A stretch of DNA of 64,000 bases from Escherichia phage MRostami-2023e. The notes beneath the pieces were generated by a model. It searched no databases. It worked only from the letters and a program-made list of their open reading frames with translations, and had not been told where the DNA came from. Location: the sequence record OQ031495; one strand, given 5' to 3'. How positions within the stretch are numbered: position 1 is the first letter of the stretch; each line of letters starts with the position of its first letter. The position numbers and the translations under genes were made by a program. Positions 1 to 64,000 of this stretch are shown piece after piece.

Positions 1-57
1 TAGAGCAACGGACTTCTAATCCGTAGGTTGAAGGTTAGAATCCTTCTGTCTCGACCA
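1..57 (+). tRNA. tRNA-Arg (anticodon UCU), 3' portion only; 5' end lies outside the window
   Basis: Anticodon stem-loop acgga/cttctaa/tccgt at 8-24 with TCT anticodon; T-arm gaagg/ttagaat/ccttc at 30-46; acceptor 3' strand plus encoded CCA at 47-57. Confidence 0.6.
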
Positions 58-75
58 ACTTCAAGTGAGGAAAAT

Positions 76-420
76 ATGAAAGGTAATGTTTACTTAGTAG
101 TTCATGATTTAACGTTTTATTTTAACGAACATGATACAGTTATTTCAGACCGATTGATTAATTTGTTATACCAACACGCAGATTACATCTATGTTCAAAA
201 TGAATTCGGCCATTGGAAGTTCATTAAAAATCGTTCTGGGTTAACTAGTTTTGAATACTTTGATCGTAAAGACCTTTTAAACGAAATCCCATTGCAACAT
301 CGGTTCCAGAAACGCGAATCATTATATTATTGCCGTCATATACCAAACGCCGAATGTGTTAATGAAGCGATTAATCTATGGAGACGGCGTCGAGAGCAAA
401 TTGATGATATGCCAAAATAA
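76..420 (+). CDS. hypothetical protein (114 aa)
   Basis: ORF with GAGGAAAATATG Shine-Dalgarno/start; no recognisable motif. Confidence 0.45.
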   Translation: MKGNVYLVVHDLTFYFNEHDTVISDRLINLLYQHADYIYVQNEFGHWKFIKNRSGLTSFEYFDRKDLLNEIPLQHRFQKRESLYYCRHIPNAECVNEAINLWRRRREQIDDMPK

Positions 421-722
421 GAAGCCGGGTCGCTACCGGTAAGTCGTCGGACTGATGTTCCCTGAGTAAGGACTGGTCTTAATAAATCTTTACGATTTGT
501 TAATATCCCCTTACACCACAGCAGAAACGGCGCACCGAATTATCGATTCGAGGAAATATCTTTGCCGTAAGCCGAGTAGCGTTTTTGACGGAACGTTCGG
601 ATATGGTCGAGATATGGCCTTTTAAAAATATTGAGTAGCGTCAACTACTTAATAACCGGGTTCAAATCCCGGCGTTTCGTACAAACACTTGCCTTAGCAG
701 GTGGAACCCCGACAAGGTATAT
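421..722 (+). ncRNA. ORF-free structured region, candidate stable RNA(s) with tRNA-like T-arm and acceptor stem
   Basis: No ORF over 300 nt; T-arm-like ccggg/ttcaaat/cccgg at about 656-672; possible acceptor pairing cggaacg (589-595) with cgtttcg (673-679); followed by terminator. No canonical anticodon arm found. Confidence 0.3.
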
Positions 723-751
723 AGCCCCTTCCGAAAGGTTGGGGCTTTTTT
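723..751 (+). terminator. rho-independent terminator
   Basis: agcccc...ggggct stem with inner cc-gaaa-gg, then T6. Confidence 0.6.
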
Positions 752-752
752 G

Positions 753-760
753 TATAAATA
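753..760 (+). promoter_or_regulatory. T4-type late promoter core TATAAATA
   Basis: Exact TATAAATA about 35 nt upstream of the internal-protein-like gene. Confidence 0.5.
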
Positions 761-795
761 TAGTAAACAATAAACCCACTTTCTAAGGACCATCA

Positions 796-1428
796 ATGTA
801 TACTTTTAATGAATTTTTAGCCGAAACGGAAGTAATCACCGAAGCCGGCGTACGTATGACAAAAGAGAAATGGCAAGCTGCTTACGATGCTATTTCTGGT
901 ACAAAAACTAGTACAGAGTTTTTCAAAAACGTTCAAGCCATGTACGGTATCGACACTTCCAGCCAAAAAGAATATTACAGAGCTTCTAAAGCATTCAAAG
1001 ATATTGTTAGTGGTGGTGTTTCTGCTAAATCGGGTTCGCCTAAAGTAAAACCTGCTCCTACCATTCCTAAACCTGCGACCCCTAAAGCAATAGCAAAACC
1101 TGAGCCTAAGCCTAAGCCTGAAGTAAAAGCAACTCCTAAAGCTCCTGCTCTTAAGTTTGATACTTCTAGCCTGGAAAAAAAATATAAACAACTATCTTCG
1201 CTTGTTCGCGATATTGAATCCGATACATCTTCACTCGTTCGTGAATTCAATAGTCTTCGTAATGGCCAACATATCAACAACCTTGATACCCCAGACCTTT
1301 ATCGTCTTTATTTGACTATCGAAGGTTTGAAGTATACTCAACCACTTCATGATGAGATTAAAGAAAAACTTCGTCAGGCAGGTCGTTTGGCTGCTGACGC
1401 TGCTCAGTATGCAAAAACTCGTAAGTAA
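796..1428 (+). CDS. internal-protein-like virion protein with N-terminal capsid-targeting-like sequence and Pro/Lys-rich repeat linker
   Basis: N-terminus MYTFNEFLAE resembles T4 IP capsid-targeting sequence MKTYQEFIAE; low-complexity PKPxxPK repeats; late promoter upstream. Confidence 0.6.
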   Translation: MYTFNEFLAETEVITEAGVRMTKEKWQAAYDAISGTKTSTEFFKNVQAMYGIDTSSQKEYYRASKAFKDIVSGGVSAKSGSPKVKPAPTIPKPATPKAIAKPEPKPKPEVKATPKAPALKFDTSSLEKKYKQLSSLVRDIESDTSSLVREFNSLRNGQHINNLDTPDLYRLYLTIEGLKYTQPLHDEIKEKLRQAGRLAADAAQYAKTRK

Positions 1429-1433
1429 AGAAT

Positions 1434-1453
1434 GGGGACTTCGGTCCCCTTTA
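1434..1453 (+). terminator. rho-independent terminator (UUCG tetraloop)
   Basis: ggggac-ttcg-gtcccc followed by ttta. Confidence 0.6.
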
Positions 1454-1480
1454 GGGGGTCTATAACTTACTGAAAAAGTT

Positions 1481-1512
1481 GTTTACTTCTTCCCTAGATG
1501 TGTTACTATAGA
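1481..1512 (+). promoter_or_regulatory. T4-type early promoter candidate
   Basis: GTTTAC -35 element, about 18-nt spacer, tgtTACTATag -10 region. Confidence 0.45.
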
Positions 1513-1537
1513 CCCATCAAAACATGAGGAGAATATT

Positions 1538-1798
1538 ATGAGTCTTTACACTGAACTGAATAAAAAATCTGAAGAATCTGCTGAAACTATTTTTAAAAAC
1601 GTGCAAAAGCGTATTTTAGAAAAGATGTATAACACTGCAGCTAAAGGTGAAAAATCTTGCCGGTTCCCGATGAGGTGTTCTTCTGATTTATGCGCAAATA
1701 CTATTGAATGGCTGGAAAGTGAAGGTCTTACGGTAGAGAAAAACCCGGCGATTTCTATTGACAGTGAATCATATATTAGTATTTCTTGGGATAAATCA
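1538..1798 (+). CDS. hypothetical protein, 3' end lost in masked region
   Basis: ORF with GAGGAGAATATTATG start; runs into N-run at 1799. Confidence 0.45.
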
Positions 1799-1912
1799 NN
1801 NNNNNNNNNNNNNNNNNNNNNNNNNNNAAATTTGAAAAATTAAAAATAAATGATGTACAAACGCCAAGGACGGTGATACTATAGACTTATCAACTACAGA
1901 GGAGTAAACAAA

Positions 1913-2077
1913 ATGACTACTTTAATTATTTGGTTCGATGAAAATGAAGAAACATACTGTGTGAATATTGGTGAAAGTCCAATGCCCGAATTTGAATCCT
2001 CAGATAAAAACTCTGTTGTATCTTGGGCTGAAGGTTATAAAGCAGCTAAAGGTGACGTTGAAATAATTTACATCTAA
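1913..2077 (+). CDS. hypothetical small protein (54 aa)
   Basis: GGAG Shine-Dalgarno 8 nt upstream of ATG; fits between flanking genes. Confidence 0.4.
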   Translation: MTTLIIWFDENEETYCVNIGESPMPEFESSDKNSVVSWAEGYKAAKGDVEIIYI

Positions 2078-2123
2078 GTAAGTTTATGTTATAGTAATCA
2101 CATCAAATCAAGAGGAAAACAAA

Positions 2124-2351
2124 ATGGCTAAAGTTAGTATTGATGTCGTTGATTATGAATACACAGAAGAAGTTATTCGCAACCGTCACCCTGAAGTTCG
2201 TATCGATTCAGTACAAGATTCCAAGTTCTGGACAACCGAGCTTAATCTGAGTGGTCCTTATGAAGCTGTTAAGAAGTTCATGGTTGAAGAATACTGCGAA
2301 GGCATGCACCCCGAAGACGCCAAGTTTTATGTCAATTTGATTAAAAAATAA
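2124..2351 (+). CDS. hypothetical protein (75 aa)
   Basis: AAGAGGAAAACAAAATG start context. Confidence 0.55.
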   Translation: MAKVSIDVVDYEYTEEVIRNRHPEVRIDSVQDSKFWTTELNLSGPYEAVKKFMVEEYCEGMHPEDAKFYVNLIKK

Positions 2352-2386
2352 TTTACAAACTCTTGAGAGCAGAGTATAATGCTCTC
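2352..2386 (+). promoter_or_regulatory. promoter candidate (TTTACA ... TATAAT) with the -10 inside an inverted repeat
   Basis: tttaca(2352-2357), TATAAT(2375-2380), inverted repeat gagagc/gctctc; near-identical copy at about 32994-33045. Confidence 0.45.
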
Positions 2387-2421
2387 GTTGGATAATAAAC
2401 CACCAATTGAAAGGTAATAAT

Positions 2422-3015
2422 ATGAACACACTGAAGAAACTTGTTGAATTCATCCGCACTAAACTGGGTACTGCTATGGCTAAAAATCTGACTGTCGAAG
2501 AACAGTATAACGCAGCTGCAGATAAGTTGATTACCCAAATCAAAGAACTAAAAACGGCTTCTGTTAAATCTATTAATGAAGAAAAACGTATTCGCGAACT
2601 TGTTAATGAAAAGAACAAGCAAGCCGCTTCTAAGGAACGTGAAATTCGTAAGCTCCTGGCCGAAGGACAAGATGTTACCATGCATGCTAAGCTTGGTCTT
2701 CTGTATCGTCGAACTGCCGAACAACTTAATACAAAAGCTGACGGGTATGCCGCTATGCGAATTGAAATTGCTCGTAAGGTGGTTGAACTTGACGATGCTC
2801 GTCAGAACCTGGCAATCAAACTCGAATACATTCGCGAAACTCGAGCAGCTAATGCCCTTGGTATCTCTACGGCCGATGATGTAATTGAAATCGCTGCACT
2901 GACTAAGGTTGATATCGAAGACACTCTGACTCGTGTTGAAACGTTCAATGGCACTCCAGCTGGTGTCGAAACCACTTCTGCTGATGTACAAGAATATATT
3001 AACTCTTTGAAATAA
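2422..3015 (+). CDS. coiled-coil protein (197 aa), weak PspA/IM30-like pattern
   Basis: Long heptad-like charged helices; assignment by eye only. Confidence 0.5.
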
Positions 3016-3023
3016 AATAATAC

Positions 3024-3046
3024 GGAGGACTCCGGTCCTCCTTTTG
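3024..3046 (+). terminator. rho-independent terminator
   Basis: ggaggac-tccg-gtcctcc followed by TTTT. Confidence 0.6.
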
Positions 3047-3064
3047 GATAATAAAGGAGTTAAC

Positions 3065-3667
3065 ATGCGAAACCAAAATAATGATATTGACTCAATGTTC
3101 GAAGAGTTCCGAGATAAGGTAAATCCACCTACGTCTTTAGTTGATTCATTACGATATGTTGCAACTGGGCGTAAATGGTACTGGTCGTCTTCTTATGAGA
3201 CTACTGAGAAAACAGCTAGCCATAGCAGAAAATCTTTATTAGCCCCAGGTATTATGATTCATGATATCGGAGCTATTGCTAAACTAGTTGCAGACCATGA
3301 TATTAGATTCACCGATTTCGTTGCTCCTACATGGTCTGTTTGTTGTTTAAACACCGAATGGGAATATATCAGCGAACGCTCTAAAGATTATTATGGTTTT
3401 AGAGATAAGCTTTTAAGGTCTAACATGTTTTATATTGATACAGAAGTTCTGGTCAATAATAAAAAATACTACTTCACTTTAATCGTCGATTCTGAAACTA
3501 TGTATGAAGGCAAGCCTTTGCTTAAAAGAGTTGATGCTTTAAGTGCTATTGATGCGCTTTATGAAACTATGGTTGTTAGTCCTAATTTCACTAACAATTT
3601 AATCCTTGAGCAATTTATTATGGAATGTAGAGAATATGTCAAAGCCAACCCTATACATGCCAAGTAA
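3065..3667 (+). CDS. hypothetical protein (200 aa)
   Basis: AAAGGAG Shine-Dalgarno plus ATG. Confidence 0.55.
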   Translation: MRNQNNDIDSMFEEFRDKVNPPTSLVDSLRYVATGRKWYWSSSYETTEKTASHSRKSLLAPGIMIHDIGAIAKLVADHDIRFTDFVAPTWSVCCLNTEWEYISERSKDYYGFRDKLLRSNMFYIDTEVLVNNKKYYFTLIVDSETMYEGKPLLKRVDALSAIDALYETMVVSPNFTNNLILEQFIMECREYVKANPIHAK

Positions 3668-4031
3668 GCCCTGGGCATACGAATACAAACGTAAATTAAT
3701 CCCAAACGAAGTACTATTTGGCCCTATTTTAGCTTTAGCATTTTTAATCTTTATGATTATAGGAGCTGTTTTAGATTCCAATAAAGTTATATCGTCCGAT
3801 GCAGCGTTTTCATTAATGTTCGTCGCACCACTTATTGTACCGTTTTTATTAATGCCTATTAATTGGGTAGGATATTGGCACCAAGGCCGTCATCACAGAG
3901 CTCGAGTTCGTGAGTGGAAAGTTCAGTGCGCAAAAGCCCAAGCTCAGTATGATGAAGCTGTTAAAAAGTATGAATATGAAGAAGCTATGGAATTCGTTAA
4001 GGAGATAAGATGCAAAAGCCACAACTCTTAA
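3636..4031 (+). CDS. small membrane protein; member of paralogous family with conserved C-terminal tail
   Basis: Two hydrophobic segments; C-terminal EFVKEIRCK related to the ENFIKECR tail of paralogs; start uncertain (alternative ATG at 3654). Confidence 0.45.
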   Translation: MSKPTLYMPSKPWAYEYKRKLIPNEVLFGPILALAFLIFMIIGAVLDSNKVISSDAAFSLMFVAPLIVPFLLMPINWVGYWHQGRHHRARVREWKVQCAKAQAQYDEAVKKYEYEEAMEFVKEIRCKSHNS

Positions 4032-4369
4032 CCGTATGGCCTTCTCTTGGTGAGAACATTCTAATTTTTATTATGAGTATTGGCATGGGATTTGCCTTTG
4101 GATTAGTTGGATTTCTTATTGACGGCGTTGTGTTAGGATTTATAGGGAACACTGGTGGATTCACAGACCAATGGCAGGACTTACGGTATACCCAAGCCTT
4201 TGCATCCATCGCATCCTTTTGTACTGTAGTCTATTTTTACTACGATTTTATAAACCGTAACAAGAAAAATAAAAAGGTTTACGCTTCTCAAATGGTTAGT
4301 TATAATGAACTCCTAGCTAGACGTGAAAATGAAACAATCGAAAACTTTATTAAGGAATGTAGAAAATGA
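4010..4369 (+). CDS. small membrane protein, paralog family (C-terminal ENFIKECRK)
   Basis: AAGGAG Shine-Dalgarno; hydrophobic N-terminal half; conserved C-terminal motif. Confidence 0.6.
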   Translation: MQKPQLLTVWPSLGENILIFIMSIGMGFAFGLVGFLIDGVVLGFIGNTGGFTDQWQDLRYTQAFASIASFCTVVYFYYDFINRNKKNKKVYASQMVSYNELLARRENETIENFIKECRK

Positions 4370-4671
4370 GTAAGATTATTGAAATTAAAGTACCAGAGTT
4401 TAATGATGCCAAATCCGCTTCAGACGCAATTTATAAACTTCTGAATCAAGCTGAACGTATCGAAGAAGAAGCAACAAAGATCGCAGACCAATATGCCGTA
4501 TCATTTTCTGTAGGTGATTATGGTAGCGGTCGTACTTATTATCCTAAGGGTGAAATCGTATCCCAGTGGATGAAAGATGAAATTGAAAATAATGGTGGCG
4601 ATGTTAAGCGTGAAGGTAATGGTTACGTTATTACTGAAGGTGCTTGGGTTTCGTCTTCTGCGTTGTGCTAA
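4366..4671 (+). CDS. hypothetical protein, first of three tandem paralogs (C-terminal GAWVSSSALC)
   Basis: ATGA overlap with upstream gene; shared C-terminal GWVSSSxxC motif. Confidence 0.6.
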   Translation: MSKIIEIKVPEFNDAKSASDAIYKLLNQAERIEEEATKIADQYAVSFSVGDYGSGRTYYPKGEIVSQWMKDEIENNGGDVKREGNGYVITEGAWVSSSALC

Positions 4672-4680
4672 GGAATCATT

Positions 4681-4953
4681 ATGTCTAAAGAACAAACCGA
4701 ACTGGCTGAAGCTGTAGCAAAAATCTATGCAGCTATTGAGGCTGCCAAAGAAATTGCTGATAAACAAAACACAACATTCAACTTGTACCCAGCTTATGGT
4801 ATGGGTGGAACCTATCATTCACCCGGACAGCTTAAAGCCGATCTTGAACGTTGTACAAAAAACGGCTATGCTGAATGGGCCGACGTTTACCAATACGACT
4901 ACAACCTGAGCCTCGAAACTGGTGGTTGGGTTGCATCTTCTCACACTTGCTAA
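4681..4953 (+). CDS. hypothetical protein, tandem paralog 2 (C-terminal GGWVASSHTC)
   Basis: Shared C-terminal motif and helical N-terminus. Confidence 0.6.
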   Translation: MSKEQTELAEAVAKIYAAIEAAKEIADKQNTTFNLYPAYGMGGTYHSPGQLKADLERCTKNGYAEWADVYQYDYNLSLETGGWVASSHTC

Positions 4954-4962
4954 GGAAACCAT

Positions 4963-5160
4963 ATGTCTCGTGAATTGGATTGTGCTGTACGTACGGCAGT
5001 AGCTGCTCTGGAAAACCTGTTCCAAATTGCAACAGAAGAACGCGAAGAAGTTACATTATGGATTGAAGATAACGCAGGTCTGAATCTCCAGGACGCGATC
5101 TCATTATCCCACAATAGTATCACTGTTCAAGGCTGGGTATCATCTAGTTATTCTTGCTAA
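4963..5160 (+). CDS. hypothetical protein, tandem paralog 3 (C-terminal QGWVSSSYSC)
   Basis: Shared C-terminal motif. Confidence 0.55.
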   Translation: MSRELDCAVRTAVAALENLFQIATEEREEVTLWIEDNAGLNLQDAISLSHNSITVQGWVSSSYSC

Positions 5161-5164
5161 AACA

Positions 5165-5195
5165 GTTTACAACAAGATAGGGCTATGTTATAGTA
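5165..5195 (+). promoter_or_regulatory. T4-type early promoter candidate
   Basis: GTTTACA, 18-nt spacer, TGtTATAGT; palindrome ataggact/agtcctat around the -10. Confidence 0.5.
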
Positions 5196-5222
5196 GTCCT
5201 ATCAAATTAAATGGAGTTCACA

Positions 5223-5462
5223 ATGATTTATTACGAAAGTATCGGAACCGAAGTAGTTGCTAAAACTATTACTCGTGAAAAGTTTGCAAAGATATTCGAT
5301 ATGCGTTATAAAAAATCTGAACACAAAGGCATCCGATTCGAAGATGCGCACTGTACAATTTGCCCTTATAATGAAGACATAAACGGTACAATCGTTCCAT
5401 TGGTAGAGGCTTCACATGTCGACCTCTGGGATGAATATGATATCGCATGTCGTGAAATTTAA
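5223..5462 (+). CDS. hypothetical protein (79 aa)
   Basis: GGAG Shine-Dalgarno upstream of ATG at 5223. Confidence 0.5.
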   Translation: MIYYESIGTEVVAKTITREKFAKIFDMRYKKSEHKGIRFEDAHCTICPYNEDINGTIVPLVEASHVDLWDEYDIACREI

Positions 5463-5490
5463 GTTAATGAATTAATCCGAGGAAAATATT

Positions 5491-6447
5491 ATGATGTTAG
5501 TTATTGGTTCTCGTGCACTTCACTATCACGGTCTTATTGATTCTAGCGCTATCAAAAATAGTGATTGGGACTTTATTGCGGACCAATGTTCTTGGAATGC
5601 ATTCAAAAATCAAATGATGGGTGTATATGTCCACCAAGATAACCCTGATGTCCAAGTTTTCAAATGCTTCCATAATGGACGCGAAACTCATTTTGAAGCA
5701 TATATTGTTCCGGCAATCACTAACGTTCGCGAACTAGTCGGTGAACTCACTCCTGAAGATTTCACGTCTTCTTATGACCTTTTAAAATACGCCAAGAAAA
5801 ATTTGACTAAAGACCGTTTGAACGGGTTTTACTGGGCAACTCCCGAGATATGTCTTGCAATTAAGATGTCTCATCGTTTCAAGAAAAATAATCCATTCTT
5901 TTTAAAGACTATGAACCATATTCAGTATCTTCGTGGTAAAGGTGTTACACTGAACGATGAACTTACTGAAATTATGCTGAAACGCCAGAAAGAAACCTTG
6001 AACTATGCTCACCCAGTTCTTGACACTTCTAAAAGTGCGTTCTTTAAAGATGACATCTATACATATGACCATGATACTATTCACGAAGCCATTGCGTTAA
6101 CAGGCCGCCCAGCGTATACATTTTATATGAAAGACGGTTCTGAAGTCATGACCTCACGTGAGAAGTTCGAATCGTTACCAGAAATGGTCAAATTGGCCGG
6201 TGTATATGAAGAATCATGTGTACTAGCATTAGAACGTTCTCAGATTCCTAATGACTTTAAAATTAACCCTGAAGCCAGTTTCATGATGGCATTAGAAAAA
6301 GTCTGCACAAGCATCACCTCCGGTTGGTTCCGTGAATACGCATACGAGAACTACAGCAAAGTTGTAAGTATGTATCATAAGCTCGGCAAAAATGATTACA
6401 TTAAACGGTTTAAAGAAAATTTTCATATGGTGAAACCTTTCAAATAA
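5491..6447 (+). CDS. hypothetical protein (318 aa), possible minimal nucleotidyltransferase fold
   Basis: N-terminal GS...(15 aa)...DWDF pattern resembles Pol-beta-type NTase hG[GS]/DxD motif; weak. Confidence 0.5.
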   Translation: MMLVIGSRALHYHGLIDSSAIKNSDWDFIADQCSWNAFKNQMMGVYVHQDNPDVQVFKCFHNGRETHFEAYIVPAITNVRELVGELTPEDFTSSYDLLKYAKKNLTKDRLNGFYWATPEICLAIKMSHRFKKNNPFFLKTMNHIQYLRGKGVTLNDELTEIMLKRQKETLNYAHPVLDTSKSAFFKDDIYTYDHDTIHEAIALTGRPAYTFYMKDGSEVMTSREKFESLPEMVKLAGVYEESCVLALERSQIPNDFKINPEASFMMALEKVCTSITSGWFREYAYENYSKVVSMYHKLGKNDYIKRFKENFHMVKPFK

Positions 6448-6728
6448 CTTCACAAAACTGTTTACANNNNNNNNNNNNNNNNNNNNNNNNNNNNNNNNNN
6501 NNNNNNNNNNNNNNNNNNNNNNNNNNNNNNNNNNNNNNNNNNNNNNNNNNNNNNNNNNNNNNNNNNNNNNNNNNNNNNNNNNNNNNNNNNNNNNNNNNNN
6601 NNNNNNNNNNNNNNNNNNNNNNNNNNNNNNNNNNNNNNNNNNNNNNNNNNNNNNNNNNNNNNNNNNNNNNNNNNNNNNNNNNNNNNNNNNNNNNNNNNNN
6701 NNNNNNNNNNNNNNNNNNNNNNNNNNNN

Positions 6729-6760
6729 GTTTACACAATTATAGGACTATGTTATAGTAG
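6729..6760 (+). promoter_or_regulatory. T4-type early promoter candidate
   Basis: GTTTACA ... TGtTATAGT immediately after masked region; same palindrome as at 5165. Confidence 0.45.
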
Positions 6761-6786
6761 TCCTATTAAAACATGAGGAGAATATT

Positions 6787-7092
6787 ATGAAATTAACAGA
6801 AACCAATCGAATTGGTCTTTTAACAATACTTGCATCACCTTTTTACGCAACTCTTTCTGTTGCGGTATTACAAAAGGCTTACAGTATGGATGGTGTTCCT
6901 GGTTGTATATTTTTATCACCATTTTTGCTATTCGTTGGAGCTTTGTTATTATATGCCACGTCTGGTTTCGACAATAATGTCTGGGTCAATTATAAACGTA
7001 AATTGTCTGAAGAAGAACACGCAGAAGCTCGTAAAAAAGCTATTGAATCTACCAATCTAGAAAATTTCATTAAAGAATGTCGAGGAAAATAA
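6787..7092 (+). CDS. small membrane protein, paralog family (C-terminal ENFIKECRGK)
   Basis: Two TM-like segments; conserved C-terminal motif. Confidence 0.6.
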   Translation: MKLTETNRIGLLTILASPFYATLSVAVLQKAYSMDGVPGCIFLSPFLLFVGALLLYATSGFDNNVWVNYKRKLSEEEHAEARKKAIESTNLENFIKECRGK

Positions 7093-7093
7093 T

Positions 7094-7780
7094 ATGAATA
7101 GTTCTAAAGTGTTTAATAGTCAAGCTCGTGCAGTAGGTGGTTTTGCTCATGCGATTAAAAACGACCAGATTAAAAACGAGCCTATGTTCTTCAACTGTAG
7201 TTTAGAATTTGCTTATAATAACGGCGGTCCTATTACTCGCAGCTTCATCATGAACTTGCCAGATGATTGGAACACCGACCAGGTTGTATTTGATTCACGA
7301 GTCCACATGCTGATGCCTGGTTGGTACCCTGCTATCCCAGGTTATCACCATGACGATGTACCACGCCCGGATATTCCGGTTGGTCAACACTTTATTACTG
7401 CAGGACAACCTGACTATGACAATCCTCGCTATTTGTCTGAACATATTCTTGGTCTTGTTAACGCTGATGTGTGTCCTACTCATTTTGCAACAGGAACTGC
7501 AGAGTTCAGTCAGATTCCTGATGGCGAACTTATCTATCGTCAGTGGCACAAAGAAGTCCTCGAAAAAATTGAAAAAGGCGAACTAGAGAAATGGGAAGCT
7601 CCAGATCGTACTCTTCTTCAGTTTGATTGGCAAACATGGCACACTGGTTCTCGTGCAATTAGTAACGGATGGCGTTGGTTCGGACGTGTATCTCGTAATA
7701 CAGACCGAGTTAAAAAGATTACCAATGAAATTCGTGTCAATGCCCAAGTTTATCTGGAATTCCCTATGGAAGGCTGGTAA
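7094..7780 (+). CDS. hypothetical protein (228 aa)
   Basis: ORF with coupled start; His/Asp-rich segment GYHHDD; function unknown. Confidence 0.55.
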   Translation: MNSSKVFNSQARAVGGFAHAIKNDQIKNEPMFFNCSLEFAYNNGGPITRSFIMNLPDDWNTDQVVFDSRVHMLMPGWYPAIPGYHHDDVPRPDIPVGQHFITAGQPDYDNPRYLSEHILGLVNADVCPTHFATGTAEFSQIPDGELIYRQWHKEVLEKIEKGELEKWEAPDRTLLQFDWQTWHTGSRAISNGWRWFGRVSRNTDRVKKITNEIRVNAQVYLEFPMEGW

Positions 7781-8271
7781 TGATTAACAAAACATATTGG
7801 TCTAATATAGACGATGGCAACGAAGGTATTTCATACTATTCAGTAGATTGGTCAGGATGTCCATCCTACTTAGTGAAGCATATTTGCCAAGAATTTAAAA
7901 TCGACCAGCCAGCAGGTATTATCGTGAACAGATACATTAATGGATATCAACCTATCGATGAAGTAATACGAACAACTCAAGCTGAGCTTGAAAAGTTTTT
8001 CAATAAGTGCCAATGGATAACAGGATGGATTATATTTGTACCGTCGGTATGGTTTTTTAGTACTAAGGTGAGTTCTTTCGGTTTTGTTGATATTATTGCT
8101 ATCTTATTAGCATCTACTATCGTAAGTATTATTGGTGGCATCATTGGCGGCGGTACCGCCGCCATCATTATTAATCTTGTTAAAAGTAGTTTACAGGAAC
8201 GTAAAGACAGGATAAAGGCCAAGAATAATGAAGTTGAACGTTTTATTACCGAATGCAGGAATTTGAGATGA
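7780..8271 (+). CDS. membrane protein, paralog family (C-terminal ERFITECRNLR)
   Basis: ATGA overlap; Gly/Ile-rich TM segments; conserved C-terminal motif. Confidence 0.55.
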   Translation: MINKTYWSNIDDGNEGISYYSVDWSGCPSYLVKHICQEFKIDQPAGIIVNRYINGYQPIDEVIRTTQAELEKFFNKCQWITGWIIFVPSVWFFSTKVSSFGFVDIIAILLASTIVSIIGGIIGGGTAAIIINLVKSSLQERKDRIKAKNNEVERFITECRNLR

Positions 8272-8504
8272 GTATAGCAATTTACATTAAATCAGAATCA
8301 TGTGATAGTTATCTATACACATACGATAAAGATGTGTCAGAAGAAAAAATCAAAGACGACCTTAATATGGACCTTGATATGTTCTGTCCTATTGCAGATT
8401 ACAAACTTGCGGTCTCTAATAGTGAAAGTCCATCTAAAGAAACGCGCATTGAAGAATTTATGTCCGAATTAATGGCCAAATCATGGGACCGAGATGATGA
8501 GTAA
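8268..8504 (+). CDS. hypothetical acidic small protein
   Basis: ORF; start ambiguous between 8253 and 8268. Confidence 0.45.
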   Translation: MSIAIYIKSESCDSYLYTYDKDVSEEKIKDDLNMDLDMFCPIADYKLAVSNSESPSKETRIEEFMSELMAKSWDRDDE

Positions 8505-8952
8505 GAAAAATAAAGTGAAAGAACTATCAGCCGGTATTATTTTCCTTACCGAAGATAAAGAATTATTCATGGGGCGTGTAACTGGTTCTCGTCCTAAAGG
8601 TTCTTTAGCTCATCGGTGGGATATTCCTAAAGGACGTGTCGAGCCCGGTGAATCTCCTATCGAAGCCGCTATTCGCGAATGCGAAGAAGAAACTGGGTTT
8701 ACACAATATGACCCTGCCTTCCTGAAAGACCTAGGTGAACATCATTACTCAGACAATAAGAATATTCATCTGTTCCTATATACCATCCCTGTAGAGCACG
8801 AGCAATTCAGAAACAGTGTTTGTAATTCCTATCATACGTTCCCAGACGGACGTCAGATTCCTGAATTTGATGCATTCGCTTTAATTAAACCTTCTCAATG
8901 GGAATATGTAATGGGCAAATCATTATATAAGGTGCTCACTACCCTCCTATAA
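8494..8952 (+). CDS. nudE: Nudix hydrolase NudE (T4 e.1 homolog)
   Basis: Nudix box GRVEPGESPIEAAIRECEEETG; position immediately upstream of e. Confidence 0.8.
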   Translation: MMSKKNKVKELSAGIIFLTEDKELFMGRVTGSRPKGSLAHRWDIPKGRVEPGESPIEAAIRECEEETGFTQYDPAFLKDLGEHHYSDNKNIHLFLYTIPVEHEQFRNSVCNSYHTFPDGRQIPEFDAFALIKPSQWEYVMGKSLYKVLTTLL

Positions 8953-8960
8953 GTAATAAA

Positions 8961-8984
8961 TACCTCCTATAAACGTGGGAGGTA
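8961..8984 (+). promoter_or_regulatory. RNA hairpin sequestering the Shine-Dalgarno of lysozyme gene e, with late-promoter-like TATAAAcg in the loop
   Basis: tacctcc (8961-8967) pairs with ggaggta (8978-8984), which contains the GGAGG SD 5 nt before the ATG. Confidence 0.55.
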
Positions 8985-8986
8985 TT

Positions 8987-9475
8987 ATGAATATATTTGA
9001 AATGCTTCGTAATGACGAAGGTCTTAGACTGACTTTATACAAAGACACTGAAGGCTTTTGGACGATTGGCATAGGCCATTTAGTAACAAAGAACCCGTCT
9101 TTAGCCGTAGCTAAAGCTGAACTTGACAGAATGATCGGACGTAAATGCAACGGTACAATTACCCTTGATGAGGCCGAAAAGCTATTTAATGAAGACGTTG
9201 ATAAAGCCGTTCGCGGAATCTTGGGTAATGCTAAACTTAAACCGGTATATGATTCTTTAGATGCGGTTCGTCGTTGTGCATTGGTCAATATGGTCTTCCA
9301 AATGGGTGTAGCAGGCGTCGCCGGTTTTACTAATTCTCTTCGTATGCTTCAACAGAAACGTTGGGATGAAGCGGCAGTAAATCTAGCCCAATCTAAATGG
9401 TATCGTCAGACACCTAATCGCGCGAAACGCGTAATCTCAACATTTAAAACAGGAACTTGGAAAGCGTATATATGA
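8987..9475 (+). CDS. e: T4-type lysozyme (endolysin, gene e)
   Basis: MNIFEMLR...DEGLRL..YKDTEG..TIGIGHL...[27 protein letters not shown] matches remembered T4 lysozyme nearly throughout. Confidence 0.95.
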
Positions 9476-9753
9476 AAACATATAGTGAATTTTTATCAGA
9501 ATCTATTCTTAACGAAGCTACTGACACATTTGCAACTAAGCTAGGTGCAGCTTTGGTTGAAGCCGAAAGTCTACTAGCACGTATTTCTGAACTTGCTAGT
9601 AAGATAGATACTCGCAAATTTGAACGTACTAGCGATATCGCTAAGCTTGAAGCCTTGTTACGTATGTGCAATAAACCGGAAGAAATCGCTAAGAACGGCT
9701 CGCTGATGAAACAACGTCTTGAAAAATATATTTCAGGCGCTTCAGAAAAATAG
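9472..9753 (+). CDS. internal protein (IPII/IPIII-like) with capsid targeting sequence
   Basis: N-terminus [10 protein letters not shown]; T4 position of ipIII/ipII between e and denV. Confidence 0.65.
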
Positions 9754-9754
9754 T

Positions 9755-9788
9755 GTTTACTTCCTCCAAGGGTTTTGATACTATACAT
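9755..9788 (+). promoter_or_regulatory. T4-type early promoter candidate upstream of denV
   Basis: GTTTAC ... gaTACTATac. Confidence 0.4.
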
Positions 9789-9811
9789 TCATCAACTACT
9801 TGGAGGAAATT

Positions 9812-10348
9812 ATGACTCGTATCAATTTAACACTTGTTTCTGAACTGACCGACCAACATCTTATGGCTGAGTATCGTGAATTACCACGCGTATTTGGTGC
9901 AGTCCGTAAACATGTTCAAAACGGTAAACGTGTAAAGGATTTTAAAATCTCTCCAACATTTATCTTAGGCACAGGTCACGTAACATTCTTTTACGACAAA
10001 CTTGAATTTTTACGTTTAAGACAAATCGAGCTAATCGCTGAATGTTTGAAACGTGGTTTCAAAATCAAGGACACGACAGTCCAGGATATTTCCGACATCC
10101 CTGCCGAATTTCGTAATAATTATGTCCCGTCCGAAGCGTCCATTGCGATAAGTCAAGCACGCTTAGATGAAAAAATTGCTCAACGTCCGACTTGGTACAA
10201 ATACTATGGTAAATCAATTTACCAAGGAAAAATGAAAATGTATCAAGAATTTATCATTGAAGCAGATGCCAAAGGTCCTAAAGTAGATGTTGACGATATT
10301 GGATACGATTTTAACAACTTCGGAATTATTTCTGGCGGTAAAGCTTAA
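9812..10348 (+). CDS. denV: endonuclease V (pyrimidine-dimer DNA glycosylase DenV) with about 40-aa C-terminal extension
   Basis: First about 136 aa match remembered T4 DenV ([34 protein letters not shown]..); normal stop position is read through into [16 protein letters not shown].. Confidence 0.85.
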
Positions 10349-10411
10349 ATTGTTTACGCTTAAGTATTAATATGGTATAATTACTCTATCAAAACAAACA
10401 AGGAAACAAAA

Positions 10412-10729
10412 ATGAAAACATATAAAGAATTTATCGCCGAATCTGCTGCAGGACAACGTGTAGAAGGTGGTTATATCTGGATTGAACAAGTTGAGCCGCC
10501 AAGTCGCACTTCTACAGGTAAATGGAAAATCACTGTTGATGGTCCTGGTGGTAAACGTAGGACTCTTAAAGAAATTAATGGGTACTATGAAGAAGCTCTT
10601 TCTGACGCGGGTACTTATATGATGCAAATCATGATTAAAAACCCAGAAAATCGTTTTGCGGCTAGAGTTTTCCGCCGTATTGGAAATAAGCTTTATGATG
10701 CATATTCTAAAAACTTCCCTAAAGAATAA
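10412..10729 (+). CDS. internal-protein-like protein with capsid targeting sequence
   Basis: N-terminus MKTYKEFIAES. Confidence 0.6.
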   Translation: MKTYKEFIAESAAGQRVEGGYIWIEQVEPPSRTSTGKWKITVDGPGGKRRTLKEINGYYEEALSDAGTYMMQIMIKNPENRFAARVFRRIGNKLYDAYSKNFPKE

Positions 10730-10745
10730 AAATTAAAGGAAACAT

Positions 10746-10777
10746 ATGAAAACATATCAAGAATTTATTACTGAAGC
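10746..10777 (+). CDS. internal-protein-like gene, 5' end only (continues into masked region)
   Basis: AAGGAAACATATG start; MKTYQEFITE capsid-targeting-like N-terminus; truncated by N-run. Confidence 0.5.
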
Positions 10778-11381
10778 NNNNNNNNNNNNNNNNNNNNNNN
10801 NNNNNNNNNNNNNNNNNNNNNNNNNNNNNNNNNNNNNNNNNNNNNNNNNNNNNNNNNNNNNNNNNNNNNNNNNNNNNNNNNNNNNNNNNNNNNNNNNNNN
10901 NNNNNNNNNNNNNNNNNNNNNNNNNNNNNNNNNNNNNNNNNNNNNNNNNNNNNNNNNNNNNNNNNNNNNNNNNNNNNNNNNNNNNNNNNNNNNNNNNNNN
11001 NNNNNNNNNNNNNNNNNNNNNNNNNNNNNNNNNNNNNNNNNNNNNNNNNNNNNNNNNNNNNNNNNNNNNNNNNNNNNNNNNNNNNNNNNNNNNNNNNNNN
11101 NNNNNNNNNNNNNNNNNNNNNNNNNNNNNNNNNNNNNNNNNNNNNNNNNNNNNNNNNNNNNNNNNNNNNNNNNNNNNNNNNNNNNNNNNNNNNNNNNNNN
11201 NNNNNNNNNNNNNNNNNTATTTACATTCAAATAACATGGGAACAACCTGGACCTCATGATTCTATGAGGGATTCCCGCCAACCTGTAATAAGGTCGAGCC
11301 CAAGTGCGGTAATGGGTTTACATAGCGAGTCGAAGGACCTAACATGTGCCACGGAATGGCCCAAACCTTAAGAGAAATAAT

Positions 11382-11921
11382 ATGAGAACATTTTTAACTG
11401 GACCTTATCTATCCCTGATGAATGCTTTTACACACCATTCTGATGCTAGAGTAGAAGAAATTTGTAAGAACGGATATGTCCCACCATTTGAAGACGTACT
11501 CAAGCAGTACTGTACACTTCGTTTAGACGGCGGCCGACAATCAGGTAAATCAATTGCTGTGACTAACTTTGCTGCTAATTGGCTGTATGATGGTGGAACG
11601 GTTATTGTTCTTTCTAATACTTCAGCTTATGCTAAAATTTCTGCTGGCAACATTGAAAAAGAATTTTCTCGTTATTCTAGCGACGATATTCGATTCCGTT
11701 TATTTACTGATTCTGTTCGTAGTTTTATTGGCAATGAAGGTTCTAAATTCCGTGGATTAACGCTTTCTCGTATTCTGTATATAATTGACGAGCCTATTAA
11801 AGCTCCTGATATGGATAAGATTTACAATGTCCATATTAAAACAGTACAGTACTGCTGTAAAAGCAAATATTGCATCGGCGGTAATGCTCGTCCTCAATTT
11901 TTTGTGATTGGAATGCAATGA
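11382..11921 (+). CDS. hypothetical P-loop protein (179 aa)
   Basis: Walker A-like GGRQSGKS. Confidence 0.5.
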   Translation: MRTFLTGPYLSLMNAFTHHSDARVEEICKNGYVPPFEDVLKQYCTLRLDGGRQSGKSIAVTNFAANWLYDGGTVIVLSNTSAYAKISAGNIEKEFSRYSSDDIRFRLFTDSVRSFIGNEGSKFRGLTLSRILYIIDEPIKAPDMDKIYNVHIKTVQYCCKSKYCIGGNARPQFFVIGMQ

Positions 11922-12226
11922 TGACCACTATTGAAGTTTTTGAATATTGTTATAACAGTCCAGTATGCAATAAAAGGGCCCTTGTAGAAAATTACGAGAT
12001 TTACCATTTTAAACCTAAACGATATCGTTTGACTAAAGGTCCGTTCGCAGGGCAGCAGGTTCTTTGTACTGCTCCTAATGCACGACTGATGACTAGTATT
12101 CCACATTTCAAAATGGAATTTATTGATGGGCCATTTAAGGGATTAATCACTCAAAGTTTAATGGCGTTTAATTCCGTCCCATTTTTGATTAAAGAAAAAA
12201 CTTGGATAAATTTATTTTCTAATTGA
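11918..12226 (+). CDS. hypothetical protein (102 aa)
   Basis: ATGA-coupled ORF. Confidence 0.5.
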   Translation: MMTTIEVFEYCYNSPVCNKRALVENYEIYHFKPKRYRLTKGPFAGQQVLCTAPNARLMTSIPHFKMEFIDGPFKGLITQSLMAFNSVPFLIKEKTWINLFSN

Positions 12227-12232
12227 GGTTAT

Positions 12233-12595
12233 ATGAAAGCATATCAAATTCTTGAAGGCACACACAAAGGCACTATTTATTTTGAAGACGGTACTCAAGC
12301 CCGGATTATTGTCTCTAAGACTTTTAAAGAAGACGCTATTGTAGACCCGGAAATTTTCTACGGTTTGCATGCCCGTGAAATTGAAATTGAACATCAACCT
12401 AAAGTTAAAATTGAAGGTGGTCAACATCTGAACGTTAACGTTCTGCGTCGTGAAACTCTGGAAGATGCAGTTAAGCATCCAGAAAAATATCCGCAGTTGA
12501 CCATCCGTGTATCCGGTTATGCAGTTCGCTTTAACTCTCTGACTCCGGAACAGCAGCGCGACGTTATCGCTCGTACCTTTACTGAGAGTCTATAA
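12233..12595 (+). CDS. GrcA/YfiD-like autonomous glycyl-radical cofactor protein
   Basis: C-terminal [56 protein letters not shown] contains the glycyl-radical motif RVSGYAV; 3' half is GC-rich with host-like codons. Confidence 0.8.
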
Positions 12596-12819
12596 TGGCT
12601 AAATTGATTATAGAAGGGTCTGAAGATGTTTTAAAATGTTTTGCCGCCTGGTTTAGTTGCTCAGGCGAGCAATCATTCATTGAAGCATTTAGAATGGGTG
12701 ATATTACTGGAAACTATCCGGCAACTGATATCACTGTACGTGGATATGGTATTAATGAGCCTATCCAATTGGTCGAATATGACCTTGCCACCGATGAGGA
12801 AATTCCTTATGTCGATTGA
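12595..12819 (+). CDS. hypothetical protein (74 aa)
   Basis: ATG overlapping upstream stop. Confidence 0.5.
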   Translation: MAKLIIEGSEDVLKCFAAWFSCSGEQSFIEAFRMGDITGNYPATDITVRGYGINEPIQLVEYDLATDEEIPYVD

Positions 12820-13075
12820 AGATATTAAAGGCTACAAGCCACATACCGACGATAAAATCGGTAAAGTGAACGCTATTAAAGATGCAGAAGTCCGTCTTGG
12901 ATTGTTGTTTGATGCTCTGATTGAAGAAGCATATATCTTGAAAGAAAATGAAACAGAGCAACAAACCAAAGAAGATATGGATGCAGTACAGGCTCTTAAG
13001 TATGCTAAGCAACATCTAAAAGAAGCCAGCATGTGGGCCTGTCGTGCAGTATTTCGACCTGAGGAAAAATACTAA
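12809..13075 (+). CDS. hypothetical protein (88 aa)
   Basis: ATG at 12809 overlapping upstream stop; long upstream reading frame judged not coding. Confidence 0.45.
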   Translation: MSIEDIKGYKPHTDDKIGKVNAIKDAEVRLGLLFDALIEEAYILKENETEQQTKEDMDAVQALKYAKQHLKEASMWACRAVFRPEEKY

Positions 13076-13293
13076 TGGCTNNNNNNNNNNNNNNNNNNNN
13101 NNNNNNNNNNNNNNNNNNNNNNNNNNNNNNNNNNNNNNNNNNNNNNNNNNNNNNNNNNNNNNNNNNNNNNNNNNNNNNNNNNNNNNNNNNNNNNNNNNNN
13201 NNNNNNNNNNNNNNNNNNNNNNNNNNNNNNNNNNNNNNNNNNNNNNNNNNNNNNNNNNNNNNNNNNNNNNNNNNNNNNNNNNATCAAAGAGTA

Positions 13294-13325
13294 GTTTACT
13301 TCTCCTCTAGTTGTGTTACTATAGA
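13294..13325 (+). promoter_or_regulatory. T4-type early promoter candidate
   Basis: GTTTAC ... tgtTACTATag. Confidence 0.45.
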
Positions 13326-13350
13326 CCTGTCAACTAGAGGAGAAATCAAA

Positions 13351-13809
13351 ATGACTATCAATTCAGACGTTTTTATCCGCCGTAATAAACTCCGTCGAAT
13401 CTTTGAAACGGAGTTCCGCAAAATAAATGCCAGTATAAAAGATGCTGCAAAGTCTCTTGGACTACCAGGCTTTCATATCAAGTATTCTCAACATCTCTTA
13501 GATCGTGCCATCCAGAGAGAAATAGATGAGAATTACGTTTTTGAATTATTTCGTAAAGTAAAAAATCATGTTAAAGAAGTTGCAGAATTTTTATCAATGC
13601 CGGCACGTCCAGATGTTGATGAAGATTTTGTCGAAGGCGTCGAATATCGCCCAGGCCGTTTAGAAATAACTGATGGAAATCTTTGGTTAGGACTTACAGT
13701 CTGTCGCGAAAATCCAGCATTCAAAATGAAGACTCTTCAATGCAGAATGGCTATTATTAACAGTAAACGACTACCAGGAAAAGCTTCTAAAGCCGTGATT
13801 AAAATCTAG
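13351..13809 (+). CDS. regB: RegB-like sequence-specific endoribonuclease
   Basis: MTINSDVFIRRNKLRR...HIKYSQHLLDRAIQREIDE...CRMAIINS.RLPGKASKAVIK matches my memory of T4 RegB (153 aa); correct map position. Confidence 0.65.
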   Translation: MTINSDVFIRRNKLRRIFETEFRKINASIKDAAKSLGLPGFHIKYSQHLLDRAIQREIDENYVFELFRKVKNHVKEVAEFLSMPARPDVDEDFVEGVEYRPGRLEITDGNLWLGLTVCRENPAFKMKTLQCRMAIINSKRLPGKASKAVIKI

Positions 13810-13817
13810 AGGTAAAC

Positions 13818-14360
13818 ATGAGAAAAGCACTACTCGCTGGTCTATTTGCTCTTTCATTATCAGCACATAGCTCCGAGCATACTTTTAGTAATGTCCAACT
13901 CGATAACTTGAATTATGCTTATCAGTTTGGGGAACAGTTTTCTAAGGATGGAAAATTTAAAACGCATGAAAATATGCATAAGAAAGGACTTGGATACATA
14001 ATGGCCGCAATACTATGGCAAGAATCATCTGCCGGTATTAATCTTAAAGATAAGAAAGGTCACCATGCGTATGGAATGTTCCAAAATTATCTACCAACAA
14101 TGAGGGCAAGAATTAACCAGCTTGGTTACAATATGACTGATGCCCAAATTAAGAAAATGCTATCTAAGCGGTCTAATTCAGCCAGATGGGCTTATATAGA
14201 ATTTTCTTATTGGTTAAATATACATAACGGGGATATAAGAAAAGCTATATCCTCATATAATGCGGGATGGAAGACAAGTGCTGGAAGTAAATATGCTTCT
14301 GAAGTCCTAGAAAAGGCTAATTACCTTAAATCAAATAAACTACTGGAAATAAAAGAATGA
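13818..14360 (+). CDS. secreted lytic-transglycosylase (SLT-domain)-like protein
   Basis: N-terminal signal peptide; ES...AYGMFQ pattern resembling SLT catalytic ES and GLMQ motifs. Confidence 0.5.
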   Translation: MRKALLAGLFALSLSAHSSEHTFSNVQLDNLNYAYQFGEQFSKDGKFKTHENMHKKGLGYIMAAILWQESSAGINLKDKKGHHAYGMFQNYLPTMRARINQLGYNMTDAQIKKMLSKRSNSARWAYIEFSYWLNIHNGDIRKAISSYNAGWKTSAGSKYASEVLEKANYLKSNKLLEIKE

Positions 14361-14704
14361 CCAAAATGTTGGCTTTAATAGTTGGCTTGGTTTCATTTAA
14401 CGCTCTTGCTAATACTACATATACTGATGTAACGGAGTATACAAACAGAACGGCGTCTGATTATTGTGGTAAAAGTCAAGAGTGTAAAGTAGATTTTTCA
14501 CAAAAATTGTTATATGCGTATAAAGACGGAGAAAAAGATGGGGCGTCTAGTAGGTTCAAGGCGTCTACCTTAATTAAAAGATACTATAAAAAATGGCAAA
14601 TATTAGAATGCTCGGTGGCGGAACCTAAAGATAAGGCAGCATGCAATTCTATGGTGGACCGTCTAGTTGACTCTTATAATAGAGGACTTGCAGCAAGTGA
14701 TTAA
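14357..14704 (+). CDS. secreted/periplasmic small protein (115 aa)
   Basis: Signal peptide MTKMLALIVGLVSFNALA; Cys-containing mature part. Confidence 0.5.
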   Translation: MTKMLALIVGLVSFNALANTTYTDVTEYTNRTASDYCGKSQECKVDFSQKLLYAYKDGEKDGASSRFKASTLIKRYYKKWQILECSVAEPKDKAACNSMVDRLVDSYNRGLAASD

Positions 14705-15154
14705 AAACTATATCAAGGGCGATATTGTCGCCCTGTTTTCTAAAGGTAATAATATTGCTCATGGGTGTAATTGTTTTCATACAATGGGCGCCGGTGTAGC
14801 AGGCCAATTAGCAAAGGCTTATCCAAAAATTTTAGAAGCCGATAAACTTCAAACTGCATATGGAGACGAGTCTAAACTCGGGTCTTATTCGGTTTATGAA
14901 AAATATTTTAAGACCCATAAAGCTTATTGCTTTAATCTTTATACGCAGTTTGAGCCTGGACCTAATTTTGAGTACTCTGCTTTAATGAATTGTATAATAG
15001 AATTAAATGAATTCGGAAAGAATAAGATAACAAAGCCTGTAATTTATATGCCAAGAATTGGTGCCGGTATTGGTGGTGGAAACTGGGATGTCATCGAAGA
15101 GATTTTAGATACGTATTCCACTAAACTAGAAATTGTGATTGTTGATTGGGAACC
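14697..15154 (+). CDS. macro-domain (ADP-ribose-binding/processing) protein, 3' end masked
   Basis: GDIV..(N)AHGCNCF..MGAGVAGQL resembles macro-domain NAAN/GGGV motifs; GTG start at 14697 assumed; runs into N-run. Confidence 0.45.
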
Positions 15155-15578
15155 NNNNNNNNNNNNNNNNNNNNNNNNNNNNNNNNNNNNNNNNNNNNNN
15201 NNNNNNNNNNNNNNNNNNNNNNNNNNNNNNNNNNNNNNNNNNNNNNNNNNNNNNNNNNNNNNNNNNNNNNNNNNNNNNNNNNNNNNNNNNNNNNNNNNNN
15301 NNNNNNNNNNNNNNNNNNNNNNNNNNNNNNNNNNNNNNNNNNNNNNNNNNNNNNNNNNNNNNNNNNNNNNNNNNNNNNNNNNNNNNNNNNNNNNNNNNNN
15401 NNNNNNNNNNNNNNNNATGGACTGTTTTTTTTACTTTATGTAACGATGAAATGATATGTGATTTTGATTATTGGTGTTATTGCTATTGATACAATAAAGG
15501 ATGTACAAATCATACAGGTGAAGGTTTCTATTCCGGGTTTCAACCGTATCCAGACTTTGTNNNNNNNNGTGAACCTAA

Positions 15579-15761
15579 ATGAAATTAACTAAAGAAGAGA
15601 AAGCTAAACTGTTCGAACTTATCCATGACCTATTGGACGAGCAAGCAGCCACCAATGCGTACGATGAATATGCTCCTTTAACAGATGAAGAATATCAAGC
15701 ATTGATGGAATCATTTGACAGGAAAGAACAAGAACTCATTGACTACGTGAATTCACTATAA
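15579..15761 (+). CDS. hypothetical acidic small protein (60 aa)
   Basis: ORF between masked region and tk. Confidence 0.45.
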   Translation: MKLTKEEKAKLFELIHDLLDEQAATNAYDEYAPLTDEEYQALMESFDRKEQELIDYVNSL

Positions 15762-15770
15762 GGGACTCTT

Positions 15771-16352
15771 ATGGCTAGTTTAATTTTTACATATGCCGCT
15801 ATGAATGCTGGTAAGTCTGCTTCATTACTTACTGCCGCACATAACTATAAAGAACGTGGCATGGGTGTATTAGTTCTTAAACCGGCTATTGATACTCGCG
15901 ATTCAAAAGGTGAAATAGTCTCTCGTATTGGTATTCGTCAGGATGCCAATATAATTACAAAAGACATGGATATCTTTGAATTCTATAAATGGGCTGCAGC
16001 ACAAAAGGATATTCACTGTGTATTTGTTGACGAAGCTCAGTTCTTAACTACTGAAAAGGTGTATCAACTTAGTCGTATTGTTGACGTATACAATGTGCCG
16101 GTAATGGCATATGGACTACGAACAGATTTTAAAGGTAATCTATTTGAAGGTTCTCAAGCATTAATGGCTATTGCCGATAAGCTTGTTGAACTTAAAGGTG
16201 TCTGTCATTGTGGTAAAAAGGCCACAATGGTAGCTAGAGTCACGGAAGACGGACTTCCAATTACAGATGGCAGTCAAATTGAAATTGGTGATACCGATAG
16301 ATATGTGTCATTATGCCGGAAGCATTGGAATGATTTGACAGGGTTGTTATAA
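15771..16352 (+). CDS. tk: thymidine kinase
   Basis: P-loop AMNAGKS, Zn-finger CHCG...C; 193 aa as in T4 Tk. Confidence 0.9.
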   Translation: MASLIFTYAAMNAGKSASLLTAAHNYKERGMGVLVLKPAIDTRDSKGEIVSRIGIRQDANIITKDMDIFEFYKWAAAQKDIHCVFVDEAQFLTTEKVYQLSRIVDVYNVPVMAYGLRTDFKGNLFEGSQALMAIADKLVELKGVCHCGKKATMVARVTEDGLPITDGSQIEIGDTDRYVSLCRKHWNDLTGLL

Positions 16353-16379
16353 ATACTAATATCTAACCAAGAGGTATAT

Positions 16380-16592
16380 ATGCAGCAATTAAACGAAAGA
16401 CAACTTCGTAATCTTACTGTAACCCAATTGGATGAAATCCGAAGAGAATTAGGACATTCTATTTCTCATTTAAACGAGGATATCCGTCAAACTGGTTCTA
16501 AAGCTGATTATACACGCAAGCGCAAGCTGGAAAAATACCTCACAGATGTTAAGGCCGTCCAAAGGCGAAAAATAAATACTGGCCAAAATTAA
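16380..16592 (+). CDS. hypothetical protein (position of T4 rI.1)
   Basis: ORF with AAGAGGTATATATG start. Confidence 0.5.
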
Positions 16593-16604
16593 CAGGAGGC
16601 CTAT

Positions 16605-16907
16605 ATGGCCTTAAGAGCGATAGCTGTCATGGCGATGCTGGGGTTTTTTGCAGCAACAACTCCTAACGTTGGTACTGCATATGTTGACCCATATTTTGAT
16701 AACTTTATGGAATCAGGGATTAAAAACGTATATACTTTGTTTGAAATTCAAAATGTCGAGAATTCTGAAAAATTCTATAAGTATATGGCAAAGCATTACA
16801 AAAATAGCCCCTGTGATGATGCATTTGAATGTCATGAACAAGGCATAAAAACTGCCAGACAATTTGCCGAGTTCATGAAAATAAAATTAGAGCCTACATC
16901 TATCTAA
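16605..16907 (+). CDS. rI: lysis-inhibition regulator rI (antiholin)
   Basis: Signal-anchor N-terminus and DPYFDNFMESGIKNVYTLFE...C..FEC match remembered T4 RI. Confidence 0.8.
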   Translation: MALRAIAVMAMLGFFAATTPNVGTAYVDPYFDNFMESGIKNVYTLFEIQNVENSEKFYKYMAKHYKNSPCDDAFECHEQGIKTARQFAEFMKIKLEPTSI

Positions 16908-16912
16908 TTTAC

Positions 16913-16940
16913 TAGCCCCTTCCTTATGGTTGGGGCTTTT
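16913..16940 (+). terminator. rho-independent terminator
   Basis: agcccc...ggggct then TTTTT; near-copy of terminator at 723. Confidence 0.6.
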
Positions 16941-16951
16941 TGGCATCTATC

Positions 16952-16981
16952 AGTTTACTTCTCCTCAGGTTGTGTTATAGT
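16952..16981 (+). promoter_or_regulatory. T4-type early promoter candidate
   Basis: GTTTAC ... TGtTATAGT. Confidence 0.45.
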
Positions 16982-17008
16982 AAACCTTACTTACTAGAGG
17001 AGAACGTT

Positions 17009-17188
17009 ATGACACGTAAAGAAAAAATTTCTAAGTTAATGTTTTTGATTGAAGAGTACGCTAATGCGGTATCTGATTGGGAAAATGCTCATGGTTGCGA
17101 AGATGGAGACATCGACATTAACAGAGCTATGAAAAAGATGGCTGACGCCCACACCGAATTGCAAATGTATGTTAACGAGATTATGTGA
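17009..17188 (+). CDS. hypothetical small protein (59 aa)
   Basis: GAGGAGAACGTTATG start. Confidence 0.45.
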   Translation: MTRKEKISKLMFLIEEYANAVSDWENAHGCEDGDIDINRAMKKMADAHTELQMYVNEIM

Positions 17189-17195
17189 GGATATT

Positions 17196-17288
17196 ATGCT
17201 TTACGATTATACTGGAAAATCTGAAGACGGTGTACTTGAACTTTTACCTGAAAGCGCTGAAGATGATGATATGGTGGTGATGTTTTGT
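17196..17288 (+). CDS. hypothetical protein, 3' end masked
   Basis: ATG after GAGG; runs into N-run at 17289. Confidence 0.35.
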
Positions 17289-17669
17289 NNNNNNNNNNNN
17301 NNNNNNNNNNNNNNNNNNNNNNNNNNNNNNNNNNNNNNNNNNNNNNNNNNNNNNNNNNNNNNNNNNNNNNNNNNNNNNNNNNNNNNNNNNNNNNNNNNNN
17401 NNNNNNNNNNNNNNNNNNNNNNNNNNNNNNNNNNNNNNNNNNNNNNNNNNNNNNNNNNNNNNNNNNNNNNNNNNNNNNNNNNNNNNNNNNNNNNNNNNNN
17501 NNNNNNNNNNNNNNNNNNNNNNNNNNNNNNNNNNNNNNNNNNNNNNNNNNNNNNNNNNNNNNNNNNNNNNNNNNNNNNNNNNNNNNNNNNNNNNNNNNNN
17601 NNNNNNNNNNNNNNNNNNNNNNNNNNNNCAAGTTGAAGAACTTTATCGACATTTAAAACACAATCGGTA

Positions 17670-17700
17670 GTTTACATCTTGGTAGGATTATGTTATAGTA
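17670..17700 (+). promoter_or_regulatory. T4-type early promoter candidate
   Basis: GTTTACA ... TGtTATAGT with the ataggact palindrome. Confidence 0.45.
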
Positions 17701-17834
17701 GTCCTATCAAAACGAACGGAGACCAAAATGAAACTTTTGCTTATCGCTTATGTTGTAGTACAATATAATTATCCGATGTTTACTTATAACATGGTAAACG
17801 GCATAGTGAATCTTATTGAAACGAGTATGGTAAA

Positions 17835-18014
17835 ATGACCCGTGAACAAGCTAATAAATTGATGGACCTTATCCGTGACTTACGTGAAGCCGATTCAGAT
17901 TTGAATGATGTAGCTTATCATGCGGTAAATGATAACGGAGATTTTTATGAAAATCAGGTTGACGCTTGCCAGAATGCTTTGGTGAATTTTGTTGAAACTT
18001 TAATTGGTGAATAA
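17835..18014 (+). CDS. hypothetical small protein (59 aa)
   Basis: In-frame ORF MTREQANKLMDLIRDL...; coupled to next gene. Confidence 0.4.
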   Translation: MTREQANKLMDLIRDLREADSDLNDVAYHAVNDNGDFYENQVDACQNALVNFVETLIGE

Positions 18015-18015
18015 T

Positions 18016-18546
18016 ATGAAAACTGTAATTGAAACAACCGAGTTGTTTGGCGATTTATGTATCGAAAAACGTGGTTATGCTTACGTTCTGACACAAGAAG
18101 ATGATGCTGTTACTATTCTTCCTATGGAACTGGACAAGATTTTGAAACTCAATCCGCCCGGCCATGCATCTGTAATTAACATTGATGAAGACCTTCAAGT
18201 TCGTTTTTATCACGGTCTTTATAGTGGGGTTAATATCGAAACAGAAGATGAATGCCTTTCTATCAATAATTGGAAAACATTCGTCACTAAGGTGAAAGAA
18301 TTCATAGAATCTGAAACTGCCAAAAAGGCCAAACTTCAATGGGCTAAATGCCGTAATGCTTTTATTACAAATCAGGACCGCCCTGACTATACAACAGTCC
18401 TAGGCGTTAATCCTTCTTATGAAGACGGTGATGTCGTAGTTATTCGCCAAATTGATGACCTTCGTCAACATATCATTACATTAGACAAAGATGAGGCAGT
18501 TGCTCTTAAAGCTTATCTCGATTCTATTATCCCAACTTTGAAATAA
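18016..18546 (+). CDS. hypothetical protein (176 aa)
   Basis: ORF. Confidence 0.5.
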   Translation: MKTVIETTELFGDLCIEKRGYAYVLTQEDDAVTILPMELDKILKLNPPGHASVINIDEDLQVRFYHGLYSGVNIETEDECLSINNWKTFVTKVKEFIESETAKKAKLQWAKCRNAFITNQDRPDYTTVLGVNPSYEDGDVVVIRQIDDLRQHIITLDKDEAVALKAYLDSIIPTLK

Positions 18547-18555
18547 GGAATTATT

Positions 18556-19029
18556 ATGATTATCAATGAAAACTCTTGGCACTTTAAACTTTATGCAGCG
18601 TTCAATAGTACATGGAATCGCCCGAAAACATTATGTGCTTATTTTTGGAAAACGTTAATCCCAGTATTGGCTGTTTCAATTATTGGATTTGCGATTTTAG
18701 CAGCAGTCACAATTATTGGCCAGGAAATTTTAACTAGATTCTTTGTTTTTAGCAGTCTATGGACATTAGTTCCGGCCTCAATTGGCGTAGGCATTTTAAT
18801 GGTAGCAGTCATGGCTTTTATTTCTGTAGGGTTGGTAATTGGCCCGTCTTGGTTGTTAGACAAATATAACGACAGAAAATATTATAAAGAAATTGAGTTC
18901 ATTGCACAAAACCAAGAACGAATTAAAAATGGACTTGAACCTATTGAACGTAAGAAATCATTAATAGGTGAATACCTTAAAGCTCGTAAAGAAAAAGTCT
19001 GTCCTACTCTTGAATATAAGGCTAAATGA
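18556..19029 (+). CDS. membrane protein (157 aa)
   Basis: Three or four hydrophobic segments. Confidence 0.5.
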   Translation: MIINENSWHFKLYAAFNSTWNRPKTLCAYFWKTLIPVLAVSIIGFAILAAVTIIGQEILTRFFVFSSLWTLVPASIGVGILMVAVMAFISVGLVIGPSWLLDKYNDRKYYKEIEFIAQNQERIKNGLEPIERKKSLIGEYLKARKEKVCPTLEYKAK

Positions 19030-20015
19030 TGAAAACAATTATGAAAGGCTACTTTGGTAGTCACCTTTATGGAACGTCCACTCCTGAATCTGACGTCGAT
19101 TTTAAAGAAATTTATGTCCCTCATGCTCGTGATATCTTGACCGGTAACGTTAAAGAACACATGAGCAAGAACACGAATAACACATCTTCTAAGAACACAA
19201 AAGACGACGTGGACCATGAGTTGTATAGTCTCAAATATTTCTTTAAACTAGCTGCGGATGGTGAAACTGTCGCATTAGATATGCTTCACACTCCACCAAG
19301 CCTAGTAGTTAAATCTGATTTGCCTGATGTATGGAAGTATATTCAAGATAACAGGTCTCGTTTCTATACCACTAACATGAAATCTTATTTAGGGTATGTC
19401 CGTAAGCAAGCTTCTAAATACGGTGTCAAGGGTTCTCGACTGGCTATTCTTCGACAAGCCCTTAAACGTTCTAATGAATGGGGACAATACTTTGATAATG
19501 GTGCAGTAATTCGTTTATCACATATGAAGAATGTTCTGCCTGTAGGTGAATTTGCTTCGTGGGTTGAAACCGAAAACGAGAAAACAGGTAAGCAAACATT
19601 CTATAATCTGTTGGACCGTAAATTCCAAGACACGTTAACCAATAAAGAGTTCAATGCCATCCTGGTTAAACTGGAAGAGAACTACGGTGAACGTGCTCGT
19701 AAGGCAGAAGCTAACGAAGGTATTGACTGGAAAGCATTGAGTCATGCGTGTCGTGGTGGACTTCAATTATTGGAAATTTACAAAACCGGCGACCTGGTTT
19801 ACCCACTTCAGGATGCTCCATTTATTCTCGATGTTAAGCTTGGTAAACATACGTTTAAAACTGTACAAGAATTCCTAGAAGATATCGTTGACCAAGTTGA
19901 ACATGCATCGGAACAAGCCGCTAAGAACGGTATGCAACAAAAAGTAGATATGAGTTTCTGGGATGATTTCCTTGAGCAAGTCTATCTCGAAAATCATAAT
20001 TCTTACTATAAATAA
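19026..20015 (+). CDS. predicted nucleotidyltransferase (Pol-beta-like NTase fold) with helical C-terminal domain
   Basis: N-terminal YFGSHLYGTSTPESDVDF matches G[GS]x9-13DxD NTase signature. Confidence 0.55.
   Translation: MMKTIMKGYFGSHLYGTSTPESDVDFKEIYVPHARDILTGNVKEHMSKNTNNTSSKNTKDDVDHELYSLKYFFKLAADGETVALDMLHTPPSLVVKSDLPDVWKYIQDNRSRFYTTNMKSYLGYVRKQASKYGVKGSRLAILRQALKRSNEWGQYFDNGAVIRLSHMKNVLPVGEFASWVETENEKTGKQTFYNLLDRKFQDTLTNKEFNAILVKLEENYGERARKAEANEGIDWKALSHACRGGLQLLEIYKTGDLVYPLQDAPFILDVKLGKHTFKTVQEFLEDIVDQVEHASEQAAKNGMQQKVDMSFWDDFLEQVYLENHNSYYK
20007..20014 (+). promoter_or_regulatory. T4-type late promoter core TATAAATA
   Basis: Exact TATAAATA overlapping the upstream stop, about 33 nt before the 20047 start. 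Confidence 0.45.
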
Positions 20016-20046
20016 ATAGATAAATAACCATTAACTTGAGGTAAAT

Positions 20047-20325
20047 ATGAAAAAATTAGTAATTGGTTTATTCGCAGTAATGATGGCATTCTCTGTTGGT
20101 GCTACCACGGGTGCAGCCAGCGGTGCAGGAGCTGGTGGTAACCAGTCTTCTGGGCCTTCCAATGGTTCGGTAAATGCATCACATTCTCAAGGTATTGAGA
20201 ACATTAAATCAAGCTATATTAATAGCACGGCCGGACAAGCAACTGAAGCATGGTCAAAGGGTCGAGTAGTTACTCACTCCGTATTCTGTGATATGCCTAA
20301 TTATGTTGCTAAGTGCGATAAGTAA
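20047..20325 (+). CDS. secreted Gly/Ala/Ser-rich small protein
   Basis: Signal peptide MKKLVIGLFAVMMAFSVGA. Confidence 0.55.
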   Translation: MKKLVIGLFAVMMAFSVGATTGAASGAGAGGNQSSGPSNGSVNASHSQGIENIKSSYINSTAGQATEAWSKGRVVTHSVFCDMPNYVAKCDK

Positions 20326-20330
20326 ATGTG

Positions 20331-20350
20331 GGGACCTTCGGGTCCCTTTA
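20331..20350 (+). terminator. rho-independent terminator (UUCG tetraloop)
   Basis: gggacc-ttcg-ggtccc then ttta. Confidence 0.6.
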
Positions 20351-20376
20351 GGGGGTTAAAATATTTTTAAAAAGTA

Positions 20377-20408
20377 GTGTACATGCTTTTAGGATATGTT
20401 ATTATAGA
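20377..20408 (+). promoter_or_regulatory. early promoter candidate
   Basis: GTGTAC ... TGtTATTATag. Confidence 0.4.
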
Positions 20409-20443
20409 CCTATCGAAACGAAATGAGTAAATTGGAGAATAAA

Positions 20444-21424
20444 ATGTTCAACGTTCAAATCAAAAAAGGTATCTATCGTAATAACGAAATCTCTGGTTCT
20501 TATGTTGCCACAAAGACCTGGTTCCCAGCAAAGCTTAATCCTGAATGTTCCCACTTAGGTGACGGTAAAATTTTCGTTATGATTGATGGTTCTGAACGTG
20601 GAGTATGGGTCTTCAAATCAGACATCGTAATGGAAGGAGTTGAGACATCACCAGTTGCAGTTGTTGAAAGCACTGAAGATATGAAAACTCGTATCAACAA
20701 ACGCTTTAAAGTAATGAACATGATGACGAATGGCATTATCGATGGCAAAATTCGTTCACTCATTATTTCAGGTGCAGCCGGTATTGGTAAGACGTATTCT
20801 CTGGATAAAGCACTTAATAATGCTAATGATAATGGTTTCATCAAATACAAAAGCATTAATGGTAAAATCTCTGGTATTGGCCTTTACGAACAACTTTGGC
20901 TCAACCGTGATGCAGACAGCGTTCTCTTAATCGATGACGTTGACGTATTCTCAGATATGGACATCTTGAATCTTCTTAAAGCAGCATTAGATACTGGAGA
21001 TAAACGCAAAGTTTGTTGGAGCACTGCGTCATCTTATCTCGATGATAAGGGTATTGATAAAGAATTTGAGTTTGAAGGTACTATCGTTTTCATTACAAAC
21101 GTTGATATCGATAAAGAGTTAGAACGCGGTTCGAAACTTGCTCCACACCTTCAAGCTTTAGTATCTCGCTCAGTGTATCTCGACCTTGGAGTACACTCTA
21201 ATGAAGAGATTATGGTTCGAGTTGAAGATGTAATATTATCTACTGACATGATGCAGAAACGTGGTCTGACTGATGCAGAAACGTATAAAGCATTGTCCTG
21301 GATGAAGGCTAATGTATCTCGTCTTCGCAATGTATCATTACGTACCGCTCTTTATGTAGCAGATTTTATTTCAACTGATAAAGATGGTTGGGAGGAAATC
21401 TCTGAAGTAACTTTACTGAAATAA
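20444..21424 (+). CDS. AAA+/P-loop ATPase
   Basis: Walker A GAAGIGKT, Walker B VLLIDDVD. Confidence 0.65.
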   Translation: MFNVQIKKGIYRNNEISGSYVATKTWFPAKLNPECSHLGDGKIFVMIDGSERGVWVFKSDIVMEGVETSPVAVVESTEDMKTRINKRFKVMNMMTNGIIDGKIRSLIISGAAGIGKTYSLDKALNNANDNGFIKYKSINGKISGIGLYEQLWLNRDADSVLLIDDVDVFSDMDILNLLKAALDTGDKRKVCWSTASSYLDDKGIDKEFEFEGTIVFITNVDIDKELERGSKLAPHLQALVSRSVYLDLGVHSNEEIMVRVEDVILSTDMMQKRGLTDAETYKALSWMKANVSRLRNVSLRTALYVADFISTDKDGWEEISEVTLLK

Positions 21425-21562
21425 GCTTATAGGAAGTTCTGAGGTAACAAAAGCCATAAAGATGAATAATCATATGGCTTACCTCAAAGAAGGACACCAG
21501 GAACCTACTGAGGGCATAGAAATATTTAAAAATAATGATGTACAAATCAAAGAGGATATGTT

Positions 21563-21850
21563 ATGGATTTTATGCAAAAAATTAAAGCCGCAGTCGAACT
21601 CTATGCTCATCGTATGGTTAGTTCTACAATGCAATATAGCGAGGAGGTTCGCCAGGACTCTTCCTTGAAAGGAAAAACTAAAGCCTTAATTACCTTAGAC
21701 CGTTTGCAAAAGAATGCCATAGAGATGCTCCAGTACGACAAGGGTGTATATAAGAAAGAACTGGAAGAGAAACTTAAATCTGAAAAATTACAAAAAATCC
21801 CGAAGTCTGTTTGGTTCAGTGGAAAAAATACCGAAAAAAGTTTCTTTTAG
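21563..21850 (+). CDS. hypothetical protein (95 aa)
   Basis: AGAGGATATGTTATG start; overlapping alternative ORF 21462-21668 judged less likely. Confidence 0.4.
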   Translation: MDFMQKIKAAVELYAHRMVSSTMQYSEEVRQDSSLKGKTKALITLDRLQKNAIEMLQYDKGVYKKELEEKLKSEKLQKIPKSVWFSGKNTEKSFF

Positions 21851-21853
21851 TTG

Positions 21854-21884
21854 TTTACAAGGTCTATAGTTATGTTATTATAGA
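21854..21884 (+). promoter_or_regulatory. T4-type early promoter candidate
   Basis: GTTTACA ... TGtTATTATag. Confidence 0.45.
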
Positions 21885-21908
21885 CCTATCAACTACTGGA
21901 GGTAAAAC

Positions 21909-22436
21909 ATGAACGCTAAAGATATTTTCAACCTGGTAAATTATAACGACGGTAAATTTAAATCTGAAGCACAAAGCAAGTTCTTTAATGACGTTGCTTA
22001 TGGTAACGAGATTACCGTGGACGGAGGTCAGATTTTCAAATCTCGCTGGAATTGGATTGTTATCATCGATTCAGTTGGAATTGTGGAAGTCTACAAAAAC
22101 ACTAACAAAAAACGTACATTATTCTGGTCTCGTGAAACTAACGAGCAGTACAAAAAGGATAAAGCATCTCGTTTATCCAAAGTAACCCAGGAAGATATCG
22201 AGTTTATCAAGAAAGATATCGAGATGTACGAAAATTTAATCGCTGAAGACCAGGCCGTACTCGATAAGTTTGATGAAATTAAAGCTTCTCGTGAAATCCC
22301 TGACTTCATGAAAGAAACAGTAAACGAACGATACGCTCTCACTTCAGAACGTATTGCAAACTATACAAAACAGAAAGCAGAACGTATTAGTACTCTTCGG
22401 AAATTTGAAGAACGTTTAAAGACGGTTCACGCATAA
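21909..22436 (+). CDS. hypothetical protein (175 aa)
   Basis: GGAGG Shine-Dalgarno plus ATG. Confidence 0.55.
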   Translation: MNAKDIFNLVNYNDGKFKSEAQSKFFNDVAYGNEITVDGGQIFKSRWNWIVIIDSVGIVEVYKNTNKKRTLFWSRETNEQYKKDKASRLSKVTQEDIEFIKKDIEMYENLIAEDQAVLDKFDEIKASREIPDFMKETVNERYALTSERIANYTKQKAERISTLRKFEERLKTVHA

Positions 22437-22463
22437 ACGCTTTACCCAAGGACGGGTTATAAT
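22435..22463 (+). promoter_or_regulatory. middle (MotA-box-like) promoter candidate
   Basis: aaaCGCTTTA box, 12-13 nt spacer, TATAAT. Confidence 0.4.
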
Positions 22464-22498
22464 GGTTCTGAGTTCCAATTCAATCTGAGGAAATAGTT

Positions 22499-23494
22499 AT
22501 GAGCATTACATCTGATGCGGTAAAACATGAAATTAACGGTTTATGTGCTTCACAGATTAAAGTGTGGTTTAAAGACCATAACGATCGCAGAGCACTTAAT
22601 TATGAACAAATTGCTATCCAAGTTCATCAATTACTGGTTAGTAAATTTGATTTTCATATGCCGTCTGAAATCTATACTAATCTGCCGCGAGCACTTATTA
22701 AAGCGTGTAAAGGTTATGGAAAATCAATGGCTGATGGAATCTTCAGCGCGCTGAATAAACTTAACGTTCTGTCGATGATTAACTCTAACAACATCCTGCG
22801 TAATCTAGGACGTACTGATTTGTTCGGTCGTGAACAGTGTAAAATGCCTTTGAAATGGATTGTTGCTCATCTTAACGAGAACCAAACACGTTTTATGGCC
22901 GTAACAGCACGCTTACAAATGGGCCTAGATCGTCAGATGAACTTTAAAACTCATCCACGTTATTCAGGTTCAACTGACTTTTATAAATGTGAGCTTCAAA
23001 AGGTTGCAGGTAAAACTGTCTTAGTAGTTCGTGTAACGTTTGAAGGACGACGTCAAGGATATTTTGACATAATCGGCTCCGGGCTTAAACATTGCGGATT
23101 TATCGACGAAGTTGATATCAAGCGAGACGGCACCGGATATCGTATTGGGTATGTTTGTACTCTTAAAGAAGAGATTTCAGGACCAGCACCAGGACTAAAA
23201 GACGTTAGATATAAAGACGAGCTCGTTGAAGAAATAAAAGAAGTTGAATATGATATCAACCAAGAAGATGCTCTTAAAGACCTTATTGATGAACTGAACC
23301 AAGACGTTATTCCTGTTCAGAAATTTGAATCAAAACATGCTGAGCAAATCAAATACTTTGAAGCTTTGATTAACGAACTTAATGTAACTATTCAACAGAC
23401 TGACGATGAAATCTCACGATTAGCAGGCTTAAATGGTAAAAATAAAACAGAACGAGCTAATCTTATTCAGGTAGTAAAACTTCTTAAGGAATGA
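22499..23494 (+). CDS. hypothetical protein (331 aa) with C-terminal coiled coil
   Basis: ORF; last about 70 aa heptad-rich. Confidence 0.55.
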   Translation: MSITSDAVKHEINGLCASQIKVWFKDHNDRRALNYEQIAIQVHQLLVSKFDFHMPSEIYTNLPRALIKACKGYGKSMADGIFSALNKLNVLSMINSNNILRNLGRTDLFGREQCKMPLKWIVAHLNENQTRFMAVTARLQMGLDRQMNFKTHPRYSGSTDFYKCELQKVAGKTVLVVRVTFEGRRQGYFDIIGSGLKHCGFIDEVDIKRDGTGYRIGYVCTLKEEISGPAPGLKDVRYKDELVEEIKEVEYDINQEDALKDLIDELNQDVIPVQKFESKHAEQIKYFEALINELNVTIQQTDDEISRLAGLNGKNKTERANLIQVVKLLKE

Positions 23495-23522
23495 TGTACA
23501 ACCAAGGATGGTTGGAGTATAA
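23495..23522 (+). promoter_or_regulatory. early promoter candidate
   Basis: aTGTACA accaaggatggttggag TATAAT. Confidence 0.45.
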
Positions 23523-23549
23523 TAAATTTTTCAACATGAGGAATATAAA

Positions 23550-24485
23550 ATGGCTTTTATTACACGTAAAGAACTTATCAAAGAATTTACCTCGAACGCA
23601 TATACTCCAGGACCTAATCCTATCCGTATGCCTGTAAAGACTCCTGAAGAGATTGAGGAAGTCTGTTCATATTATGGGATTACTTCTCGTAAGTTTACTC
23701 AATTTGAATGCGTTACTAACACACCCGTTAAAGAGTTCATTAAAAATGGTGAGTTCAGCCGTTTATTAGCCAAACAGAAACTTCGTAATTTTTGTATTGG
23801 CGGTGAAGGACAATATTTCGCTAAGCAGTTCCGGAATAACCTTAACAATCTGATGGCCATTGCTTCTCGTATTCGTCCTCAAGCAATTAACATGAAACAT
23901 TTGAAATATACTTACGATAAGTTGGAAATCATGGTTATCAGTGAGAATGAGTTCACTCTTACGTATAAACCTAAGAATGATAACGTTGCTCGTGTATTTC
24001 ACCAAGCGTTGGAAGTTTTAGGTGATAATATCCACCAGATTAAAGCAATTTATTCACGTGAGCTTAATATTATCAACCCCATCAAGAATAAGGGTCATAT
24101 TGCTATCCAGGCTCGTGTATCTATTGGTAAAAAGGTTCCTGCGCCATGGTGGCACAAAGACTCTGAATACTATCAAAATCTTAAAAAGGAAAATGCATTG
24201 TTTGAAGCATCGCTTACTGGAACCCCAATTGAACAGGCCGAAGTCCTAAGTGCTTATTCTACTTCTNNNNNNNNNNNNNNNNNNNNNNNNNNNAAACTAA
24301 AAGTTTCTAATGACCTTCTTCCGGCCGAAGATTACCATTACAATCAAATCAAGGCCACTATGGACCAACTGTCTGTTGAACTTGACAAAGCACAAGCTAA
24401 GCTTCGTGATGCTCAAAGTGTTGTAACGAATCTCCAGTTGCAGTATTCTAAACTTTTTAACGCAATGAATGCATTAAAATCATAA
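23550..24485 (+). CDS. hypothetical protein (311 aa) with C-terminal coiled coil; contains 27-nt masked stretch
   Basis: ORF; C-terminal heptad-rich tail. Confidence 0.55.
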   Translation: MAFITRKELIKEFTSNAYTPGPNPIRMPVKTPEEIEEVCSYYGITSRKFTQFECVTNTPVKEFIKNGEFSRLLAKQKLRNFCIGGEGQYFAKQFRNNLNNLMAIASRIRPQAINMKHLKYTYDKLEIMVISENEFTLTYKPKNDNVARVFHQALEVLGDNIHQIKAIYSRELNIINPIKNKGHIAIQARVSIGKKVPAPWWHKDSEYYQNLKKENALFEASLTGTPIEQAEVLSAYSTSXXXXXXXXXKLKVSNDLLPAEDYHYNQIKATMDQLSVELDKAQAKLRDAQSVVTNLQLQYSKLFNAMNALKS

Positions 24486-24489
24486 AATA

Positions 24490-24519
24490 GTTTACAACCA
24501 AGGATGGTTGGAGTATAAT
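24490..24519 (+). promoter_or_regulatory. T4-type early promoter candidate
   Basis: GTTTACA accaaggatggttggag TATAAT; same spacer as at 23495. Confidence 0.5.
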
Positions 24520-24547
24520 GAATCTATCTTAACGAGAGGAAAATATT

Positions 24548-25498
24548 ATGACACGTTCACATTACATTGAATACTTTGCAGGTCTTATCGCTAACGTTCA
24601 CGCCCAACGTGCTTCTGGTGCACTAGGATTTGATGTTCCACACCGAGATGTAGTAAGTGGTATTCTTCGCGATTTTGGTACATACATAGGCCAAGAAAAT
24701 CATATCTGTAAAGATACTCAAAATGCGTATTCTCATTCGTTAGGGACGTTGCTTCAATGGTTCAAACGTTCTCGTTTATTATCTTCTACTGTAGCTCGCG
24801 ATAACATTAAAAACTTTATGAAACCGAGCTTTATTAAATCTGTGACATCTAAAACTGATTTGGTTGAATTCACTATTGTTAATGATGTTAAAAAGACTCA
24901 TTTGGCTGATTGGTTATCTACCATTCCTGAAACTAAATTTGCTGATAAATTTGCTTGTGAATTCAATAACCAAGTGAATATGCTTTTTAAACATTCTCGT
25001 AAATTATTCACAGGCGGCGATGATCGTACAAATAAAGTTCATGTTAAAGATTGGGTTACTGCAGTATTCAAACCAACCGGTAATGGTAACGCATCATTAT
25101 CAATTGATATCCAGGTTCCTTATTACTACTCACGTAATCTCGGTACCATGAAAGCCGAAGAAATTAATAAGCGCAACAAAACCATTCGTTCGCTGTCTTA
25201 TAAACTTCGCATGATGTTAAGAATCATGGACGTGGTAGAAATGTATGATGAAACCGAAGATAATGGTTCAATGTTATACAGTTCTCGCATTCAAATTAAG
25301 TTGAAGAACCCTAACGAGTATAAGCCTAAGCCTATTAAAGAACCTAAAGTAGAAAAAGTTGATAACTTAAGAGAAGAACGCGAATATCTCAAATCTCGTC
25401 TGAAAGAAGTCGAAGCCCAGATTGCAGAACAAACTAAATCGTTAAAAGCTCTGAATGCGAAAGCGGATGGTTTACGAAATGCCATTGAGGTGTTATAA
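24548..25498 (+). CDS. hypothetical protein (316 aa) with C-terminal coiled coil
   Basis: ORF; C-terminal EEREYLKSRLKEVEAQIAEQTKSLKALNAK. Confidence 0.55.
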   Translation: MTRSHYIEYFAGLIANVHAQRASGALGFDVPHRDVVSGILRDFGTYIGQENHICKDTQNAYSHSLGTLLQWFKRSRLLSSTVARDNIKNFMKPSFIKSVTSKTDLVEFTIVNDVKKTHLADWLSTIPETKFADKFACEFNNQVNMLFKHSRKLFTGGDDRTNKVHVKDWVTAVFKPTGNGNASLSIDIQVPYYYSRNLGTMKAEEINKRNKTIRSLSYKLRMMLRIMDVVEMYDETEDNGSMLYSSRIQIKLKNPNEYKPKPIKEPKVEKVDNLREEREYLKSRLKEVEAQIAEQTKSLKALNAKADGLRNAIEVL

Positions 25499-25803
25499 TG
25501 AAACTACGTCTTTTAGAGGATATTGATATGAGCACTAATCATGGCTTGGTTAAGTTTATTGACGATAGTTCAAAGATCGAATTTGTTCAGCGAGATAAAA
25601 TCCACGGTGAAGAAGAGTTCGTTCCTCCGGCATGGAACGAAATAATGAAAATGGTTGAACGACGTGAAAATGCTGCCAAATCGGCAGCAAAACATCCATG
25701 TCCGGAATGTGGAACTATCCAAGTCCAACTGGTTAACTGGACCAGTGATAACTTGAAATTGAAATGCCGTAAATGCTTCCACAAATTTGAGAGAACATTA
25801 TAA
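25498..25803 (+). CDS. zinc-ribbon protein (about 100 aa)
   Basis: CPEC...(19 aa)...CRKC; start may be 25528. Confidence 0.5.
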   Translation: MKLRLLEDIDMSTNHGLVKFIDDSSKIEFVQRDKIHGEEEFVPPAWNEIMKMVERRENAAKSAAKHPCPECGTIQVQLVNWTSDNLKLKCRKCFHKFERTL

Positions 25804-26216
25804 TGAGATATAGCCTTCGTTGTTTTATCGCAGCTTTAGTTTTTGCTATTATTCCATTCATTTGGAACAGCCAGAATACTTACATGGAAACTAAAGTAAT
25901 TCCTGTGGAGGTAGTGGAATTAATTTCAGGTCAATCTACAGGAAAATATTCTAAATTAGAATTTATTGCAGTTTATAAAGATGAGCAAGGACGAGTTTTT
26001 GACAGGCGTGTATCTCCATCATTTTATACGCTTCTGAATAAAGGTGATACGATAGCTATAGAAATTCGTGAGATGGATATCAAACAAACTACTAAAGATA
26101 ACTTGATTTGGTTCTTTGGTACAGTGTTGTTGGTTTCTATCTGTATCACAGGTTTTATTACATGTATTGTATTTGGCATTGCATATTTAATCGATGAAAG
26201 GAAAAATAATGTTTAA
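25803..26216 (+). CDS. membrane protein (137 aa)
   Basis: N- and C-terminal TM segments. Confidence 0.5.
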   Translation: MRYSLRCFIAALVFAIIPFIWNSQNTYMETKVIPVEVVELISGQSTGKYSKLEFIAVYKDEQGRVFDRRVSPSFYTLLNKGDTIAIEIREMDIKQTTKDNLIWFFGTVLLVSICITGFITCIVFGIAYLIDERKNNV

Positions 26217-26472
26217 AGTGTACGGGTATGACTCTACTATTCATAAATGCATTTATTGTGATAATGCGAAACGATTGCTGGCTGTTAAGAAACAGCCGTT
26301 CGAATTCATTAATGTTATGCCAGAAAAAGGTGTTTTTGATGATGAGAAAATTGCTGAGCTTCTGGTTAAGCTTGGACGTGAATCACAAGTCGGATTGACT
26401 ATGCCTCAAGTGTTTGCTCCTGATGGAACTTCGATCGGTGGCTTTGACCAACTACGAGAATATTTTAAATGA
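26209..26472 (+). CDS. nrdC: phage thioredoxin/glutaredoxin NrdC
   Basis: MFKVYGYDS.IHKC.YCDNAKRLL.VKKQPFEFIN.MPEKGVFDDEKIAELL matches remembered T4 NrdC; 87 aa. Confidence 0.9.
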   Translation: MFKVYGYDSTIHKCIYCDNAKRLLAVKKQPFEFINVMPEKGVFDDEKIAELLVKLGRESQVGLTMPQVFAPDGTSIGGFDQLREYFK

Positions 26473-26825
26473 CATATTCATTAAATCTTAAAGATTTCCA
26501 AGATGTATACGAAGTTTGTGCCAATGAACTTGGTCCTGATGCTCCAACTATTATTGAAGTTTTAAATGTGCTCCCTTCATCATTAGCTTACGAAGCCAAA
26601 TCATGGGGTTGGAACGACACTGTCGTTCGTGATGACCTTTACGTCCTGATGAACGATATGATGGTTAAAAAGGCAGAACCGGTTGCACCAATGGTTACCA
26701 TTACCGTTGAAGAATATAATCGCCTGCAAGCCATTGAAGAGCTTCTGTGGAATATTGAATGTGACCTGCCGTCAGGGCTAGAATCCTGGATTGATTATGA
26801 AGAGCTCAATAAACTCCGGGGTTAA
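26469..26825 (+). CDS. hypothetical protein (118 aa)
   Basis: ATGA-coupled ORF. Confidence 0.5.
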   Translation: MTYSLNLKDFQDVYEVCANELGPDAPTIIEVLNVLPSSLAYEAKSWGWNDTVVRDDLYVLMNDMMVKKAEPVAPMVTITVEEYNRLQAIEELLWNIECDLPSGLESWIDYEELNKLRG

Positions 26826-26953
26826 ACCGTGGTATTCTGCTCGTTGGGAGACTGTCGAGCCAGACGTTGAAACAGTTTACAACGACGAAGAAACGTGTTA
26901 TGATGAACCTTCAATAAATGAATTAATTGATATGGAAATGGGAAGAGATTATT

Positions 26954-27124
26954 ATGCAAGTTAAATTATTGTACCGTTTATTAAAAAATGGCAAACATGA
27001 TTGGTATTTGCTTATTAAAACCGATCCGAATTTTTTCTCTGGACAACCATTTACAGTTCGTCCTACTAAACGTCAGCTTCGCAAAGCTAAACGTTCTCAT
27101 CGTAACTTTTATAGAGAATATTGA
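26954..27124 (+). CDS. hypothetical basic small protein (56 aa)
   Basis: ORF. Confidence 0.4.
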   Translation: MQVKLLYRLLKNGKHDWYLLIKTDPNFFSGQPFTVRPTKRQLRKAKRSHRNFYREY

Positions 27125-27125
27125 T

Positions 27126-27539
27126 ATGAATATTTCTGAAACTCGCGGTAAATGGTTCAAGATTGTTAAAGAAGATGAAGAACTACAAGTCAAGTTTCCT
27201 GAATTAAAGAAAGATACGATCATCAAGGTAATTGGTACTACTACCGAAGATGGTTATGGCGACCATGGCATTATCGAAGTGATGTTGAACACAGGTGAGA
27301 AACTTTGCATCTATGACCGTGATACTTCTCTTTGGTGCTTCTGGGAATCCCATTCAATAGATGAACTCGAAGAAATTGACCAAGTAGTTTGTGATGGTGG
27401 ACTTGGCGAATTCGAAGGTGAACGTATTTCTTATGCTTTAGCTAAATTAGCCGGACAAGAAAATAACGACGGCTATGAAGGTAACCTGATGCAAGCAGCC
27501 GCAGAATACATTGAATATTTAGAAAGACGTTTAAGTTAA
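27126..27539 (+). CDS. hypothetical acidic protein (137 aa)
   Basis: ORF ending immediately before masked region. Confidence 0.5.
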   Translation: MNISETRGKWFKIVKEDEELQVKFPELKKDTIIKVIGTTTEDGYGDHGIIEVMLNTGEKLCIYDRDTSLWCFWESHSIDELEEIDQVVCDGGLGEFEGERISYALAKLAGQENNDGYEGNLMQAAAEYIEYLERRLS

Positions 27540-27738
27540 NNNNNNNNNNNNNNNNNNNNNNNNNNNNNNNNNNNNNNNNNNNNNNNNNNNNNNNNNNNNN
27601 NNNNNNNNNNNNNNNNNNNNNNNNNNNNNNNNNNNNNNNNNNNNNNNNNNNNNNNNNNNNNNNNNNNNNNNNNNNNNNNNNNNNNNNNNNNNNNNNNNNN
27701 NNNNNNNNNNNNNNNNNNNNNNNNTTAAGTTAATAAAT

Positions 27739-27763
27739 ACCCTTATCTATTTAAGGTAAGGGT
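27739..27763 (+). promoter_or_regulatory. hairpin sequestering the ribosome-binding site of gene 49
   Basis: accctta (27739-27745) pairs with taagggt (27757-27763), 6 nt before the ATG; late-promoter-like aATAAATA just upstream. Confidence 0.45.
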
Positions 27764-27768
27764 TTATC

Positions 27769-28242
27769 ATGTTATTATCAGGCGCAAAATATAAAGAAGA
27801 AAAACAAAAATTTTATGATGCACAGAACGGTAAGTGTCCTATTTGCCACCGTGAATTAGACCCTGATGTTCAAGGTAACCATCTTGACCACGACCATGAA
27901 TTAAACGGGCCAAAAGCCGGTAGAGTTCGTGGATTACTCTGTAATCTGTGCAACGCAGCAGAAGGTCAAATGAAGCATAAGTTCAACCGTTCTGGTCTTA
28001 AAGGCCGTGATGTCGACTACCTAGAATGGCTTGAAGCTCTTCTCGCTTATTTGAAACAAGATTATTCTGATAATAATATCCATCCTAATTTTGTTCCAGA
28101 CAAAACTAAAGAGTTCTCAAGACTAGGTAAAGAGGAAATGATGACCGAGATGCTTCAAAGAGGATTTGAATATAATGAATCAGATACTAAAACACAATTA
28201 ATAGCTTCATTCAAAAAGCAGCTTAGAAAGAGTTTAAAATGA
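27769..28242 (+). CDS. 49: endonuclease VII (Holliday-junction resolvase, gp49)
   Basis: KEEKQKFYDAQNGKC.IC.REL.PDVQ.NHLDHDHELNGPKAG.VRGLLCNLCNAAEG matches remembered T4 endo VII; 157 aa. Confidence 0.95.
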   Translation: MLLSGAKYKEEKQKFYDAQNGKCPICHRELDPDVQGNHLDHDHELNGPKAGRVRGLLCNLCNAAEGQMKHKFNRSGLKGRDVDYLEWLEALLAYLKQDYSDNNIHPNFVPDKTKEFSRLGKEEMMTEMLQRGFEYNESDTKTQLIASFKKQLRKSLK

Positions 28243-30056
28243 AAATTGAAAAAGAAATTGAAGGATTAATTCATAAAACTAATAAAGACCTTTTAAACGA
28301 GAATGCTAATAAAGATTCTCGTGTTTTTCCAACTCAACGGGACCTTATGGCTGGTATTGTGTCTAAGCACATTGCCAAAAATATGGTCCCGTCTTTTATT
28401 ATGAATGCGCATGAAAGCGGAATCATTCACATGCATGATATTGATTATTCTCCTGCTCTTCCATTTACTAATTGCTGTTTAGTCGATTTAAAGGGGATGC
28501 TTGAGAATGGATTTAAATTAGGCAATGCTCAAATTGAAACGCCTAAATCTATTGGCGTTGCTACTGCAATTATGGCACAAATTACCGCACAAGTTGCTTC
28601 ACACCAATATGGCGGAACTACATTTGCGAATGTCGATAAAGTTCTTTCTCCTTATGTTAAACGCACATACGCTAAACATATTGAGGACGCAGAAAAATGG
28701 CAAATCGCTGATGCGTTGAATTATGCCCAATCTAAAACAGAAAAAGACGTATACGATGCATTCCAAGCTTATGAATATGAAGTAAATACTCTCTTTAGTT
28801 CAAACGGACAGACTCCTTTTGTAACAATTACATTTGGTACAGGAACCGACTGGACTGAACGAATGATTCAGAAAGCAATTCTTAAAAACCGCATTAAAGG
28901 CCTTGGTCGTGATGGAATAACTCCTATTTTCCCTAAGCTTGTTATGTTCGTTGAAGAAGGTGTTAATCTTTATAAAGACGATCCGAACTATGATATTAAG
29001 CAGCTTGCTTTAGAATGTGCAAGCAAAAGAATGTATCCTGACATCATTTCGGCTAAGAACAATAAAGCTATCACCGGCTCATCTATTCCTGTTTCTCCAA
29101 TGGGTTGCCGTAGTTTCTTGAGCGTATGGAAAGATTCAACTGGCAATGAAATTCTTGATGGACGCAATAATCTTGGCGTTGTAACACTGAATCTTCCTCG
29201 TATTGCGTTAGATTCTTATATTGGAACACAATTCAATGAACAGAAATTTGCCGAATTGTTCAATGAACGAATGGACCTGTGTTTTGAAGCTTTGATGTGT
29301 AGAATTAGTTCCTTAAAAGGAGTTAAAGCGACTGTTGCTCCTATTCTTTACCAAGAAGGTGCATTTGGGGTTCGTCTTAAACCTGACGACGATATAATTG
29401 AGTTATTTAAAAACGGTAGAAGTTCAGTGTCTTTAGGATACATCGGTATTCATGAATTGAATATTCTTGTCGGCCGTGATATTGGACAAGAAATTTTAAC
29501 TAAAATGAATGCTCATCTTAAACAGTGGACTGAAAGAACCGGTTTTGCTTTTAGCTTGTATTCTACTCCTGCTGAAAACCTGTGCTATCGCTTCTGTAAA
29601 CTTGATACTGAAAAATATGGAAGTGTAAAAGATGTTACTGATAAAGGCTGGTACACTAACAGTTTCCATGTTTCAGTAGAAGAAAATATTACTCCGTTTG
29701 AAAAGATTTATCGCGAAGCCCCATATCATTTCATTTCGNNNNNNNNNNNNNNNNNNNNNNNNNNNNNNNNNNNNNNNNNNNNNNNNNNNNNNNNNNNNNN
29801 NNNNNNNNNNNNNNNNNNNNNNNNNNNNNNNNNNNNNNNNNNNNNNNNNNNNNNNNNNNNNNNNNNNNNNNNNNNNNNNNNNNNNNNNNNNNNNNNNNNN
29901 NNNNNNNNNNNATTTGTTTGTTCTATGTGTGGAGAAACTGATCCTAAAAAGATGAACACAATAAGAAGAACGTGTGGTTATCTTGGAAACCCGAACGAAC
30001 GCGGATTTAATCTAGGCAAAAATAAAGAAATCATGCATAGGGTTAAACACCAATGA
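28239..30056 (+). CDS. nrdD: anaerobic ribonucleoside-triphosphate reductase NrdD (glycyl-radical region masked)
   Basis: 605 aa as T4 NrdD; C-terminal Zn/Cys cluster CSMCGE...RRTCGYLG; continuous ORF, no intron. Confidence 0.9.
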   Translation: MKIEKEIEGLIHKTNKDLLNENANKDSRVFPTQRDLMAGIVSKHIAKNMVPSFIMNAHESGIIHMHDIDYSPALPFTNCCLVDLKGMLENGFKLGNAQIETPKSIGVATAIMAQITAQVASHQYGGTTFANVDKVLSPYVKRTYAKHIEDAEKWQIADALNYAQSKTEKDVYDAFQAYEYEVNTLFSSNGQTPFVTITFGTGTDWTERMIQKAILKNRIKGLGRDGITPIFPKLVMFVEEGVNLYKDDPNYDIKQLALECASKRMYPDIISAKNNKAITGSSIPVSPMGCRSFLSVWKDSTGNEILDGRNNLGVVTLNLPRIALDSYIGTQFNEQKFAELFNERMDLCFEALMCRISSLKGVKATVAPILYQEGAFGVRLKPDDDIIELFKNGRSSVSLGYIGIHELNILVGRDIGQEILTKMNAHLKQWTERTGFAFSLYSTPAENLCYRFCKLDTEKYGSVKDVTDKGWYTNSFHVSVEENITPFEKIYREAPYHFISXXXXXXXXXXXXXXXXXXXXXXXXXXXXXXXXXXXXXXXXXXXXXXXXXXXXXXXXXXFVCSMCGETDPKKMNTIRRTCGYLGNPNERGFNLGKNKEIMHRVKHQ

Positions 30057-30523
30057 ATTATGATAGAATTTATCCTTGTGATTTTGTGAATGGCCCTGGT
30101 TGCAGGGTCGTTCTTTTCGTTACAGGTTGTTTGCATAAATGTGAAGGGTGTTATAATAAATCAACATGGAATGCTAGAAATGGTATTCCATTCACTGGTG
30201 AAACACTAAAACAATTAATTGAAATTTTGAATAATGATTAAATAGAAGGATTAACTATAACTGGAGGAGACCCTCTCTATCCTGATAACCGAGATGTTAT
30301 TCATTGCATTGTTCAAACTATTAAAAATCTTTATCCCAATAAAAGCATTTGGTTGTGGACAGGATATAAGTTTGAAGATATTAAACAACTAGAAATGCTT
30401 AAATATGTTGATGTTATTATTGATGGGAAGTATGAGAAAAATCTTCCGACCAAAAAGATATGGCGAGGATCAGATAATCAGCGACTTTGGTCAAATACCG
30501 ATGGGGTGTGGAAACATGATTAA
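30053..30523 (+). CDS. nrdG: anaerobic RNR activase NrdG, interrupted by in-frame TAA at 30239-30241
   Basis: N-terminal radical-SAM CxxxCxxC (CLHKCEGC); C-terminal TGGDPL...WLWTGYKFEDIKQLEMLKYVDVIIDGKYE in the same frame after the stop; total 156 codons as in T4. Confidence 0.75.
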
Positions 30524-30633
30524 ATTGAATTATATTATGGATACTATAAATGATATGATTTTTCGTTTTGGTCCAGAATTTTATTCCCAATATAGTTTAG
30601 TGCTTATCAATGCTTAGTTAATTAAGGGTAAAT

Positions 30634-30849
30634 ATGTATAAATTTCGTAAAGGTTTAGCTGATTTTCTTACAACTGTAACGTTCTTTTTGTTTATGGCAG
30701 TTGGAGCTATTTTTCTTATTCCTTTTACTGGAGTATTTTTCGTGATTAGTTTAATTTCTCCAGAAAAGGGTTTATCCTCCAGCGAATTCAATGAACGTTT
30801 GGACAAAATTACTAATAAACTGAATTCTGTTCTTGATAAAAAGGCTTAA
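30634..30849 (+). CDS. small membrane protein (71 aa)
   Basis: Two TM segments. Confidence 0.5.
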   Translation: MYKFRKGLADFLTTVTFFLFMAVGAIFLIPFTGVFFVISLISPEKGLSSSEFNERLDKITNKLNSVLDKKA

Positions 30850-30851
30850 TT

Positions 30852-31169
30852 ATGATTAGTTTTGAGCGGTATGTGGTAGAGAGTTGGAAAGGTTTTGATA
30901 TGTTCGGTAATGACTATTATTTCTATGAATGTAGTCTAAATCCTAGTTTTTGGGCTGGACGTGAACGAGATCTCGAAGAAATTAATGCTCGTGCCGAATT
31001 GTTAGGTGAATTGCCTACGGTTTATTTTACCTTTGATGAGTCTGGATTTGTTATCCAGGTTTATTTTCCTGAAGAAAACTCTGGTGAGGATTCTGTTAAT
31101 CCTCCTTATTGGGCTTACCAAGGAATTATTTCTCGTGGAACAAAACTCGAACTTAAAGAACAAGATTGA
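30852..31169 (+). CDS. hypothetical protein (105 aa)
   Basis: ORF. Confidence 0.5.
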   Translation: MISFERYVVESWKGFDMFGNDYYFYECSLNPSFWAGRERDLEEINARAELLGELPTVYFTFDESGFVIQVYFPEENSGEDSVNPPYWAYQGIISRGTKLELKEQD

Positions 31170-31458
31170 AATCTATGGCATCCCTGAAGAAGTAGGACGT
31201 TGTCCAGGATGTTATGCTGTTACAAAACTTTTAAAGGAGCTCAATGCTCCTTATACATTTTATAAAGTCCTCACTAATAATGGTAAGATTGAATATGACC
31301 GTCCTTTAATCGTATCTCTGGCTAAACGTGCAGGATTCACTTCACTTAATATTCGTTATCCTGTCATATTTTTAAATGATAAGAAACAAAAGAATATTGC
31401 AGAGTTTAAAAAGTCCTTGATTTCATTAGGATATGACTCTGATATCATAGAAGATTGA
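31135..31458 (+). CDS. nrdH: glutaredoxin-like NrdH
   Basis: KIEIYGIPEEVGRCPGCYAV CxxC redoxin motif; no in-frame ATG near the domain, so GTG at 31135 proposed (ATT at 31165 alternative). Confidence 0.6.
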   Translation: MEQNSNLKNKIEIYGIPEEVGRCPGCYAVTKLLKELNAPYTFYKVLTNNGKIEYDRPLIVSLAKRAGFTSLNIRYPVIFLNDKKQKNIAEFKKSLISLGYDSDIIED

Positions 31459-31480
31459 CCAGGTGCCGCCTGGTCTTCTT
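31457..31480 (+). terminator. rho-independent terminator candidate
   Basis: gaccagg-tgccg-cctggtc then T-rich. Confidence 0.45.
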
Positions 31481-31624
31481 TATCTCATTTCTAATATAAT
31501 CCATTGGAATCTTCACTTCATTATCTCCTTGTGCCCCTCTCAAATCAAAAATATTTTCATAAAACAGTTTACATCCTCGATAGATATGTTAAGATTAGCA
31601 CCATCTACCACAGAGGAAAACAAA

Positions 31625-31807
31625 ATGACAATTGAAGATAAAGAAATTAAGGTTGACCAGTACTATTCTGTCAATGGTAATGCCATACAGATAACCAGAG
31701 TTTCAAGCCTGGATGTTTGGTACCGTTCAATCAAATATCCAGAAATTGGTGAAATGCTTTGTGACCGTGGTATCTTCTGTTCAATTGCGAAGGAAATTAA
31801 GCCATGA
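31625..31807 (+). CDS. hypothetical small protein (60 aa)
   Basis: AGAGGAAAACAAAATG start. Confidence 0.45.
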   Translation: MTIEDKEIKVDQYYSVNGNAIQITRVSSLDVWYRSIKYPEIGEMLCDRGIFCSIAKEIKP

Positions 31808-32052
31808 TTAGTTTAGATTCAAAGAAAGTTGTTCTAACCCTTAAAGTTGATGACGAGCGTCTGGTATTCGTTACCATTTCCGATTTGCATGTTGAAATTG
31901 CTAATGGCGTTCGTACTTATCAAGCAAATAAAACTCAATGGGATTATATCCCGATGTTGACGCTTACTCAGCGTTTAGAATCAATCGGTCTTAAAGACCT
32001 TTCAGTAAGTGAAGTGAATTTTATCAAACGCATTGTATCAATCAACCTCTGA
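31804..32052 (+). CDS. hypothetical protein (82 aa)
   Basis: ATGA-coupled. Confidence 0.5.
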   Translation: MISLDSKKVVLTLKVDDERLVFVTISDLHVEIANGVRTYQANKTQWDYIPMLTLTQRLESIGLKDLSVSEVNFIKRIVSINL

Positions 32053-32059
32053 GGTACTT

Positions 32060-32353
32060 ATGGGTAAAACATATCGTCGTAAAGATTTGAAAGTTCGCGA
32101 TTACGACTATTTTGGTAAGCGTAAAGCTCCTGACGGTGTTAGCCACAAAGACATGGTTGAAAACATTTTCCGCTCAGATAAATGGAAACGTATGAAAGGC
32201 GTTGATTCTGAAGTCAAGAATGAAATGAATCGACAACTCCGCAAAGAAGTTCGTAAGTTGAAAAAAGATGTTTACAGTAAAGAAGATTATGATTATAATA
32301 CTTCTCATACTGAAGCCAAACGTAAAGCTAACGAATGTTATCGTTACAGTTGA
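32060..32353 (+). CDS. hypothetical highly basic protein (97 aa)
   Basis: GAGGT Shine-Dalgarno plus ATG. Confidence 0.5.
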   Translation: MGKTYRRKDLKVRDYDYFGKRKAPDGVSHKDMVENIFRSDKWKRMKGVDSEVKNEMNRQLRKEVRKLKKDVYSKEDYDYNTSHTEAKRKANECYRYS

Positions 32354-32360
32354 GGAAATT

Positions 32361-32495
32361 ATGAATATCAAACGAATGCTTTTTAAGCAGGGATTATATA
32401 CTTTAAATGTTAATCCAAAGGGCGATACAACTAAATGGTCTGTAAATGACTGGATTAAGTTCATCGATGAAAATGGGGCGTGGAACACAAAATGA
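32361..32495 (+). CDS. hypothetical small protein (44 aa)
   Basis: GAGGAAATTATG start. Confidence 0.4.
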   Translation: MNIKRMLFKQGLYTLNVNPKGDTTKWSVNDWIKFIDENGAWNTK

Positions 32496-32692
32496 ATCCT
32501 GAAAATATTGTGTCATGGCAACTTCGTGAAGAACGTGCCGAATTCTTTGCCAATATGAAACTCAACGGCGTTGAGGATGAAGACTTCTTACGCTGGTTCT
32601 GGATTTACAAATACAAAGAATGCCAGCACGTTGTACTACTGACTTGTGCAGTTATGTACGAAGGCTGGAAAGGCGCTAAAAAGTTCGGTTAA
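32492..32692 (+). CDS. hypothetical protein (66 aa)
   Basis: ATGA-coupled. Confidence 0.45.
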   Translation: MNPENIVSWQLREERAEFFANMKLNGVEDEDFLRWFWIYKYKECQHVVLLTCAVMYEGWKGAKKFG

Positions 32693-32755
32693 TAATGTAC
32701 AACGATAGGAAGACATGTTATTATCTTCCTATCGTCTTAAAATGAGTAAAATATC

Positions 32756-32995
32756 ATGGCCCAAGAATTAGATTTTATCAAATTCAAAAAACACCTCGAC
32801 GTTAAAATTGGGGATTCAATTGTTAGGATTGAGTATGACATTTTAACAGATGCTATTACTGTTAGTTGTGATGGAAATAGTTTCAGCTTCGATACAACCG
32901 AAAACAAATACCCAATCTATAAAGGCATCTTTGATATGGGTGTTGATATTACTCCACGTGATACAAATTACTTACTTTTCATGCTTAAAAAATAA
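32756..32995 (+). CDS. hypothetical protein (79 aa)
   Basis: ORF. Confidence 0.5.
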   Translation: MAQELDFIKFKKHLDVKIGDSIVRIEYDILTDAITVSCDGNSFSFDTTENKYPIYKGIFDMGVDITPRDTNYLLFMLKK

Positions 32996-33030
32996 TATAC
33001 AAACTCTTGAGAGATGAGTATAATTCTCTC
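32994..33030 (+). promoter_or_regulatory. promoter candidate with the -10 inside an inverted repeat; second copy of the element at 2352
   Basis: acaaactcttgagag..gagTATAATtctctcgttggataataaa, near-identical to 2355-2400. Confidence 0.45.
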
Positions 33031-33061
33031 GTTGGATAATAAAATAACCGAGGAAAATAAT

Positions 33062-33394
33062 ATGTCTACTAAAATCAAAAACGTAGTTAATTCTTTCGCT
33101 TTCGATAAAGTTGTTGCTCTTCTGGAATCCGGCAATATTGTTACTCCTCAAGTTCTTGACGCGTGGGAATTCCGTCTTTATGAAATCATGCAAAAACACG
33201 ACCAGAAAATTGGACGTAATTCTATTCGTGAAATTCTAGTACAATATATTCTTTCTGAATTTGACGTTGCTGCATTTGGTGTTGAATCTAAAGCTTATCA
33301 GAAACATGAAATCTCTGAAAAGACTATCCGTCGTATGAAAAATCAACGTAAGAAAAAATTCGTTGACCTGAAAATTGTTAAGGCGGTAAAATGA
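33062..33394 (+). CDS. hypothetical protein (110 aa)
   Basis: GAGGAAAATAATATG start. Confidence 0.5.
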   Translation: MSTKIKNVVNSFAFDKVVALLESGNIVTPQVLDAWEFRLYEIMQKHDQKIGRNSIREILVQYILSEFDVAAFGVESKAYQKHEISEKTIRRMKNQRKKKFVDLKIVKAVK

Positions 33395-33618
33395 GCGTAT
33401 TAACAGAAACTTTGATTAATGACCTGCGTCTAGCTGGTTACGAAGTTGGTACAAATAGCCTAGGTCTTCCTCAGATTGAAGGGCCTGGATTTATCCTAGA
33501 ATACGAATTCAAACAATGGTGGTTATATGCTACGGTTGACGATGCGTTGAATATTGATTTCGTTGACCAATTTGATTCGCTGGATGCTGCTCTTGAAGCA
33601 GCAAAGGAACTAGAATGA
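33391..33618 (+). CDS. hypothetical acidic protein (75 aa)
   Basis: ATGA-coupled. Confidence 0.5.
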   Translation: MSVLTETLINDLRLAGYEVGTNSLGLPQIEGPGFILEYEFKQWWLYATVDDALNIDFVDQFDSLDAALEAAKELE

Positions 33619-33884
33619 AAATAACTCGAATCAGTATAACTGAAGAAAAGCTGGGCGAATTTTATGTTGACGAATACATGAAAGTCACGTATTTTCCATT
33701 CGTTAAAGGTGTTGGTTTTTGGGAAACTCATGTATCTCAATTAAACGAAGGCGACTATAACGAAACACATGAGAACTTTTTAGATTTTCTTTATAATGCC
33801 GGTCTTACCGAGCTTTATATCGATATCCATGAGTTCAAACGTTTAATGGAAAAAGTGTTTCAGGCTTATTGTTTGATCCGATAG
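33615..33884 (+). CDS. hypothetical protein (89 aa)
   Basis: ATGA-coupled. Confidence 0.5.
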   Translation: MKITRISITEEKLGEFYVDEYMKVTYFPFVKGVGFWETHVSQLNEGDYNETHENFLDFLYNAGLTELYIDIHEFKRLMEKVFQAYCLIR

Positions 33885-33956
33885 TATCTCGTGCTTTAAG
33901 ATAGGTCTCTAAATATTATGATATAATAGACCTATGAATTGAGCCAAGAGGTACTT

Positions 33957-34514
33957 ATGACTGAACAAAAACCTAAAAATAACTATGTGAATAATAAAGA
34001 GCTTCTCGCCGCTATAATCGAGTGGAAAAAGGAGCTCTTAAATAATAAAGACCCAAACAAAATTATTCGTCAGAATGATACCATCGGTTTAGCAATTATG
34101 CTTATCGCCGAAGGCCTGTCCAAACGTTTCAACTTTTCAGGATATACCCAGTCTTGGAAGCAGGAGATGATTGCAGATGGGATTGAAGCCTCTATTAAGG
34201 GACTTCATAATTTCGACGAAACTAAGTACAATAACCCACATGCATACATAACTCGAGCTTGTTTTAATGCTTTTGTCCAACGTATCAAAAAAGAACGTAA
34301 GGAAGTTGCAAAGAAATATAGTTACTTCGTTCATAATGTCTACGACAGTCATGACGATGATATGGTAGCGTTGGTAGATGAAACGTTTATTCAAGACATC
34401 TACGATAAAATGACGCATTATGAAGAATCCGCTTATAAAGCTCCTGGGGCTGAAAAGAAGGAAGTTGTTAGCGATTCGCCTAGTTTGGATTTTTTATATG
34501 AGGATGACAATTGA
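33957..34514 (+). CDS. 55: late-transcription sigma factor gp55
   Basis: [73 protein letters not shown] matches remembered T4 gp55; 185 aa. Confidence 0.95.
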
Positions 34515-34713
34515 CATCTCTAACTACTTAGAAGAACCTTTTGACGAAGCAATCCCTTATTTGGTAAAACTGTTGGGTCGTGAATTTAAAATTAATTTTG
34601 ACATCGACCCTTTGAACCCACATGACGTGTCATTTTCGATAAATGGGACTCCGGTTGAGTACGAGTTCTGCATTGAAGAGGACGGACGTTTTTATTTTAA
34701 TTTAATGAGATAA
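34504..34713 (+). CDS. hypothetical small protein (69 aa)
   Basis: ORF overlapping gene 55 stop. Confidence 0.4.
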
Positions 34714-34714
34714 T

Positions 34715-35038
34715 ATGACTACCGAGATTATTGAAAATAAAGAAGCAGAAGATGCAGTAGCTAAAATGCTACAAGAAATCCAAAAGAAAAATGAAGCTGA
34801 AGCACGTAAAAAATCCGAAAAGATTCTTAAAAAGAATCGTTTTGAACTAAACCGTCTTTATGCTCATGCTCAAGAAGCAGCAATTCAAAACAACTTCGAA
34901 GCTTACGAATATGCTATTAAGAAATCTCGGGATATTCTACGACAACCATATAATGACAAGTTAATTAAAATCCAGTGGGTTACTACTCGTCAGGCTATTG
35001 AGGACATCATTAATGGCGCTAGTTCAAACAAAGTTTAA
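34715..35038 (+). CDS. hypothetical protein (107 aa)
   Basis: ORF. Confidence 0.5.
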   Translation: MTTEIIENKEAEDAVAKMLQEIQKKNEAEARKKSEKILKKNRFELNRLYAHAQEAAIQNNFEAYEYAIKKSRDILRQPYNDKLIKIQWVTTRQAIEDIINGASSNKV

Positions 35039-35219
35039 ACGTCTTAAGCTGAATGCAGGGTTCACCCTTAAATTGGGAGGTCCTCTTTGTGTTAAAATTT
35101 CTGAAAAGGAATATCACGACGGTTCTATTACAGAAATTTGTCCGCCTATTGTAAAGGCAGACCCAAAACAACTCGTATGGGTTGATTCATTTCAAGTTAA
35201 GAAATGGTGGAAACGATGA
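35013..35219 (+). CDS. hypothetical protein (68 aa)
   Basis: ORF overlapping upstream stop. Confidence 0.4.
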   Translation: MALVQTKFKRLKLNAGFTLKLGGPLCVKISEKEYHDGSITEICPPIVKADPKQLVWVDSFQVKKWWKR

Positions 35220-35258
35220 GAGAAATCGATTTAGGCATTTTCTGAGAGGTGCTTATGC

Positions 35259-35432
35259 ATGACGAACATCCCGACTTCTGAAAATTTCGATAAAATCCGT
35301 AAAGGCAAAGCAGAAAGAATGAGACGTTTTAAAGAGTCTTATGATAAAGCTAAAGCCGAAGGAACTATTACGTACAAGCCCATTCGATTTAAAAGTTCAA
35401 ATGAGCCTCTGTACGGTGTACTATGTGGATAG
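35259..35432 (+). CDS. hypothetical small basic protein (57 aa)
   Basis: GAGGTG Shine-Dalgarno; ends in terminator. Confidence 0.4.
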   Translation: MTNIPTSENFDKIRKGKAERMRRFKESYDKAKAEGTITYKPIRFKSSNEPLYGVLCG

Positions 35433-35456
35433 GAACTCTTCGGAGTTCCTTTTTTG
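35432..35456 (+). terminator. rho-independent terminator (UUCG tetraloop)
   Basis: ggaactc-ttcg-gagttcc then T6. Confidence 0.65.
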
Positions 35457-35501
35457 CTTTATAAACGGATGATAGAATGAATTAACTAATGAGGAAATAA
35501 T

Positions 35502-36521
35502 ATGAAAATTTTGCACTTAGGCGATTGGCATTTAGGTGTTAAAGCCGATGATGAGTGGGTTCAATCTATTCAGCTGGATGGAATTAAACAAGCAATAGAA
35601 TATTCTAAGAAAAACGGAATTACTGTATGGATTCAATACGGCGATATTTTTGATGTGCGAAAAGCAATCACACATAAAACTATGGAGTTCGCTCGTGAAA
35701 TAGTTCAAATGCTTGATGATGCTGGTATTACCCTACATACTGTTGTAGGAAACCATGATATGCACTTTAAAAATACTTTAACTCCAAATGCTTCTACTGA
35801 GCTTTTGGCTAAATATCCTAATGTTAAAGTATATGATAAGCCAACTACTGTAGATTTTGACGGATGTCTGATTGATATCGTTCCATGGATGTGTGAAGAA
35901 AATACAGGTGAAATCTTAGAGCACATCAAGACTTCTTCCGCAGCGTATTGTGTTGGTCACTGGGAACTGAATGGCTTTTATTTCTATAAAGGAATGAAGT
36001 CTCATGGGCTTGAACCTGATTTCTTAAAGACTTATAAACAAGTCTGGTCTGGCCACTTCCACACAATCTCTGAAGCTGCTAACGTCAAATATATTGGGAC
36101 ACCATGGACCCTTACTGCAGGTGATGAGAACGATCCGCGCGGATTCTGGGTATTTGACACTGATGTTGAACGTATGGAATTTATTCCTAATGAAACAACA
36201 TGGCATCGACGAATCACTTATCCGTTTAAAGGCAAAATTAATTATTCTGATTATACTAATCTAGCCGTACGTGTTATAGTATCAGAAATTGATTCAGAGT
36301 TGACTAAGTTTGAATCTGAACTTGAAAAAGTAGTTCACTCTCTTCGTATGGTTTCTAAAGTTGATAACAGTGTTGAATCTGATGACGACCAGGAAATCGA
36401 GATTAAATCACTTCAAGATATCATTAAAGAATATATTGACGCGATTCCAGATATCTCAGACGAAGACAGAGAAGCGCTGGTCAAATATTCCAACGAACTT
36501 TATATTGAGGCAACACAATGA
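35502..36521 (+). CDS. 47: recombination endonuclease subunit gp47 (Mre11-like)
   Basis: MKILHLGDWHLG phosphoesterase motif I, GNHD motif; 339 aa as T4 gp47. Confidence 0.9.
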   Translation: MKILHLGDWHLGVKADDEWVQSIQLDGIKQAIEYSKKNGITVWIQYGDIFDVRKAITHKTMEFAREIVQMLDDAGITLHTVVGNHDMHFKNTLTPNASTELLAKYPNVKVYDKPTTVDFDGCLIDIVPWMCEENTGEILEHIKTSSAAYCVGHWELNGFYFYKGMKSHGLEPDFLKTYKQVWSGHFHTISEAANVKYIGTPWTLTAGDENDPRGFWVFDTDVERMEFIPNETTWHRRITYPFKGKINYSDYTNLAVRVIVSEIDSELTKFESELEKVVHSLRMVSKVDNSVESDDDQEIEIKSLQDIIKEYIDAIPDISDEDREALVKYSNELYIEATQ

Positions 36522-36775
36522 CTTTAGATGAATTTAACAATGCTGGACTCAACCTTGAAGTTGAAATTGACGTTAAAGATGATGATGGATTCGAGAACAC
36601 TATCAAGTATTGGATTGAGCCATTACGCGTTGAAGGCAATGAAGTTAAAGCAGTTAATGTCTGCACCGACTGGGCTATTGAATTTAGCTTTAATATAATG
36701 GACAACGATACTCCTGGCTCTATTCTTAAAATGGCTGAAGCGTGTATTGAGGATGCGTATAATGACGAAGACTGA
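36518..36775 (+). CDS. hypothetical acidic protein (85 aa)
   Basis: ATGA-coupled. Confidence 0.5.
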   Translation: MTLDEFNNAGLNLEVEIDVKDDDGFENTIKYWIEPLRVEGNEVKAVNVCTDWAIEFSFNIMDNDTPGSILKMAEACIEDAYNDED

Positions 36776-37001
36776 TTATGAAATCCATCGTCATGAATTT
36801 AGTATTGGTGACGGTTATATTGGTATCGTTGAATGGACCGAGAATTACGAGGAATCAACTCCTCGTTTCTTTGGAACAATGTATGTTACCTGTGAGTACG
36901 CCCCAGGTGTTGTTATGTATGCAGAACTAGATGAATATTTTGCTGATAGGGATGACATGTTAAAATATGTAGAGGACTTCATTCGAAGAGAATACATATG
37001 A
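36762..37001 (+). CDS. hypothetical protein (79 aa)
   Basis: ORF coupled into gene 46. Confidence 0.45.
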   Translation: MTKTDYEIHRHEFSIGDGYIGIVEWTENYEESTPRFFGTMYVTCEYAPGVVMYAELDEYFADRDDMLKYVEDFIRREYI

Positions 37002-38686
37002 AATCATTTAAATTAAATCGTGTTCGTTATCAAAATATCATGTCGGTAGGTGGGAATCCTATTGATATCCAATTAGATAAAGTCCAAAAGACATTAATCA
37101 CTGGTAAAAATGGTGGTGGTAAATCTACGATGTTAGAAGCCATCACTTTTGGACTTTTCGGTAAACCATTTCGTGATGTTAAGAAAGGACAAATCATTAA
37201 TAGCACGAACAAGAAAGAGCTCTTAGTTGAGCTTTGGATGGAATTCGATGATAAAAAATACTTCATTAGACGTGGCCAAAAGCCCAATATTTTCGAAATC
37301 TCCGTTGACGGTGTTCGTCTCGATGAATCTGCCAGCAGTCGTGACTTCCAAGAAGAATTTGAACGTAGCATCGGAATGTCATACGCGTCTTTTAAACAGA
37401 TCGTTGTGCTTGGGACGGCAGGGTATACCCCTTTCATGGCTCTTAGCACCCCTGCTCGTAGAAAACTTGTCGAAGACCTTTTAGAAGTCGGCACACTCGC
37501 TGAAATGGATAAAATCAATAAGTCTCAAGTTCGAGAACTTAATTCCCAGGGACAAGTTCTCGATGCCAAGAAAGATGGTGTTATCCAACAAATTAAGATT
37601 TATAACGAGAATATCGAACGTCAAAAGAAATTATCTGGTGATAATGTAGCGCGTCTACAGAATATGTATGACGACCTAGCCAAAGAAGCTCGTTCATTAA
37701 AAGCAGAAATCGAAGAAGCTAATGAGCGACTACTTAATATCGTTCTTGATGAAGACCCTACTGAGGCATTCAACAAGATCGGACAAGAAGCATTCTTGAT
37801 TAAATCTAAAATCGACTCATATAACAAAGTTATTAAGATGTATCATGATGGTGGTACATGTCCTACTTGTGCATCACAGTTGCACCAGGGTGATCCTATT
37901 GTCTCTAAGATTACCGATAAGCTTCACGAATGTAATCACTCATTCGAGCAACTTACATGTCACAGAGATAACCTGAGTGTCCTAGTGGACGAATATAGAG
38001 CTAATGTTAAGACTAAACAGGACCTTGCATCTGATATTCGTACCAAGAAACAAGCAATGATTGCCACTATTGATAAAGCTAAGAAAGTTAAAGCTGCAAT
38101 AGAACAAGCCTCGGCGGAATTTATCGACCATGCCGATGAGATAGCTTTGCTTCAAAAAGAACTTGATAAAATCATTAAAACAAAATCGGATATCGTTCTT
38201 GAAAAATACCATCGTGGTATTATCACAGATATGTTAAAAGATTCTGGTATTAAAGGTGCTATCATTAAAAAATATGTGCCTTTGTTCAATAAGCAGATTA
38301 ACCAGTATCTTAAAATCATGGAAGCTGATTACGTGTTTTCTATTGATGAAGAATTCAATGAATCTATAAAATCACGTGGTCGTGAAGATTTTAGTTATGC
38401 TTCATTTAGTCAAGGTGAAAAGGCACGTATCGATATCGCATTGTTGTTTACATGGCGAGATATTGCTGAAAAGGTTTCTGGTGTTAAAATCAACACGTTG
38501 ATTCTTGATGAGGTTTTTGATGGTGCTGTCGATTCTGAGGCTGTTAAGGCTATAGATACCATTCTTGGAAGTTTACAAAATACTAATGTGTTCATTATCT
38601 CTCATCGAGACCATGACCCTCAACGTTATGGACAACATCTTCAGATGAGCAAAGTTGGACGATTTACGGTAATGACTGTTTCATAA
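36998..38686 (+). CDS. 46: recombination endonuclease subunit gp46 (Rad50/SbcC-like ATPase)
   Basis: Walker A GKNGGGKST, central coiled coil with CPTC zinc hook, C-terminal signature/Walker B LILDEVFD; 562 aa. Confidence 0.9.
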   Translation: MKSFKLNRVRYQNIMSVGGNPIDIQLDKVQKTLITGKNGGGKSTMLEAITFGLFGKPFRDVKKGQIINSTNKKELLVELWMEFDDKKYFIRRGQKPNIFEISVDGVRLDESASSRDFQEEFERSIGMSYASFKQIVVLGTAGYTPFMALSTPARRKLVEDLLEVGTLAEMDKINKSQVRELNSQGQVLDAKKDGVIQQIKIYNENIERQKKLSGDNVARLQNMYDDLAKEARSLKAEIEEANERLLNIVLDEDPTEAFNKIGQEAFLIKSKIDSYNKVIKMYHDGGTCPTCASQLHQGDPIVSKITDKLHECNHSFEQLTCHRDNLSVLVDEYRANVKTKQDLASDIRTKKQAMIATIDKAKKVKAAIEQASAEFIDHADEIALLQKELDKIIKTKSDIVLEKYHRGIITDMLKDSGIKGAIIKKYVPLFNKQINQYLKIMEADYVFSIDEEFNESIKSRGREDFSYASFSQGEKARIDIALLFTWRDIAEKVSGVKINTLILDEVFDGAVDSEAVKAIDTILGSLQNTNVFIISHRDHDPQRYGQHLQMSKVGRFTVMTVS

Positions 38687-38721
38687 ACGCTTTAACACGA
38701 TGTGGTTATAATGACCACATC
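38685..38721 (+). promoter_or_regulatory. middle (MotA-box-like) promoter candidate with hairpin around the -10
   Basis: aaaCGCTTTA box, TATAAT at about 38707-38712 inside 8-bp inverted repeat gatgtggt/accacatc. Confidence 0.4.
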
Positions 38722-38740
38722 AAATTAAATGGAGAACAAC

Positions 38741-38929
38741 ATGGAGTATTCAACCGGTCAACATCTTCTCGTTGTCCCTGAAATTAAAAAATATGTTTTG
38801 ACCAATACGTTTTCAGGTGAAGAACATATTGTTACTGAACAAATGCTCAAATCTGCTTTTAAAGATGAGTATAATAAAATAATGTCTAATCGCAATTCCG
38901 CATGGACAGTTACCGACTTCTACGAATAA
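38741..38929 (+). CDS. hypothetical protein (62 aa; position of T4 45.2)
   Basis: GGAG Shine-Dalgarno plus ATG. Confidence 0.45.
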   Translation: MEYSTGQHLLVVPEIKKYVLTNTFSGEEHIVTEQMLKSAFKDEYNKIMSNRNSAWTVTDFYE

Positions 38930-38941
38930 GAGAGAAATAAT

Positions 38942-39358
38942 ATGTTTACTACTGCTAAAGGTTTCACTGCTGCTGATCTGAAAGTTACTTCTATCCGTAC
39001 TGACGCTAACCCACATAACCATAATCGTGTTCGTAAAGCATGGGTCCTGCATTGTGATGACGCAAGTGCTAAAAAACTCCAATCTTTGCCACAAGAAACT
39101 CGTTTTATGATTTATGGTTTTATTGATAACGATGTATCTGATATGTGGATTCATCTGATGCGTAAGCATTATAAAGATTCTATTGAAGCTGGCGGAAAAA
39201 TCGTTCTTGATAAAGACGGTTCTGAGCGTCTTGAAGATTTCTACTGTGTTGATGCCGACGAACAACTAATTGCAGCTGGTGAAATTGTTGCTTCTAAAAT
39301 TCCAGAATATATTGAATCACTGCCTGAAGCTATTAAAAAGCAGATGGTTGCTGCATAA
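38942..39358 (+). CDS. hypothetical protein in rpbA position (RNA polymerase-binding protein candidate)
   Basis: Positional between 46 and 45; sequence not verified against RpbA. Confidence 0.4.
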   Translation: MFTTAKGFTAADLKVTSIRTDANPHNHNRVRKAWVLHCDDASAKKLQSLPQETRFMIYGFIDNDVSDMWIHLMRKHYKDSIEAGGKIVLDKDGSERLEDFYCVDADEQLIAAGEIVASKIPEYIESLPEAIKKQMVAA

Positions 39359-39400
39359 TAAATTTGTTATAAACTTTGAATTGTCTTGAAAGGAAATAAA

Positions 39401-40087
39401 ATGAAACTGTCTAAAGATACTATCGCTATTCTGAAAAACTTTGCCTCTATTAACTCCGGCATTCTGCTGAGTCAAGGTAAATTTATTATGACTCGTGCAG
39501 TTAATGGCACCACTTATGCGGAAGCAAATATCTCTGATGAAATTGATTTTGACGTAGCACTTTATGATTTGAATAGCTTCTTAAGCATTTTGAGTCTAGT
39601 GTCTGATGATGCTGAAATTTCAATGCACACTGATGGCAACATTAAAATTGCAGATACACGTTCCACAGTTTATTGGCCTGCCGCTGACAAGAGCACCATT
39701 GTTTTTCCTAATAAGCCAATTCAATTCCCAGTGGCTTCTGTGATTACTGAAATTAAAGCTGAAGACCTTCAACAATTGCTTCGAGTTTCACGTGGTCTTC
39801 AGATTGATACAATTGCTATTACAAATAAAGATGGTAAAATTGTTATCAACGGTTACAATAAAGTTGAAGATTCTGGCTTGACTCGTCCTAAGTATTCTTT
39901 GACTCTTACTGATTATGATGGTTCTAACAACTTTAACTTCGTAATCAATATGGCTAATATGAAAATCCAGCCAGGTAACTATAAAGTAATGTTGTGGGGA
40001 GCTGGTGATAAAGTTGCAGCTAAGTTTGAAAGCTCTCAAGTGAGTTATGTTATTGCGATGGAAGCCGATTCTACTCACGACTTCTAA
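39401..40087 (+). CDS. 45: sliding clamp gp45
   Basis: MKLSKDTIAILKNFASINSGILL...; 228 aa as T4 gp45. Confidence 0.95.
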   Translation: MKLSKDTIAILKNFASINSGILLSQGKFIMTRAVNGTTYAEANISDEIDFDVALYDLNSFLSILSLVSDDAEISMHTDGNIKIADTRSTVYWPAADKSTIVFPNKPIQFPVASVITEIKAEDLQQLLRVSRGLQIDTIAITNKDGKIVINGYNKVEDSGLTRPKYSLTLTDYDGSNNFNFVINMANMKIQPGNYKVMLWGAGDKVAAKFESSQVSYVIAMEADSTHDF

Positions 40088-40162
40088 GTCAAAGCTTTAC
40101 GTTTAATGTAGTACGATTATGGAGGAGAAATCCTCCAGTTTAATGATAATGAGGAAAATTAC

Positions 40163-41125
40163 ATGATTACTATCAATTCCAAAGAACACATTCTAGAACA
40201 GAAATATCGTCCTTCTTCCATTGACGAATGTATTCTGCCTGCGTATGACCATGAAACATTCAAGTCTTTAGTATCTAAAGGAAAACTTCCTCATATTATT
40301 TTGCACTCTCCTTCTCCTGGCACCGGTAAAACAACCGTAGCAAAAGCATTATGTAACGATATCAACGCTGAAATGATGTTCGTCAACGGTTCTGATTGTA
40401 AAATTGATTTTGTACGCGGTCCGTTAACTGCATTCGCTCGTTCAGTCTCAATGGAAGGCAAGCCGAAAGTTATCGTTATCGATGAATTTGACCGTAGTGG
40501 CCTCGCCGAATCACAACGTCACCTTCGTACGTTTATGGAAGAATTCTCTAGTAACTGTTCTATTATTATTACTGCCAACAACATCGATGGAATTATCGAA
40601 CCGTTACGTAGTCGTTGTCGAGTTATCGAATTCGGACGTCCAACCGAAGAAGATAAAATCTCGATGATGAAGAAAATGATTCATCGTATGGTTGAAATCT
40701 GTAAGAATGAAAATATCGAAATCGCTGATATGAAAGTTGTTGCAGCTCTGGTTAAAAAGAACTTCCCGGACTTTCGTCGTACAATTGGTCAATTAGACCA
40801 GTACTCGTCTAAAGGTGTTCTTGATGCAGGTATTTTGTCTATCGTAACTAATGACCGTGGCACAGTCTCTGATGTTATCGAAGCAATGAAGAACAAAGAT
40901 ATCAAACAACTTCGTGCATTAGCTCCAAAATACGCCGCAGATTATTCATGGTTCATCGATAAATTAGTTTCAGAATGTTATGACCAAGTTGCACCTGGTA
41001 AAAGTATTATTTCGCTTTACGAAATTGCAGGCGAAAATAATAAGTTTCATGGACTAGCAAGTAATATTGAATTACATGTTATGTATATGCTTCTTCAACT
41101 GACCTGCGAACTGACTTGGAAATAA
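40163..41125 (+). CDS. 44: clamp loader large subunit gp44 (AAA+)
   Basis: Walker [15 protein letters not shown] Walker B, SRC motif; 320 aa. Confidence 0.95.
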
Positions 41126-41126
41126 T

Positions 41127-41690
41127 ATGAACTTATTTGATGATGACGTCCAACTTAACGAGCACCAAATCGCATGGAAGTCTAATGACGCTGATGCGAT
41201 TCAAAAATGTGCTGACATGTTTAAAGAAAAACCTGAGAATGAATTCTTTAAAATCATTAATGCTATTAATGAAAAGAAATCTGTGTCAATTGCTCAGGTC
41301 GACTACTCAAAATTTATGGTTGAGAACTCATTATCCCAGTTCCCGGAATGTATGCCAGCTGTTTACATGATGAACTTAGTCGGTTCTGAATTAAGTGATG
41401 AAGCGCACTTCAACTATATGATGGCGGCAATTCCACGTGGCCGACGATTCTCTAAATGGGCTAAACTAGTCGAAGACACTTCAGAGTTACTAGTTATCAA
41501 ACTGTTGATGAAACGTTACACAATCAACATGAATGATGCTACCGAGTATAAGCGGCTCCTTGAAAAAAATAACAAGCTGCCAATAGTCCTTAAAGAACTG
41601 AAGGCCATGGTCACTGATGAGTTTCTCAAAGAAGTTACAAAAAATGTGAAAGAACAAAAACAATTTAAAAAATTAGCATTGGAATGGTAA
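41127..41690 (+). CDS. 62: clamp loader small subunit gp62
   Basis: 187 aa, position between 44 and regA. Confidence 0.85.
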
Positions 41691-41692
41691 AA

Positions 41693-42061
41693 ATGATCGA
41701 AATTAAATTGAAGAACCCCGAAGATTTTCTTAAAGTCAAAGAGACTCTGACCCGTATGGGCATCGCTAATAACAAGGATAAAGTTCTTTATCAGTCCTGT
41801 CATATCCTCCAAAAGCAAGGTAAATATTACATCGTCCACTTTAAAGAAATGTTGCGTATGGACGGGCGTCAAGTTGATATTGATGGTGAAGACTACCAAC
41901 GACGTGATTCGATTGCCCAGTTGCTTGAAGACTGGGGATTGATTGTTATTGAAGACTCTGCTCGTGAAGATCTGTTTGGCCTGACTAATAACTTCCGAGT
42001 TATCTCTTTTAAACAGAAAGATGACTGGACTTTGAAAGCAAAATATACAATTGGTAATTAA
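41693..42061 (+). CDS. regA: translational repressor RegA
   Basis: MIEIKLK.PEDFLKVKETLTRMGIANNKDKVLYQSCHILQK.G.YYIVHFKEMLRMDGRQV matches remembered T4 RegA; 122 aa. Confidence 0.95.
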   Translation: MIEIKLKNPEDFLKVKETLTRMGIANNKDKVLYQSCHILQKQGKYYIVHFKEMLRMDGRQVDIDGEDYQRRDSIAQLLEDWGLIVIEDSAREDLFGLTNNFRVISFKQKDDWTLKAKYTIGN

Positions 42062-42066
42062 AGCAA

Positions 42067-42086
42067 TGGGACTTCGGTCCCATTTG
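42067..42086 (+). terminator. rho-independent terminator (UUCG tetraloop)
   Basis: tgggac-ttcg-gtccca then ttt. Confidence 0.6.
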
Positions 42087-42142
42087 GAGTATAATAAGTT
42101 CATCAACAAACAAAAGACAATAACTCGTCTAAAGGAAATTAA

Positions 42143-44854
42143 ATGAAAGAATTTTACTTAACGGTTGAACAGATTGGTGATTCAATTTTTGAACGTTACA
42201 TCGATTCTAATGGCCGTGAACGTACTCGTGAAGTAGAATATAAACCATCACTGTTTGCTCATTGTCCAGAAAGTCAGGCTACGAAATATTTCGATATCTA
42301 CGGTAAGCCGTGTACTCGTAAGTTGTTCGCCAATATGCGTGATGCCTCCCAATGGATTAAACGCATGGAAGATATCGGACTTGAAGCACTTGGCATGGAC
42401 GATTTCAAATTGGCGTATTTGTCTGACACTTATAACTATGAAATCAAATACGACCATACAAAAATTCGTGTGGCTAACTTCGACATCGAAGTAACATCTC
42501 CGGATGGGTTCCCTGAGCCTTCACAAGCAAAACATCCTATTGATGCTATCACCCATTATGACTCAATTGACGACAGGTTCTACGTATTTGATCTATTGAA
42601 TTCTCCATATGGTAATGTAGAAGAATGGTCTATTGAAATCGCTGCTAAGCTTCAAGAACAAGGCGGTGATGAAGTTCCATCTGAAATTATCGATAAAATC
42701 ATTTATATGCCGTTCGATAACGAAAAAGAATTGTTGATGGAATATCTCAACTTCTGGCAACAGAAAACTCCTGTCATTTTGACTGGATGGAACGTTGAGT
42801 CATTTGATATTCCATATGTGTATAACAGAATCAAGAATATTTTTGGCGAATCTACTGCGAAACGGTTGTCACCACATCGTAAAACTCGTGTTAAAGTTAT
42901 CGAAAACATGTATGGTTCTCGTGAAATCATTACATTGTTCGGTATCTCTGTTCTTGATTACATTGACCTTTACAAAAAATTCTCTTTCACAAACCAACCG
43001 TCGTATTCTCTGGATTACATTTCAGAATTTGAATTGAACGTTGGTAAACTGAAATATGACGGCCCTATTTCTAAGCTTCGTGAAAGCAATCACCAACGAT
43101 ATATTTCTTATAACATTATCGACGTGTATCGTGTATTGCAAATTGATGCTAAGCGTCAGTTCATCAACTTGAGTTTAGACATGGGTTATTATGCTAAGAT
43201 ACAGATTCAATCTGTGTTTAGCCCAATTAAAACATGGGATGCTATTATTTTTAATAGCCTTAAAGAGCAGAACAAGGTGATTCCACAAGGTCGTTCGCAT
43301 CCAGTTCAACCTTACCCGGGTGCTTTTGTTAAGGAACCTATTCCAAATCGATACAAATATGTAATGAGTTTCGACCTTACATCTCTGTATCCAAGTATTA
43401 TTCGCCAAGTGAATATTAGCCCAGAAACAATAGCAGGAACGTTTAAAGTAGCTCCATTGCATGATTATATTAACGCTGTTGCTGAACGTCCTTCAGATGT
43501 GTACAGTTGCTCTCCTAACGGCATGATGTATTATAAAGACCGTGACGGTGTAGTTCCAACTGAAATCACTAAGGTCTTTAATCAACGTAAAGAACATAAA
43601 GGTTACATGCTTGCAGCTCAACGTAATGGTGAAATAATTAAAGAGGCATTGCATAATCCTAATCTTTCTGTTGACGAACCATTAGATGTTGATTATCGTT
43701 TCGACTTCAGCGATGAGATTAAAGAAAAGATTAAAAAGTTGTCTGCTAAATCTCTTAATGAAATGTTGTTTAGAGCTCAACGTACTGAAGTTGCAGGTAT
43801 GACTGCCCAAATTAACCGTAAATTGCTTATCAACTCACTTTATGGTGCACTTGGAAACGTTTGGTTCCGTTATTACGATTTGCGTAATGCAACTGCAATC
43901 ACAACATTTGGTCAAATGGCTTTACAGTGGATTGAACGTAAAGTTAATGAATATCTGAATGAAGTTTGTGGTACAGAAGGTGAAGCTTTCGTTCTTTATG
44001 GTGATACAGACTCTATTTACGTATCTGCTGATAAAATTATCGATAAGGTTGGTGAATCTAAATTCCGTGATACTAACCATTGGGTAGACTTCTTAGATAA
44101 GTTTGCACGTGAACGTATGGAACCAGCTATTGATAGAGGTTTCCGTGAAATGTGTGAATACATGAACAATAAACAACACTTAATGTTCATGGACCGAGAA
44201 GCTATCGCTGGTCCTCCACTCGGTTCTAAAGGTATTGGTGGATTCTGGACTGGTAAGAAACGTTATGCATTAAACGTGTGGGATATGGAAGGTACTCGTT
44301 ACGCTGAGCCTAAACTCAAAATCATGGGTCTAGAGACTCAGAAATCTTCGACCCCTAAAGCAGTACAGAAAGCTCTTAAAGAATGTATTCGTCGTATGCT
44401 TCAAGAAGGTGAAGAATCATTACAAGAATATTTTAAAGAGTTTGAAAAAGAATTCCGTCAATTGAATTATATTAGCATCGCGTCGGTATCTTCTGCGAAT
44501 AACATTGCTAAATATGACGTCGGTGGATTCCCTGGTCCCAAATGCCCGTTCCATATTCGTGGAATTCTGACGTATAACCGGGCTATCAAAGGTAATATCG
44601 ATGCGCCGCAAGTTGTAGAAGGTGAAAAAGTATATGTTCTGCCTTTACGTGAAGGAAACCCATTCGGTGATAAATGTATCGCATGGCCTTCTGGTACTGA
44701 AATCACAGATTTAATTAAAGACGACGTACTTCATTGGATGGACTACACTGTTCTCCTTGAGAAGACATTTATTAAACCACTTGAAGGATTCACATCAGCA
44801 GCGAAACTCGATTACGAGAAGAAAGCATCTCTGTTCGATATGTTCGATTTTTGA
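42143..44854 (+). CDS. 43: DNA polymerase gp43 (family B, RB69-type)
   Basis: 903 aa; exonuclease motifs FDIEV and YNIIDV; polymerase motifs DLTSLYPSI, KILINSLYG and YGDTDS. Confidence 0.97.
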   Translation: MKEFYLTVEQIGDSIFERYIDSNGRERTREVEYKPSLFAHCPESQATKYFDIYGKPCTRKLFANMRDASQWIKRMEDIGLEALGMDDFKLAYLSDTYNYEIKYDHTKIRVANFDIEVTSPDGFPEPSQAKHPIDAITHYDSIDDRFYVFDLLNSPYGNVEEWSIEIAAKLQEQGGDEVPSEIIDKIIYMPFDNEKELLMEYLNFWQQKTPVILTGWNVESFDIPYVYNRIKNIFGESTAKRLSPHRKTRVKVIENMYGSREIITLFGISVLDYIDLYKKFSFTNQPSYSLDYISEFELNVGKLKYDGPISKLRESNHQRYISYNIIDVYRVLQIDAKRQFINLSLDMGYYAKIQIQSVFSPIKTWDAIIFNSLKEQNKVIPQGRSHPVQPYPGAFVKEPIPNRYKYVMSFDLTSLYPSIIRQVNISPETIAGTFKVAPLHDYINAVAERPSDVYSCSPNGMMYYKDRDGVVPTEITKVFNQRKEHKGYMLAAQRNGEIIKEALHNPNLSVDEPLDVDYRFDFSDEIKEKIKKLSAKSLNEMLFRAQRTEVAGMTAQINRKLLINSLYGALGNVWFRYYDLRNATAITTFGQMALQWIERKVNEYLNEVCGTEGEAFVLYGDTDSIYVSADKIIDKVGESKFRDTNHWVDFLDKFARERMEPAIDRGFREMCEYMNNKQHLMFMDREAIAGPPLGSKGIGGFWTGKKRYALNVWDMEGTRYAEPKLKIMGLETQKSSTPKAVQKALKECIRRMLQEGEESLQEYFKEFEKEFRQLNYISIASVSSANNIAKYDVGGFPGPKCPFHIRGILTYNRAIKGNIDAPQVVEGEKVYVLPLREGNPFGDKCIAWPSGTEITDLIKDDVLHWMDYTVLLEKTFIKPLEGFTSAAKLDYEKKASLFDMFDF

Positions 44855-44894
44855 TATAATGCCATGGACGGTAAACTAATTAAATGAGAGAAAT

Positions 44895-45530
44895 ATGAAA
44901 ACTACTCCTATTACTATCGCTATTGACGCAATCATAAAACAAGCTTCTTCTTTGGCCGCTATGGCCAAAGTAATTAGTCAAAACCCTGCTCGTTATAATG
45001 CTATTCTAGAAACTCTTCGACGCCCTGGACTTAGTAATTATGAAAGCCGAGTAATTATTACAGGTGTTGGTAAGAATGCTAATATTGCAACTAAAGCGTC
45101 TGAGACATTTGCTTCACTCGGTATCCCGAGTATGTACTTGAACACTGGGCATTATTCTCACGGTGATGCAGGATTTATTGCGCCTAATGATGTGTTGATT
45201 CATATTAGTCGTTCTGGTAAAACTGAAGAAATGATAGGCGTGGCTAAGCATCTTAAAATGATTCGCCCGAACGTCAAACAGATTCTGTTGCATTGTAACC
45301 CAGACATTCCACAAGAATACGAAGCCCTTTTTGATTACTCTTTCTGTACAGGCATCGCGGTAGAAGTTGATGAGAATTCTCTGGCTCCGACTATGTCCAC
45401 TACATTGTTGTTAGCGCTTATCGATACGTTTGCTATCAACCTTTCGTCTGAACGTGGATTTACCTCTAATGACTTCCTTAAGTTCCACCCTGGCGGTGCA
45501 CTAGGTGCCATGTTACGAGGCGAACAATGA
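44895..45530 (+). CDS. SIS-domain sugar-phosphate isomerase, arabinose-5-phosphate isomerase (KdsD/GutQ)-like, no CBS domains
   Basis: ITGVGKNANIATKASETFASLGIPSMYLNTGHYSHGDAGFIAPNDVLIHISRSGKTEE resembles the KdsD SIS core (GxGKS...HGDxG...SxSG). Confidence 0.7.
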   Translation: MKTTPITIAIDAIIKQASSLAAMAKVISQNPARYNAILETLRRPGLSNYESRVIITGVGKNANIATKASETFASLGIPSMYLNTGHYSHGDAGFIAPNDVLIHISRSGKTEEMIGVAKHLKMIRPNVKQILLHCNPDIPQEYEALFDYSFCTGIAVEVDENSLAPTMSTTLLLALIDTFAINLSSERGFTSNDFLKFHPGGALGAMLRGEQ

Positions 45531-45670
45531 AAGCAATAACAATAGGACTTTTACTATTGATGCTTGTCATGACTATCTACTGGAGCTTAACGGCTCCAGT
45601 AATGATTCCAACACTTGTAATTGGATGGATTATGATTGGACTACAAGCAAAGTATGAATGCTTTAACTAG
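45527..45670 (+). CDS. small hydrophobic membrane peptide (47 aa)
   Basis: ATGA overlap with SIS gene stop; MKAITIGLLLLMLVMTIYWSL...; below the ORF-track size cutoff. Confidence 0.35.
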   Translation: MKAITIGLLLLMLVMTIYWSLTAPVMIPTLVIGWIMIGLQAKYECFN

Positions 45671-45711
45671 AATAGTGTACAATACTCCTACTTACCAATG
45701 AGGACCACAAC

Positions 45712-47397
45712 ATGAAAAAAGCTGTTATTCTTGGTGCTGGACTGGCAACTCGTTTGTATCCAATAACGCATCATATTCCTAAGGTGCTTGTTAACTATAA
45801 ACAAGACACTATTCTGAGCAATTTGTATACAATTTATTCTGACCTTGGCGCAGATGAAATTATTGTAGTAGTTCATTCAAAATTTGCTGAAACTGTTCGA
45901 GCTTATTGTGAGCAAGAAGGGTTCAATGTGACTATTCGTACAGTTGATGAAGCGTATGGTTCTGCTTATGCTCTTGCTAAATTACACAAAGATTTAGACG
46001 GCCATAATGTAATTGTTAACTGGTGTGATATTATTCCGGATTTTGGTTCATGGTCTTGGAATGTTAACGCAATCTATGTTAAGGGTGACGAATGTCGATA
46101 TAATTTCGACGGTGAAAATATCACTAACGTAGGTTCAACAGGTGGTAATGTTGTAGGAATTTATCAGTTCAAAGACTGGGAATTCTATATGGGTTCTACC
46201 GATGAGGAAATTCATGAATACTGCAAAGGACGTGATTTCGTAGAATTCCTTTACGGCAGCGCATTCAATAAATCAGAGCTTATGAATCTAATTGATTTAG
46301 GTGATATGCCTAAACTTGAAAAAGCTCATGAAGTTCGTGAACTTAATCGTAGTTTTAATGCAGTTGAAATTGGTGAAGAAACTGTAACTAAATTCGCATT
46401 AACCGAACAGGGTCGAGCTCTTCAGAAAGATGAGATTTCATGGTATCTTAAAGTGAAATCAGATTCAGTTCCTCAGTTAGTTTCTGTTAATGAAAATAAC
46501 TTTGAAATGGAACGCATTAAAGGTAAGCCGGCATTTGAATATATTAAATCAAAATCAAGTCTTGCTCGTCCACAAATTATTGATGCAATTTTAGATGCAC
46601 TGAAATTCAGCACAGACACTTATTTTGTAAGTCCTGAAACTGTTCGCCGTGATTTCACTAAAGAATTCTATACGAAAGTTATTGATCGTTGTGAAAGTAT
46701 TCAACCATTGATTGATTCATTTGGTAAAATCACACATGTGAACTACACTAAGATTGGGCGTCTGAAGCCAATGTTGAAACAAGCTTTAGAACATCTTATT
46801 CGTTATCATAACCGTTCTCAGGGACAGTACTCTGTTATTCACGGTGACCCGAACTTCAGTAATACTATGATTACTGATAACGGCGAAGTCAAGTTTATCG
46901 ACCCTCGTGGATATTTTGGCGAAACCAAGATTTACGGGCCAAAATTGTATGATGAAGCTAAAGTGCTTTATGCTGTTTCAGGTTATGATGAATTCAATGC
47001 TAATCCGGCCTGGGGACAGTTTACTATTGATGAAACAACTTGTAATGTGACTATTAACATCAATCCATTAGTTTACAAATATGGAAAGATGAGTTCGTTT
47101 AACGAGTATCATCATTTGGCAGTGGCAATTATCTGGATTGCATTAGGTGGTTATTTCAAGAATAATCCACTTAAAGCGGTTGCCGCATATTATAAAGGTA
47201 TGGAACTTCTGACTAAGCAATTACGTAACATGGGCCGTGTACTTCAAGACGGCTCTATTAGTTATGACGTAGCAGAACCTGTAACGGCTACTCTGATTAC
47301 AAAAAATCCGGGTAAATGGGTACTAACTGATAAAGAAACTGGTGTTTCCTATCGTCCAATCGGTGGCGATATCACTCATCAATGGGAACGAATCTAA
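45712..47397 (+). CDS. bifunctional sugar-1-phosphate nucleotidylyltransferase (N-terminal) / aminoglycoside-phosphotransferase-type sugar kinase (C-terminal)
   Basis: N-terminal KKAVILGAGLATRLYPIT (GxGxRL NTP-transferase motif); C-terminal HGDPNFSNTMI...KFIDPRGYFG (APH/choline-kinase Brenner motif plus D-x-R/G). Confidence 0.7.
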   Translation: MKKAVILGAGLATRLYPITHHIPKVLVNYKQDTILSNLYTIYSDLGADEIIVVVHSKFAETVRAYCEQEGFNVTIRTVDEAYGSAYALAKLHKDLDGHNVIVNWCDIIPDFGSWSWNVNAIYVKGDECRYNFDGENITNVGSTGGNVVGIYQFKDWEFYMGSTDEEIHEYCKGRDFVEFLYGSAFNKSELMNLIDLGDMPKLEKAHEVRELNRSFNAVEIGEETVTKFALTEQGRALQKDEISWYLKVKSDSVPQLVSVNENNFEMERIKGKPAFEYIKSKSSLARPQIIDAILDALKFSTDTYFVSPETVRRDFTKEFYTKVIDRCESIQPLIDSFGKITHVNYTKIGRLKPMLKQALEHLIRYHNRSQGQYSVIHGDPNFSNTMITDNGEVKFIDPRGYFGETKIYGPKLYDEAKVLYAVSGYDEFNANPAWGQFTIDETTCNVTININPLVYKYGKMSSFNEYHHLAVAIIWIALGGYFKNNPLKAVAAYYKGMELLTKQLRNMGRVLQDGSISYDVAEPVTATLITKNPGKWVLTDKETGVSYRPIGGDITHQWERI

Positions 47398-47783
47398 TGC
47401 ACCGTGTAGAAAACATGCTTAATCTTTATTTTGATGTCGATGATTGTATAACAGAGTGGAATAACAATCGTGATTACGTGAACTTCAAGCCAGACGTCGA
47501 AATGGTGTCTGCCATTAATGCCCTGTATGATGCAGGGCATACCATAACGCTTTACACTGCTCGCGGTATGAAGTCAGTAGGTCCTGGACGTATAGCAATT
47601 GACATTCTCCCAAGTCTGATTCAGAACTTGGCAAACATTGGCTTGAAGTACCATAATTTGCTAACACATAAACCAGTATATGATTGGATTATCGACGACA
47701 AAGCTATGCGTCCTGACGAATTCAAAGCTCTTATGAATAAAGGCGAATTCGAAACATTTAAATCATATAAACCGAATCTATAA
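47397..47783 (+). CDS. HAD-superfamily phosphatase (subfamily IIIA-like)
   Basis: Motif I FDVDDCIT, motif II TITLYTAR, motif III HKP, motif IV IIDDK; TAATG coupling to upstream gene. Confidence 0.65.
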   Translation: MHRVENMLNLYFDVDDCITEWNNNRDYVNFKPDVEMVSAINALYDAGHTITLYTARGMKSVGPGRIAIDILPSLIQNLANIGLKYHNLLTHKPVYDWIIDDKAMRPDEFKALMNKGEFETFKSYKPNL

Positions 47784-47840
47784 TAATTTAAGTAAGACCT
47801 GCAAAAACCATCGCATCAATTAACGTGAGATGCAAAAAAA

Positions 47841-49001
47841 ATGAATACTTTTAAAATCGGAACGAATTTTGATTTAGCTCTTCTTGATAAAATCGTAGAG
47901 CTCAATAAAACTTATCCTAATAGCTTGATAAACGAAGTATACGGCTCTACAAGAGAAATGGCTTTTGTAGCAGCCAGACCTGATTTTAGGCTTCCTGACG
48001 TTGACAAAAAGATGTTAGAAGATTACGTTAAACGTTGTAACGAATTAGGTATTTGCTTTAACTATACACTCAACACGATAAATCCGGGTTCAAAAAGAGA
48101 ACTAGTTGAGTGGAAGAAGAAAGCTATTCAGGACTATGTTCAGTATCTTTGGTCAATAGGCGTATGGCGTATTACTATCGCTAACCCTGTTGTTATGGAA
48201 ATTGTTCGTGAAGTCAATAAAGACATTGAGATTGAAGTTTCAACAATTCTACATGTCGATGCTGTAACTCAAATCAAATACTTGCATGACCAGTATAATA
48301 TCAAAAAGGTCTGCTGTGGAATTCATAAGAACCGTTCAGTTTCTTTCCTGAAGCGTGCAGCAGAGTTTTGCAATAAGAACAATATAATATTTGAAGTTCT
48401 TGTAAATGAGTTCTGTTCTAATGCTGGTAAAGGGTATACAACACATTGTAGCTATCGTGACTCTTGCTATATTTTCCATAGTACTGATGTTACAGCTGAT
48501 GATGCTAAATCCTTAAATGGATATCCTATGCAGCACTGTATTAAAGCTCGTGATACAGACCCATTTAACTGGTTGAGAACTCGTTTTGTTCGTCCACAAG
48601 ATTTGAAACTTTATAATGATATTGGTATCACTCAATTTAAAGTTTCGGGACGTACAGGTAGCACAGACTACATTTTGAAAGTTCTTGAAGCATACGCTTC
48701 TGAAAAGTTTGAAGGTAATTTGTTAGAATTGTGGAAGCCTTTAGAGACCATTTTCACTCTTGAAAATGAGACCGAGTTTTCACATACGGTAAATATTGAA
48801 ACCTCTTTGTTAGATGGCTTTTTAGAAAAAAGGTGGTTCAGACATCCAGATTTCGATTGTGCTAATGAAATCTGCGGGACGACGTGTACATATTGTGAAA
48901 GATATTATAAACGTCAGTTATCTAAAAACGGGTTAGCAGAAAACTCTATATCTATTATTGATATAACTAACTCTGATGACGCTTTGAGGTACCCGGAATG
49001 A
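47841..49001 (+). CDS. Cys-rich protein (386 aa), possible TIM-barrel/U32-like or Fe-S enzyme
   Basis: Cys clusters KVCCGIH, EFCSNAGKGYTTHCSYRDSC and C-terminal CANEICGTTCTYC; fold assignment tentative. Confidence 0.55.
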   Translation: MNTFKIGTNFDLALLDKIVELNKTYPNSLINEVYGSTREMAFVAARPDFRLPDVDKKMLEDYVKRCNELGICFNYTLNTINPGSKRELVEWKKKAIQDYVQYLWSIGVWRITIANPVVMEIVREVNKDIEIEVSTILHVDAVTQIKYLHDQYNIKKVCCGIHKNRSVSFLKRAAEFCNKNNIIFEVLVNEFCSNAGKGYTTHCSYRDSCYIFHSTDVTADDAKSLNGYPMQHCIKARDTDPFNWLRTRFVRPQDLKLYNDIGITQFKVSGRTGSTDYILKVLEAYASEKFEGNLLELWKPLETIFTLENETEFSHTVNIETSLLDGFLEKRWFRHPDFDCANEICGTTCTYCERYYKRQLSKNGLAENSISIIDITNSDDALRYPE

Positions 49002-49237
49002 TTTCTAGAAAAACTTTTAATTATAATCTTAACGAAGAGATTTTGACTATTAAACTGAACACTAACGAACAAATTCTTAAAAAGGCCCTTATGGGCCTGT
49101 TTGAAACCAAAGCGGCTAAAGTGATTAAAGAACCTGTTCAATTGGAATACTACACTGATGCATTCCTTCATAGTGTTCTTGGAAGTATAGATTCTGAAGC
49201 TTTACGTTATATCAACATTGCCAAGAAATTCAAATAA
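48998..49237 (+). CDS. hypothetical protein (79 aa)
   Basis: ATGA-coupled. Confidence 0.45.
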   Translation: MISRKTFNYNLNEEILTIKLNTNEQILKKALMGLFETKAAKVIKEPVQLEYYTDAFLHSVLGSIDSEALRYINIAKKFK

Positions 49238-49260
49238 GCTTTATGAATTGAGTATATAAT
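49237..49260 (+). promoter_or_regulatory. middle (MotA-box-like) promoter candidate upstream of gene 42
   Basis: aaGCTTTA box, about 11-nt spacer, TATAAT. Confidence 0.4.
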
Positions 49261-49278
49261 AACTGTATTGAGGTAAAC

Positions 49279-49995
49279 ATGGGAAAACATAACACAATGA
49301 AATATATCAAAGCCGCAGATTTTCAAACCGCATTTAAAGCAGTCAATCGTGAAATTTTAGAAAACCCGGAATTCGTAACTGATTCTCGTATTGGACGTTG
49401 TAATGAAATTGGGTCTATGACAGTAGTTGTTGACACTCCATCATCATTCAAAATGACCGACCCACGTATTAACCGCATCTCTTATGAATATGCCGAAGAC
49501 TTCTGGAAGTTTATGATTTCTGGTGGTACTGATGCAGAAGAAGCGTTTAAGGCATATCCTAATGTCGCTAAATTTATTTCTAAACCTAAATCAGACGCTT
49601 TGCCTGCAAACTTCAACACTTTCTACGGTCCTCGCATTGCGGCCCAATTACCGGCTCTTCTAAAAGAACTTAAAGAGAAGCCTAACTCTCGAAGAGTTGT
49701 GTTCCAAATTCTAGAAAGTTCTGATCAGGCTTTGCTTGATTCGGACGAAACGCTTGAATATCCATGTACTGACTCAGTGACTTATTATATTCGCGATGGT
49801 AAGCTTTATACCCACTGTCATATGCGTTCTCAGAACTGTGCTGTTGTTATGCAGTTGGATTTTTATCTCCAAGGAAAATTACTTCATTATATCGCTAACG
49901 AATGTGGTGTAGAAGTTGGTGATTATACTCATACCATGGTAAGTGCCCATGTGTTTGAACGTGATTTTGATTATGTTAAAGGGTTTCTTGACTAA
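49279..49995 (+). CDS. 42: dCMP hydroxymethylase gp42 (thymidylate-synthase fold)
   Basis: Position between 43 and uvsX; YPCTDSVTYYIRDGKL and HMRSQN resemble the catalytic-Cys region of T4 gp42; start may be 49297. Confidence 0.7.
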   Translation: MGKHNTMKYIKAADFQTAFKAVNREILENPEFVTDSRIGRCNEIGSMTVVVDTPSSFKMTDPRINRISYEYAEDFWKFMISGGTDAEEAFKAYPNVAKFISKPKSDALPANFNTFYGPRIAAQLPALLKELKEKPNSRRVVFQILESSDQALLDSDETLEYPCTDSVTYYIRDGKLYTHCHMRSQNCAVVMQLDFYLQGKLLHYIANECGVEVGDYTHTMVSAHVFERDFDYVKGFLD

Positions 49996-50894
49996 TGGCT
50001 ATTTTCCGCGTACCTATTTTGAGTATGCGGTCTTATGAAACTGGACAGTATGCTATCCTTAAGGATGGCAACTTCCAACTTCATTTGCACCGTGCTAATC
50101 CAGGCGATGTGATTACATATCCACGTAATGCATCTGATATTAAAGAATGTGAACGTCTTTTCCCAGAATTTAAGTTTGTTCCATTATGGTATAAAGATAA
50201 CGCGTATAACACTCGTAAATATTTCTGGTCTGAAAATGAATTTGTGGTTGATTCATTAATTGCTTATTATGATTGTGATTTTCTAATCACAGATATCACT
50301 GGATATGATGGCGCTTTTGACGTAGAATTCAATTTCAATATCACTGCAGACCCTAATAAACCACGTTTTTATATTGACGAATTCTTAAAAACCGACATGT
50401 TGTCGGTTAATCGTTCACTTCAAACTACTGTGTTGAATGAACGTCAAAAAGAAGTGCTGGTTAACGCAGGTGCAGATGGTAATAAGATTATCGTAACGCA
50501 GAAAGTTATACGTCCTTCCGTCATGCAGCGTCTTGTAGGTGATTTGGCTCCTATTCATCTAGATGGTATTTTTCATCCATTTCGAATTAGTGACCCATGC
50601 TATCGTTTTGAACAAGTTGTTGAATGCGCAATTCAATTAGGTCAACCGCTTTATATAACTGATCCAAATAATAGTTTCGACAGAAATAAGTATCCTGAAG
50701 AAGCGCTGATTCGAATTTTTAATCCAACTAAAACTGAGTACTATCAAATTCTTAAAGGACGTCCGAAGATTCAATATTTCGAAAATCCTGAAGAAGTATT
50801 CCATCCAGGTCTTGGTGAGTTCATCTACTTTAACGCTTTAATTTCTTCGCCGTATAATATACCTAAATACGAAGATGTCGTAATCGAGGAATAA
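49995..50894 (+). CDS. hypothetical protein (299 aa) occupying the T4 beta-glucosyltransferase position
   Basis: ATGA-coupled to gene 42; no recognisable motif. Confidence 0.55.
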   Translation: MAIFRVPILSMRSYETGQYAILKDGNFQLHLHRANPGDVITYPRNASDIKECERLFPEFKFVPLWYKDNAYNTRKYFWSENEFVVDSLIAYYDCDFLITDITGYDGAFDVEFNFNITADPNKPRFYIDEFLKTDMLSVNRSLQTTVLNERQKEVLVNAGADGNKIIVTQKVIRPSVMQRLVGDLAPIHLDGIFHPFRISDPCYRFEQVVECAIQLGQPLYITDPNNSFDRNKYPEEALIRIFNPTKTEYYQILKGRPKIQYFENPEEVFHPGLGEFIYFNALISSPYNIPKYEDVVIEE

Positions 50895-50895
50895 A

Positions 50896-51444
50896 ATGGC
50901 TAAAATTATTTTAGTAGATGGCCCAGATAATGCTGGTAAAACAACTTTCATTAATGACATAATGGAAATTAGTGAAAGATATGTAAAGATTGATTTCCCT
51001 AAACGAACAGTTGATGGACGTTTCGATGTTAAGTCTCGAAATGAAGTTGGCTGTTTCGAAACGATGTTGAATTATTTAGACCCTACTAAGATTTATCTGT
51101 TAGACCGTGGATATATTAGTAACTGGGTTTATGGACGTATTCGACAAGATGCGGATTCGGTTCTTGACGTTTATGAACAGGATTATATTCGTCTTTGCCA
51201 AAACCATGATGTGTTCACAATTATTTTAACACGTAACGAAATGACTGAAAGTTTTGAAGACGACCTTATTACTTTGTCTTCATTCGGTTTTAATACAGTC
51301 ATTTCACATTTTGAAGAGTTTGCAATTCATAACAAAATCCAAACGTATCAATTACTTAATCATGATGGTGCTAACAAAGTTATAGGATTTAATGCAAGCG
51401 AACGTAATGATTTGATTACAGAAATCATCAAATGGGCTCGTTAA
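50896..51444 (+). CDS. thymidylate-kinase-like P-loop nucleotide kinase
   Basis: P-loop LVDGPDNAGKTT and LDRGYISNWVYG (Tmk-like DRY-type motif). Confidence 0.55.
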   Translation: MAKIILVDGPDNAGKTTFINDIMEISERYVKIDFPKRTVDGRFDVKSRNEVGCFETMLNYLDPTKIYLLDRGYISNWVYGRIRQDADSVLDVYEQDYIRLCQNHDVFTIILTRNEMTESFEDDLITLSSFGFNTVISHFEEFAIHNKIQTYQLLNHDGANKVIGFNASERNDLITEIIKWAR

Positions 51445-51462
51445 GAGCCATTTAAAGTTTTA

Positions 51463-51489
51463 AATGCTGTATAACCATTAGTATATAAT
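51463..51489 (+). promoter_or_regulatory. middle (MotA-box-like) promoter candidate upstream of uvsX
   Basis: aaaTGCTgTA box, 12-nt spacer, TATAAT. Confidence 0.4.
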
Positions 51490-51542
51490 CGTCTTATCTT
51501 TTAAACATGAGTAAAATATAATGATGCCTATGGAAAAATACA

Positions 51543-52715
51543 ATGTCTGATTTAAAATCTCGTCTGATTAAAGCTTCTACTTCTAAAATGACTGCAGACT
51601 TGACTAAGTCTAAGCTGTTTAATAATCGTGATGAAGTCCCTACTCGTATTCCGATGTTGAATATCGCACTAGGTGGTGCTCTGAATGCAGGATTGCAATC
51701 AGGCTTGACTATTTTTGCTGCTCCTTCTAAACACTTTAAAACGTTGTTTGGGCTGACTATGGTCGCAGCGTATATGAAGAAATATAAAGATGCAATCTGT
51801 TTGTTTTATGACTCAGAATTCGGTGCTTCAGAATCTTATTTTCGTTCAATGGGTGTTGATTTAGACCGTGTAGTTCATACTCCGATTCAATCTGTCGAAC
51901 AACTTAAAGTTGATATGACTAATCAGCTTGACGCGATTGAACGCGGTGATAAAGTTATTATCTTTATCGATTCAATTGGTAATACTGCATCTAAGAAAGA
52001 AACCGAAGATGCGTTGAACGAGAAAGTTGTAGGTGATATGTCTCGTGCTAAGGCACTTAAATCTCTTTTCCGTATTGTGACTCCTTATCTGACTATTAAA
52101 GATATTCCGTGTGTTGCAATCAACCATACAGCAATGGAAATCGGCGGACTATATCCTAAAGAGATTATGGGTGGCGGTACAGGTATTCTTTACTCTGCTA
52201 ACACTGTATTCTTTATCTCTAAACGTCAGGTTAAAGAAGGTACAGAATTGACCGGTTATGACTTCACGTTGAAAGCAGAAAAATCTCGTACAGTTAAAGA
52301 GAAATCTACTTTCCCGATCACGGTTAATTTTGATGGCGGTATTGATCCATTCAGTGGCTTGTTAGAAATGGCAACTGAAATTGGTTTTGTAGTTAAGCCT
52401 AAAGCTGGTTGGTATGCTCGTGAATTCCTTGACGAAGAAACAGGTGAAATGATTCGTGAAGAGAAATCGTGGCGTGCTAAAGCTACTGATTGTGTAGAAT
52501 TCTGGGGTCCGTTGTTTAAACACAAACCTTTCCGAGATGCAATTGAAACTAAATATAAACTAGGTGCTATCTCTTCTATTAAAGAAGTTGATGACGCTGT
52601 TAATGACCTTATTAATTGCAAAGCAACAACTAAAGTTCCTGTTAAAACTTCTGATGCTCCGTCTGCAGCAGATATAGAAAACGACCTTGACGAAATGGAA
52701 GATTTCGATGAATAA
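51543..52715 (+). CDS. uvsX: recombinase UvsX (RecA-like)
   Basis: RecA fold with Walker A-like PSKHFKT, acidic C-terminal tail; 390 aa. Confidence 0.95.
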   Translation: MSDLKSRLIKASTSKMTADLTKSKLFNNRDEVPTRIPMLNIALGGALNAGLQSGLTIFAAPSKHFKTLFGLTMVAAYMKKYKDAICLFYDSEFGASESYFRSMGVDLDRVVHTPIQSVEQLKVDMTNQLDAIERGDKVIIFIDSIGNTASKKETEDALNEKVVGDMSRAKALKSLFRIVTPYLTIKDIPCVAINHTAMEIGGLYPKEIMGGGTGILYSANTVFFISKRQVKEGTELTGYDFTLKAEKSRTVKEKSTFPITVNFDGGIDPFSGLLEMATEIGFVVKPKAGWYAREFLDEETGEMIREEKSWRAKATDCVEFWGPLFKHKPFRDAIETKYKLGAISSIKEVDDAVNDLINCKATTKVPVKTSDAPSAADIENDLDEMEDFDE

Positions 52716-53049
52716 TCTCGATGATTTAAATCTAGAAATCGTTGATGAATCCCCTTCTTCGGAAGGGGAAGACTTTCGCAAAGAACGAGTGTTTAATGAA
52801 TCTCTTAAAATTGTCCGTTCAGCAATGGAAAATGTCATTCAAGAGATTCTGATTACGCTTGAAGATGGTTCTCATCATATAGTCTATATTACAAAACTAG
52901 ACTGGGTTGATGGTAAAATCGTAATGGACTTTGCAGTTCTTGACCAGGACAGAAAAGCAGAACTTGCACCACATGTTGAAAAATGTGTTACAATGCAAGT
53001 ACAACAAGCTTTTAATGAACGAACCAAGAAAAAATTTAAATTCTTTTAA
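52708..53049 (+). CDS. hypothetical protein in the T4 gene 40 position (head vertex assembly chaperone candidate)
   Basis: Positional between uvsX and 41; sequence not verified. Confidence 0.45.
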   Translation: MNNLDDLNLEIVDESPSSEGEDFRKERVFNESLKIVRSAMENVIQEILITLEDGSHHIVYITKLDWVDGKIVMDFAVLDQDRKAELAPHVEKCVTMQVQQAFNERTKKKFKFF

Positions 53050-53058
53050 GGAGTTATC

Positions 53059-54501
53059 GTGGTAGAAATTATTTTGTCTCATCTAGTATACGACCAGGCT
53101 TATTTTTCTAAGGTCTGGCCTTATATGGATTCTGAGTATTTTGAGCGTGGACCGGCAAAAAATGTCTTTAAAATTATAAAGAGCCACGTTAACGAATATA
53201 ATGCAATGCCATCTATCAATGCGTTAAAGGTGGCTTTAGATAACAGTTCTTTAACTGAAGCCGAATATAAAGGAACTTCAGACCTAATTGAAAAATTGGC
53301 TGATACTCCTGAAGACCATGAATGGCTGGTTAAAGAAACTGAGAAATATGTCCAGCAAAAAGCGATGTATAATGCTACATCCAAAATCATTGAGATTCAG
53401 TCTAATGCTGAACTACCTCCAGAACAACGTAACAAGAAAATGCCTGATGTAGGAGCTATTCCTGATATTATGCGTCAAGCACTTTCAATTTCGTTTGATA
53501 GTTATGTTGGACATGACTGGATGGAAGACTACGAAGCACGCTGGCTTTCTTATCTAAATAAAGCACGTAAGGTCCCGTTCAAATTAAACATTCTGAATAA
53601 AATCACTAAAGGTGGTGCTGAAACCGGTACACTGAATGTTTTAATGGCCGGTGTTAACGTTGGTAAATCTTTAGGCCTTTGTTCACTTGCTGCAGATTAT
53701 CTTCAAACAGGTCATAATGTTCTTTATATTTCCATGGAAATGGCTGAAGAAGTTTGTGCTAAGCGTATAGATGCAAACATGCTTGACGTATCGCTCGATG
53801 ATATCGATGATGGTAACGTATCTTATGCTGAATATAAAGCCAAGATGGAAAAATGGCGTTCAAAATCCACATTAGGACGTTTAGTAGTTAAACAGTATCC
53901 TACTGGTGGAGCTAATGCTAATACATTCCGTGCATTGCTTAATGAGTTAAAACTTAAGAAGAACTTTGTGCCGTCTGTAATCATGGTTGATTACTTAGGT
54001 ATTTGTGGGTCTTGTCGTATCAGAGTTTACACTGAAAATAGCTACACATTAGTTAAAGCTATCGCAGAAGAACTTCGTGCATTAGCAGTAGAATCTGAAA
54101 CAGTTCTATGGACTGCAGCTCAAGTAGGACGTGCAGCATGGGATGCTTCAGACATGAACATGAGTGATATCGCAGAATCAGCAGGTTTACCAGCAACGGC
54201 AGATTTCATGTTGGCCGTAATTGAAACCGAAGAACTTGCACAAGCTGAACAACAACTTATCAAACAAATAAAATCACGATATGGTGATAAGAATAAGTGG
54301 AATAAATTCCTGATGGGTGTACGTAAAGGCAACCAGAAATGGATTGAGATTGAGCAAGAAGGCATGAACACACCTAACACAGTAAATGAAAACGCAGGTG
54401 CTCAGATGCGTCAGGCAGAGGTGAATCGTACGGAACGCGTAGGTAAAGCCAAAGCAACACGTGCTGACCTAGATAGCTTAGCCAATGAGTTAAAATTTTA
54501 A
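53059..54501 (+). CDS. 41: replicative DNA helicase gp41 (DnaB-like)
   Basis: GTG start MVEIILSHL..DQAYFSKVWPYMDSEYFE matches remembered T4 gp41 N-terminus; Walker A GVNVGKS; 480 aa. Confidence 0.93.
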   Translation: MVEIILSHLVYDQAYFSKVWPYMDSEYFERGPAKNVFKIIKSHVNEYNAMPSINALKVALDNSSLTEAEYKGTSDLIEKLADTPEDHEWLVKETEKYVQQKAMYNATSKIIEIQSNAELPPEQRNKKMPDVGAIPDIMRQALSISFDSYVGHDWMEDYEARWLSYLNKARKVPFKLNILNKITKGGAETGTLNVLMAGVNVGKSLGLCSLAADYLQTGHNVLYISMEMAEEVCAKRIDANMLDVSLDDIDDGNVSYAEYKAKMEKWRSKSTLGRLVVKQYPTGGANANTFRALLNELKLKKNFVPSVIMVDYLGICGSCRIRVYTENSYTLVKAIAEELRALAVESETVLWTAAQVGRAAWDASDMNMSDIAESAGLPATADFMLAVIETEELAQAEQQLIKQIKSRYGDKNKWNKFLMGVRKGNQKWIEIEQEGMNTPNTVNENAGAQMRQAEVNRTERVGKAKATRADLDSLANELKF

Positions 54502-54507
54502 TAAAAA

Positions 54508-54527
54508 GGAGACTTCGGTCTCCTTTC
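54508..54527 (+). terminator. rho-independent terminator (UUCG tetraloop)
   Basis: ggagac-ttcg-gtctcc then ttt. Confidence 0.6.
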
Positions 54528-54589
54528 GGGGTTTACATCTTCCTCTAGGCATGATATGATGTACTTACACAAACCAAGAGGAAAACATT

Positions 54590-54964
54590 ATGAATATGTC
54601 TCAAGCAATTTTTACTGCAATCACCGAAAACACAACTGTTGAAGTAGTTTCTCCGCTGGCAACCTACGTTATTCTTGCTCCTAAAACTATTGTATCTCGT
54701 ATGGAAAACATGGGCAAACGTATCGTACAAATAGTTGGAGCTGGAAATCAAAAACTTGATTATCTGCGAACCATCAAAGCTTATGAACATTTCCAACTCG
54801 AAAAAGGTTCTCCTATCCAGGTAGAACTCGTAAATGGTGATATCGTTCGAGCAATGTTCCATCATTTCTATGCATTGAATGACCCATCTAAAGCGGTTCG
54901 TTTAATTGCATATGACGCGAACCAAAACGAAATCAACGCAGATATATCTAAATTACGTTTTTAA
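54590..54964 (+). CDS. hypothetical protein (124 aa)
   Basis: AAGAGGAAAACATTATG start. Confidence 0.55.
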   Translation: MNMSQAIFTAITENTTVEVVSPLATYVILAPKTIVSRMENMGKRIVQIVGAGNQKLDYLRTIKAYEHFQLEKGSPIQVELVNGDIVRAMFHHFYALNDPSKAVRLIAYDANQNEINADISKLRF

Positions 54965-55019
54965 GTTTACTTCTCCAGTAGTTGTGTTATTATAGACCTA
55001 TCAACTACTGGAGAACAAA

Positions 55020-55337
55020 ATGAAAACCATCGATTGTAAAGCAGAATTTAAGATTTTTTATCACGGTTCAAGTAGTTCAGCTAACATCGAAAACATGCTT
55101 TGTCCTCCTGAGGAAACAGGAGTTCTGTCTGAAACTGGACGTAAGAAAAACTTGGATCGTGTATTCTTTACTGAAGATATCGGTTTAGCAAAGATTTATG
55201 CAGGACGAGCTGCACGCTCTTATGGAGGTGAACCACGTCTCTATCGAGTAATTTCTCCGGTAGATGTAGTTCAAATGAATGATACTAAAGGTGCTACAGT
55301 TTATCACGCTGAATGGGCATTTTGCGAGGAAATATGA
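55020..55337 (+). CDS. hypothetical protein (105 aa)
   Basis: GGAG Shine-Dalgarno; early promoter-like GTTTAC ... TGtTATTATag at 54967-55000. Confidence 0.55.
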   Translation: MKTIDCKAEFKIFYHGSSSSANIENMLCPPEETGVLSETGRKKNLDRVFFTEDIGLAKIYAGRAARSYGGEPRLYRVISPVDVVQMNDTKGATVYHAEWAFCEEI

Positions 55338-55525
55338 GCAAATTAACTAAAGTTACTTTTATCGGTTGGTTTAAAAGCGGTGAGATGTTCACTAAAGATA
55401 TCATGTTATCAGGTGATCGCGAAGAAATCGAGTGGGTTACGGTACAACTTGCTGAAGTGAACAAAGCATTAGTTAAAGCATTTGTTAATGACGAGAAAGT
55501 TTTCGAAGCTGATTTCAGAGGATAA
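55334..55525 (+). CDS. hypothetical protein (63 aa)
   Basis: GAGGAAATATG start. Confidence 0.45.
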   Translation: MSKLTKVTFIGWFKSGEMFTKDIMLSGDREEIEWVTVQLAEVNKALVKAFVNDEKVFEADFRG

Positions 55526-55526
55526 T

Positions 55527-55739
55527 ATGTATTCAACTGTGTTTAAACCATCAACATACGAATTTGCATCAACTACACAATGGAAAGCTCTTATTCTAGA
55601 AGGATGGGAACTAATGATGGACTGTGAAGCATCTGAAAAGTTTCCACACGGCAAAGTGGACTTCGTTAAATTTGCTGTACGTCCGACTAAACGACAAATT
55701 CGTCAAGAAAAACGCAAATTTCGCAAAAGTTTAAAATAG
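55527..55739 (+). CDS. hypothetical protein (70 aa)
   Basis: AGAGGATAATATG start. Confidence 0.45.
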   Translation: MYSTVFKPSTYEFASTTQWKALILEGWELMMDCEASEKFPHGKVDFVKFAVRPTKRQIRQEKRKFRKSLK

Positions 55740-55799
55740 CTGTTTACAAGCCCCACATACTGTGTTACTATCTTTCTATCAACTACAGAGGAAATTGAA

Positions 55800-56168
55800 A
55801 TGAAAAAATTAATCGCTTTAGCAATGGTATTCGGATTAACCGGATGTGGTGCCCATGGCTTTATCCCTAATAACGTTGGCCAACTGATTTACAATCCAAA
55901 TGTTAAACAGTATGACCAACCTAAAGTTGAAGTGGAAGACCCAGTTACTGTAGGTAATCGAATGATTCAAGCTGATGCTCATGCTCAACGTTATCGTGAC
56001 TCTGATACTGTAGCATTGTCAAAAGAACAACGCGTTAAAGAACATTGTCTACAGGCTACTGAAATCGCATTCATTCGCTATGTTGAAACAACCGGTAAAG
56101 AGCCTACCCAGAAACAAATCGCGAATAACTACATCCAGTGTATTGAACGTTTAAACAAATTTAACTAA
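55800..56168 (+). CDS. lipoprotein (122 aa)
   Basis: Signal peptide with lipobox LTGC (MKKLIALAMVFGLTGC). Confidence 0.6.
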   Translation: MKKLIALAMVFGLTGCGAHGFIPNNVGQLIYNPNVKQYDQPKVEVEDPVTVGNRMIQADAHAQRYRDSDTVALSKEQRVKEHCLQATEIAFIRYVETTGKEPTQKQIANNYIQCIERLNKFN

Positions 56169-56229
56169 TTGGTTTACGCCAAAGCCAAAACAAGATATTA
56201 TAAACATAACAAATCAAGAGGAAATTAAC

Positions 56230-56478
56230 ATGGAATTATTCGTAGCTAGTTCAATAGCAGTTTTAATCGCAGGTATTGGTTCAATCATCATTTACATGTT
56301 GCCTTGGGTAATCGCACTTATTCGTGGCACAAAAAGCACAACAGCAATCTTCTTTGTATCTTTACTCTTTAACTGGACGATGGTTGGTTGGATTGGAACT
56401 TTAATTTGGTCTATCGTTGCCGAAAAGAAATCTGCTCAGCAGCCTCAACAAGTAATTATTATTCGCGAAAAAGAATAA
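56230..56478 (+). CDS. small membrane protein (82 aa)
   Basis: Two TM segments. Confidence 0.5.
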   Translation: MELFVASSIAVLIAGIGSIIIYMLPWVIALIRGTKSTTAIFFVSLLFNWTMVGWIGTLIWSIVAEKKSAQQPQQVIIIREKE

Positions 56479-56541
56479 ACTTGTTTACATTATAGATGGA
56501 CTATAGTATAGTAGTCCTATCAAATCAACTAAGGAGTTAAA

Positions 56542-56835
56542 ATGAAAAAGTTATCATTGGCAGCAATCTTACTTGCAGTATCATGTGCACCAGCTCCAGT
56601 TACGGCAGGTTATGATAAAGACCTCTGTGAGTGGTCAATGACTGCAAATCAAGAAGATGTTGAACAACAAATCTTCTCTGATATCATGAACATCACTAAA
56701 CGAGACCGTCCTAATATGGTTAATAAAGTTGTTGAACAACTTAAGTCTGGCGGTATCATGCAGTACAATTATGTTTTGTATTGTGACCCTAATTTCGATA
56801 ACAAAGATATCGTAACCGAAATCACAGGTGAATAA
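56542..56835 (+). CDS. sp: spackle periplasmic protein Sp (superinfection exclusion / gp5 lysozyme inhibitor)
   Basis: Signal peptide then GYDKDLCEWSMTA.Q..VE.QI..DIMNI.KRDRP.M...V..QLKSGG.MQYNYVLYCD matches remembered T4 Sp; 97 aa. Confidence 0.85.
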   Translation: MKKLSLAAILLAVSCAPAPVTAGYDKDLCEWSMTANQEDVEQQIFSDIMNITKRDRPNMVNKVVEQLKSGGIMQYNYVLYCDPNFDNKDIVTEITGE

Positions 56836-56836
56836 T

Positions 56837-57487
56837 ATGATTTATTACATGCACAAAAACGCACCATTTAAATATGGTAAATTTCCTAATGCACAATGTT
56901 ATAATATAACGCCGAATGAAAATAATAACGGATACCATATTGGTGTAATTTTTGTAATTGTTAAAGATAACGAAATCGTTGCCTGGGCAGATTTTAAAGG
57001 TACAACATATGATGTTAATCCTGTGCCTTTCACGTATTACAATATAATGGATTTGGCATATGATTATAATTGGTTTACTCATGACACGTTGGCTCATATT
57101 GAAGGTGTAGGATTTGACATCTCTTATTCTAGTTATTCATTATGTCCTATGAGCCGAGCTCACGGTAAAGATGTATCATATCTTTCAATTCGGAAACGTG
57201 TAAACTTCAAACGTAGCACAGAGTATGTTGGTGGACTCTTTGTTAAAGATAATAAAATAATCCGTATTAGTTATCCTTTAAGTGTAGGTCAAAAAGATGT
57301 TGATGTTGATTTAGACTTAACCGAAAATAACATTAATCGTATTGCTTCTGTATATTTTGATATCGATGAAAAAATTGTAGTGTGTGGATACGAATTACCA
57401 CCTGAAGAAAAGGCTGAAGCAATTGAAGTCGAATTAGAAATTTCTGTTGATGACCAAATATTTAATGCATTTATGAATCGAGGTTAA
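56837..57487 (+). CDS. hypothetical protein (216 aa)
   Basis: ORF coupled to sp. Confidence 0.55.
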   Translation: MIYYMHKNAPFKYGKFPNAQCYNITPNENNNGYHIGVIFVIVKDNEIVAWADFKGTTYDVNPVPFTYYNIMDLAYDYNWFTHDTLAHIEGVGFDISYSSYSLCPMSRAHGKDVSYLSIRKRVNFKRSTEYVGGLFVKDNKIIRISYPLSVGQKDVDVDLDLTENNINRIASVYFDIDEKIVVCGYELPPEEKAEAIEVELEISVDDQIFNAFMNRG

Positions 57488-57488
57488 A

Positions 57489-57686
57489 ATGACTACTGCA
57501 ATTTGCACTGGTTCTAAAATTAGTGTTTTTACAAGTTTTGAAGATTATGAAGTTGTTTCAAAACACCAATACCATATTAGCGTAAAAGCTAATGATGGGG
57601 TAATTTGGAATATTCCACAGTATGAAGGCACTACATATGAAGTCACAGATATAAATGGTGACAAAGCAATCTTTGTAATTGATTAA
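57489..57686 (+). CDS. hypothetical protein (65 aa)
   Basis: ORF. Confidence 0.45.
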   Translation: MTTAICTGSKISVFTSFEDYEVVSKHQYHISVKANDGVIWNIPQYEGTTYEVTDINGDKAIFVID

Positions 57687-57705
57687 ATATACTCAGGAGG
57701 TACCT

Positions 57706-58173
57706 ATGGGTATTATTAACACTGCAATAGATTCTGTTTATGCATATAAGTTTATTCGACTAATGCAAAAACCTTTTACCGAATGGAAAGCATACGAAGC
57801 CAAAATCATCGATGAACGTGGAAGTGTTCTTAAACGTCCTTCTACTCCCGAAGAAAAAGCGGCGTATACACCTTTTCATGCTTCAGTTCGTTCAATGAAG
57901 CGAATGATGAGCACTGTTCCAGGTCTTAATGGAATGGCCTCAATGATGTCTGCCTGGAGTGCTGTAGCTTCACGCTATAACATTACGGAAGAACAACAGA
58001 AAGAAATATTTAAAGAACTCCCTTTATTTGAGGATATGGTTGCTGGTGATTCAGGTGGCAACCCTCAAGCTATTGCATCAGGAACTACTTCAGGTGCAGT
58101 CGTAAATAAAGGTCCAGAACAAATTCCTTCCAAGAAAAGAAAGCGAATTAAAGTAAATATTAATAAGTTGTGA
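57706..58173 (+). CDS. hypothetical protein (155 aa)
   Basis: AGGAGG Shine-Dalgarno plus ATG. Confidence 0.55.
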   Translation: MGIINTAIDSVYAYKFIRLMQKPFTEWKAYEAKIIDERGSVLKRPSTPEEKAAYTPFHASVRSMKRMMSTVPGLNGMASMMSAWSAVASRYNITEEQQKEIFKELPLFEDMVAGDSGGNPQAIASGTTSGAVVNKGPEQIPSKKRKRIKVNINKL

Positions 58174-58212
58174 TATGATGGCCTTAAATTAATAAGGCCT
58201 CTGGAGAATACT

Positions 58213-59235
58213 ATGGCTGAATGGATAGATAATGAATTTGCTTATCGTGCGTTTTCTCACCTACCTCGTTTTAGACAAATCAATAATTCAAGCACATTTA
58301 AATTAACATTTCGATGTCCAGTTTGTGGCGACTCCCAGACAGATGCAATGAAAGCTCGCGGATGGTATTATGGCGGTACTCCTGGTAATGTACATTGTTA
58401 TAACTGTCAATACCATAATACAATTTCCGGATACTTAAAAGAGTATGATGAAGAGCTTTATCGTGAGTATCTAATGGAAGTTCGTAAAGAAAAAGCTAGA
58501 ATGGAACCAAAGATTGAAAAGGTTTCTGAACATAAACCAGAACCGGAGAAAAAGACTATAAATTCTTTGCCGTCTTGTTCTCGTCTGGACAAGCTGCCTG
58601 AAGAGCATCCTATTGTGAAATATGTTAAGTCTAGATGCATTCCTAAAGAATCATGGAACAGATTATGGTTCACATTAGAATGGCCTAAATTGGTCAACAA
58701 GATTCAACCTGGTACGTATAAGAAAGAGATTCCCGAACCACGTTTAGTTATTCCTATTTTTAATAAAGATGGGAAGGCCGAGTCATTTCAAGGACGTGCA
58801 CTTCGTAAAGATGCTCCTCAGAAATATATCACTATTAAAGCGTTTGAGTCTGCAACAAAAATTTATGGTGTTGAACGTGTTAAGGAAGGAGACGTCTGGG
58901 TAATGGAAGGCCCTATTGATAGTTTATTCATACCCAATGCAATCGCTATTACAGGCGGCTCAATAGATTTAGATGTGGTACCATTTAAAGAGCGTCGGGT
59001 ATGGGTAATGGATAATGAACCTAGGCATCCGGATACTATAGCTCGTATGAAGCGATTAGTTGATGCAGGCGAACGTGTCATGTTCTGGGACCGAGCTCCA
59101 TGGAGATCAAAGGATGTGAATGATATGGTAATGAAAGAAAATGCAACACCACAAGAAATTTTAGAATATATGAAACAGAATATTTCAAGTGGGTTGCATG
59201 CTAAAATGAGATTATCTCGTTATTCGAAGATTTAA
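58213..59235 (+). CDS. 61: DNA primase gp61
   Basis: N-terminal zinc ribbon CPVCGDS...CYNC, TOPRIM-like core; 340 aa. Confidence 0.9.
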   Translation: MAEWIDNEFAYRAFSHLPRFRQINNSSTFKLTFRCPVCGDSQTDAMKARGWYYGGTPGNVHCYNCQYHNTISGYLKEYDEELYREYLMEVRKEKARMEPKIEKVSEHKPEPEKKTINSLPSCSRLDKLPEEHPIVKYVKSRCIPKESWNRLWFTLEWPKLVNKIQPGTYKKEIPEPRLVIPIFNKDGKAESFQGRALRKDAPQKYITIKAFESATKIYGVERVKEGDVWVMEGPIDSLFIPNAIAITGGSIDLDVVPFKERRVWVMDNEPRHPDTIARMKRLVDAGERVMFWDRAPWRSKDVNDMVMKENATPQEILEYMKQNISSGLHAKMRLSRYSKI

Positions 59236-59429
59236 ACAAGCCCTATAATAGCAAAGGCCAAATCAACTACAGTATCCAATGGAACAGAAGGAACTATAAT
59301 ACCATGGGCAACTAACAATGGTGCAATCCCGAAGTTCCATGAAATAATGCCACCTACAACTATTGCAGCGATAGCAGTTTTCTTTTTATTGCCTTTAATA
59401 GCGTTGATTAACGATGGAAGTTTAAACAT
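59232..59429 (-). CDS. small membrane protein on the minus strand (65 aa)
   Basis: Only intergenic minus-strand ORF; strong AAGGAG Shine-Dalgarno 6 nt before ATG on the reverse strand; two TM-like segments. Confidence 0.5.
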   Translation of the reverse strand: MFKLPSLINAIKGNKKKTAIAAIVVGGIISWNFGIAPLLVAHGIIVPSVPLDTVVDLAFAIIGLV

Positions 59430-59517
59430 AATATCTCCTTAGTTACCTATTATTTATTACGCTTTATAAAATTAATGTTAGAATTAACTCTCTTATACTG
59501 AATTGAAAGGAAAAATA

Positions 59518-60039
59518 ATGGCACACTTTAACGAATGTTCACAACTTATTTCTGGTGTTGATAAAGCAGAAGAAGCTTATTTTAATGCTCTGATTCACGA
59601 AGATAAAGACCCACTGCAGGTAATGCTTGATATGCAGAAATCTTTACAGGTTCGTCTGGCAAATGACAAGCCTGAACATAACAAACATCCTGATGAATTG
59701 GCTACCGCTGGTGATGTTGTTGATTGGCTGCGTAATCAGAAAGATTATATTGATGATGAATTCCGCGAACTGCTGACTTCTCTTGGTGGTATGAGCAATG
59801 GCGAAAAAGCCGCCAGCAGTGTATGGAAGCCGTGGAAGGCACAACATGCTGAATATCGAAATCGTCGTATCGATGAACTGTCTCCTGAAGACCAGCTTGA
59901 AATTAAATTCGAGATGATTGATATCCTCCACTTTGTTCTGAATATGTTCCAAGGTCTGGGTCTTTCCGCTGAAGAAATCTTTAAACTTTACTACTTGAAA
60001 AACCAACACAACTTTGAACGTCAGGATAATGGTTACTGA
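59518..60039 (+). CDS. 56: dCTP pyrophosphatase gp56 (MazG-like)
   Basis: MAHFNEC...DPLQVMLDMQ...RLAN...SPEDQLEIKFE..D..HFVLNMF.GLG...EEIFKLYYLKN matches remembered T4 gp56. Confidence 0.9.
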   Translation: MAHFNECSQLISGVDKAEEAYFNALIHEDKDPLQVMLDMQKSLQVRLANDKPEHNKHPDELATAGDVVDWLRNQKDYIDDEFRELLTSLGGMSNGEKAASSVWKPWKAQHAEYRNRRIDELSPEDQLEIKFEMIDILHFVLNMFQGLGLSAEEIFKLYYLKNQHNFERQDNGY

Positions 60040-60045
60040 TTAAGT

Positions 60046-60053
60046 TATAAATA
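60046..60053 (+). promoter_or_regulatory. T4-type late promoter core TATAAATA upstream of soc
   Basis: Exact TATAAATA about 30 nt before the soc start. Confidence 0.55.
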
Positions 60054-60084
60054 CACCTGTAATTAAACAACAAAGGAGTTAATT

Positions 60085-60321
60085 ATGGGTGGTTATGTAA
60101 ACATCAAAACCTTTACGCATCCTGCTGGTGAAGGTAAAGAAGTTAAAGGTATGGAAGTTTCTGTACCGTTTGAGATTTATTCAAACGAACATCGGATTGC
60201 AGATTCTCATTACCAAATCTTTCCATCAGAAAAGGCAGCTTATTCTACTGTAGTTTCTGATGCAGCTGACTGGAAAACTAAGAACGCTGCAATGTTTACC
60301 CCTACACCAGTAAGTGGTTAA
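60085..60321 (+). CDS. soc: small outer capsid protein Soc
   Basis: GYVNIKTF....YQ.FPSEKAAYSTV matches remembered T4 Soc; 78 aa. Confidence 0.85.
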   Translation: MGGYVNIKTFTHPAGEGKEVKGMEVSVPFEIYSNEHRIADSHYQIFPSEKAAYSTVVSDAADWKTKNAAMFTPTPVSG

Positions 60322-60330
60322 ATAATTTAA

Positions 60331-60359
60331 GGAATCCTTCGGGATTCCTTTTTTTTTTT
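60331..60359 (+). terminator. rho-independent terminator (UUCG tetraloop)
   Basis: ggaatcc-ttcg-ggattcc then T11. Confidence 0.75.
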
Positions 60360-60426
60360 GTTTCTACAGTTTACAACCACTAAAAACTGTGTTAAGATAT
60401 TCTTACTTACTCAAGAGGAGAACAAT

Positions 60427-60654
60427 ATGTTAAATCGTTGGATTAAACCTAATAACACATTAGGTGCTTTGATTGCTCAAGAAGTTTCGTTGAAATACGG
60501 TCTTGGATATTACGATGATGTAGTCGTACACTCATTTATGATGGATGGTGAAGACGTCAAATTTAATGCCGAAATCCGTTGGGATGATGGTGGTGTTCGT
60601 TTTGTTCGAGGAACAATTAATGCTTACGATACTGAAGAAGTTATTTGCTGTTAA
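60427..60654 (+). CDS. hypothetical protein (75 aa)
   Basis: AAGAGGAGAACAATATG start. Confidence 0.5.
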   Translation: MLNRWIKPNNTLGALIAQEVSLKYGLGYYDDVVVHSFMMDGEDVKFNAEIRWDDGGVRFVRGTINAYDTEEVICC

Positions 60655-60667
60655 ACCAGGCGAAGGT

Positions 60668-60868
60668 ATGATGCCTATTCCTGATACACACGAAAAAAGT
60701 TGGGAATACATTGGTGACGGAATGATGGAAGAAGTTGTTCGTCCAAAAACAAAACAGGTTAATGCTTCAAGCTCTTCAAGTTATGATCATTCATACGTAT
60801 CGTCTTGGCCTGGTGATTCTGGGTCAAGTTATTCTGATTGTGGTTCAAGCTCAGGGAGCTGCGAATGA
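60668..60868 (+). CDS. hypothetical Ser-rich small protein (66 aa)
   Basis: ORF; C-terminal Ser/Gly/Cys-rich tail. Confidence 0.4.
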   Translation: MMPIPDTHEKSWEYIGDGMMEEVVRPKTKQVNASSSSSYDHSYVSSWPGDSGSSYSDCGSSSGSCE

Positions 60869-61044
60869 ACAAGATAGTTAAATGGTTTAAAAGCTGGGAC
60901 GATGGTGTCGGTCCAGAAGATTGGCTGGATGTTCTTGAAGAGAATATGGCTAAAGAATTCCAGAAACACGAAGAGAAGCTCGTCGAAGATGAAGGCGAAC
61001 GTATTGTAAAACTTTATATGGGTGAACCATCGAGGAAATTATAA
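60865..61044 (+). CDS. hypothetical acidic protein (59 aa)
   Basis: GGGAG Shine-Dalgarno plus ATG. Confidence 0.45.
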   Translation: MNKIVKWFKSWDDGVGPEDWLDVLEENMAKEFQKHEEKLVEDEGERIVKLYMGEPSRKL

Positions 61045-61508
61045 TGGATGCTATGTTATTTAAAATGTACTTGCTTGAAGCCAAGTCGTTTAAACATATA
61101 CCAGTAGAAGATAAGACTCCACTAGAAATAGCTATTCTCATTAACAAAAGTCTAAATAATCCGCAATATATCGTAGAAGAATTCTGCAAATTGCAGATTC
61201 CTAAAGGTTACAAAATTCGTGTAGAGCGAGTTGGAGCTATTACTCATTCTAAAAATTCTCCGTTTAGTCTTGAAGAAGGCATAAAGGACTTAGGTTATGA
61301 ATCTACGGAAAATGCCGTTTATGTGAATCCAGAAAAGCGTTTAGACCTGTTTGAAAAGCGAGACCATAAGTATTTTGCCAAAAAATACTTTATTACATCA
61401 TTAGCAGATTTAACCCATTTGCAACGAGCTATTTGGAAATTTTTTAAGACAAAAGGTGTAGCGCTAGAAACATTCTCCGAGCAGCCTAGTTTTTATTTAG
61501 GTGAATAA
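61044..61508 (+). CDS. hypothetical protein (154 aa)
   Basis: ATGA-coupled ORF. Confidence 0.5.
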   Translation: MDAMLFKMYLLEAKSFKHIPVEDKTPLEIAILINKSLNNPQYIVEEFCKLQIPKGYKIRVERVGAITHSKNSPFSLEEGIKDLGYESTENAVYVNPEKRLDLFEKRDHKYFAKKYFITSLADLTHLQRAIWKFFKTKGVALETFSEQPSFYLGE

Positions 61509-61509
61509 T

Positions 61510-61689
61510 ATGGACCTTATGAGTATGTTTGACGAGCCTGAAGTTGAGGCTCCTAAAGTGCATCGTAGTGAACTTGTTGATGAACTAGATAGTATTATAC
61601 AACGACACGGCTTTAGTTTACCTGTTGAAGCCCTGAAAGACCTTGCCTCTTATTATGACGACCCTCCACCATGGAGTCCTTGGAAATGA
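61510..61689 (+). CDS. hypothetical acidic protein (59 aa)
   Basis: ORF. Confidence 0.45.
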   Translation: MDLMSMFDEPEVEAPKVHRSELVDELDSIIQRHGFSLPVEALKDLASYYDDPPPWSPWK

Positions 61690-61850
61690 AAGAGAAATTT
61701 AAAGAGAAATTCTTACTAGAAATCAAGGAAAAAGACTTTGAGACATGGTATCGAATGGTGAAAGGGTTGACATTGCTTTTTAAAGCATCGTTATTCATGT
61801 TAGAACAACCTGGCCCTGATGGACCTTTAGTAGGAAAGCTTAAAAAGTAG
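61686..61850 (+). CDS. hypothetical small protein (54 aa)
   Basis: ATGA-coupled ORF. Confidence 0.35.
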   Translation: MKEKFKEKFLLEIKEKDFETWYRMVKGLTLLFKASLFMLEQPGPDGPLVGKLKK

Positions 61851-61905
61851 TTTACATTCCCTCCTCTCGTGTTATGATAGGCTTATCTTTAAATGGAGGT
61901 CTATC

Positions 61906-62487
61906 ATGACATGTCAATCTGAACTTCAAGAACGTGAATACCTAACAAATCTGATTGATAGCAAATTCACCCGCCAAGAACAAAACATTCTCTGGGCTTG
62001 CACCGATTCTAAGGAAGACCCGGATTTCCACTATGAATTAGACCATCTTGTTCGTAAGCATATGACTTCTACAGTACCAGTAGAACTCTACCGTGGTGTA
62101 ACTCCAGAAGAAGTAGAACGTCTTTCCCTTCTTTCTGTTGGATGCCATTGGTCTCCTGGGCGAGTAACATCGTTCACAACTGATTTCAGTACAGCTCGTC
62201 AATTCTCTGGGAGATGGGAATATCAGACGTACACTATTCTTAGTCTCAGGAATGCTCCATTCATTTTTGATTACTACCAAAACATGATTAACATTGTACT
62301 CGCCGGAAAGAACCCTAAGCATGTTATGGAAGAAACGCGTGTTGACGTCCTAGATATGATTGAATCTGAACAAGAGTACATGGTCTCAGGCATCTCTCGA
62401 TTTGAGATTGTGGAAATTGAAGACTTAGAATATGACCCTTTATCTCGATTATACAAAATCATTCATTTGAAAATGTTGAATTTTTAG
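61906..62487 (+). CDS. ModA/ModB-family ADP-ribosyltransferase, paralog 1
   Basis: R-S-E pattern: LYRGV (Arg), FSTA (Ser-Thr), ESEQEYM (catalytic Glu-x-Glu); position beside soc as T4 modA/modB. Confidence 0.6.
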   Translation: MTCQSELQEREYLTNLIDSKFTRQEQNILWACTDSKEDPDFHYELDHLVRKHMTSTVPVELYRGVTPEEVERLSLLSVGCHWSPGRVTSFTTDFSTARQFSGRWEYQTYTILSLRNAPFIFDYYQNMINIVLAGKNPKHVMEETRVDVLDMIESEQEYMVSGISRFEIVEIEDLEYDPLSRLYKIIHLKMLNF

Positions 62488-62544
62488 TGTACAAACTCTT
62501 TAGATGATGATACTATACCTTTATCAACCACAGGAGAAACCTAA

Positions 62545-63153
62545 ATGTTTATGCCGTATAACGAGTGTGAAATTGAAGAAATGGTTCGTCGTGCTCAAAA
62601 CCCCGAATATCAAGATGTATTGCAGTACGAAATTGATAGTCAATTCAACGATAATGAACAAAGCATCCTTTGGCAGTGTATGGAAAACAAGCCAGACTGT
62701 ATTCAACAGGAGTTAAGTTCAATCGTTCGTAGAAATTGGACGTCTTCTGTTCCTGAGACAATGTATCGTGGAATCTCTAAGAAAACTATGGCCACACTTG
62801 ATGATAAAGGCATTGGTAGTATTATTAAATTTGACAGAGTAATGAGCTTCAGCCCAGTGTTCGGTGTAGCACGTAACTTTGCTTCGTATAATTTTTACGG
62901 AACATTTAATATGTTCTGCATCAAAGATGCACCATTTGCTTTCAACTTCCGTGAACATATGCTTAACATGATTCTGGCTGCGCCATCTTGTGAGTTCAAT
63001 GGAGCTTTCCCTGAAGCGACAAGACGGTCTAATGCTAGACTTATATCTGACGAATGTGAATTTATGCTCCCTATAGGGACTACACTGCGTGTAGATTCTA
63101 TTATTCAAGATGGACGTTATACAATCTGGAATCTGTCTATTGTCAGTTACTGA
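62545..63153 (+). CDS. ModA/ModB-family ADP-ribosyltransferase, paralog 2
   Basis: MYRGIS, FSPVFGVAR, DECEF; N-terminal region alignable with 61906 product (ILW.C...K.D). Confidence 0.6.
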   Translation: MFMPYNECEIEEMVRRAQNPEYQDVLQYEIDSQFNDNEQSILWQCMENKPDCIQQELSSIVRRNWTSSVPETMYRGISKKTMATLDDKGIGSIIKFDRVMSFSPVFGVARNFASYNFYGTFNMFCIKDAPFAFNFREHMLNMILAAPSCEFNGAFPEATRRSNARLISDECEFMLPIGTTLRVDSIIQDGRYTIWNLSIVSY

Positions 63154-63306
63154 CTGAATTGGAATAACCGGATGGAACTCAGAACCATTATAACACATAA
63201 AAAATTAAAGCATTTTATGAAAAAAGAGTGTACACTACCTGAGGGCATGATATTATAAGCTTATCAGCTAAATGACCTTAACGTCCGTAAGACAGAGGAA
63301 AATATT

Positions 63307-64000
63307 ATGTTATCAAATAATAAAATTAACAAAATCAATCGTCGTCTTGACCACACCAGAGCTTCTGCGAAGAGACGCTCTAAGGATTTTAACTTAGACT
63401 TTAATTACCTTAAAAACATTCTTGATCAAAAGGTCTGCGCTTACTCAGGTGAATCTTTTAATAACTCTGTTGAAGGTGAGAAATTATCCTTAGAACGTTT
63501 TAATAATGATATAGGCTACATTAAAGGTAATGTCATCCCAGTTAAGAAAAAATATAACACGGCTCGTTCTGATTTAACATTAGAAGAACTTATTGAGAAA
63601 CGTGATGCCATTGCAAGACGTATCGCTAATCCTTCTGCCCGTAAAGTAGAGAAACTTAATCTCGACGAGAAGAAATGGGCCCAAATTAAAAAGGTTTATG
63701 GCACTATTTTAAAAATCCGAGCAAAACGTGAAAATCGTGTTAAGCATATGGCGAACATGATGAAAAATCAACCTTTATCTAACGAATCTAAACTTAGAAT
63801 TGTTGCTTTGAAAGCACGCATTAATGGCTCACATCAAGCAGAAGGCCATGAACTTACTAAACTCAATGTTCTTCTTAAAGGCTCTGACTGGAAAACTAAA
63901 ACTAAATTAACTGACGCTGAATCGCTTTTCGATACATATGATAAAGTTATCCAAGGTCTGCAACGTTTTGAAAAGATTGGTTTCATTGGTAAATTAAAAT
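63307..64000 (+). CDS. hypothetical protein, 3' end beyond window (position of T4 srd)
   Basis: GAGGAAAATATTATG start; ORF open to window end. Confidence 0.5.
   Translation, partial: MLSNNKINKINRRLDHTRASAKRRSKDFNLDFNYLKNILDQKVCAYSGESFNNSVEGEKLSLERFNNDIGYIKGNVIPVKKKYNTARSDLTLEELIEKRDAIARRIANPSARKVEKLNLDEKKWAQIKKVYGTILKIRAKRENRVKHMANMMKNQPLSNESKLRIVALKARINGSHQAEGHELTKLNVLLKGSDWKTKTKLTDAESLFDTYDKVIQGLQRFEKIGFIGKLK

Follow-up and report, generated by a model that had tools for sequence, protein, structure and literature searches.

The 329-aa protein encoded at positions 19026..20015 (+ strand) of the window analysed here, a 64,000-nt stretch of Escherichia phage MRostami-2023e (OQ031495), is an ortholog of T4 NrdC.11 and belongs to RlaP (PF10127), a known family of Pol-beta-type nucleotidyltransferases (NTases); by analogy with assayed relatives, it would extend the ends of broken RNA by one or two nucleotides. 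Its likeliest role is as an accessory to phage tRNA repair, and we think it probable that this NrdC.11-type RlaP transfers NMPs to broken RNA in that capacity, uncoupled from its neighbouring genes. The window belongs to a Mosigvirus-like relative of T4, and tk-rI-mobD.1-nrdC.x synteny with T4 surrounds the NTase gene. All four open reading frames flagged by an initial annotation, together with their motifs, are present on the + strand at the positions given below.

Compared with T4 NrdC.11 (NP_049709), the protein is 78% identical over its full length, has the same catalytic residues and occupies the same slot between mobD.1 and nrdC.10; it differs in the insert at residues ~150-215, with two indels. 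At this locus, a membrane-protein gene stands in the window phage where T4 has mobD, and an additional gene, for a 92-aa protein, lies downstream. The initial annotation had held that none of the phage NTase roles it listed is assigned in T4, a claim that is not supported: NrdC.11 is already labelled 'nucleotidyltransferase' in RefSeq NC_000866, was matched to COG3541 in 2006 by a study that also matched NrdC.10 to an AAA motif (PMC1524935), and was placed in RlaP sequence similarity network (SSN) cluster 5 by a 2025 preprint (PMC12776372).

The N-terminus of the protein (MMKTIMKGYFGSHLYGTSTPESDVDF) contains G11-S12 (19056-19061) and D23-V24-D25 (D23 and D25 at 19092-19100), and a third carboxylate, D63, is encoded at 19212-19214. 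A second ATG at 19029 is the annotated start in many homologs (328 aa). The pattern G[GS]-x8-14-D-x-[DE] occurs in six open reading frames of the window, with 4.2 expected from shuffles; because the bare GS..DxD pattern is at chance level, the weight of the assignment rests on the PF10127 profile match, the invariance of the motif residues and the fold matches. The PF10127 profile matches residues 7-152 with E = 8.4e-13 and 49 bits (gathering cut-off 23), and a precomputed PF10127 match is present in 120/120 close homologs. A first homolog search returned near-identical sequences only, and diversity came from a 50%-cluster search; G11, S12, D23, D25 and D63 are invariant across 76 homologs of 34-52% identity.

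In the AF2 model of the protein (pLDDT 94.1), the N-terminal part forms an alpha/beta domain with the topology strand-GS-helix-strand(DxD)...strand(D63), helices run from ~119 to 328, and a small beta insert lies at 177-201. Motif invariance, this topology and hhalign support a catalytic NTase domain of residues 1 to about 115 (19026..19370), followed by a C-terminal helical domain of residues 119-329 (19380..20012) with a variable beta insert at ~160-205. Y132, K236, R243 and G273, which are invariant, and the near-invariant H240 probably line the substrate cleft. Sequence and model identify the protein as a Pol-beta NTase whose catalytic set is GS / DxD / D and whose C-domain is helical. As the initial annotation had proposed, both this protein and a second, 318-aa protein have an NTase fold, and their catalytic carboxylates are conserved across homologs. 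PDB sequence searches with single proteins and family profiles gave nothing useful, and PADLOC and NCBIfam gave no meaningful match for any of the four proteins (329-aa, 92-aa, 333-aa and 318-aa).

Two Pseudomonas RlaPs, PfRlaP and PaRlaP, add 1-2 NMPs to RNA 3'-OH ends with a preference for Mn2+, and use neither DNA nor protein as substrate (PMC12776372). These bacterial enzymes are encoded in RtcB-RtcA operons, and the family takes its name from this RNA-ligase neighbourhood. The assayed RlaPs and the window NTase have in common the Pol-beta core, GS, DxD and third Asp, a C-domain that is modelled as helical in the window NTase, and relatives near RNA ligases. The PfRlaP crystal structure comprises an NTase domain and a C-terminal helical domain whose last helix packs back onto the NTase domain; besides its two domains, our AF2 model has a terminal helix at 309-328. 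An hhalign comparison of the NrdC.11-type family with canonical RlaP paralogs gave a probability of 92.7% (E = 4e-7, 86 columns), and D63 of the NrdC.11 type aligns with an invariant Asp of the canonical paralogs. However, only the N-terminal ~90-125 residues align (Pfam positions 23-148 of 249), and the window NTase exceeds the canonical paralog (~270 aa) in length by ~60 residues. In the SSN, the assayed RlaPs fall in a different cluster from the NrdC.11 type (PMC12776372), and the NrdC.11-type C-domain, which is expected to set substrate choice, differs from theirs.

The gene context of relatives points to RNA repair. We counted neighbours within 5 ORFs at 70 bacterial loci carrying a homolog 33-52% identical to the window NTase. 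A canonical RlaP paralog lies directly downstream of the NrdC.11-type gene in 20 of these, a tandem arrangement that contrasts with T4-like phages, which have the NrdC.11 type only. Pnkp-ligase (PF16542), Hen1, RtcB or Ro60 genes were found in 14 of the 70, and across the loci relatives adjoin Hen1-Pnkp, RtcB-Ro60 or Rnl1-kinase genes. One phage contig (L084) encodes an HD-kinase, an Rnl1-type ligase and an NrdC.11-type NTase consecutively; another phage locus (L082) has Pnkp-like then Rnl1-like tblastn matches in the same order, and in six further loci a Pnkp- or Rnl1-like gene lies no more than 10 kb from the NTase. Against a repair role, such neighbours are a minority, present in only those 14 bacterial loci and in about 8 of 46 distant viral loci, many of these contigs being short. 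In the window phage's genome and in T4, pseT and rnlA lie ~80 kb from the NTase gene, so there is no local linkage; phage vB_EQ1, 99.9% identical over this region, encodes a polynucleotide kinase and Rnl1. Among the roles listed in the initial annotation, tRNA repair is the best supported.

By analogy with assayed RlaPs, D23, D25 and D63 would hold two metal ions, and one or two untemplated NMPs, taken from NTP, would be joined to a broken RNA at its 3'-OH. In the proposed pathway, a host anticodon nuclease of the RloC type would cut a tRNA and trim off a nucleotide, phage Pnkp would convert the ends to 3'-OH and 5'-P, the NTase would restore a nucleotide, and the Rnl1 of the phage would seal the tRNA, rescuing some functional tRNA and hence translation. 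Pnkp and Rnl1 are compatible with RlaP, since RlaP leaves a 3'-OH, which is the end that 5'-P ligases work with. [quoted passage not shown] The T4 nrdC.11-mobD.3 block can be deleted (PMC9825161), and dispensability in the laboratory is expected of a counter-defence accessory. Because untemplated addition would usually give a wrong or unmodified base, any benefit in vivo is uncertain.

The same biochemistry leaves some room for repair or maturation at tRNA 3' ends, in which the NTase would restore CCA termini that had been trimmed from host or phage tRNAs, and would not act on anticodon-loop breaks. RNAs of full-length tRNA size, and RNA with any 3'-OH end, become labelled by the assayed RlaPs (PMC12776372), and CCA-adding enzymes are themselves Pol-beta NTases used by other phages (PMC7824862). 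The window begins within a phage tRNA cluster. Unlike CCA enzymes, however, RlaP halts after 1-2 nucleotides and has little NTP specificity (PMC12776372), the window NTase has no match to CCA/PAP Pfam families, and the ligase, kinase and Hen1 genes near relatives point to internal breaks. It also speaks against this reading that T4 relies on the host cca gene for some T4 tRNAs. We regard CCA repair as unlikely, at roughly one chance in ten.

Fold comparison suggests two other activities. Besides its best match, the window NTase resembles KNTase/ANT(4'), LinB, MNT and HEPN-domain proteins, which would fit nucleotidylylation of a protein or small molecule in the manner of an MNT antitoxin, KNTase or ANT, for example by AMPylating and neutralising a host HEPN RNase toxin; a faint NCBIfam MntA match spans the GS motif (E = 0.077). 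But these fold matches reflect a common NTase core and helical bundle, the MntA match is far under its cut-off (12.9 vs 60 bits), E. coli proteins are not labelled by RlaPs (PMC12776372), and the gene context of relatives is that of RNA repair, which together make this activity improbable, somewhat more so than CCA repair.

The best structural match is Hailong HalB (PDB 9dbh), a DNA-synthesising NTase, and the similarity is structural only: the two proteins are 16% identical, have no sequence-profile link, and HalB goes undetected by the NrdC.11-type family profile even at E <= 10 against the PDB. [quoted passage not shown] A HalB-like polymerase in the phage would synthesise oligo(deoxy)nucleotides without a template, perhaps primed by a protein, and these would serve as signal or decoy, for instance by replenishing the oligo-dA that keeps the host Hailong HalA channel closed. 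The gene upstream of the NTase encodes a 157-aa multi-pass membrane protein (18556..19029, + strand; phrog_944, 'membrane protein'); the stop codon of this gene and the start of the NTase gene overlap (ATGATGA), and in 28 of 33 close viral loci it adjoins the NTase, making it the most conserved neighbour there. Neither Pfam nor PADLOC matches this protein, and PADLOC likewise has no match for the NTase. The T4 regions examined, which span record positions 40-75 kb and 128-155 kb and include the syntenic region, contain no homolog of the membrane protein. The homing-endonuclease gene mobD occupies the corresponding slot in T4. A phage Hailong-like pair of membrane protein and NTase is retained only as a low-probability reading, having no PADLOC or Pfam support and a pairing that is kept in neither T4 nor bacteria. 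Further, bacterial relatives adjoin RNA-repair and not channel genes, and DNA is not extended by assayed RlaPs (PMC12776372); a HalB-like activity therefore seems very improbable.

The initial annotation had also implied a grouping of the NTase with a secreted protein and an ATPase. The middle gene (20047..20325, + strand; phrog_2243, unknown function) encodes, as that annotation had suggested, a predicted signal-peptide protein: 92 aa, Gly/Ala/Ser-rich, with two C-terminal Cys and an N-terminus of MKK plus a hydrophobic stretch (Kyte-Doolittle 2.4 over residues 5-16). It occurs in 102 phage records only, all of Escherichia, Shigella or Mosigvirus type, and a homolog is absent from the T4 regions examined; at the corresponding position T4 has a 115-bp gap. 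The gene is followed by a PeSL-type composite element (20330..20405, + strand) made up of a stem-loop, GGGGACC-UUCG-GGUCCCU, at 20330-20347 with U-rich sequence after it, and an early-promoter-like TGTACA-N16-TATTAT found by promoter scan at 20378-20405. The hairpin alone is not exceptional (MFE -12.9 kcal/mol, z = -0.8); the sequence of the element is conserved with T4 and another phage locus, and it matches the published PeSL description, TTTACW-N17-TAYWAT (PMC4122927). Other phages carry different inserts at this spot. The 92-aa gene is a mobile ORFan cassette between the NTase stop codon and a conserved stem-loop, at a recombination hotspot.

That the three genes form a single functional module is suggested by their adjacency on one strand and their retention together in Mosigvirus-type genomes. 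We examined co-occurrence in 80 viral (phage) and 70 bacterial NTase loci, with a 10 kb radius in the viral loci. NrdC.10 lies within that distance in 28 of the 80 phage loci; three close relatives lack it, as do all the bacterial relatives and almost every relative of less than 57% identity. Aeromonas phage 60AhydR15PP has both the NTase and NrdC.10 genes, but 59 kb apart. The 92-aa gene is present in 2 of the 80 loci, and the stem-loop and promoter part an NTase/92-aa unit from an NrdC.10 unit. Because many NTase loci lack NrdC.10 and the 92-aa gene is an inserted cassette, the three genes are not a system and the implied grouping reduces to synteny; a three-gene module was rejected on this co-occurrence, and we rank it the least probable of all the readings considered here.

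NrdC.10 would instead be a separately promoted orphan AAA+-like ATPase outside the NTase pathway. The window ortholog (20444..21424, + strand; 333-aa ORF, phrog_1250, unknown function) is 78% identical to T4 NrdC.10; its open reading frame opens at 20423, and homologs together with a GGAG ribosome-binding site place the likely true start at 20444. Its N-terminal domain comprises ~85 aa, and its C-terminus may contain an HTH. The Walker motifs, A (GAAGIGKT) and B (LLIDDVD), are invariant in 40/40 homologs, in which the invariant positions are Walker A G110-T117, Walker B D164-D165, N219, R242, R295 and R300. N219, R242, R295 and R300 are candidates for sensor 1, arginine finger and sensor 2. 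No curated Pfam AAA profile reached its gathering score, the best being AAA_22 at 22 bits against 27; sub-threshold AAA_22 matches occur in 36 of the 40 family members and HTH_37 matches in six. The Walker motifs and these sub-threshold matches bear out the earlier call of a P-loop, AAA+-like (or STAND-like) ATPase. AAA+ initiator and loader types (Cdc6/ORC, AAA_22/TniB-like) have Walker A/B and the possible C-terminal HTH in common with NrdC.10, and Cdc6 gives a weak profile match around the P-loop (E = 0.08). By contrast with them, NrdC.10 has a unique N-terminal domain, and its family is limited to T4-like and some jumbo phages.

The initial annotation's second NTase-like gene, at 5491..6447 (+ strand), also proved genuine. 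Its 318-aa product carries IGSRAL...SDWDF and consists of DUF7277, a minimal NTase domain (G6-S7, D25, D27, E69), and DUF7275, a conserved helical domain; the GS/DxD/E motifs are invariant in its family. The DUF7275 domain is invariant and His/Asp-rich. The fold is closest to MenT toxins and ANT(2''); it resembles the MenT structures and combines GS and DxD with a further acidic residue, at 7-11% identity to MenT1 (8an4), TglT (6j7n), MenT4 (6y56) and ANT(2'') (4xje). None of 48 family members matches AbiEii/DUF1814 at E <= 1, only DUF7277 and DUF7275 matching, and no cognate antitoxin gene of the AbiEi/MenA type lies beside the gene, whose neighbourhood contains only NudE and small phage ORFans without a Pfam family. 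Unlike MenT and AbiEii toxins, the protein has its own 190-residue, strongly conserved DUF7275, and it is phage-encoded, within a hyperplastic region. A divergent-RlaP reading of this family was rejected, as hhalign against both RlaP groups aligns GS...DxD only (probability 0.7-2%). No homolog was found in the T4 regions examined. The 318-aa product is an NTase-fold enzyme in its own right, without sequence relationship to RlaP; its nearest structural kin are small antibiotic NTases and tRNA nucleotidyltransferase toxins of the MenT type. Speculatively, and with low confidence, DUF7277 and DUF7275 may form a phage RNA/tRNA 3'-end nucleotidyltransferase family akin to MenT, used either offensively, to modify host tRNA ends as the phage takes over, or for a second, RlaP-independent repair of RNA ends; DUF7275 could add a second activity, possibly metal-dependent. 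If so, two unrelated RNA-end NTases would be present in many T4-like phages, T4 itself excepted within the regions examined. DUF7277/DUF7275 thereby qualifies as a real family of NTases and could be renamed.

Taken as a whole, the finding is ordinary and largely known already: the window contributes one ortholog and gene-context support for the NrdC.11 branch of the RlaP family. The idea of a 'filling' reaction has itself been published already (Burroughs & Aravind; the 2025 preprint, PMC12776372). If NrdC.11-type RlaP does reinsert nucleotides before ligation, the 'healing and sealing' tRNA repair of T4 would gain a third, 'filling' step. On a question that dates from 2008, such a step could undo the lesions left by RloC and other anticodon nucleases that excise nucleotides.

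Across ~5.5 kb around the nucleotidyltransferase (NTase) gene, sequence comparison gives 99.9% identity to Escherichia phage vB_EQ1 and ~98% identity to Mosigvirus-type phages such as mogra. The genes run tk, rI, mobD.1-like, a membrane protein, the NTase, a 92-amino-acid (aa) protein, an ATPase, nrdC.9/.8-like and, further on, nrdC, pin, 49 and nrdD; this order is that of the T4 nrdC-tk region in reverse reading. Every open reading frame (ORF) of the initial annotation was found where it had been placed. The 5′ end of the window falls inside a tRNA gene (1-54; Rfam tRNA, 44 bits, 5′-cut), and ten runs of N are masked (1799-1827, 6467-6728, 10778-11217, 13081-13282, 15155-15416, 15561-15568, 17289-17628, 24267-24293, 27540-27724 and 29739-29911), one directly 3′ of the gene at 5491 and another upstream of the NTase region.

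The 329-aa NTase (19026-20015, + strand; N-terminus MMKTIMKGYFGSHLYGTSTPESDVDF) shares 78% identity with T4 NrdC.11. Because a loose GS-x8-14-DxD/E pattern occurs at chance level in the window (6 ORFs versus 4.2 expected), it is profiles, conservation and structure that carry the case for an NTase. The protein matches Pfam PF10127 'RlaP' at 49 bits (gathering score 23) as well as PHROG 388 'nucleotidyltransferase', and among 1.84 billion cluster representatives searched, 3214 scored as relatives at E ≤ 0.001. When 76 of these (34-52% identity) were aligned, G11, S12, G16, S22, D23, D25, N57, D63, Y132, K236, R243 and G273 proved invariant. The AlphaFold2 model built on this alignment (pLDDT 94.1, pTM 0.85) has the topology strand-GS-helix-strand(DxD), a later strand bearing D63, and then a helical domain; its top Foldseek matches in the PDB are KNTase/ANT(4′), the NTase-like protein 3c18 and Hailong HalB (E ~3e-3, probability 0.99). 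With an NTase fold present and the catalytic Asp residues conserved, the initial reading of this gene was right, and the protein is almost certainly an RlaP-family NTase.

By contrast, the suggestion that no such function is assigned in T4 does not hold. NrdC.11 is named 'nucleotidyltransferase' in T4 RefSeq, as is its counterpart in the vB_EQ1 GenBank record; Nolan et al. 2006 (PMC1524935) reported matches of nrdC.11 with COG3541 and of nrdC.10 with an AAA motif, and NrdC.11 has been placed within RlaP as a separate cluster, cluster 5 (PMC12776372). The main gene is therefore already known, an ortholog of an annotated T4 gene in a family now being characterised. In many GenBank records, homologs of NrdC.11, NrdC.10 and other nrdC.x products go under the name 'thioredoxin', an annotation error spread from the gene-name prefix nrdC; a Pfam search found no thioredoxin domain in these proteins. 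T4 tolerates deletion of the nrdC.11-mobD.3 block (PMC9825161). In records OL964745.1, HE978309.1 and PQ351812.1, a 159.7-kb T4 variant retains just the last 39 codons of nrdC.11, and phages GEC-3S and SFHK24 carry the NTase match in two pieces with 67% coverage. Such remnant and split copies fit a dispensable, sometimes decaying gene.

We then examined the neighbourhoods of NTase relatives, fetching 80 viral and 80 bacterial loci, calling and clustering ORFs and annotating recurrent neighbours (bacterial counts are given over 70). The relative lies in a Hen1-Pnkp or Ro60-RtcB operon in 14/70 bacterial loci (33-52% identity). In 20/70, a shorter canonical RlaP paralog (ESGSRAWGF...SDYDVRF) stands directly 3′ of the NrdC.11-type gene within Hen1-Pnkp or Ro60-RtcB operons, as at 6001-7802 of L210 and 6004-7746 of L190, two of the tandem loci found among bacterial loci L173-L247; this arrangement suggests that the two proteins act as a pair in bacteria. 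The two groups are joined through the NTase core by hhalign (probability 92.7%, E = 4e-7), which pairs D63 with an invariant Asp of the canonical paralogs. On phage contig L084, an HD-phosphatase/kinase (PF01966 + AAA_33) is followed by an Rnl1-type ligase (PF09511) and then the NTase; L082 has Pnkp-like then Rnl1-like tblastn matches in the same order, and on another six contigs a Pnkp- or Rnl1-like gene lies ≤10 kb from the NTase. Canonical RlaP paralogs in the phage collection occur only in jumbo phages (86 records, none T4-like), and T4-like phages keep the NrdC.11 type alone. In vB_EQ1, genes for polynucleotide kinase and Rnl1 are present away from the NTase locus.

RlaP was predicted to put back nucleotides removed by RloC-type nucleases (PMC7824862). 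In a December 2025 preprint, two Pseudomonas RlaPs added one or two NMPs to RNA 3′-OH ends, preferred nicked-tRNA mimics and Mn2+, accepted any NTP and also dATP, and did not act on DNA or proteins; with a tRNA mimic lacking one anticodon-loop nucleotide, RlaP treatment before ligation partly restored aminoacylation, and Pnkp/Rnl1-type 5′-P ligases can use the 3′-OH that RlaP leaves (PMC12776372). From the established fold, catalytic residues and family membership of the phage NTase, and the repair context of its relatives, we infer that it would add one or two untemplated NMPs to the 3′-OH of a broken tRNA by two-metal transfer, once Pnkp has healed the break and before Rnl1 seals it. Such addition would counter nucleotide-removing nucleases such as RloC (PMC2610378). 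By analogy, the NTase probably extends RNA 3′ ends; a role directed specifically against RloC is a more doubtful proposal.

The initial annotation had grouped the NTase with the secreted protein and the ATPase, a grouping that reflects synteny, not a system. The ATPase ORF (333 aa, 20423-21424, +; motifs GAAGIGKT and LLIDDVD) is 78% identical to T4 NrdC.10. The 326-aa length of most homologs and the conserved GGAGAATAAAATG make 20444 the probable true start; the first ATG, which opens the 20423-20443 stretch, directly follows a predicted -10 box. The Walker A and B motifs do not vary among 40 homologs, and neither do N219, R242, R295 and R300; 36 of the 40 show sub-threshold AAA_22 or AAA_16 matches and six a C-terminal HTH_37 match, and the family profile makes weak contact with Cdc6 around the P-loop (E = 0.08). 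This family comprises 386 database clusters, restricted to T4-like phages and some jumbo phages. In 28/80 viral loci NrdC.10 sits 3′ of the NTase, across a gap of 115 bp to 2.3 kb. The close relatives L011, L014 and L049 lack it, as do nearly all relatives with less than 57% identity and every bacterial locus, and in Aeromonas phage 60AhydR15PP it lies 59 kb from the NTase.

The 92-aa gene (20047-20325, +), whose product begins with a typical signal peptide and contains a segment rich in Gly, Ala and Ser, is present in only 2/80 viral NTase loci; the 102 phage records that contain it are all of the Escherichia/Shigella Mosigvirus type. At L049 it is present (11286-11552) without NrdC.10. The equivalent T4 site is only a 115-bp gap, and alignment shows the insertion seated precisely between the stop codon of the NTase and a stem-loop, GGGGACC-UUCG-GGUCCCU, which is conserved; 3′ of the stem-loop come TGTACA-N16-TATTAT and the ribosome-binding site that serves NrdC.10, GGAG. 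In viral locus L006 (~11000-11400), the same hotspot holds an unrelated small gene of ~80 aa and a duplicated promoter. Promoter-early/stem-loop (PeSL) cassettes shuffle ORFans in T4-like genomes (PMC4122927), and the insertion site matches this pattern. Upstream, the gene for the 157-aa membrane protein (18556-19029) overlaps the NTase start with its stop codon (ATGATGA, 19026-19032) and is the commonest close neighbour of the NTase (28/33 loci of close relatives). In T4 this position is occupied by mobD, a homing-endonuclease gene; no homolog of the membrane protein was found in the T4 regions examined, nor any match in Pfam and PADLOC searches.

The second NTase-like pattern, in the 318-aa protein at 5491-6447 (+; N-terminus MMLVIGSRAL...SDWDF), is real. 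Its Pfam domains are DUF7277 and DUF7275, of which the literature searched made no mention. Across 48 homologs (47-76% identity), G6, S7, D25, D27 and E69 are invariant, as are DUF7275 residues including K125, H128, H174, D193, H194, D195, H198, E240, E241 and E248; the AlphaFold2 model has a pLDDT of 91.5. Sequence kinship was detectable to neither RlaP group, and we rejected the protein as an RlaP relative. Neither an antitoxin-like neighbour in related viral loci nor a homolog in the T4 regions examined was found. The protein occurs in 733 phage records from several phage groups, a few already labelled 'putative nucleotidyltransferase', and its resemblance to MenT makes an RNA 3′ end a reasonable guess for its substrate. 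Three tandem small paralogs of 101, 90 and 65 aa (4366-4671, 4681-4953 and 4963-5160, +) share the C-terminus W-[VI]-[SA]-S-S-x-x-C; in 45/80 related viral loci this family, which has no Pfam entry, is encoded two ORFs 5′ of the DUF7277/DUF7275 gene.

Together, these analyses add modest new points: the setting of the NrdC.11 branch in repair operons and its arrangement with a tandem paralog, a PeSL explanation for the secreted-protein gene, and evidence at the level of the fold for DUF7277/DUF7275 as an NTase family.

Follow-up and report, generated by a model that had tools for sequence, protein, structure and literature searches.

The locus described here lies on the plus strand of a 64,000-nucleotide stretch of Escherichia phage MRostami-2023e (OQ031495), hereafter the window, and comprises nrdD (28239 to 30056), for the large subunit of the class III (anaerobic) ribonucleotide reductase, and nrdG (30053 to 30523), for its activase. 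The ATG of nrdG overlaps the stop codon of nrdD (ATGA, 30053 to 30056), an arrangement common to relatives of the phage. The pair is the ordinary nrdD-nrdG operon of a Mosigvirus, in which NrdG, as a radical-SAM activase, places the glycyl radical on NrdD, the reaction established for this protein (PMC4493059).

The nrdG gene and its in-frame stop codon

From the ATG at 30053 to the TAA at 30521 to 30523, nrdG spans 156 codons in a single frame, which reads as a 62-amino-acid part (MNYDRIY...EILNND), a TAA, a 93-amino-acid part (IEGLTITGGDPL...VWKHD) and the terminal stop. The one internal stop is an ochre codon at 30239 to 30241, codon 63 of the gene, and the letters around it are AAT AAT GAT TAA ATA GAA GGA TTA ACT ATA ACT GGA GGA GAC CCT. 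The N-terminal part, 62 codons plus this TAA (30053 to 30241), carries the CX3CX2C iron-sulfur cluster motif (CLHKCEGC, NrdG residues 26 to 33) and matches positions 1 to 60 of the 154 in the NCBIfam profile for NrdG, TIGR02491, at 80 bits. The C-terminal part, 93 codons plus the terminal TAA (30242 to 30523), carries the GGDPL S-adenosylmethionine-binding motif (TGGDPL, residues 70 to 75) and matches positions 64 to 153 of 154 at 108 bits. The stop thus sits between the two motifs, and each fragment as written scores under the curated TIGR02491 cutoff of 126.1 bits, whereas the same gene with Tyr at codon 63 scores 199.1 bits over profile positions 1 to 153. Alignment with the PFL-activating enzyme (3C8F) likewise takes in both motifs, with GGD(E) falling downstream of the stop. 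Since the two parts are collinear on the profile, no insertion, deletion or frameshift is involved; one sense codon has been swapped for a stop. Translation and profile collinearity therefore agree with a preliminary description of this DNA, which had placed the two parts in the same frame around a single TAA and had given the gene the length of its T4 counterpart, and indeed T4 NrdG has 156 amino acids (PMC4493059). The uninterrupted frame expected of a family member is broken, as written, by the TAA at 30239 to 30241, and nrdG as written is a disrupted member of the NrdG family: either a pseudogene or an intact gene recorded with an error.

The adjoining nrdD requires some caution. Its frame is open over 605 codons, the length of the product in relatives (605 amino acids, with the Pfam domains NRDD and Gly_radical), and the segments corresponding to residues 381 to 499 and 559 to 605 are about 99% identical to T4 NrdD (PDB 1H78). 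Between these segments, however, lies a run of 173 N (29739 to 29911, codons ~501 to 558). The run is length-matched to relatives, the alignment anchors that flank it being 176 nt apart both in the window and in phage moskry. The preliminary description had called nrdD intact; the open frame bears this out as far as it goes, but because of the 173-nt masked gap and three amino-acid changes unique to the window, intactness is not established.

Relatives of the phage and the incomplete sibling record

The window belongs to a Mosigvirus, that is, an RB69-like T-even phage, with moskry and JS09 matching at ~97.5%. Over nrdG and its flanks, the Mosigvirus and Tequatrovirus relatives (ECO26.1 3-1, moskry, JS09, T2 and others) are 94 to 98% identical to the window at the nucleotide level and share with it the gene order 49-nrdD-nrdG-55.8; where they differ is in having an uninterrupted 156-amino-acid NrdG with Tyr63, as do all relatives checked. 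The likeness to the product of T4 gene 55.9 covers the 156-codon length, the N-terminus MNYDRIYPCDFVNGPGCRVVLFVTGCLHKCEGCYN, the CX3CX2C and GGDPL motifs, and the placement of nrdG immediately downstream of nrdD with its start overlapping the nrdD stop; the differences in the window are the TAA in place of TAT at codon 63, together with K53, I58 and I136. T4 gene 55.9 (nrdG) was reportedly found by Young et al. in 1994 to be needed for anaerobic ribonucleotide reduction. T4 differs further in that mobC lies between its nrdG and nrdD, and in that its nrdD contains an intron (PMC2988022); the window phage has neither.

Escherichia phage vB_EQ1 (PQ516281.1) is ~100% identical to the window across more than 55 kb. 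The two differ only by a few indels of small-ORF cassettes, at places where the window has N-runs, by two patches, one in gene 47 (35525 to 35840, divergent) and one in nrdD (28680 to 29105, 20 sites), and by five isolated SNPs and an in-frame indel of 3 nt. Only two of the isolated differences, at 1835 and 24302, fall in the first 27.5 kb; both are non-synonymous, both are changes to A, and each lies no more than 10 nt from an N-run. At the locus that matters here, the vB_EQ1 record stops at window position 29344 and resumes at 30465, so that it lacks 1,120 nt (29345 to 30464), which take in the end of nrdD and almost the whole of nrdG. Therefore vB_EQ1 cannot arbitrate the TAA.

Three of the N-runs in the window are length-matched to phage moskry, and two of these are bordered by short direct repeats, an organization consistent with masked real cassettes. 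The idea that the N-runs are assembly gaps was upheld in part only, as at least some of them appear to be length-matched masks over real small-ORF cassettes.

Search for the TAA allele

The preliminary description had proposed that a Tyr codon would be expected at codon 63 and that related phages should be compared at this position. The comparison fully sustained the expectation: a T at 30241, giving TAT (Tyr), was found in 26/26 related loci read base by base (3 from GenBank phages, 6 from viral contigs, 7 from metagenome contigs and 10 from contigs reached through a protein-position index), and TAA in none. For a wider search, a 32-nt megablast query was used in which each possible 28-base seed spans codon 63. 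Among 50,697 phage records, the TAT version of this query matches 449, and the TAA version 0. Scanning viral, genome and metagenome contigs for the exact pattern recovered 13 contigs, each of them with TAT, and a search of E. coli genomes and plasmids for the TAA allele gave no match. At the protein level, residue 63 is Tyr without exception, both in 22 close full-length relatives and in a more distant set of 13 phage NrdGs reaching down to 59% identity; around this codon, the closest relative reads GATTATATAGAAGG and the window GATTAAATAGAAGG. An exact-protein look-up of the 62-amino-acid fragment returned no recorded gene product equal to it. These results accord with a 2013 survey of 128 phage genomes containing ribonucleotide reductase genes, among which none had an interrupted nrdG (PMC3653736).

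Some database entries look at first sight like exceptions. The "two activase pieces" annotated in VEc74 and pSe_SNUABM_01 resolve into an unbroken nrdG of 471 nt and a small ORF call that overlaps it, and the shorter, 130-amino-acid nrdG call in vB_Eco_F31 merely reflects another choice of start codon.

A cluster of base changes at the nrdD/nrdG junction

The stop does not stand alone. Nine base changes specific to the window (bases seen in none of 16 to 26 compared relatives), affecting 7 codons on the plus strand, lie between 29710 and 30460, and all of the codons are changed non-synonymously. By comparison with relatives, the changes in nrdD are S491Y, A500S and I563M, and those in nrdG are E53K, C/R58I (two adjacent bases), Y63stop (T-to-A at 30241) and L136I (two bases). 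Of the nrdD residues, S491 and I563 do not vary between T4 and any of the close relatives. The sole allele of the cluster found elsewhere is E53K, which occurs in phages Shfl2 and OES_C-3; the others were found neither in phage records nor in 2.9 million viral contigs. The contig scans covered four sites, and for two of them (codon 136 and nrdD I563M) a control with a degenerate pattern came out positive. The cluster straddles the nrdD N-run, and no member of it falls outside the stretch that vB_EQ1 lacks; the last change (30460) is only 5 nt from the point where that record resumes.

The character of these changes sets them apart from the natural variation of the same DNA. For the latter we took three SNPs near 59.8 kb, the nrdD patch that differs from vB_EQ1 and the lineage-specific sites outside the cluster, which together give 23 transitions and 6 transversions, and 27 synonymous changes against 3 conservative replacements. 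The cluster, with 2 transitions and 7 transversions, differs from this in spectrum (Fisher's exact test, p=0.003) and even more in its ratio of non-synonymous to synonymous changes (p=1e-5, same test). Gene 49 and nrdD as far as 29474 together hold 7 lineage-specific sites, all of them synonymous. With 7/7 codons non-synonymous, a functional allele under the purifying selection seen elsewhere is excluded. The same figure fits relaxed selection, but taken with the 2:7 ratio of transitions to transversions, the freedom from indels and the synonymous-only changes in upstream nrdD, the pattern fits random error as well as or better than relaxed selection.

Origin of the stop codon

Two of the causes offered in the preliminary description, a nonsense mutation and a sequencing error, are both plausible, with the balance leaning towards artifact. 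We infer that base-call or consensus error lies behind both the stop and the cluster, and we put the chance that the TAA base is a local sequence-quality artifact, and not biology, at somewhat better than even. If so, the ~9 window-specific differences in 750 nt around the N-run, within the 1,120 nt absent from vB_EQ1, would be noise resembling random substitution, and a random-substitution spectrum accommodates both the 2:7 ratio and the 7:0 ratio of non-synonymous to synonymous codons well. Moreover, the isolated differences at 1835 and 24302 are, like the cluster, non-synonymous and beside N-runs, and the window is identical to vB_EQ1 apart from a few patches. That the changes coincide with a stretch left unassembled in vB_EQ1 suggests that, in this lineage, the locus is heterogeneous or difficult to sequence, which again favors noise. 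On the other hand, tens of kb of the assembly match vB_EQ1 at 100% identity without a single frameshift, and given this accuracy a local error rate of ~1% would need a special cause; the cluster, moreover, consists of substitutions without indels, unlike typical long-read error. It also counts against an artifact that other phages carry E53K naturally, and that the three nrdG replacements (K53, I58 and I136) fall at columns variable among phage NrdGs, as real alleles would, although this is a weak test, with 61% of columns varying. Further, some of the N-runs seem to be length-matched masks over real cassettes and not assembly gaps, and nrdG, unneeded in aerobic growth, is a gene that could plausibly be lost.

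These objections give weight to the competing explanation, a genuine nonsense mutation or pseudogenization, to which we assign a sizeable probability, though one that falls short of even. As the sequence is written, a single T-to-A difference turns the invariant Tyr63 codon TAT into TAA, and translation would stop after 62 residues; the resulting fragment would keep the Fe-S cluster motif and lose the GGDPL SAM-binding motif along with the rest of the fold, so that the allele would presumably be null. The lineage would then have no functional activase, nrdG and the C-terminal segment of nrdD would be drifting without selection, and the phage would either lack anaerobic ribonucleotide reduction or rely on the NrdG of its host. 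Such a history is compatible with a window that is otherwise essentially error-free relative to vB_EQ1, with the 7/7 non-synonymous codons, as would arise without constraint, and with the density of unique changes, an estimated 1.3 to 1.7% of sites, near the neutral divergence implied by the synonymous-only singletons of neighboring genes. The loss would also be tolerable, since many phages have nrdD without nrdG (PMC3653736), and a class III enzyme, being active only without oxygen (PMC3653736, PMC4493059), is dispensable when phage are propagated in air. What speaks against a genuine null allele is, above all, the spectrum of the changes: 2:7 fits natural mutation poorly when the rest of the window shows 23:6. 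Moreover, the lineage-specific changes in the upstream 1.2 kb of nrdD are only synonymous, so nrdD as a whole is not decaying; no indels have accumulated; the unique alleles, E53K excepted, occur in no other isolate or contig searched; and interrupted nrdG genes numbered 0 in the 128 phage genomes surveyed in 2013 (PMC3653736). The excess of transversions, the evident constraint on upstream nrdD and the coincidence with the stretch missing from vB_EQ1 lead us to favor noise over a null allele.

Readings in which the gene remains functional fare much worse. The preliminary description had offered stop-codon suppression as a third cause, and this one found no support. In this reading, full-length NrdG would still be made, thanks to an ochre suppressor tRNA (encoded by the phage or its host) or to programmed near-cognate readthrough, an arrangement that might serve to keep activase levels low; we regard the reading as very improbable. 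Its appeal is that the stop replaces exactly one sense codon in an otherwise undisturbed frame, and that decoding by a near-cognate tRNA-Tyr could in principle bring back the native residue. A programmed signal, however, would be conserved, and the stop is conserved in 0 of more than 470 relatives. TAA is also the commonest terminator of this phage, ending 51 of 77 long plus-strand ORFs, nrdG itself included. As for a suppressor tRNA, ARAGORN found no tRNA in the window, Rfam found there only a truncated 3′ part of one at 1 to 54, and the tRNA cluster of vB_EQ1 holds tRNA-Arg(TCT) and tRNA-Met(CAT) only; the feature count of that record, 274, if read as 272 CDS and 2 tRNAs, implies that it has no further tRNAs. 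In E. coli, moreover, both release factors recognize UAA, and of the stop codons it is the least leaky. With the stop shared by no relative, TAA serving as an ordinary terminator, no suppressor tRNA in the window or in the vB_EQ1 cluster, and no usable restart downstream, programmed readthrough is unsupported. Nor do we give more than very slight credence to a real TAA through which a near-cognate tRNA-Tyr or a host ochre suppressor would let low levels of full-length NrdG be made; a milder version would have this Mosigvirus lineage give up its own activase and depend on host NrdG for activation of the phage NrdD.

Least probable of all, and close to negligible in our estimation, is that nrdG encodes a two-piece activase, its C-terminal part made by reinitiation and assembling with the N-terminal fragment, or is joined by a gene-60-type translational bypass. 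Purine-rich, Shine-Dalgarno-like strings (GAAGGA and GGAGGAG) do lie downstream of the stop, and T4 rIIB provides a known precedent for reinitiation after nonsense codons. The same strings, however, are plain coding sequence (E-G and T-G-G-D) in the intact relatives, and the first canonical in-frame start past the stop is the TTG at 30353, which would yield a 56-amino-acid piece without GGDPL. Moreover, there are no extra nucleotides at the junction, the two parts abutting at profile positions 60 and 64, and hence no inserted non-coding gap for a ribosome to hop over, and nrdG is split in no relative examined. Taken jointly, the readthrough, suppression, split-gene and bypass readings merit a very small share of the probability at most.

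Significance for the phage and for its annotation

Whichever of the two main causes applies, a familiar gene bears a lesion of an ordinary kind, and nothing points to a new mechanism. Should the stop be real, it would add another null allele to those of accessory genes and would be of little biological weight; the phage would then be predicted to be unable to use its own class III reductase and to suffer a growth defect without oxygen. Such an allele would resemble the classical ochre alleles and pseudogenes of accessory phage genes, in being a one-base premature stop in a gene unneeded for aerobic growth in the laboratory; it would differ from them in the unusual cluster of other unique substitutions around the stop and in showing no sign of deliberate isolation as a laboratory mutant. 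Were readthrough to operate after all, the anaerobic reductase of the phage would be activated only in particular hosts or conditions. For curation, the more utilitarian consequence is that 29345 to 30464, together with the matching gap in vB_EQ1, is best handled as low-confidence sequence, and nrdG in the window is best annotated as disrupted or possibly erroneous.

Mosaicism of the region

The nrdD/nrdG region of T-even phages is a target of homing endonucleases, among them mobC, I-TevII in the nrdD intron and the seg genes (PMC2988022). Gene conversion around homing-endonuclease sites explains the synonymous patch that distinguishes nrdD of the window from that of vB_EQ1, but it does not explain the nonsense codon. 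In three relatives, nrdD itself is split by a SegE-like GIY-YIG ORF.

Apparent masked cassettes and isolated substitutions

The window contains 10 runs of N (1799-1827, 6467-6728, 10778-11217, 13081-13282, 15155-15416, 15561-15568, 17289-17628, 24267-24293, 27540-27724, and 29739-29911). At the same places as most of these runs, the window differs in length from the near-identical sibling phage vB_EQ1, and 3 of the 10 are matched in length to the related phage moskry, with anchor-to-anchor distances of 32/32, 262/262, and 176/176 nt. These runs appear to mask small-ORF cassettes that are real and variable. Two of them are bounded by short direct repeats: GTTTACA stands on each side of 6467-6728 (6460-6735 with the repeats), and TTAAGTTAA on each side of 27540-27724 (27531-27733). 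The latter, 185 nt inserted between pin and gene 49, has no counterpart in vB_EQ1, ECO26.1 3-1, or moskry. GTTTACA resembles the -35 element of T4 early promoters, a likeness that suggests shuffling of cassettes bounded by promoters.

The first 27.5 kb of the window shows only 2 isolated differences from vB_EQ1, at 1835 and 24302, each lying 8-9 nt past an N-run. They change the encoded residue (Q to K, N to K), and in both the new base is an A that extends an A-run. There is also an in-frame 3-nt deletion relative to vB_EQ1 at 20123.

Probable allele replacement in nrdD and gene 47, and interruption of nrdD in relatives

Within nrdD (28239-30056), 20 differences from vB_EQ1 are packed into 425 nt (28680-29105); 17 are synonymous third-position changes and the other 3 are conservative (I/V, A/V). 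This patch is a gene-conversion signature, with another T-even phage as the donor. A 315-nt patch at 35525-35840 covers codons ~8-113 of the 339-aa gene 47/SbcD-like ORF (35502-36521). Compared with vB_EQ1, it carries ~100 differences together with several small indels, with identical surroundings on either side. The patch has the appearance of an allele segment that was replaced within the recombination nuclease gene.

In some relatives (e.g., OP870146.1 and KX130865.1), the nrdD call covers only a 443-aa C-terminal piece, with an ORF for a SegE-like GIY-YIG endonuclease ahead of it. That ORF is a mobile-element interruption of nrdD, from which the window phage, unlike these relatives, is free. 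The arrangement lies at positions 1-617 and 588/592-1923 of 3 loci of relatives (L023, L025, and L027).

The vB_EQ1 record and the start of the window

Although labelled a complete genome, the vB_EQ1 record (PQ516281.1) lacks a 1,120-nt stretch that takes in the 3′ third of nrdD and almost the whole of nrdG. Since its linear ends correspond to window positions 29344 and 30465, the exact borders of the missing stretch, the vB_EQ1 assembly broke there.

The window starts inside a tRNA gene, part of which occupies positions 1-54 (Rfam tRNA, model positions 19-71). This is the counterpart of tRNA-Arg(TCT) in vB_EQ1 and moskry, where the cluster consists of two tRNAs (Arg, Met).

Follow-up and report, generated by a model that had tools for sequence, protein, structure and literature searches.

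In phage T4, gp42 makes 5-hydroxymethyl-dCMP, and the hydroxymethylcytosine (hmC) in DNA is later glucosylated by the transferases Agt and Bgt; the gene for the first of these, a-gt, lies between genes 55 and 47. In the stretch of DNA analysed here (64 kb; we refer to the whole of it as the window), the original prediction had found no alpha-glucosyltransferase at this locus, and took this, together with a missing bgt, to mean that the hmC of this phage is not glucosylated by T4-type enzymes. Two questions follow: is the gene truly absent, and what is the modified base if the enzymes that decorate it in T4 are not there?

Layout of the gene 55-47 interval

All of the genes and elements of this interval are on the + strand. 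It begins with gene 55 (33957-34514), for which we chose the start annotated in JS09 and RB69; the product, late sigma factor gp55, is 90.7% identical to T4 gp55 over 182 aa and 99.5% identical to that of RB69, and it matches PHROG 234 with E = 4e-68. Four small ORFs follow, each of which is matched in tblastn by its T4 namesake: the homologs of a-gt.5 (34504-34713; 69 aa, DUF5491; E = 1e-14), a-gt.4 (34715-35038; 107 aa, DUF2654; E = 2.5e-32), a-gt.3 (35013-35219; 68 aa; E = 1.7e-29) and a-gt.2 (35259-35432; 57 aa, DUF5486; E = 3e-24). Domain searches returned Pfam PF17595 for a-gt.5 (E = 8e-12), PF10849 for a-gt.4 (E = 1e-27) and PF17588 for a-gt.2 (E = 4.5e-28), and PHROG 1648 for a-gt.3 (E = 2e-34). 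The a-gt.5, a-gt.4 and a-gt.3 products are 100% identical to their RB69 counterparts, and that of a-gt.2 is 94.7% identical. The four ORFs correspond to PHROGs 1169, 951, 1648 and 2140, all of them families of unknown function, and our literature search found no functional data on a-gt.2 to a-gt.5. Their ‘a-gt.N’ names are positional labels, and are no evidence of glucosylation.

The a-gt.2 ORF is followed by an intrinsic terminator, which a terminator scan placed at 35431-35460: an 8-bp stem with a UUCG loop, and then a U-run. The stem-loop itself, AGGAACUC-UUCG-GAGUUCCU, occupies 35431-35450; its fold is valued at -13.9 kcal/mol (z = -3.85), and none of 200 shuffled sequences folded equally well. 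RB69 has the identical hairpin at the same site, where T4 has GGAGC-UUCG-GCUCC and Klebsiella phage Mineola has GGGC-UUCG-GCCC. Since the stem sequences differ among the three while the UUCG loop is constant, we regard this terminator as a real, conserved element. We also considered a TATAAA sequence past the terminator as a late promoter, and rejected it: it matches the consensus at only 6 of 8 positions, and it is not kept in Mineola.

From the a-gt.2 stop to the start of gene 47 there are only 69 nt (35433-35501), with no gene between; this junction, the T4 site of mobB, a-gt and 47.1, differs by a single base from that of RB69. Gene 47 (35502-36521) encodes the SbcD/Mre11-like nuclease subunit, which is 84.7% identical to T4 gp47 and is recognised by Pfam (Metallophos) and as PHROG 100. 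Its first ~135 codons have 73% amino acid identity to RB69, and everything downstream of them is 100% identical, i.e., the window carries a different allele. The ORF coordinates and the terminator scan thus bear out the earlier description of the interval as four small ORFs (57-107 aa) and a terminator; likewise, both the 69-nt gap and tblastn with T4 Agt (see below) agree that no alpha-glucosyltransferase is encoded between 55 and 47.

Relatives of the phage, and comparison with T4 and Mineola

At the DNA level the 55-47 region shares 98% identity with the Escherichia phages TU01 and JS09, and in 146 phage records at least 80% of a 2.7-kb query was covered in a single uninterrupted match. The entire window is collinear with positions 96022-159971 of JS09, at 94.6-98% identity, and the JS09 and RB69 records are both placed in the genus Mosigvirus. 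The reference record of RB69 annotates the same interval as 55, a-gt.5, a-gt.4, a-gt.3, a-gt.2 and 47; the arrangement 55 / a-gt.5 / a-gt.4 / a-gt.3 / a-gt.2 / terminator / 47 is the same in RB69, JS09 and the window. Against RB69 the window is also mosaic, with patches of 73-77% identity that adjoin 100% stretches. By these matches, the source of the window is an RB69-like T-even phage of the genus Mosigvirus.

The T4 transcription order is 55, a-gt.5, a-gt.4, a-gt.3, a-gt.2, mobB, a-gt, 47.1, 47. That is, the four small ORFs and the terminator are common to T4 and the window, whereas T4 has in addition mobB (264 aa, a homing endonuclease), a-gt (400 aa) and 47.1 (46 aa). The original prediction was right that a-gt stands in this interval in T4, but its contrast with ‘only’ small ORFs in the window does not hold: T4 carries the same four, which are therefore not stand-ins for a-gt. 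Instead, gene 47 follows the a-gt.2 terminator without the ~2.3-kb segment that separates the two in T4. Similarity to T4 continues past the a-gt.2 stop and the hairpin as far as GCTTTATAAA, and restarts just upstream of gene 47, a few bases short of its ATG. Mineola (Jiaodavirus) has gene 55, a-gt.5 to a-gt.2, a CUUCGG hairpin and gene 47 in the same order as the window; unlike the window, it has a-gt (its Agt is 66% identical to that of T4) between two hairpin modules, and this without mobB or 47.1.

Search for T4-type glucosyltransferases

The window and the complete JS09 genome (169,148 bp) were searched with T4 Agt, T4 Bgt, T4 mobB, T4 47.1, the RB27 (T2-type) beta-alpha-gt and Mineola Agt, by tblastn, by phmmer and, using a two-sequence Agt HMM, by hmmsearch, with filters off; for the part of the genome that is outside the window, the absence of agt and bgt was judged on JS09 and RB69 as proxies. 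Nothing significant was obtained in the window or in JS09 with T4 Agt, T4 Bgt, RB27 beta-alpha-gt or Mineola Agt. Across both targets the best E values for Agt (T4, Mineola and the HMM) ranged from 0.015 to 1.4, and marked short chance stretches; the best for Bgt, a protein of the Pfam family PF09198, was 1.8, and that for beta-alpha-gt was 0.83. In complete JS09, none of these four glucosyltransferase queries gave an E below 0.34. The lowest value of all, E = 0.015, belongs to a tblastn match of T4 Agt at 3152-3331, a 69-aa stretch inside a 207-aa homolog of e.5; we rejected it as chance because e.5 is also present in T4, and because the match is not repeated in JS09. As positive controls, both T4 Agt and T4 Bgt are recognised by Pfam (T4 Agt against PF11440, E = 3e-260).

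These results agree with an earlier BlastP analysis of RB69, which detected no T4-type glucosyltransferase (Thomas et al. 2018, PMC6024577). The tblastn check with T4 Agt and Bgt that had been proposed with the original prediction therefore finds no homolog in the window or the complete JS09 genome; bgt is indeed missing as a sequence homolog, and the statement that this phage has no T4-type glucosylation enzymes is upheld by our searches and by the RB69 literature alike. In a wider tblastn survey, Agt homologs were present in 657 of 50,697 phage records, led by those of Escherichia/Shigella and Klebsiella phages. Their identity to the query was at least 90% in about 500 records, 60-80% in 143 (Klebsiella and Raoultella phages, among the matches listed) and <60% in 10.

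A 5-hydroxy-dCMP synthase in the place of gp42

Neither the window nor JS09 contains an ortholog of T4 gp42. The sole relative is a ThyA homolog of 238 aa, encoded on the + strand at 49279-49995 in the place of T4 gene 42, and its identity to gp42 is 25%. This protein has a Pfam Thymidylat_synt domain; it is identical to RB69 gp48 at 238 of 238 residues, and to the PDB entries 9iqc and 9ir2 at 235 of 238. In an alignment with E. coli ThyA and T4 gp42 the catalytic Cys is kept, and two ThyA residues are replaced, L143 by E and N177 by D. From its identity to RB69 gp48 we annotate the protein as a dCMP 5-hydroxylase (5hodCMP synthase): RB69 gp48 is a flavin-binding enzyme that makes 5-hydroxy-dCMP, not 5-hydroxymethyl-dCMP, and together with a phage dNMP kinase it gives rise in vivo to 5-hydroxy-dC in DNA, with incorporation of 18O2 (Lee et al. 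2026, PMC13326640). In RB69 virion DNA, cytosine is fully replaced by mono- and di-arabinosylated 5-hydroxycytosine (PMC13326640).

Bearing in mind this identity, hmC is almost certainly absent from the DNA of the window phage. This removes the premise of the original prediction, which took hmC to be the base that escapes glucosylation.

The gene cluster between gene 43 and uvsX

The synthase gene belongs to a cluster (44895-51444) that is bounded by gene 43 (42143-44854) and uvsX (51543-52715). Its proteins are 98-100% identical to RB69 gp45-gp55, and are encoded in the same order. The cluster is in the same window as the 55-47 interval, ~10 kb downstream of it.

The first gene of the cluster (44895-45530) encodes an arabinose-5-phosphate isomerase of the RB69 gp55 type (Pfam SIS, E = 6e-10; 99.5% identical to RB69p055), its role being taken from PMC13326640. 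At 45712-47397 is a bifunctional sugar-1-phosphate nucleotidyltransferase/kinase of 561 aa, 98% identical to both of the RB69 gp52:53 halves, with an N-terminal Pfam NTP_transferase domain and weak kinase matches at residues 344-409; this protein is also of the HY126 AfhE type. Then comes a HAD-like sugar phosphatase (47397-47783; RB69 gp51, AfhF type), which is 98.4% identical to RB69p051, has no Pfam match and takes its role from the literature. A Peptidase-U32-like protein (47841-49001; RB69 gp50) follows, with a match to Pfam PF01136 (E = 7e-11) and 99.5% identity to RB69p050. Downstream of the synthase gene are those for a protein of 299 aa (49995-50894; RB69 gp46:47), described below, and for a thymidylate-kinase-like nucleotide kinase (50896-51444; RB69 gp45; 98.9% identical to RB69p045), the role of which is likewise from the literature. 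A homolog of gp56, the dCTPase that excludes ordinary dCTP, is encoded outside the cluster at 59518-60039, in an ORF that corresponds to JS09_0154. All of these genes are on the + strand.

The set of enzymes for UDP-arabinose supply, i.e., arabinose-5-phosphate isomerase, kinase/nucleotidyltransferase and HAD phosphatase, is thus present in the window, at 98-99.5% identity to RB69. In the window the 299-aa glycosyltransferase and the 561-aa nucleotidyltransferase/kinase are single intact ORFs, whereas both are split in the RB69 record; the split RB69 ORFs have been put down to sequencing errors (PMC13326640). The genes for the synthase and the 299-aa protein directly precede uvsX, a position that is occupied in T4 by gene 42 and then b-gt. 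Since these two proteins fill the T4 42/b-gt position, the ‘missing bgt’ of the original prediction is better described as a positional replacement than as an empty site.

The 299-aa protein and a second transferase

The 299-aa protein (49995-50894) has no Pfam match, and none in the PDB by sequence. A 108-sequence profile of its family, A1, found nothing in the PDB, and hhalign of family A1 against T4 Agt and Bgt returned probabilities of <1% (0.6% for Bgt). With sequence and profile searches null, comparison of folds is the only informative approach to this protein. An AlphaFold2 model built on the 108-sequence alignment has a pLDDT of 95.8 and a pTM of 0.90; a single-sequence model (pLDDT 36) was unusable. 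By the fold of the former model, the 299-aa protein is a GT-B glycosyltransferase. The modelled structure shares its superfamily fold with Agt, and is no closer to Agt than it is to dozens of cellular enzymes. As to an agt or bgt homolog elsewhere, which the original prediction had named as evidence against itself, no sequence homolog came to light; what the window does contain is a protein with the GT-B fold alone in common.

The gene for a second transferase would be located beyond the window: the homolog of RB69 ORF003c in JS09, JS09_0177 (JS09 167653-168753), is ~7.7 kb past the position of the window's end, and matches the structure of an HY126 glycosyltransferase (9iqz) with E = 8e-250. 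We consider the 299-aa protein, proposed to be arabinosyltransferase 1, and the ORF003c homolog as candidates for the arabinosyltransferases, and not as Agt or Bgt orthologs.

Discussion

We propose that the phage from which the window derives has an RB69-type arabinosyl-5-hydroxycytosine pathway instead of the hmC glucosylation of T4, a reading that we hold with a probability of roughly 93%. In support of it we contribute the anatomy of the locus and the cluster, the absence of Agt, Bgt and beta-alpha-gt, the protein identities to RB69 and HY126, and the GT-B fold; the enzyme activities and the DNA chemistry are from the literature. Given these identities, we infer that the window phage carries the same DNA modification as RB69. 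The pathway would begin with the flavin-dependent ThyA homolog (49279-49995), which would hydroxylate dCMP to 5-hydroxy-dCMP; phage kinases and DNA polymerase would then insert 5-hydroxycytosine in place of cytosine. The isomerase, the kinase/uridylyltransferase and the HAD phosphatase (44895-47783) are predicted to produce UDP-arabinofuranose, from which GT-B arabinosyltransferases would put one or two arabinoses on the 5-hydroxyl; the candidate for the first transfer is the product of 49995-50894, and that for the second is the ORF003c homolog. In the absence of hmC as a substrate, a-gt would have no role, and only the four conserved small ORFs and the terminator are present between 55 and 47.

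The logic of this pathway is in part that of T4: in both, a ThyA-family enzyme would supply a C5-oxygenated dCMP, a dCTPase is encoded, and glycosylation by GT-B enzymes comes later. On the other hand, T4 gp42 is a hydroxymethylase, to which the window enzyme is just 25% identical, and T4 attaches glucose, drawn from the UDP-glucose of its host; the window phage would attach arabinose, made by a phage-encoded route.

Of the alternatives, we first consider one in which hmC is still made by a gp42-type hydroxymethylase, and is left bare or is modified in a way foreign to T4, for example as arabinosyl-hmC. Mass spectrometry had in fact led to a proposal of arabinosyl-hmC in RB69 (Thomas et al. 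2018, PMC6024577), and the ThyA homolog shares both of its specificity substitutions with T4 gp42. Nevertheless, we judge this alternative to be improbable: there is no gp42 ortholog, and the only relative is identical to the flavin-binding RB69 enzyme that produces 5hodC in vivo. Furthermore, NMR and LC-MS of RB69 DNA place the arabinose in an ether linkage directly on the C5 oxygen (PMC13326640). As these two studies are summarised in PMC13326640, He et al. 2026 (HY126 crystal structure and reconstitution) and Mahler et al. 2025 both agree with 5hodC. In the light of the 5-hydroxy-dC data, the 2018 assignment of arabinosyl-hmC is superseded.

It is very improbable that agt or bgt resides elsewhere in the genome, and that glucosylation persists. 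The window does cover no more than 64 kb of a genome of about 169 kb, and T-even genomes are mosaic, as the 73-77% patches beside 100% stretches in the comparison with RB69 illustrate. Against this, the best E in complete JS09 was 0.34 for four queries, RB69 has no such gene either (PMC6024577), and there is no RB69-type record among the 40 Agt matches listed, while those Agt matches that have an informative product name are all annotated as alpha-glucosyltransferase; moreover, the enzyme would lack a substrate without hmC. Finally, we give a negligible likelihood to an error of assembly or sequencing. On either side of a-gt, T4 and Mineola have similar hairpin + GCTTTAT modules, which could in principle collapse as a repeat; against this, the same uninterrupted arrangement recurs in 146 independent phage records, including RB69 and JS09, and the junction differs from that of RB69 by one base in 91.

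The arabinosyl-5-hydroxycytosine reading leaves the history of the locus to be considered. In T4 and in Mineola, a-gt is flanked on each side by a module that consists of a CUUCGG hairpin and GCTTTAT. The window has one such module, which aligns to both of the T4 copies, with a score of 57 to the copy after a-gt.2 and 40 to the copy after a-gt; shuffled sequences score 19 +/- 3.8, with a maximum of 37. The identity between T4 and the window is 82-89% for gp55, gp47 and gp46, and that of either to Mineola is 65-78%. A three-taxon parsimony argument (T4, window, Mineola) had suggested loss of a-gt in Mosigvirus; we withdrew this conclusion after a wider and more sensitive census, which showed that a-gt is lacking, with a spacing of about 1.5 kb between 55 and 47, in many other genera (examples are phiR1-RT, KM16, SP18, WG01, Pet-CM3-4 and some Klebsiella phages). 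The a-gt gene may have been lost repeatedly, or it may have been gained laterally at this one site.

More speculatively, the hairpin + GCTTTAT modules might have served as substrates for recombination, allowing a-gt to be cleanly excised or inserted, in which case the hybrid module of the window (35431-35475) would be a scar; we think this unlikely. If it were true, the junction would be a recombination hot spot, which would fit with the divergent allele of gene 47, the difference from RB69 beginning exactly at the junction. The swapping of DNA-modification genes among T-even phages would also then be linked to portable regulatory cassettes.

The absence of a-gt from the 55-47 interval is real, and it is ordinary for RB69-like phages. 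Neither that absence, nor that of b-gt, nor the arabinose pathway is new, all having been published (Thomas 2018, Mahler 2025, He 2026, Lee 2026). The lack of a-gt and b-gt could be read from the RB69 record from the time that this was deposited; an explicit discussion of it appeared in 2018, and the mechanism was elucidated in 2025-2026. The use of our analysis is for annotation: where an interval of this kind occurs together with the gene 43-uvsX cluster, DNA that contains arabinosyl-5-hydroxycytosine is to be expected. DNA of this kind is resistant to most restriction enzymes, and is harder to sequence and to clone; arabinosyl-5-hydroxycytosine and glucosyl-hmC also differ in their behaviour towards type IV restriction, DNA glycosylases and CRISPR.

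Gene 47, which encodes the SbcD/Mre11-like nuclease subunit (window 35502-36521, + strand), carries a sharp mosaic patch over its first ~400 nt (35500-35900), the 5' edge of which coincides exactly with the junction between the a-gt.2 homolog and gene 47 (35433-35501). Within this patch, DNA identity between the window and RB69 is 73-77%, versus 97-100% on either flank; identity to the complete collinear relative JS09 remains 94-95% in the same segment. At the protein level, residues 1-135 of gp47 show 73% identity between the window and RB69, 89% between the window and T4, and 67% between RB69 and T4; over residues 136-339, the window and RB69 proteins match completely (100%). To judge from these alignments, the odd allele seems to belong to RB69 and not to the window.

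The same junction, where T4 carries mobB, a-gt and 47.1, contains a two-codon mini-ORF (ATG AAT TAA; 35470-35480) at the site of the T4 gene 47.1 start, and the DNA upstream of it resembles its T4 counterpart (window, GATAGAATG; T4, GATATAATG). Gene 47.1 itself is absent from the 55-47 intervals of both the window and Klebsiella phage Mineola; it therefore appears to be specific to T4-type phages. Mineola does have a-gt. In the 3432-3500 segment of its locus, the deposited a-gt start, a TTG at position 3447, lies in the U-run belonging to the terminator hairpin of a-gt.2. Since the tblastn match to T4 Agt starts only at 3501, this annotated start is probably ~18 codons too early.

Two further genes bear on the RB69 reference record. 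The bifunctional nucleotidyltransferase/kinase gene (45712-47397; 561 aa) and the gene for the GT-B glycosyltransferase proposed as arabinosyltransferase 1 (49995-50894; 299 aa) are each one uninterrupted ORF in the window, and each is recorded as two in RB69 (RB69p053/052 and RB69p047/046, respectively). The published explanation for the divided RB69 ORFs is sequencing error (PMC13326640), and the single ORFs of the window lend it independent support.

Two RB69-like records, OR352945.1 (AV115) and OM386662.1 (ESCO47), cover only 68-71% of our 55-47 query, with matches broken into two pieces spanning ~2.1 kb and ~1.3 kb; hence, this interval holds different or extra DNA in some relatives. GC content of the window (1-kb bins) dips to 0.24-0.31, versus ~0.37 elsewhere, at 6-7, 10-12, 13-14, 15-16, 17-18, 27-28 and 29-31 kb. 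These bins match interruptions of megablast collinearity with JS09 (6466-6729, 10777-11218, 13080-13283, 15154-15417, 17288-17629, 27539-27725 and 29735-29912), and the segments are probably hypervariable small-ORF or intergenic DNA. Short patches of only 77-85% identity to RB69 or JS09 also occur at 31700-32100, 32700-33100 and 38500-38700, surrounded by sequence of 97-100% identity; these look like fine-scale allelic mosaicism between Mosigvirus isolates.
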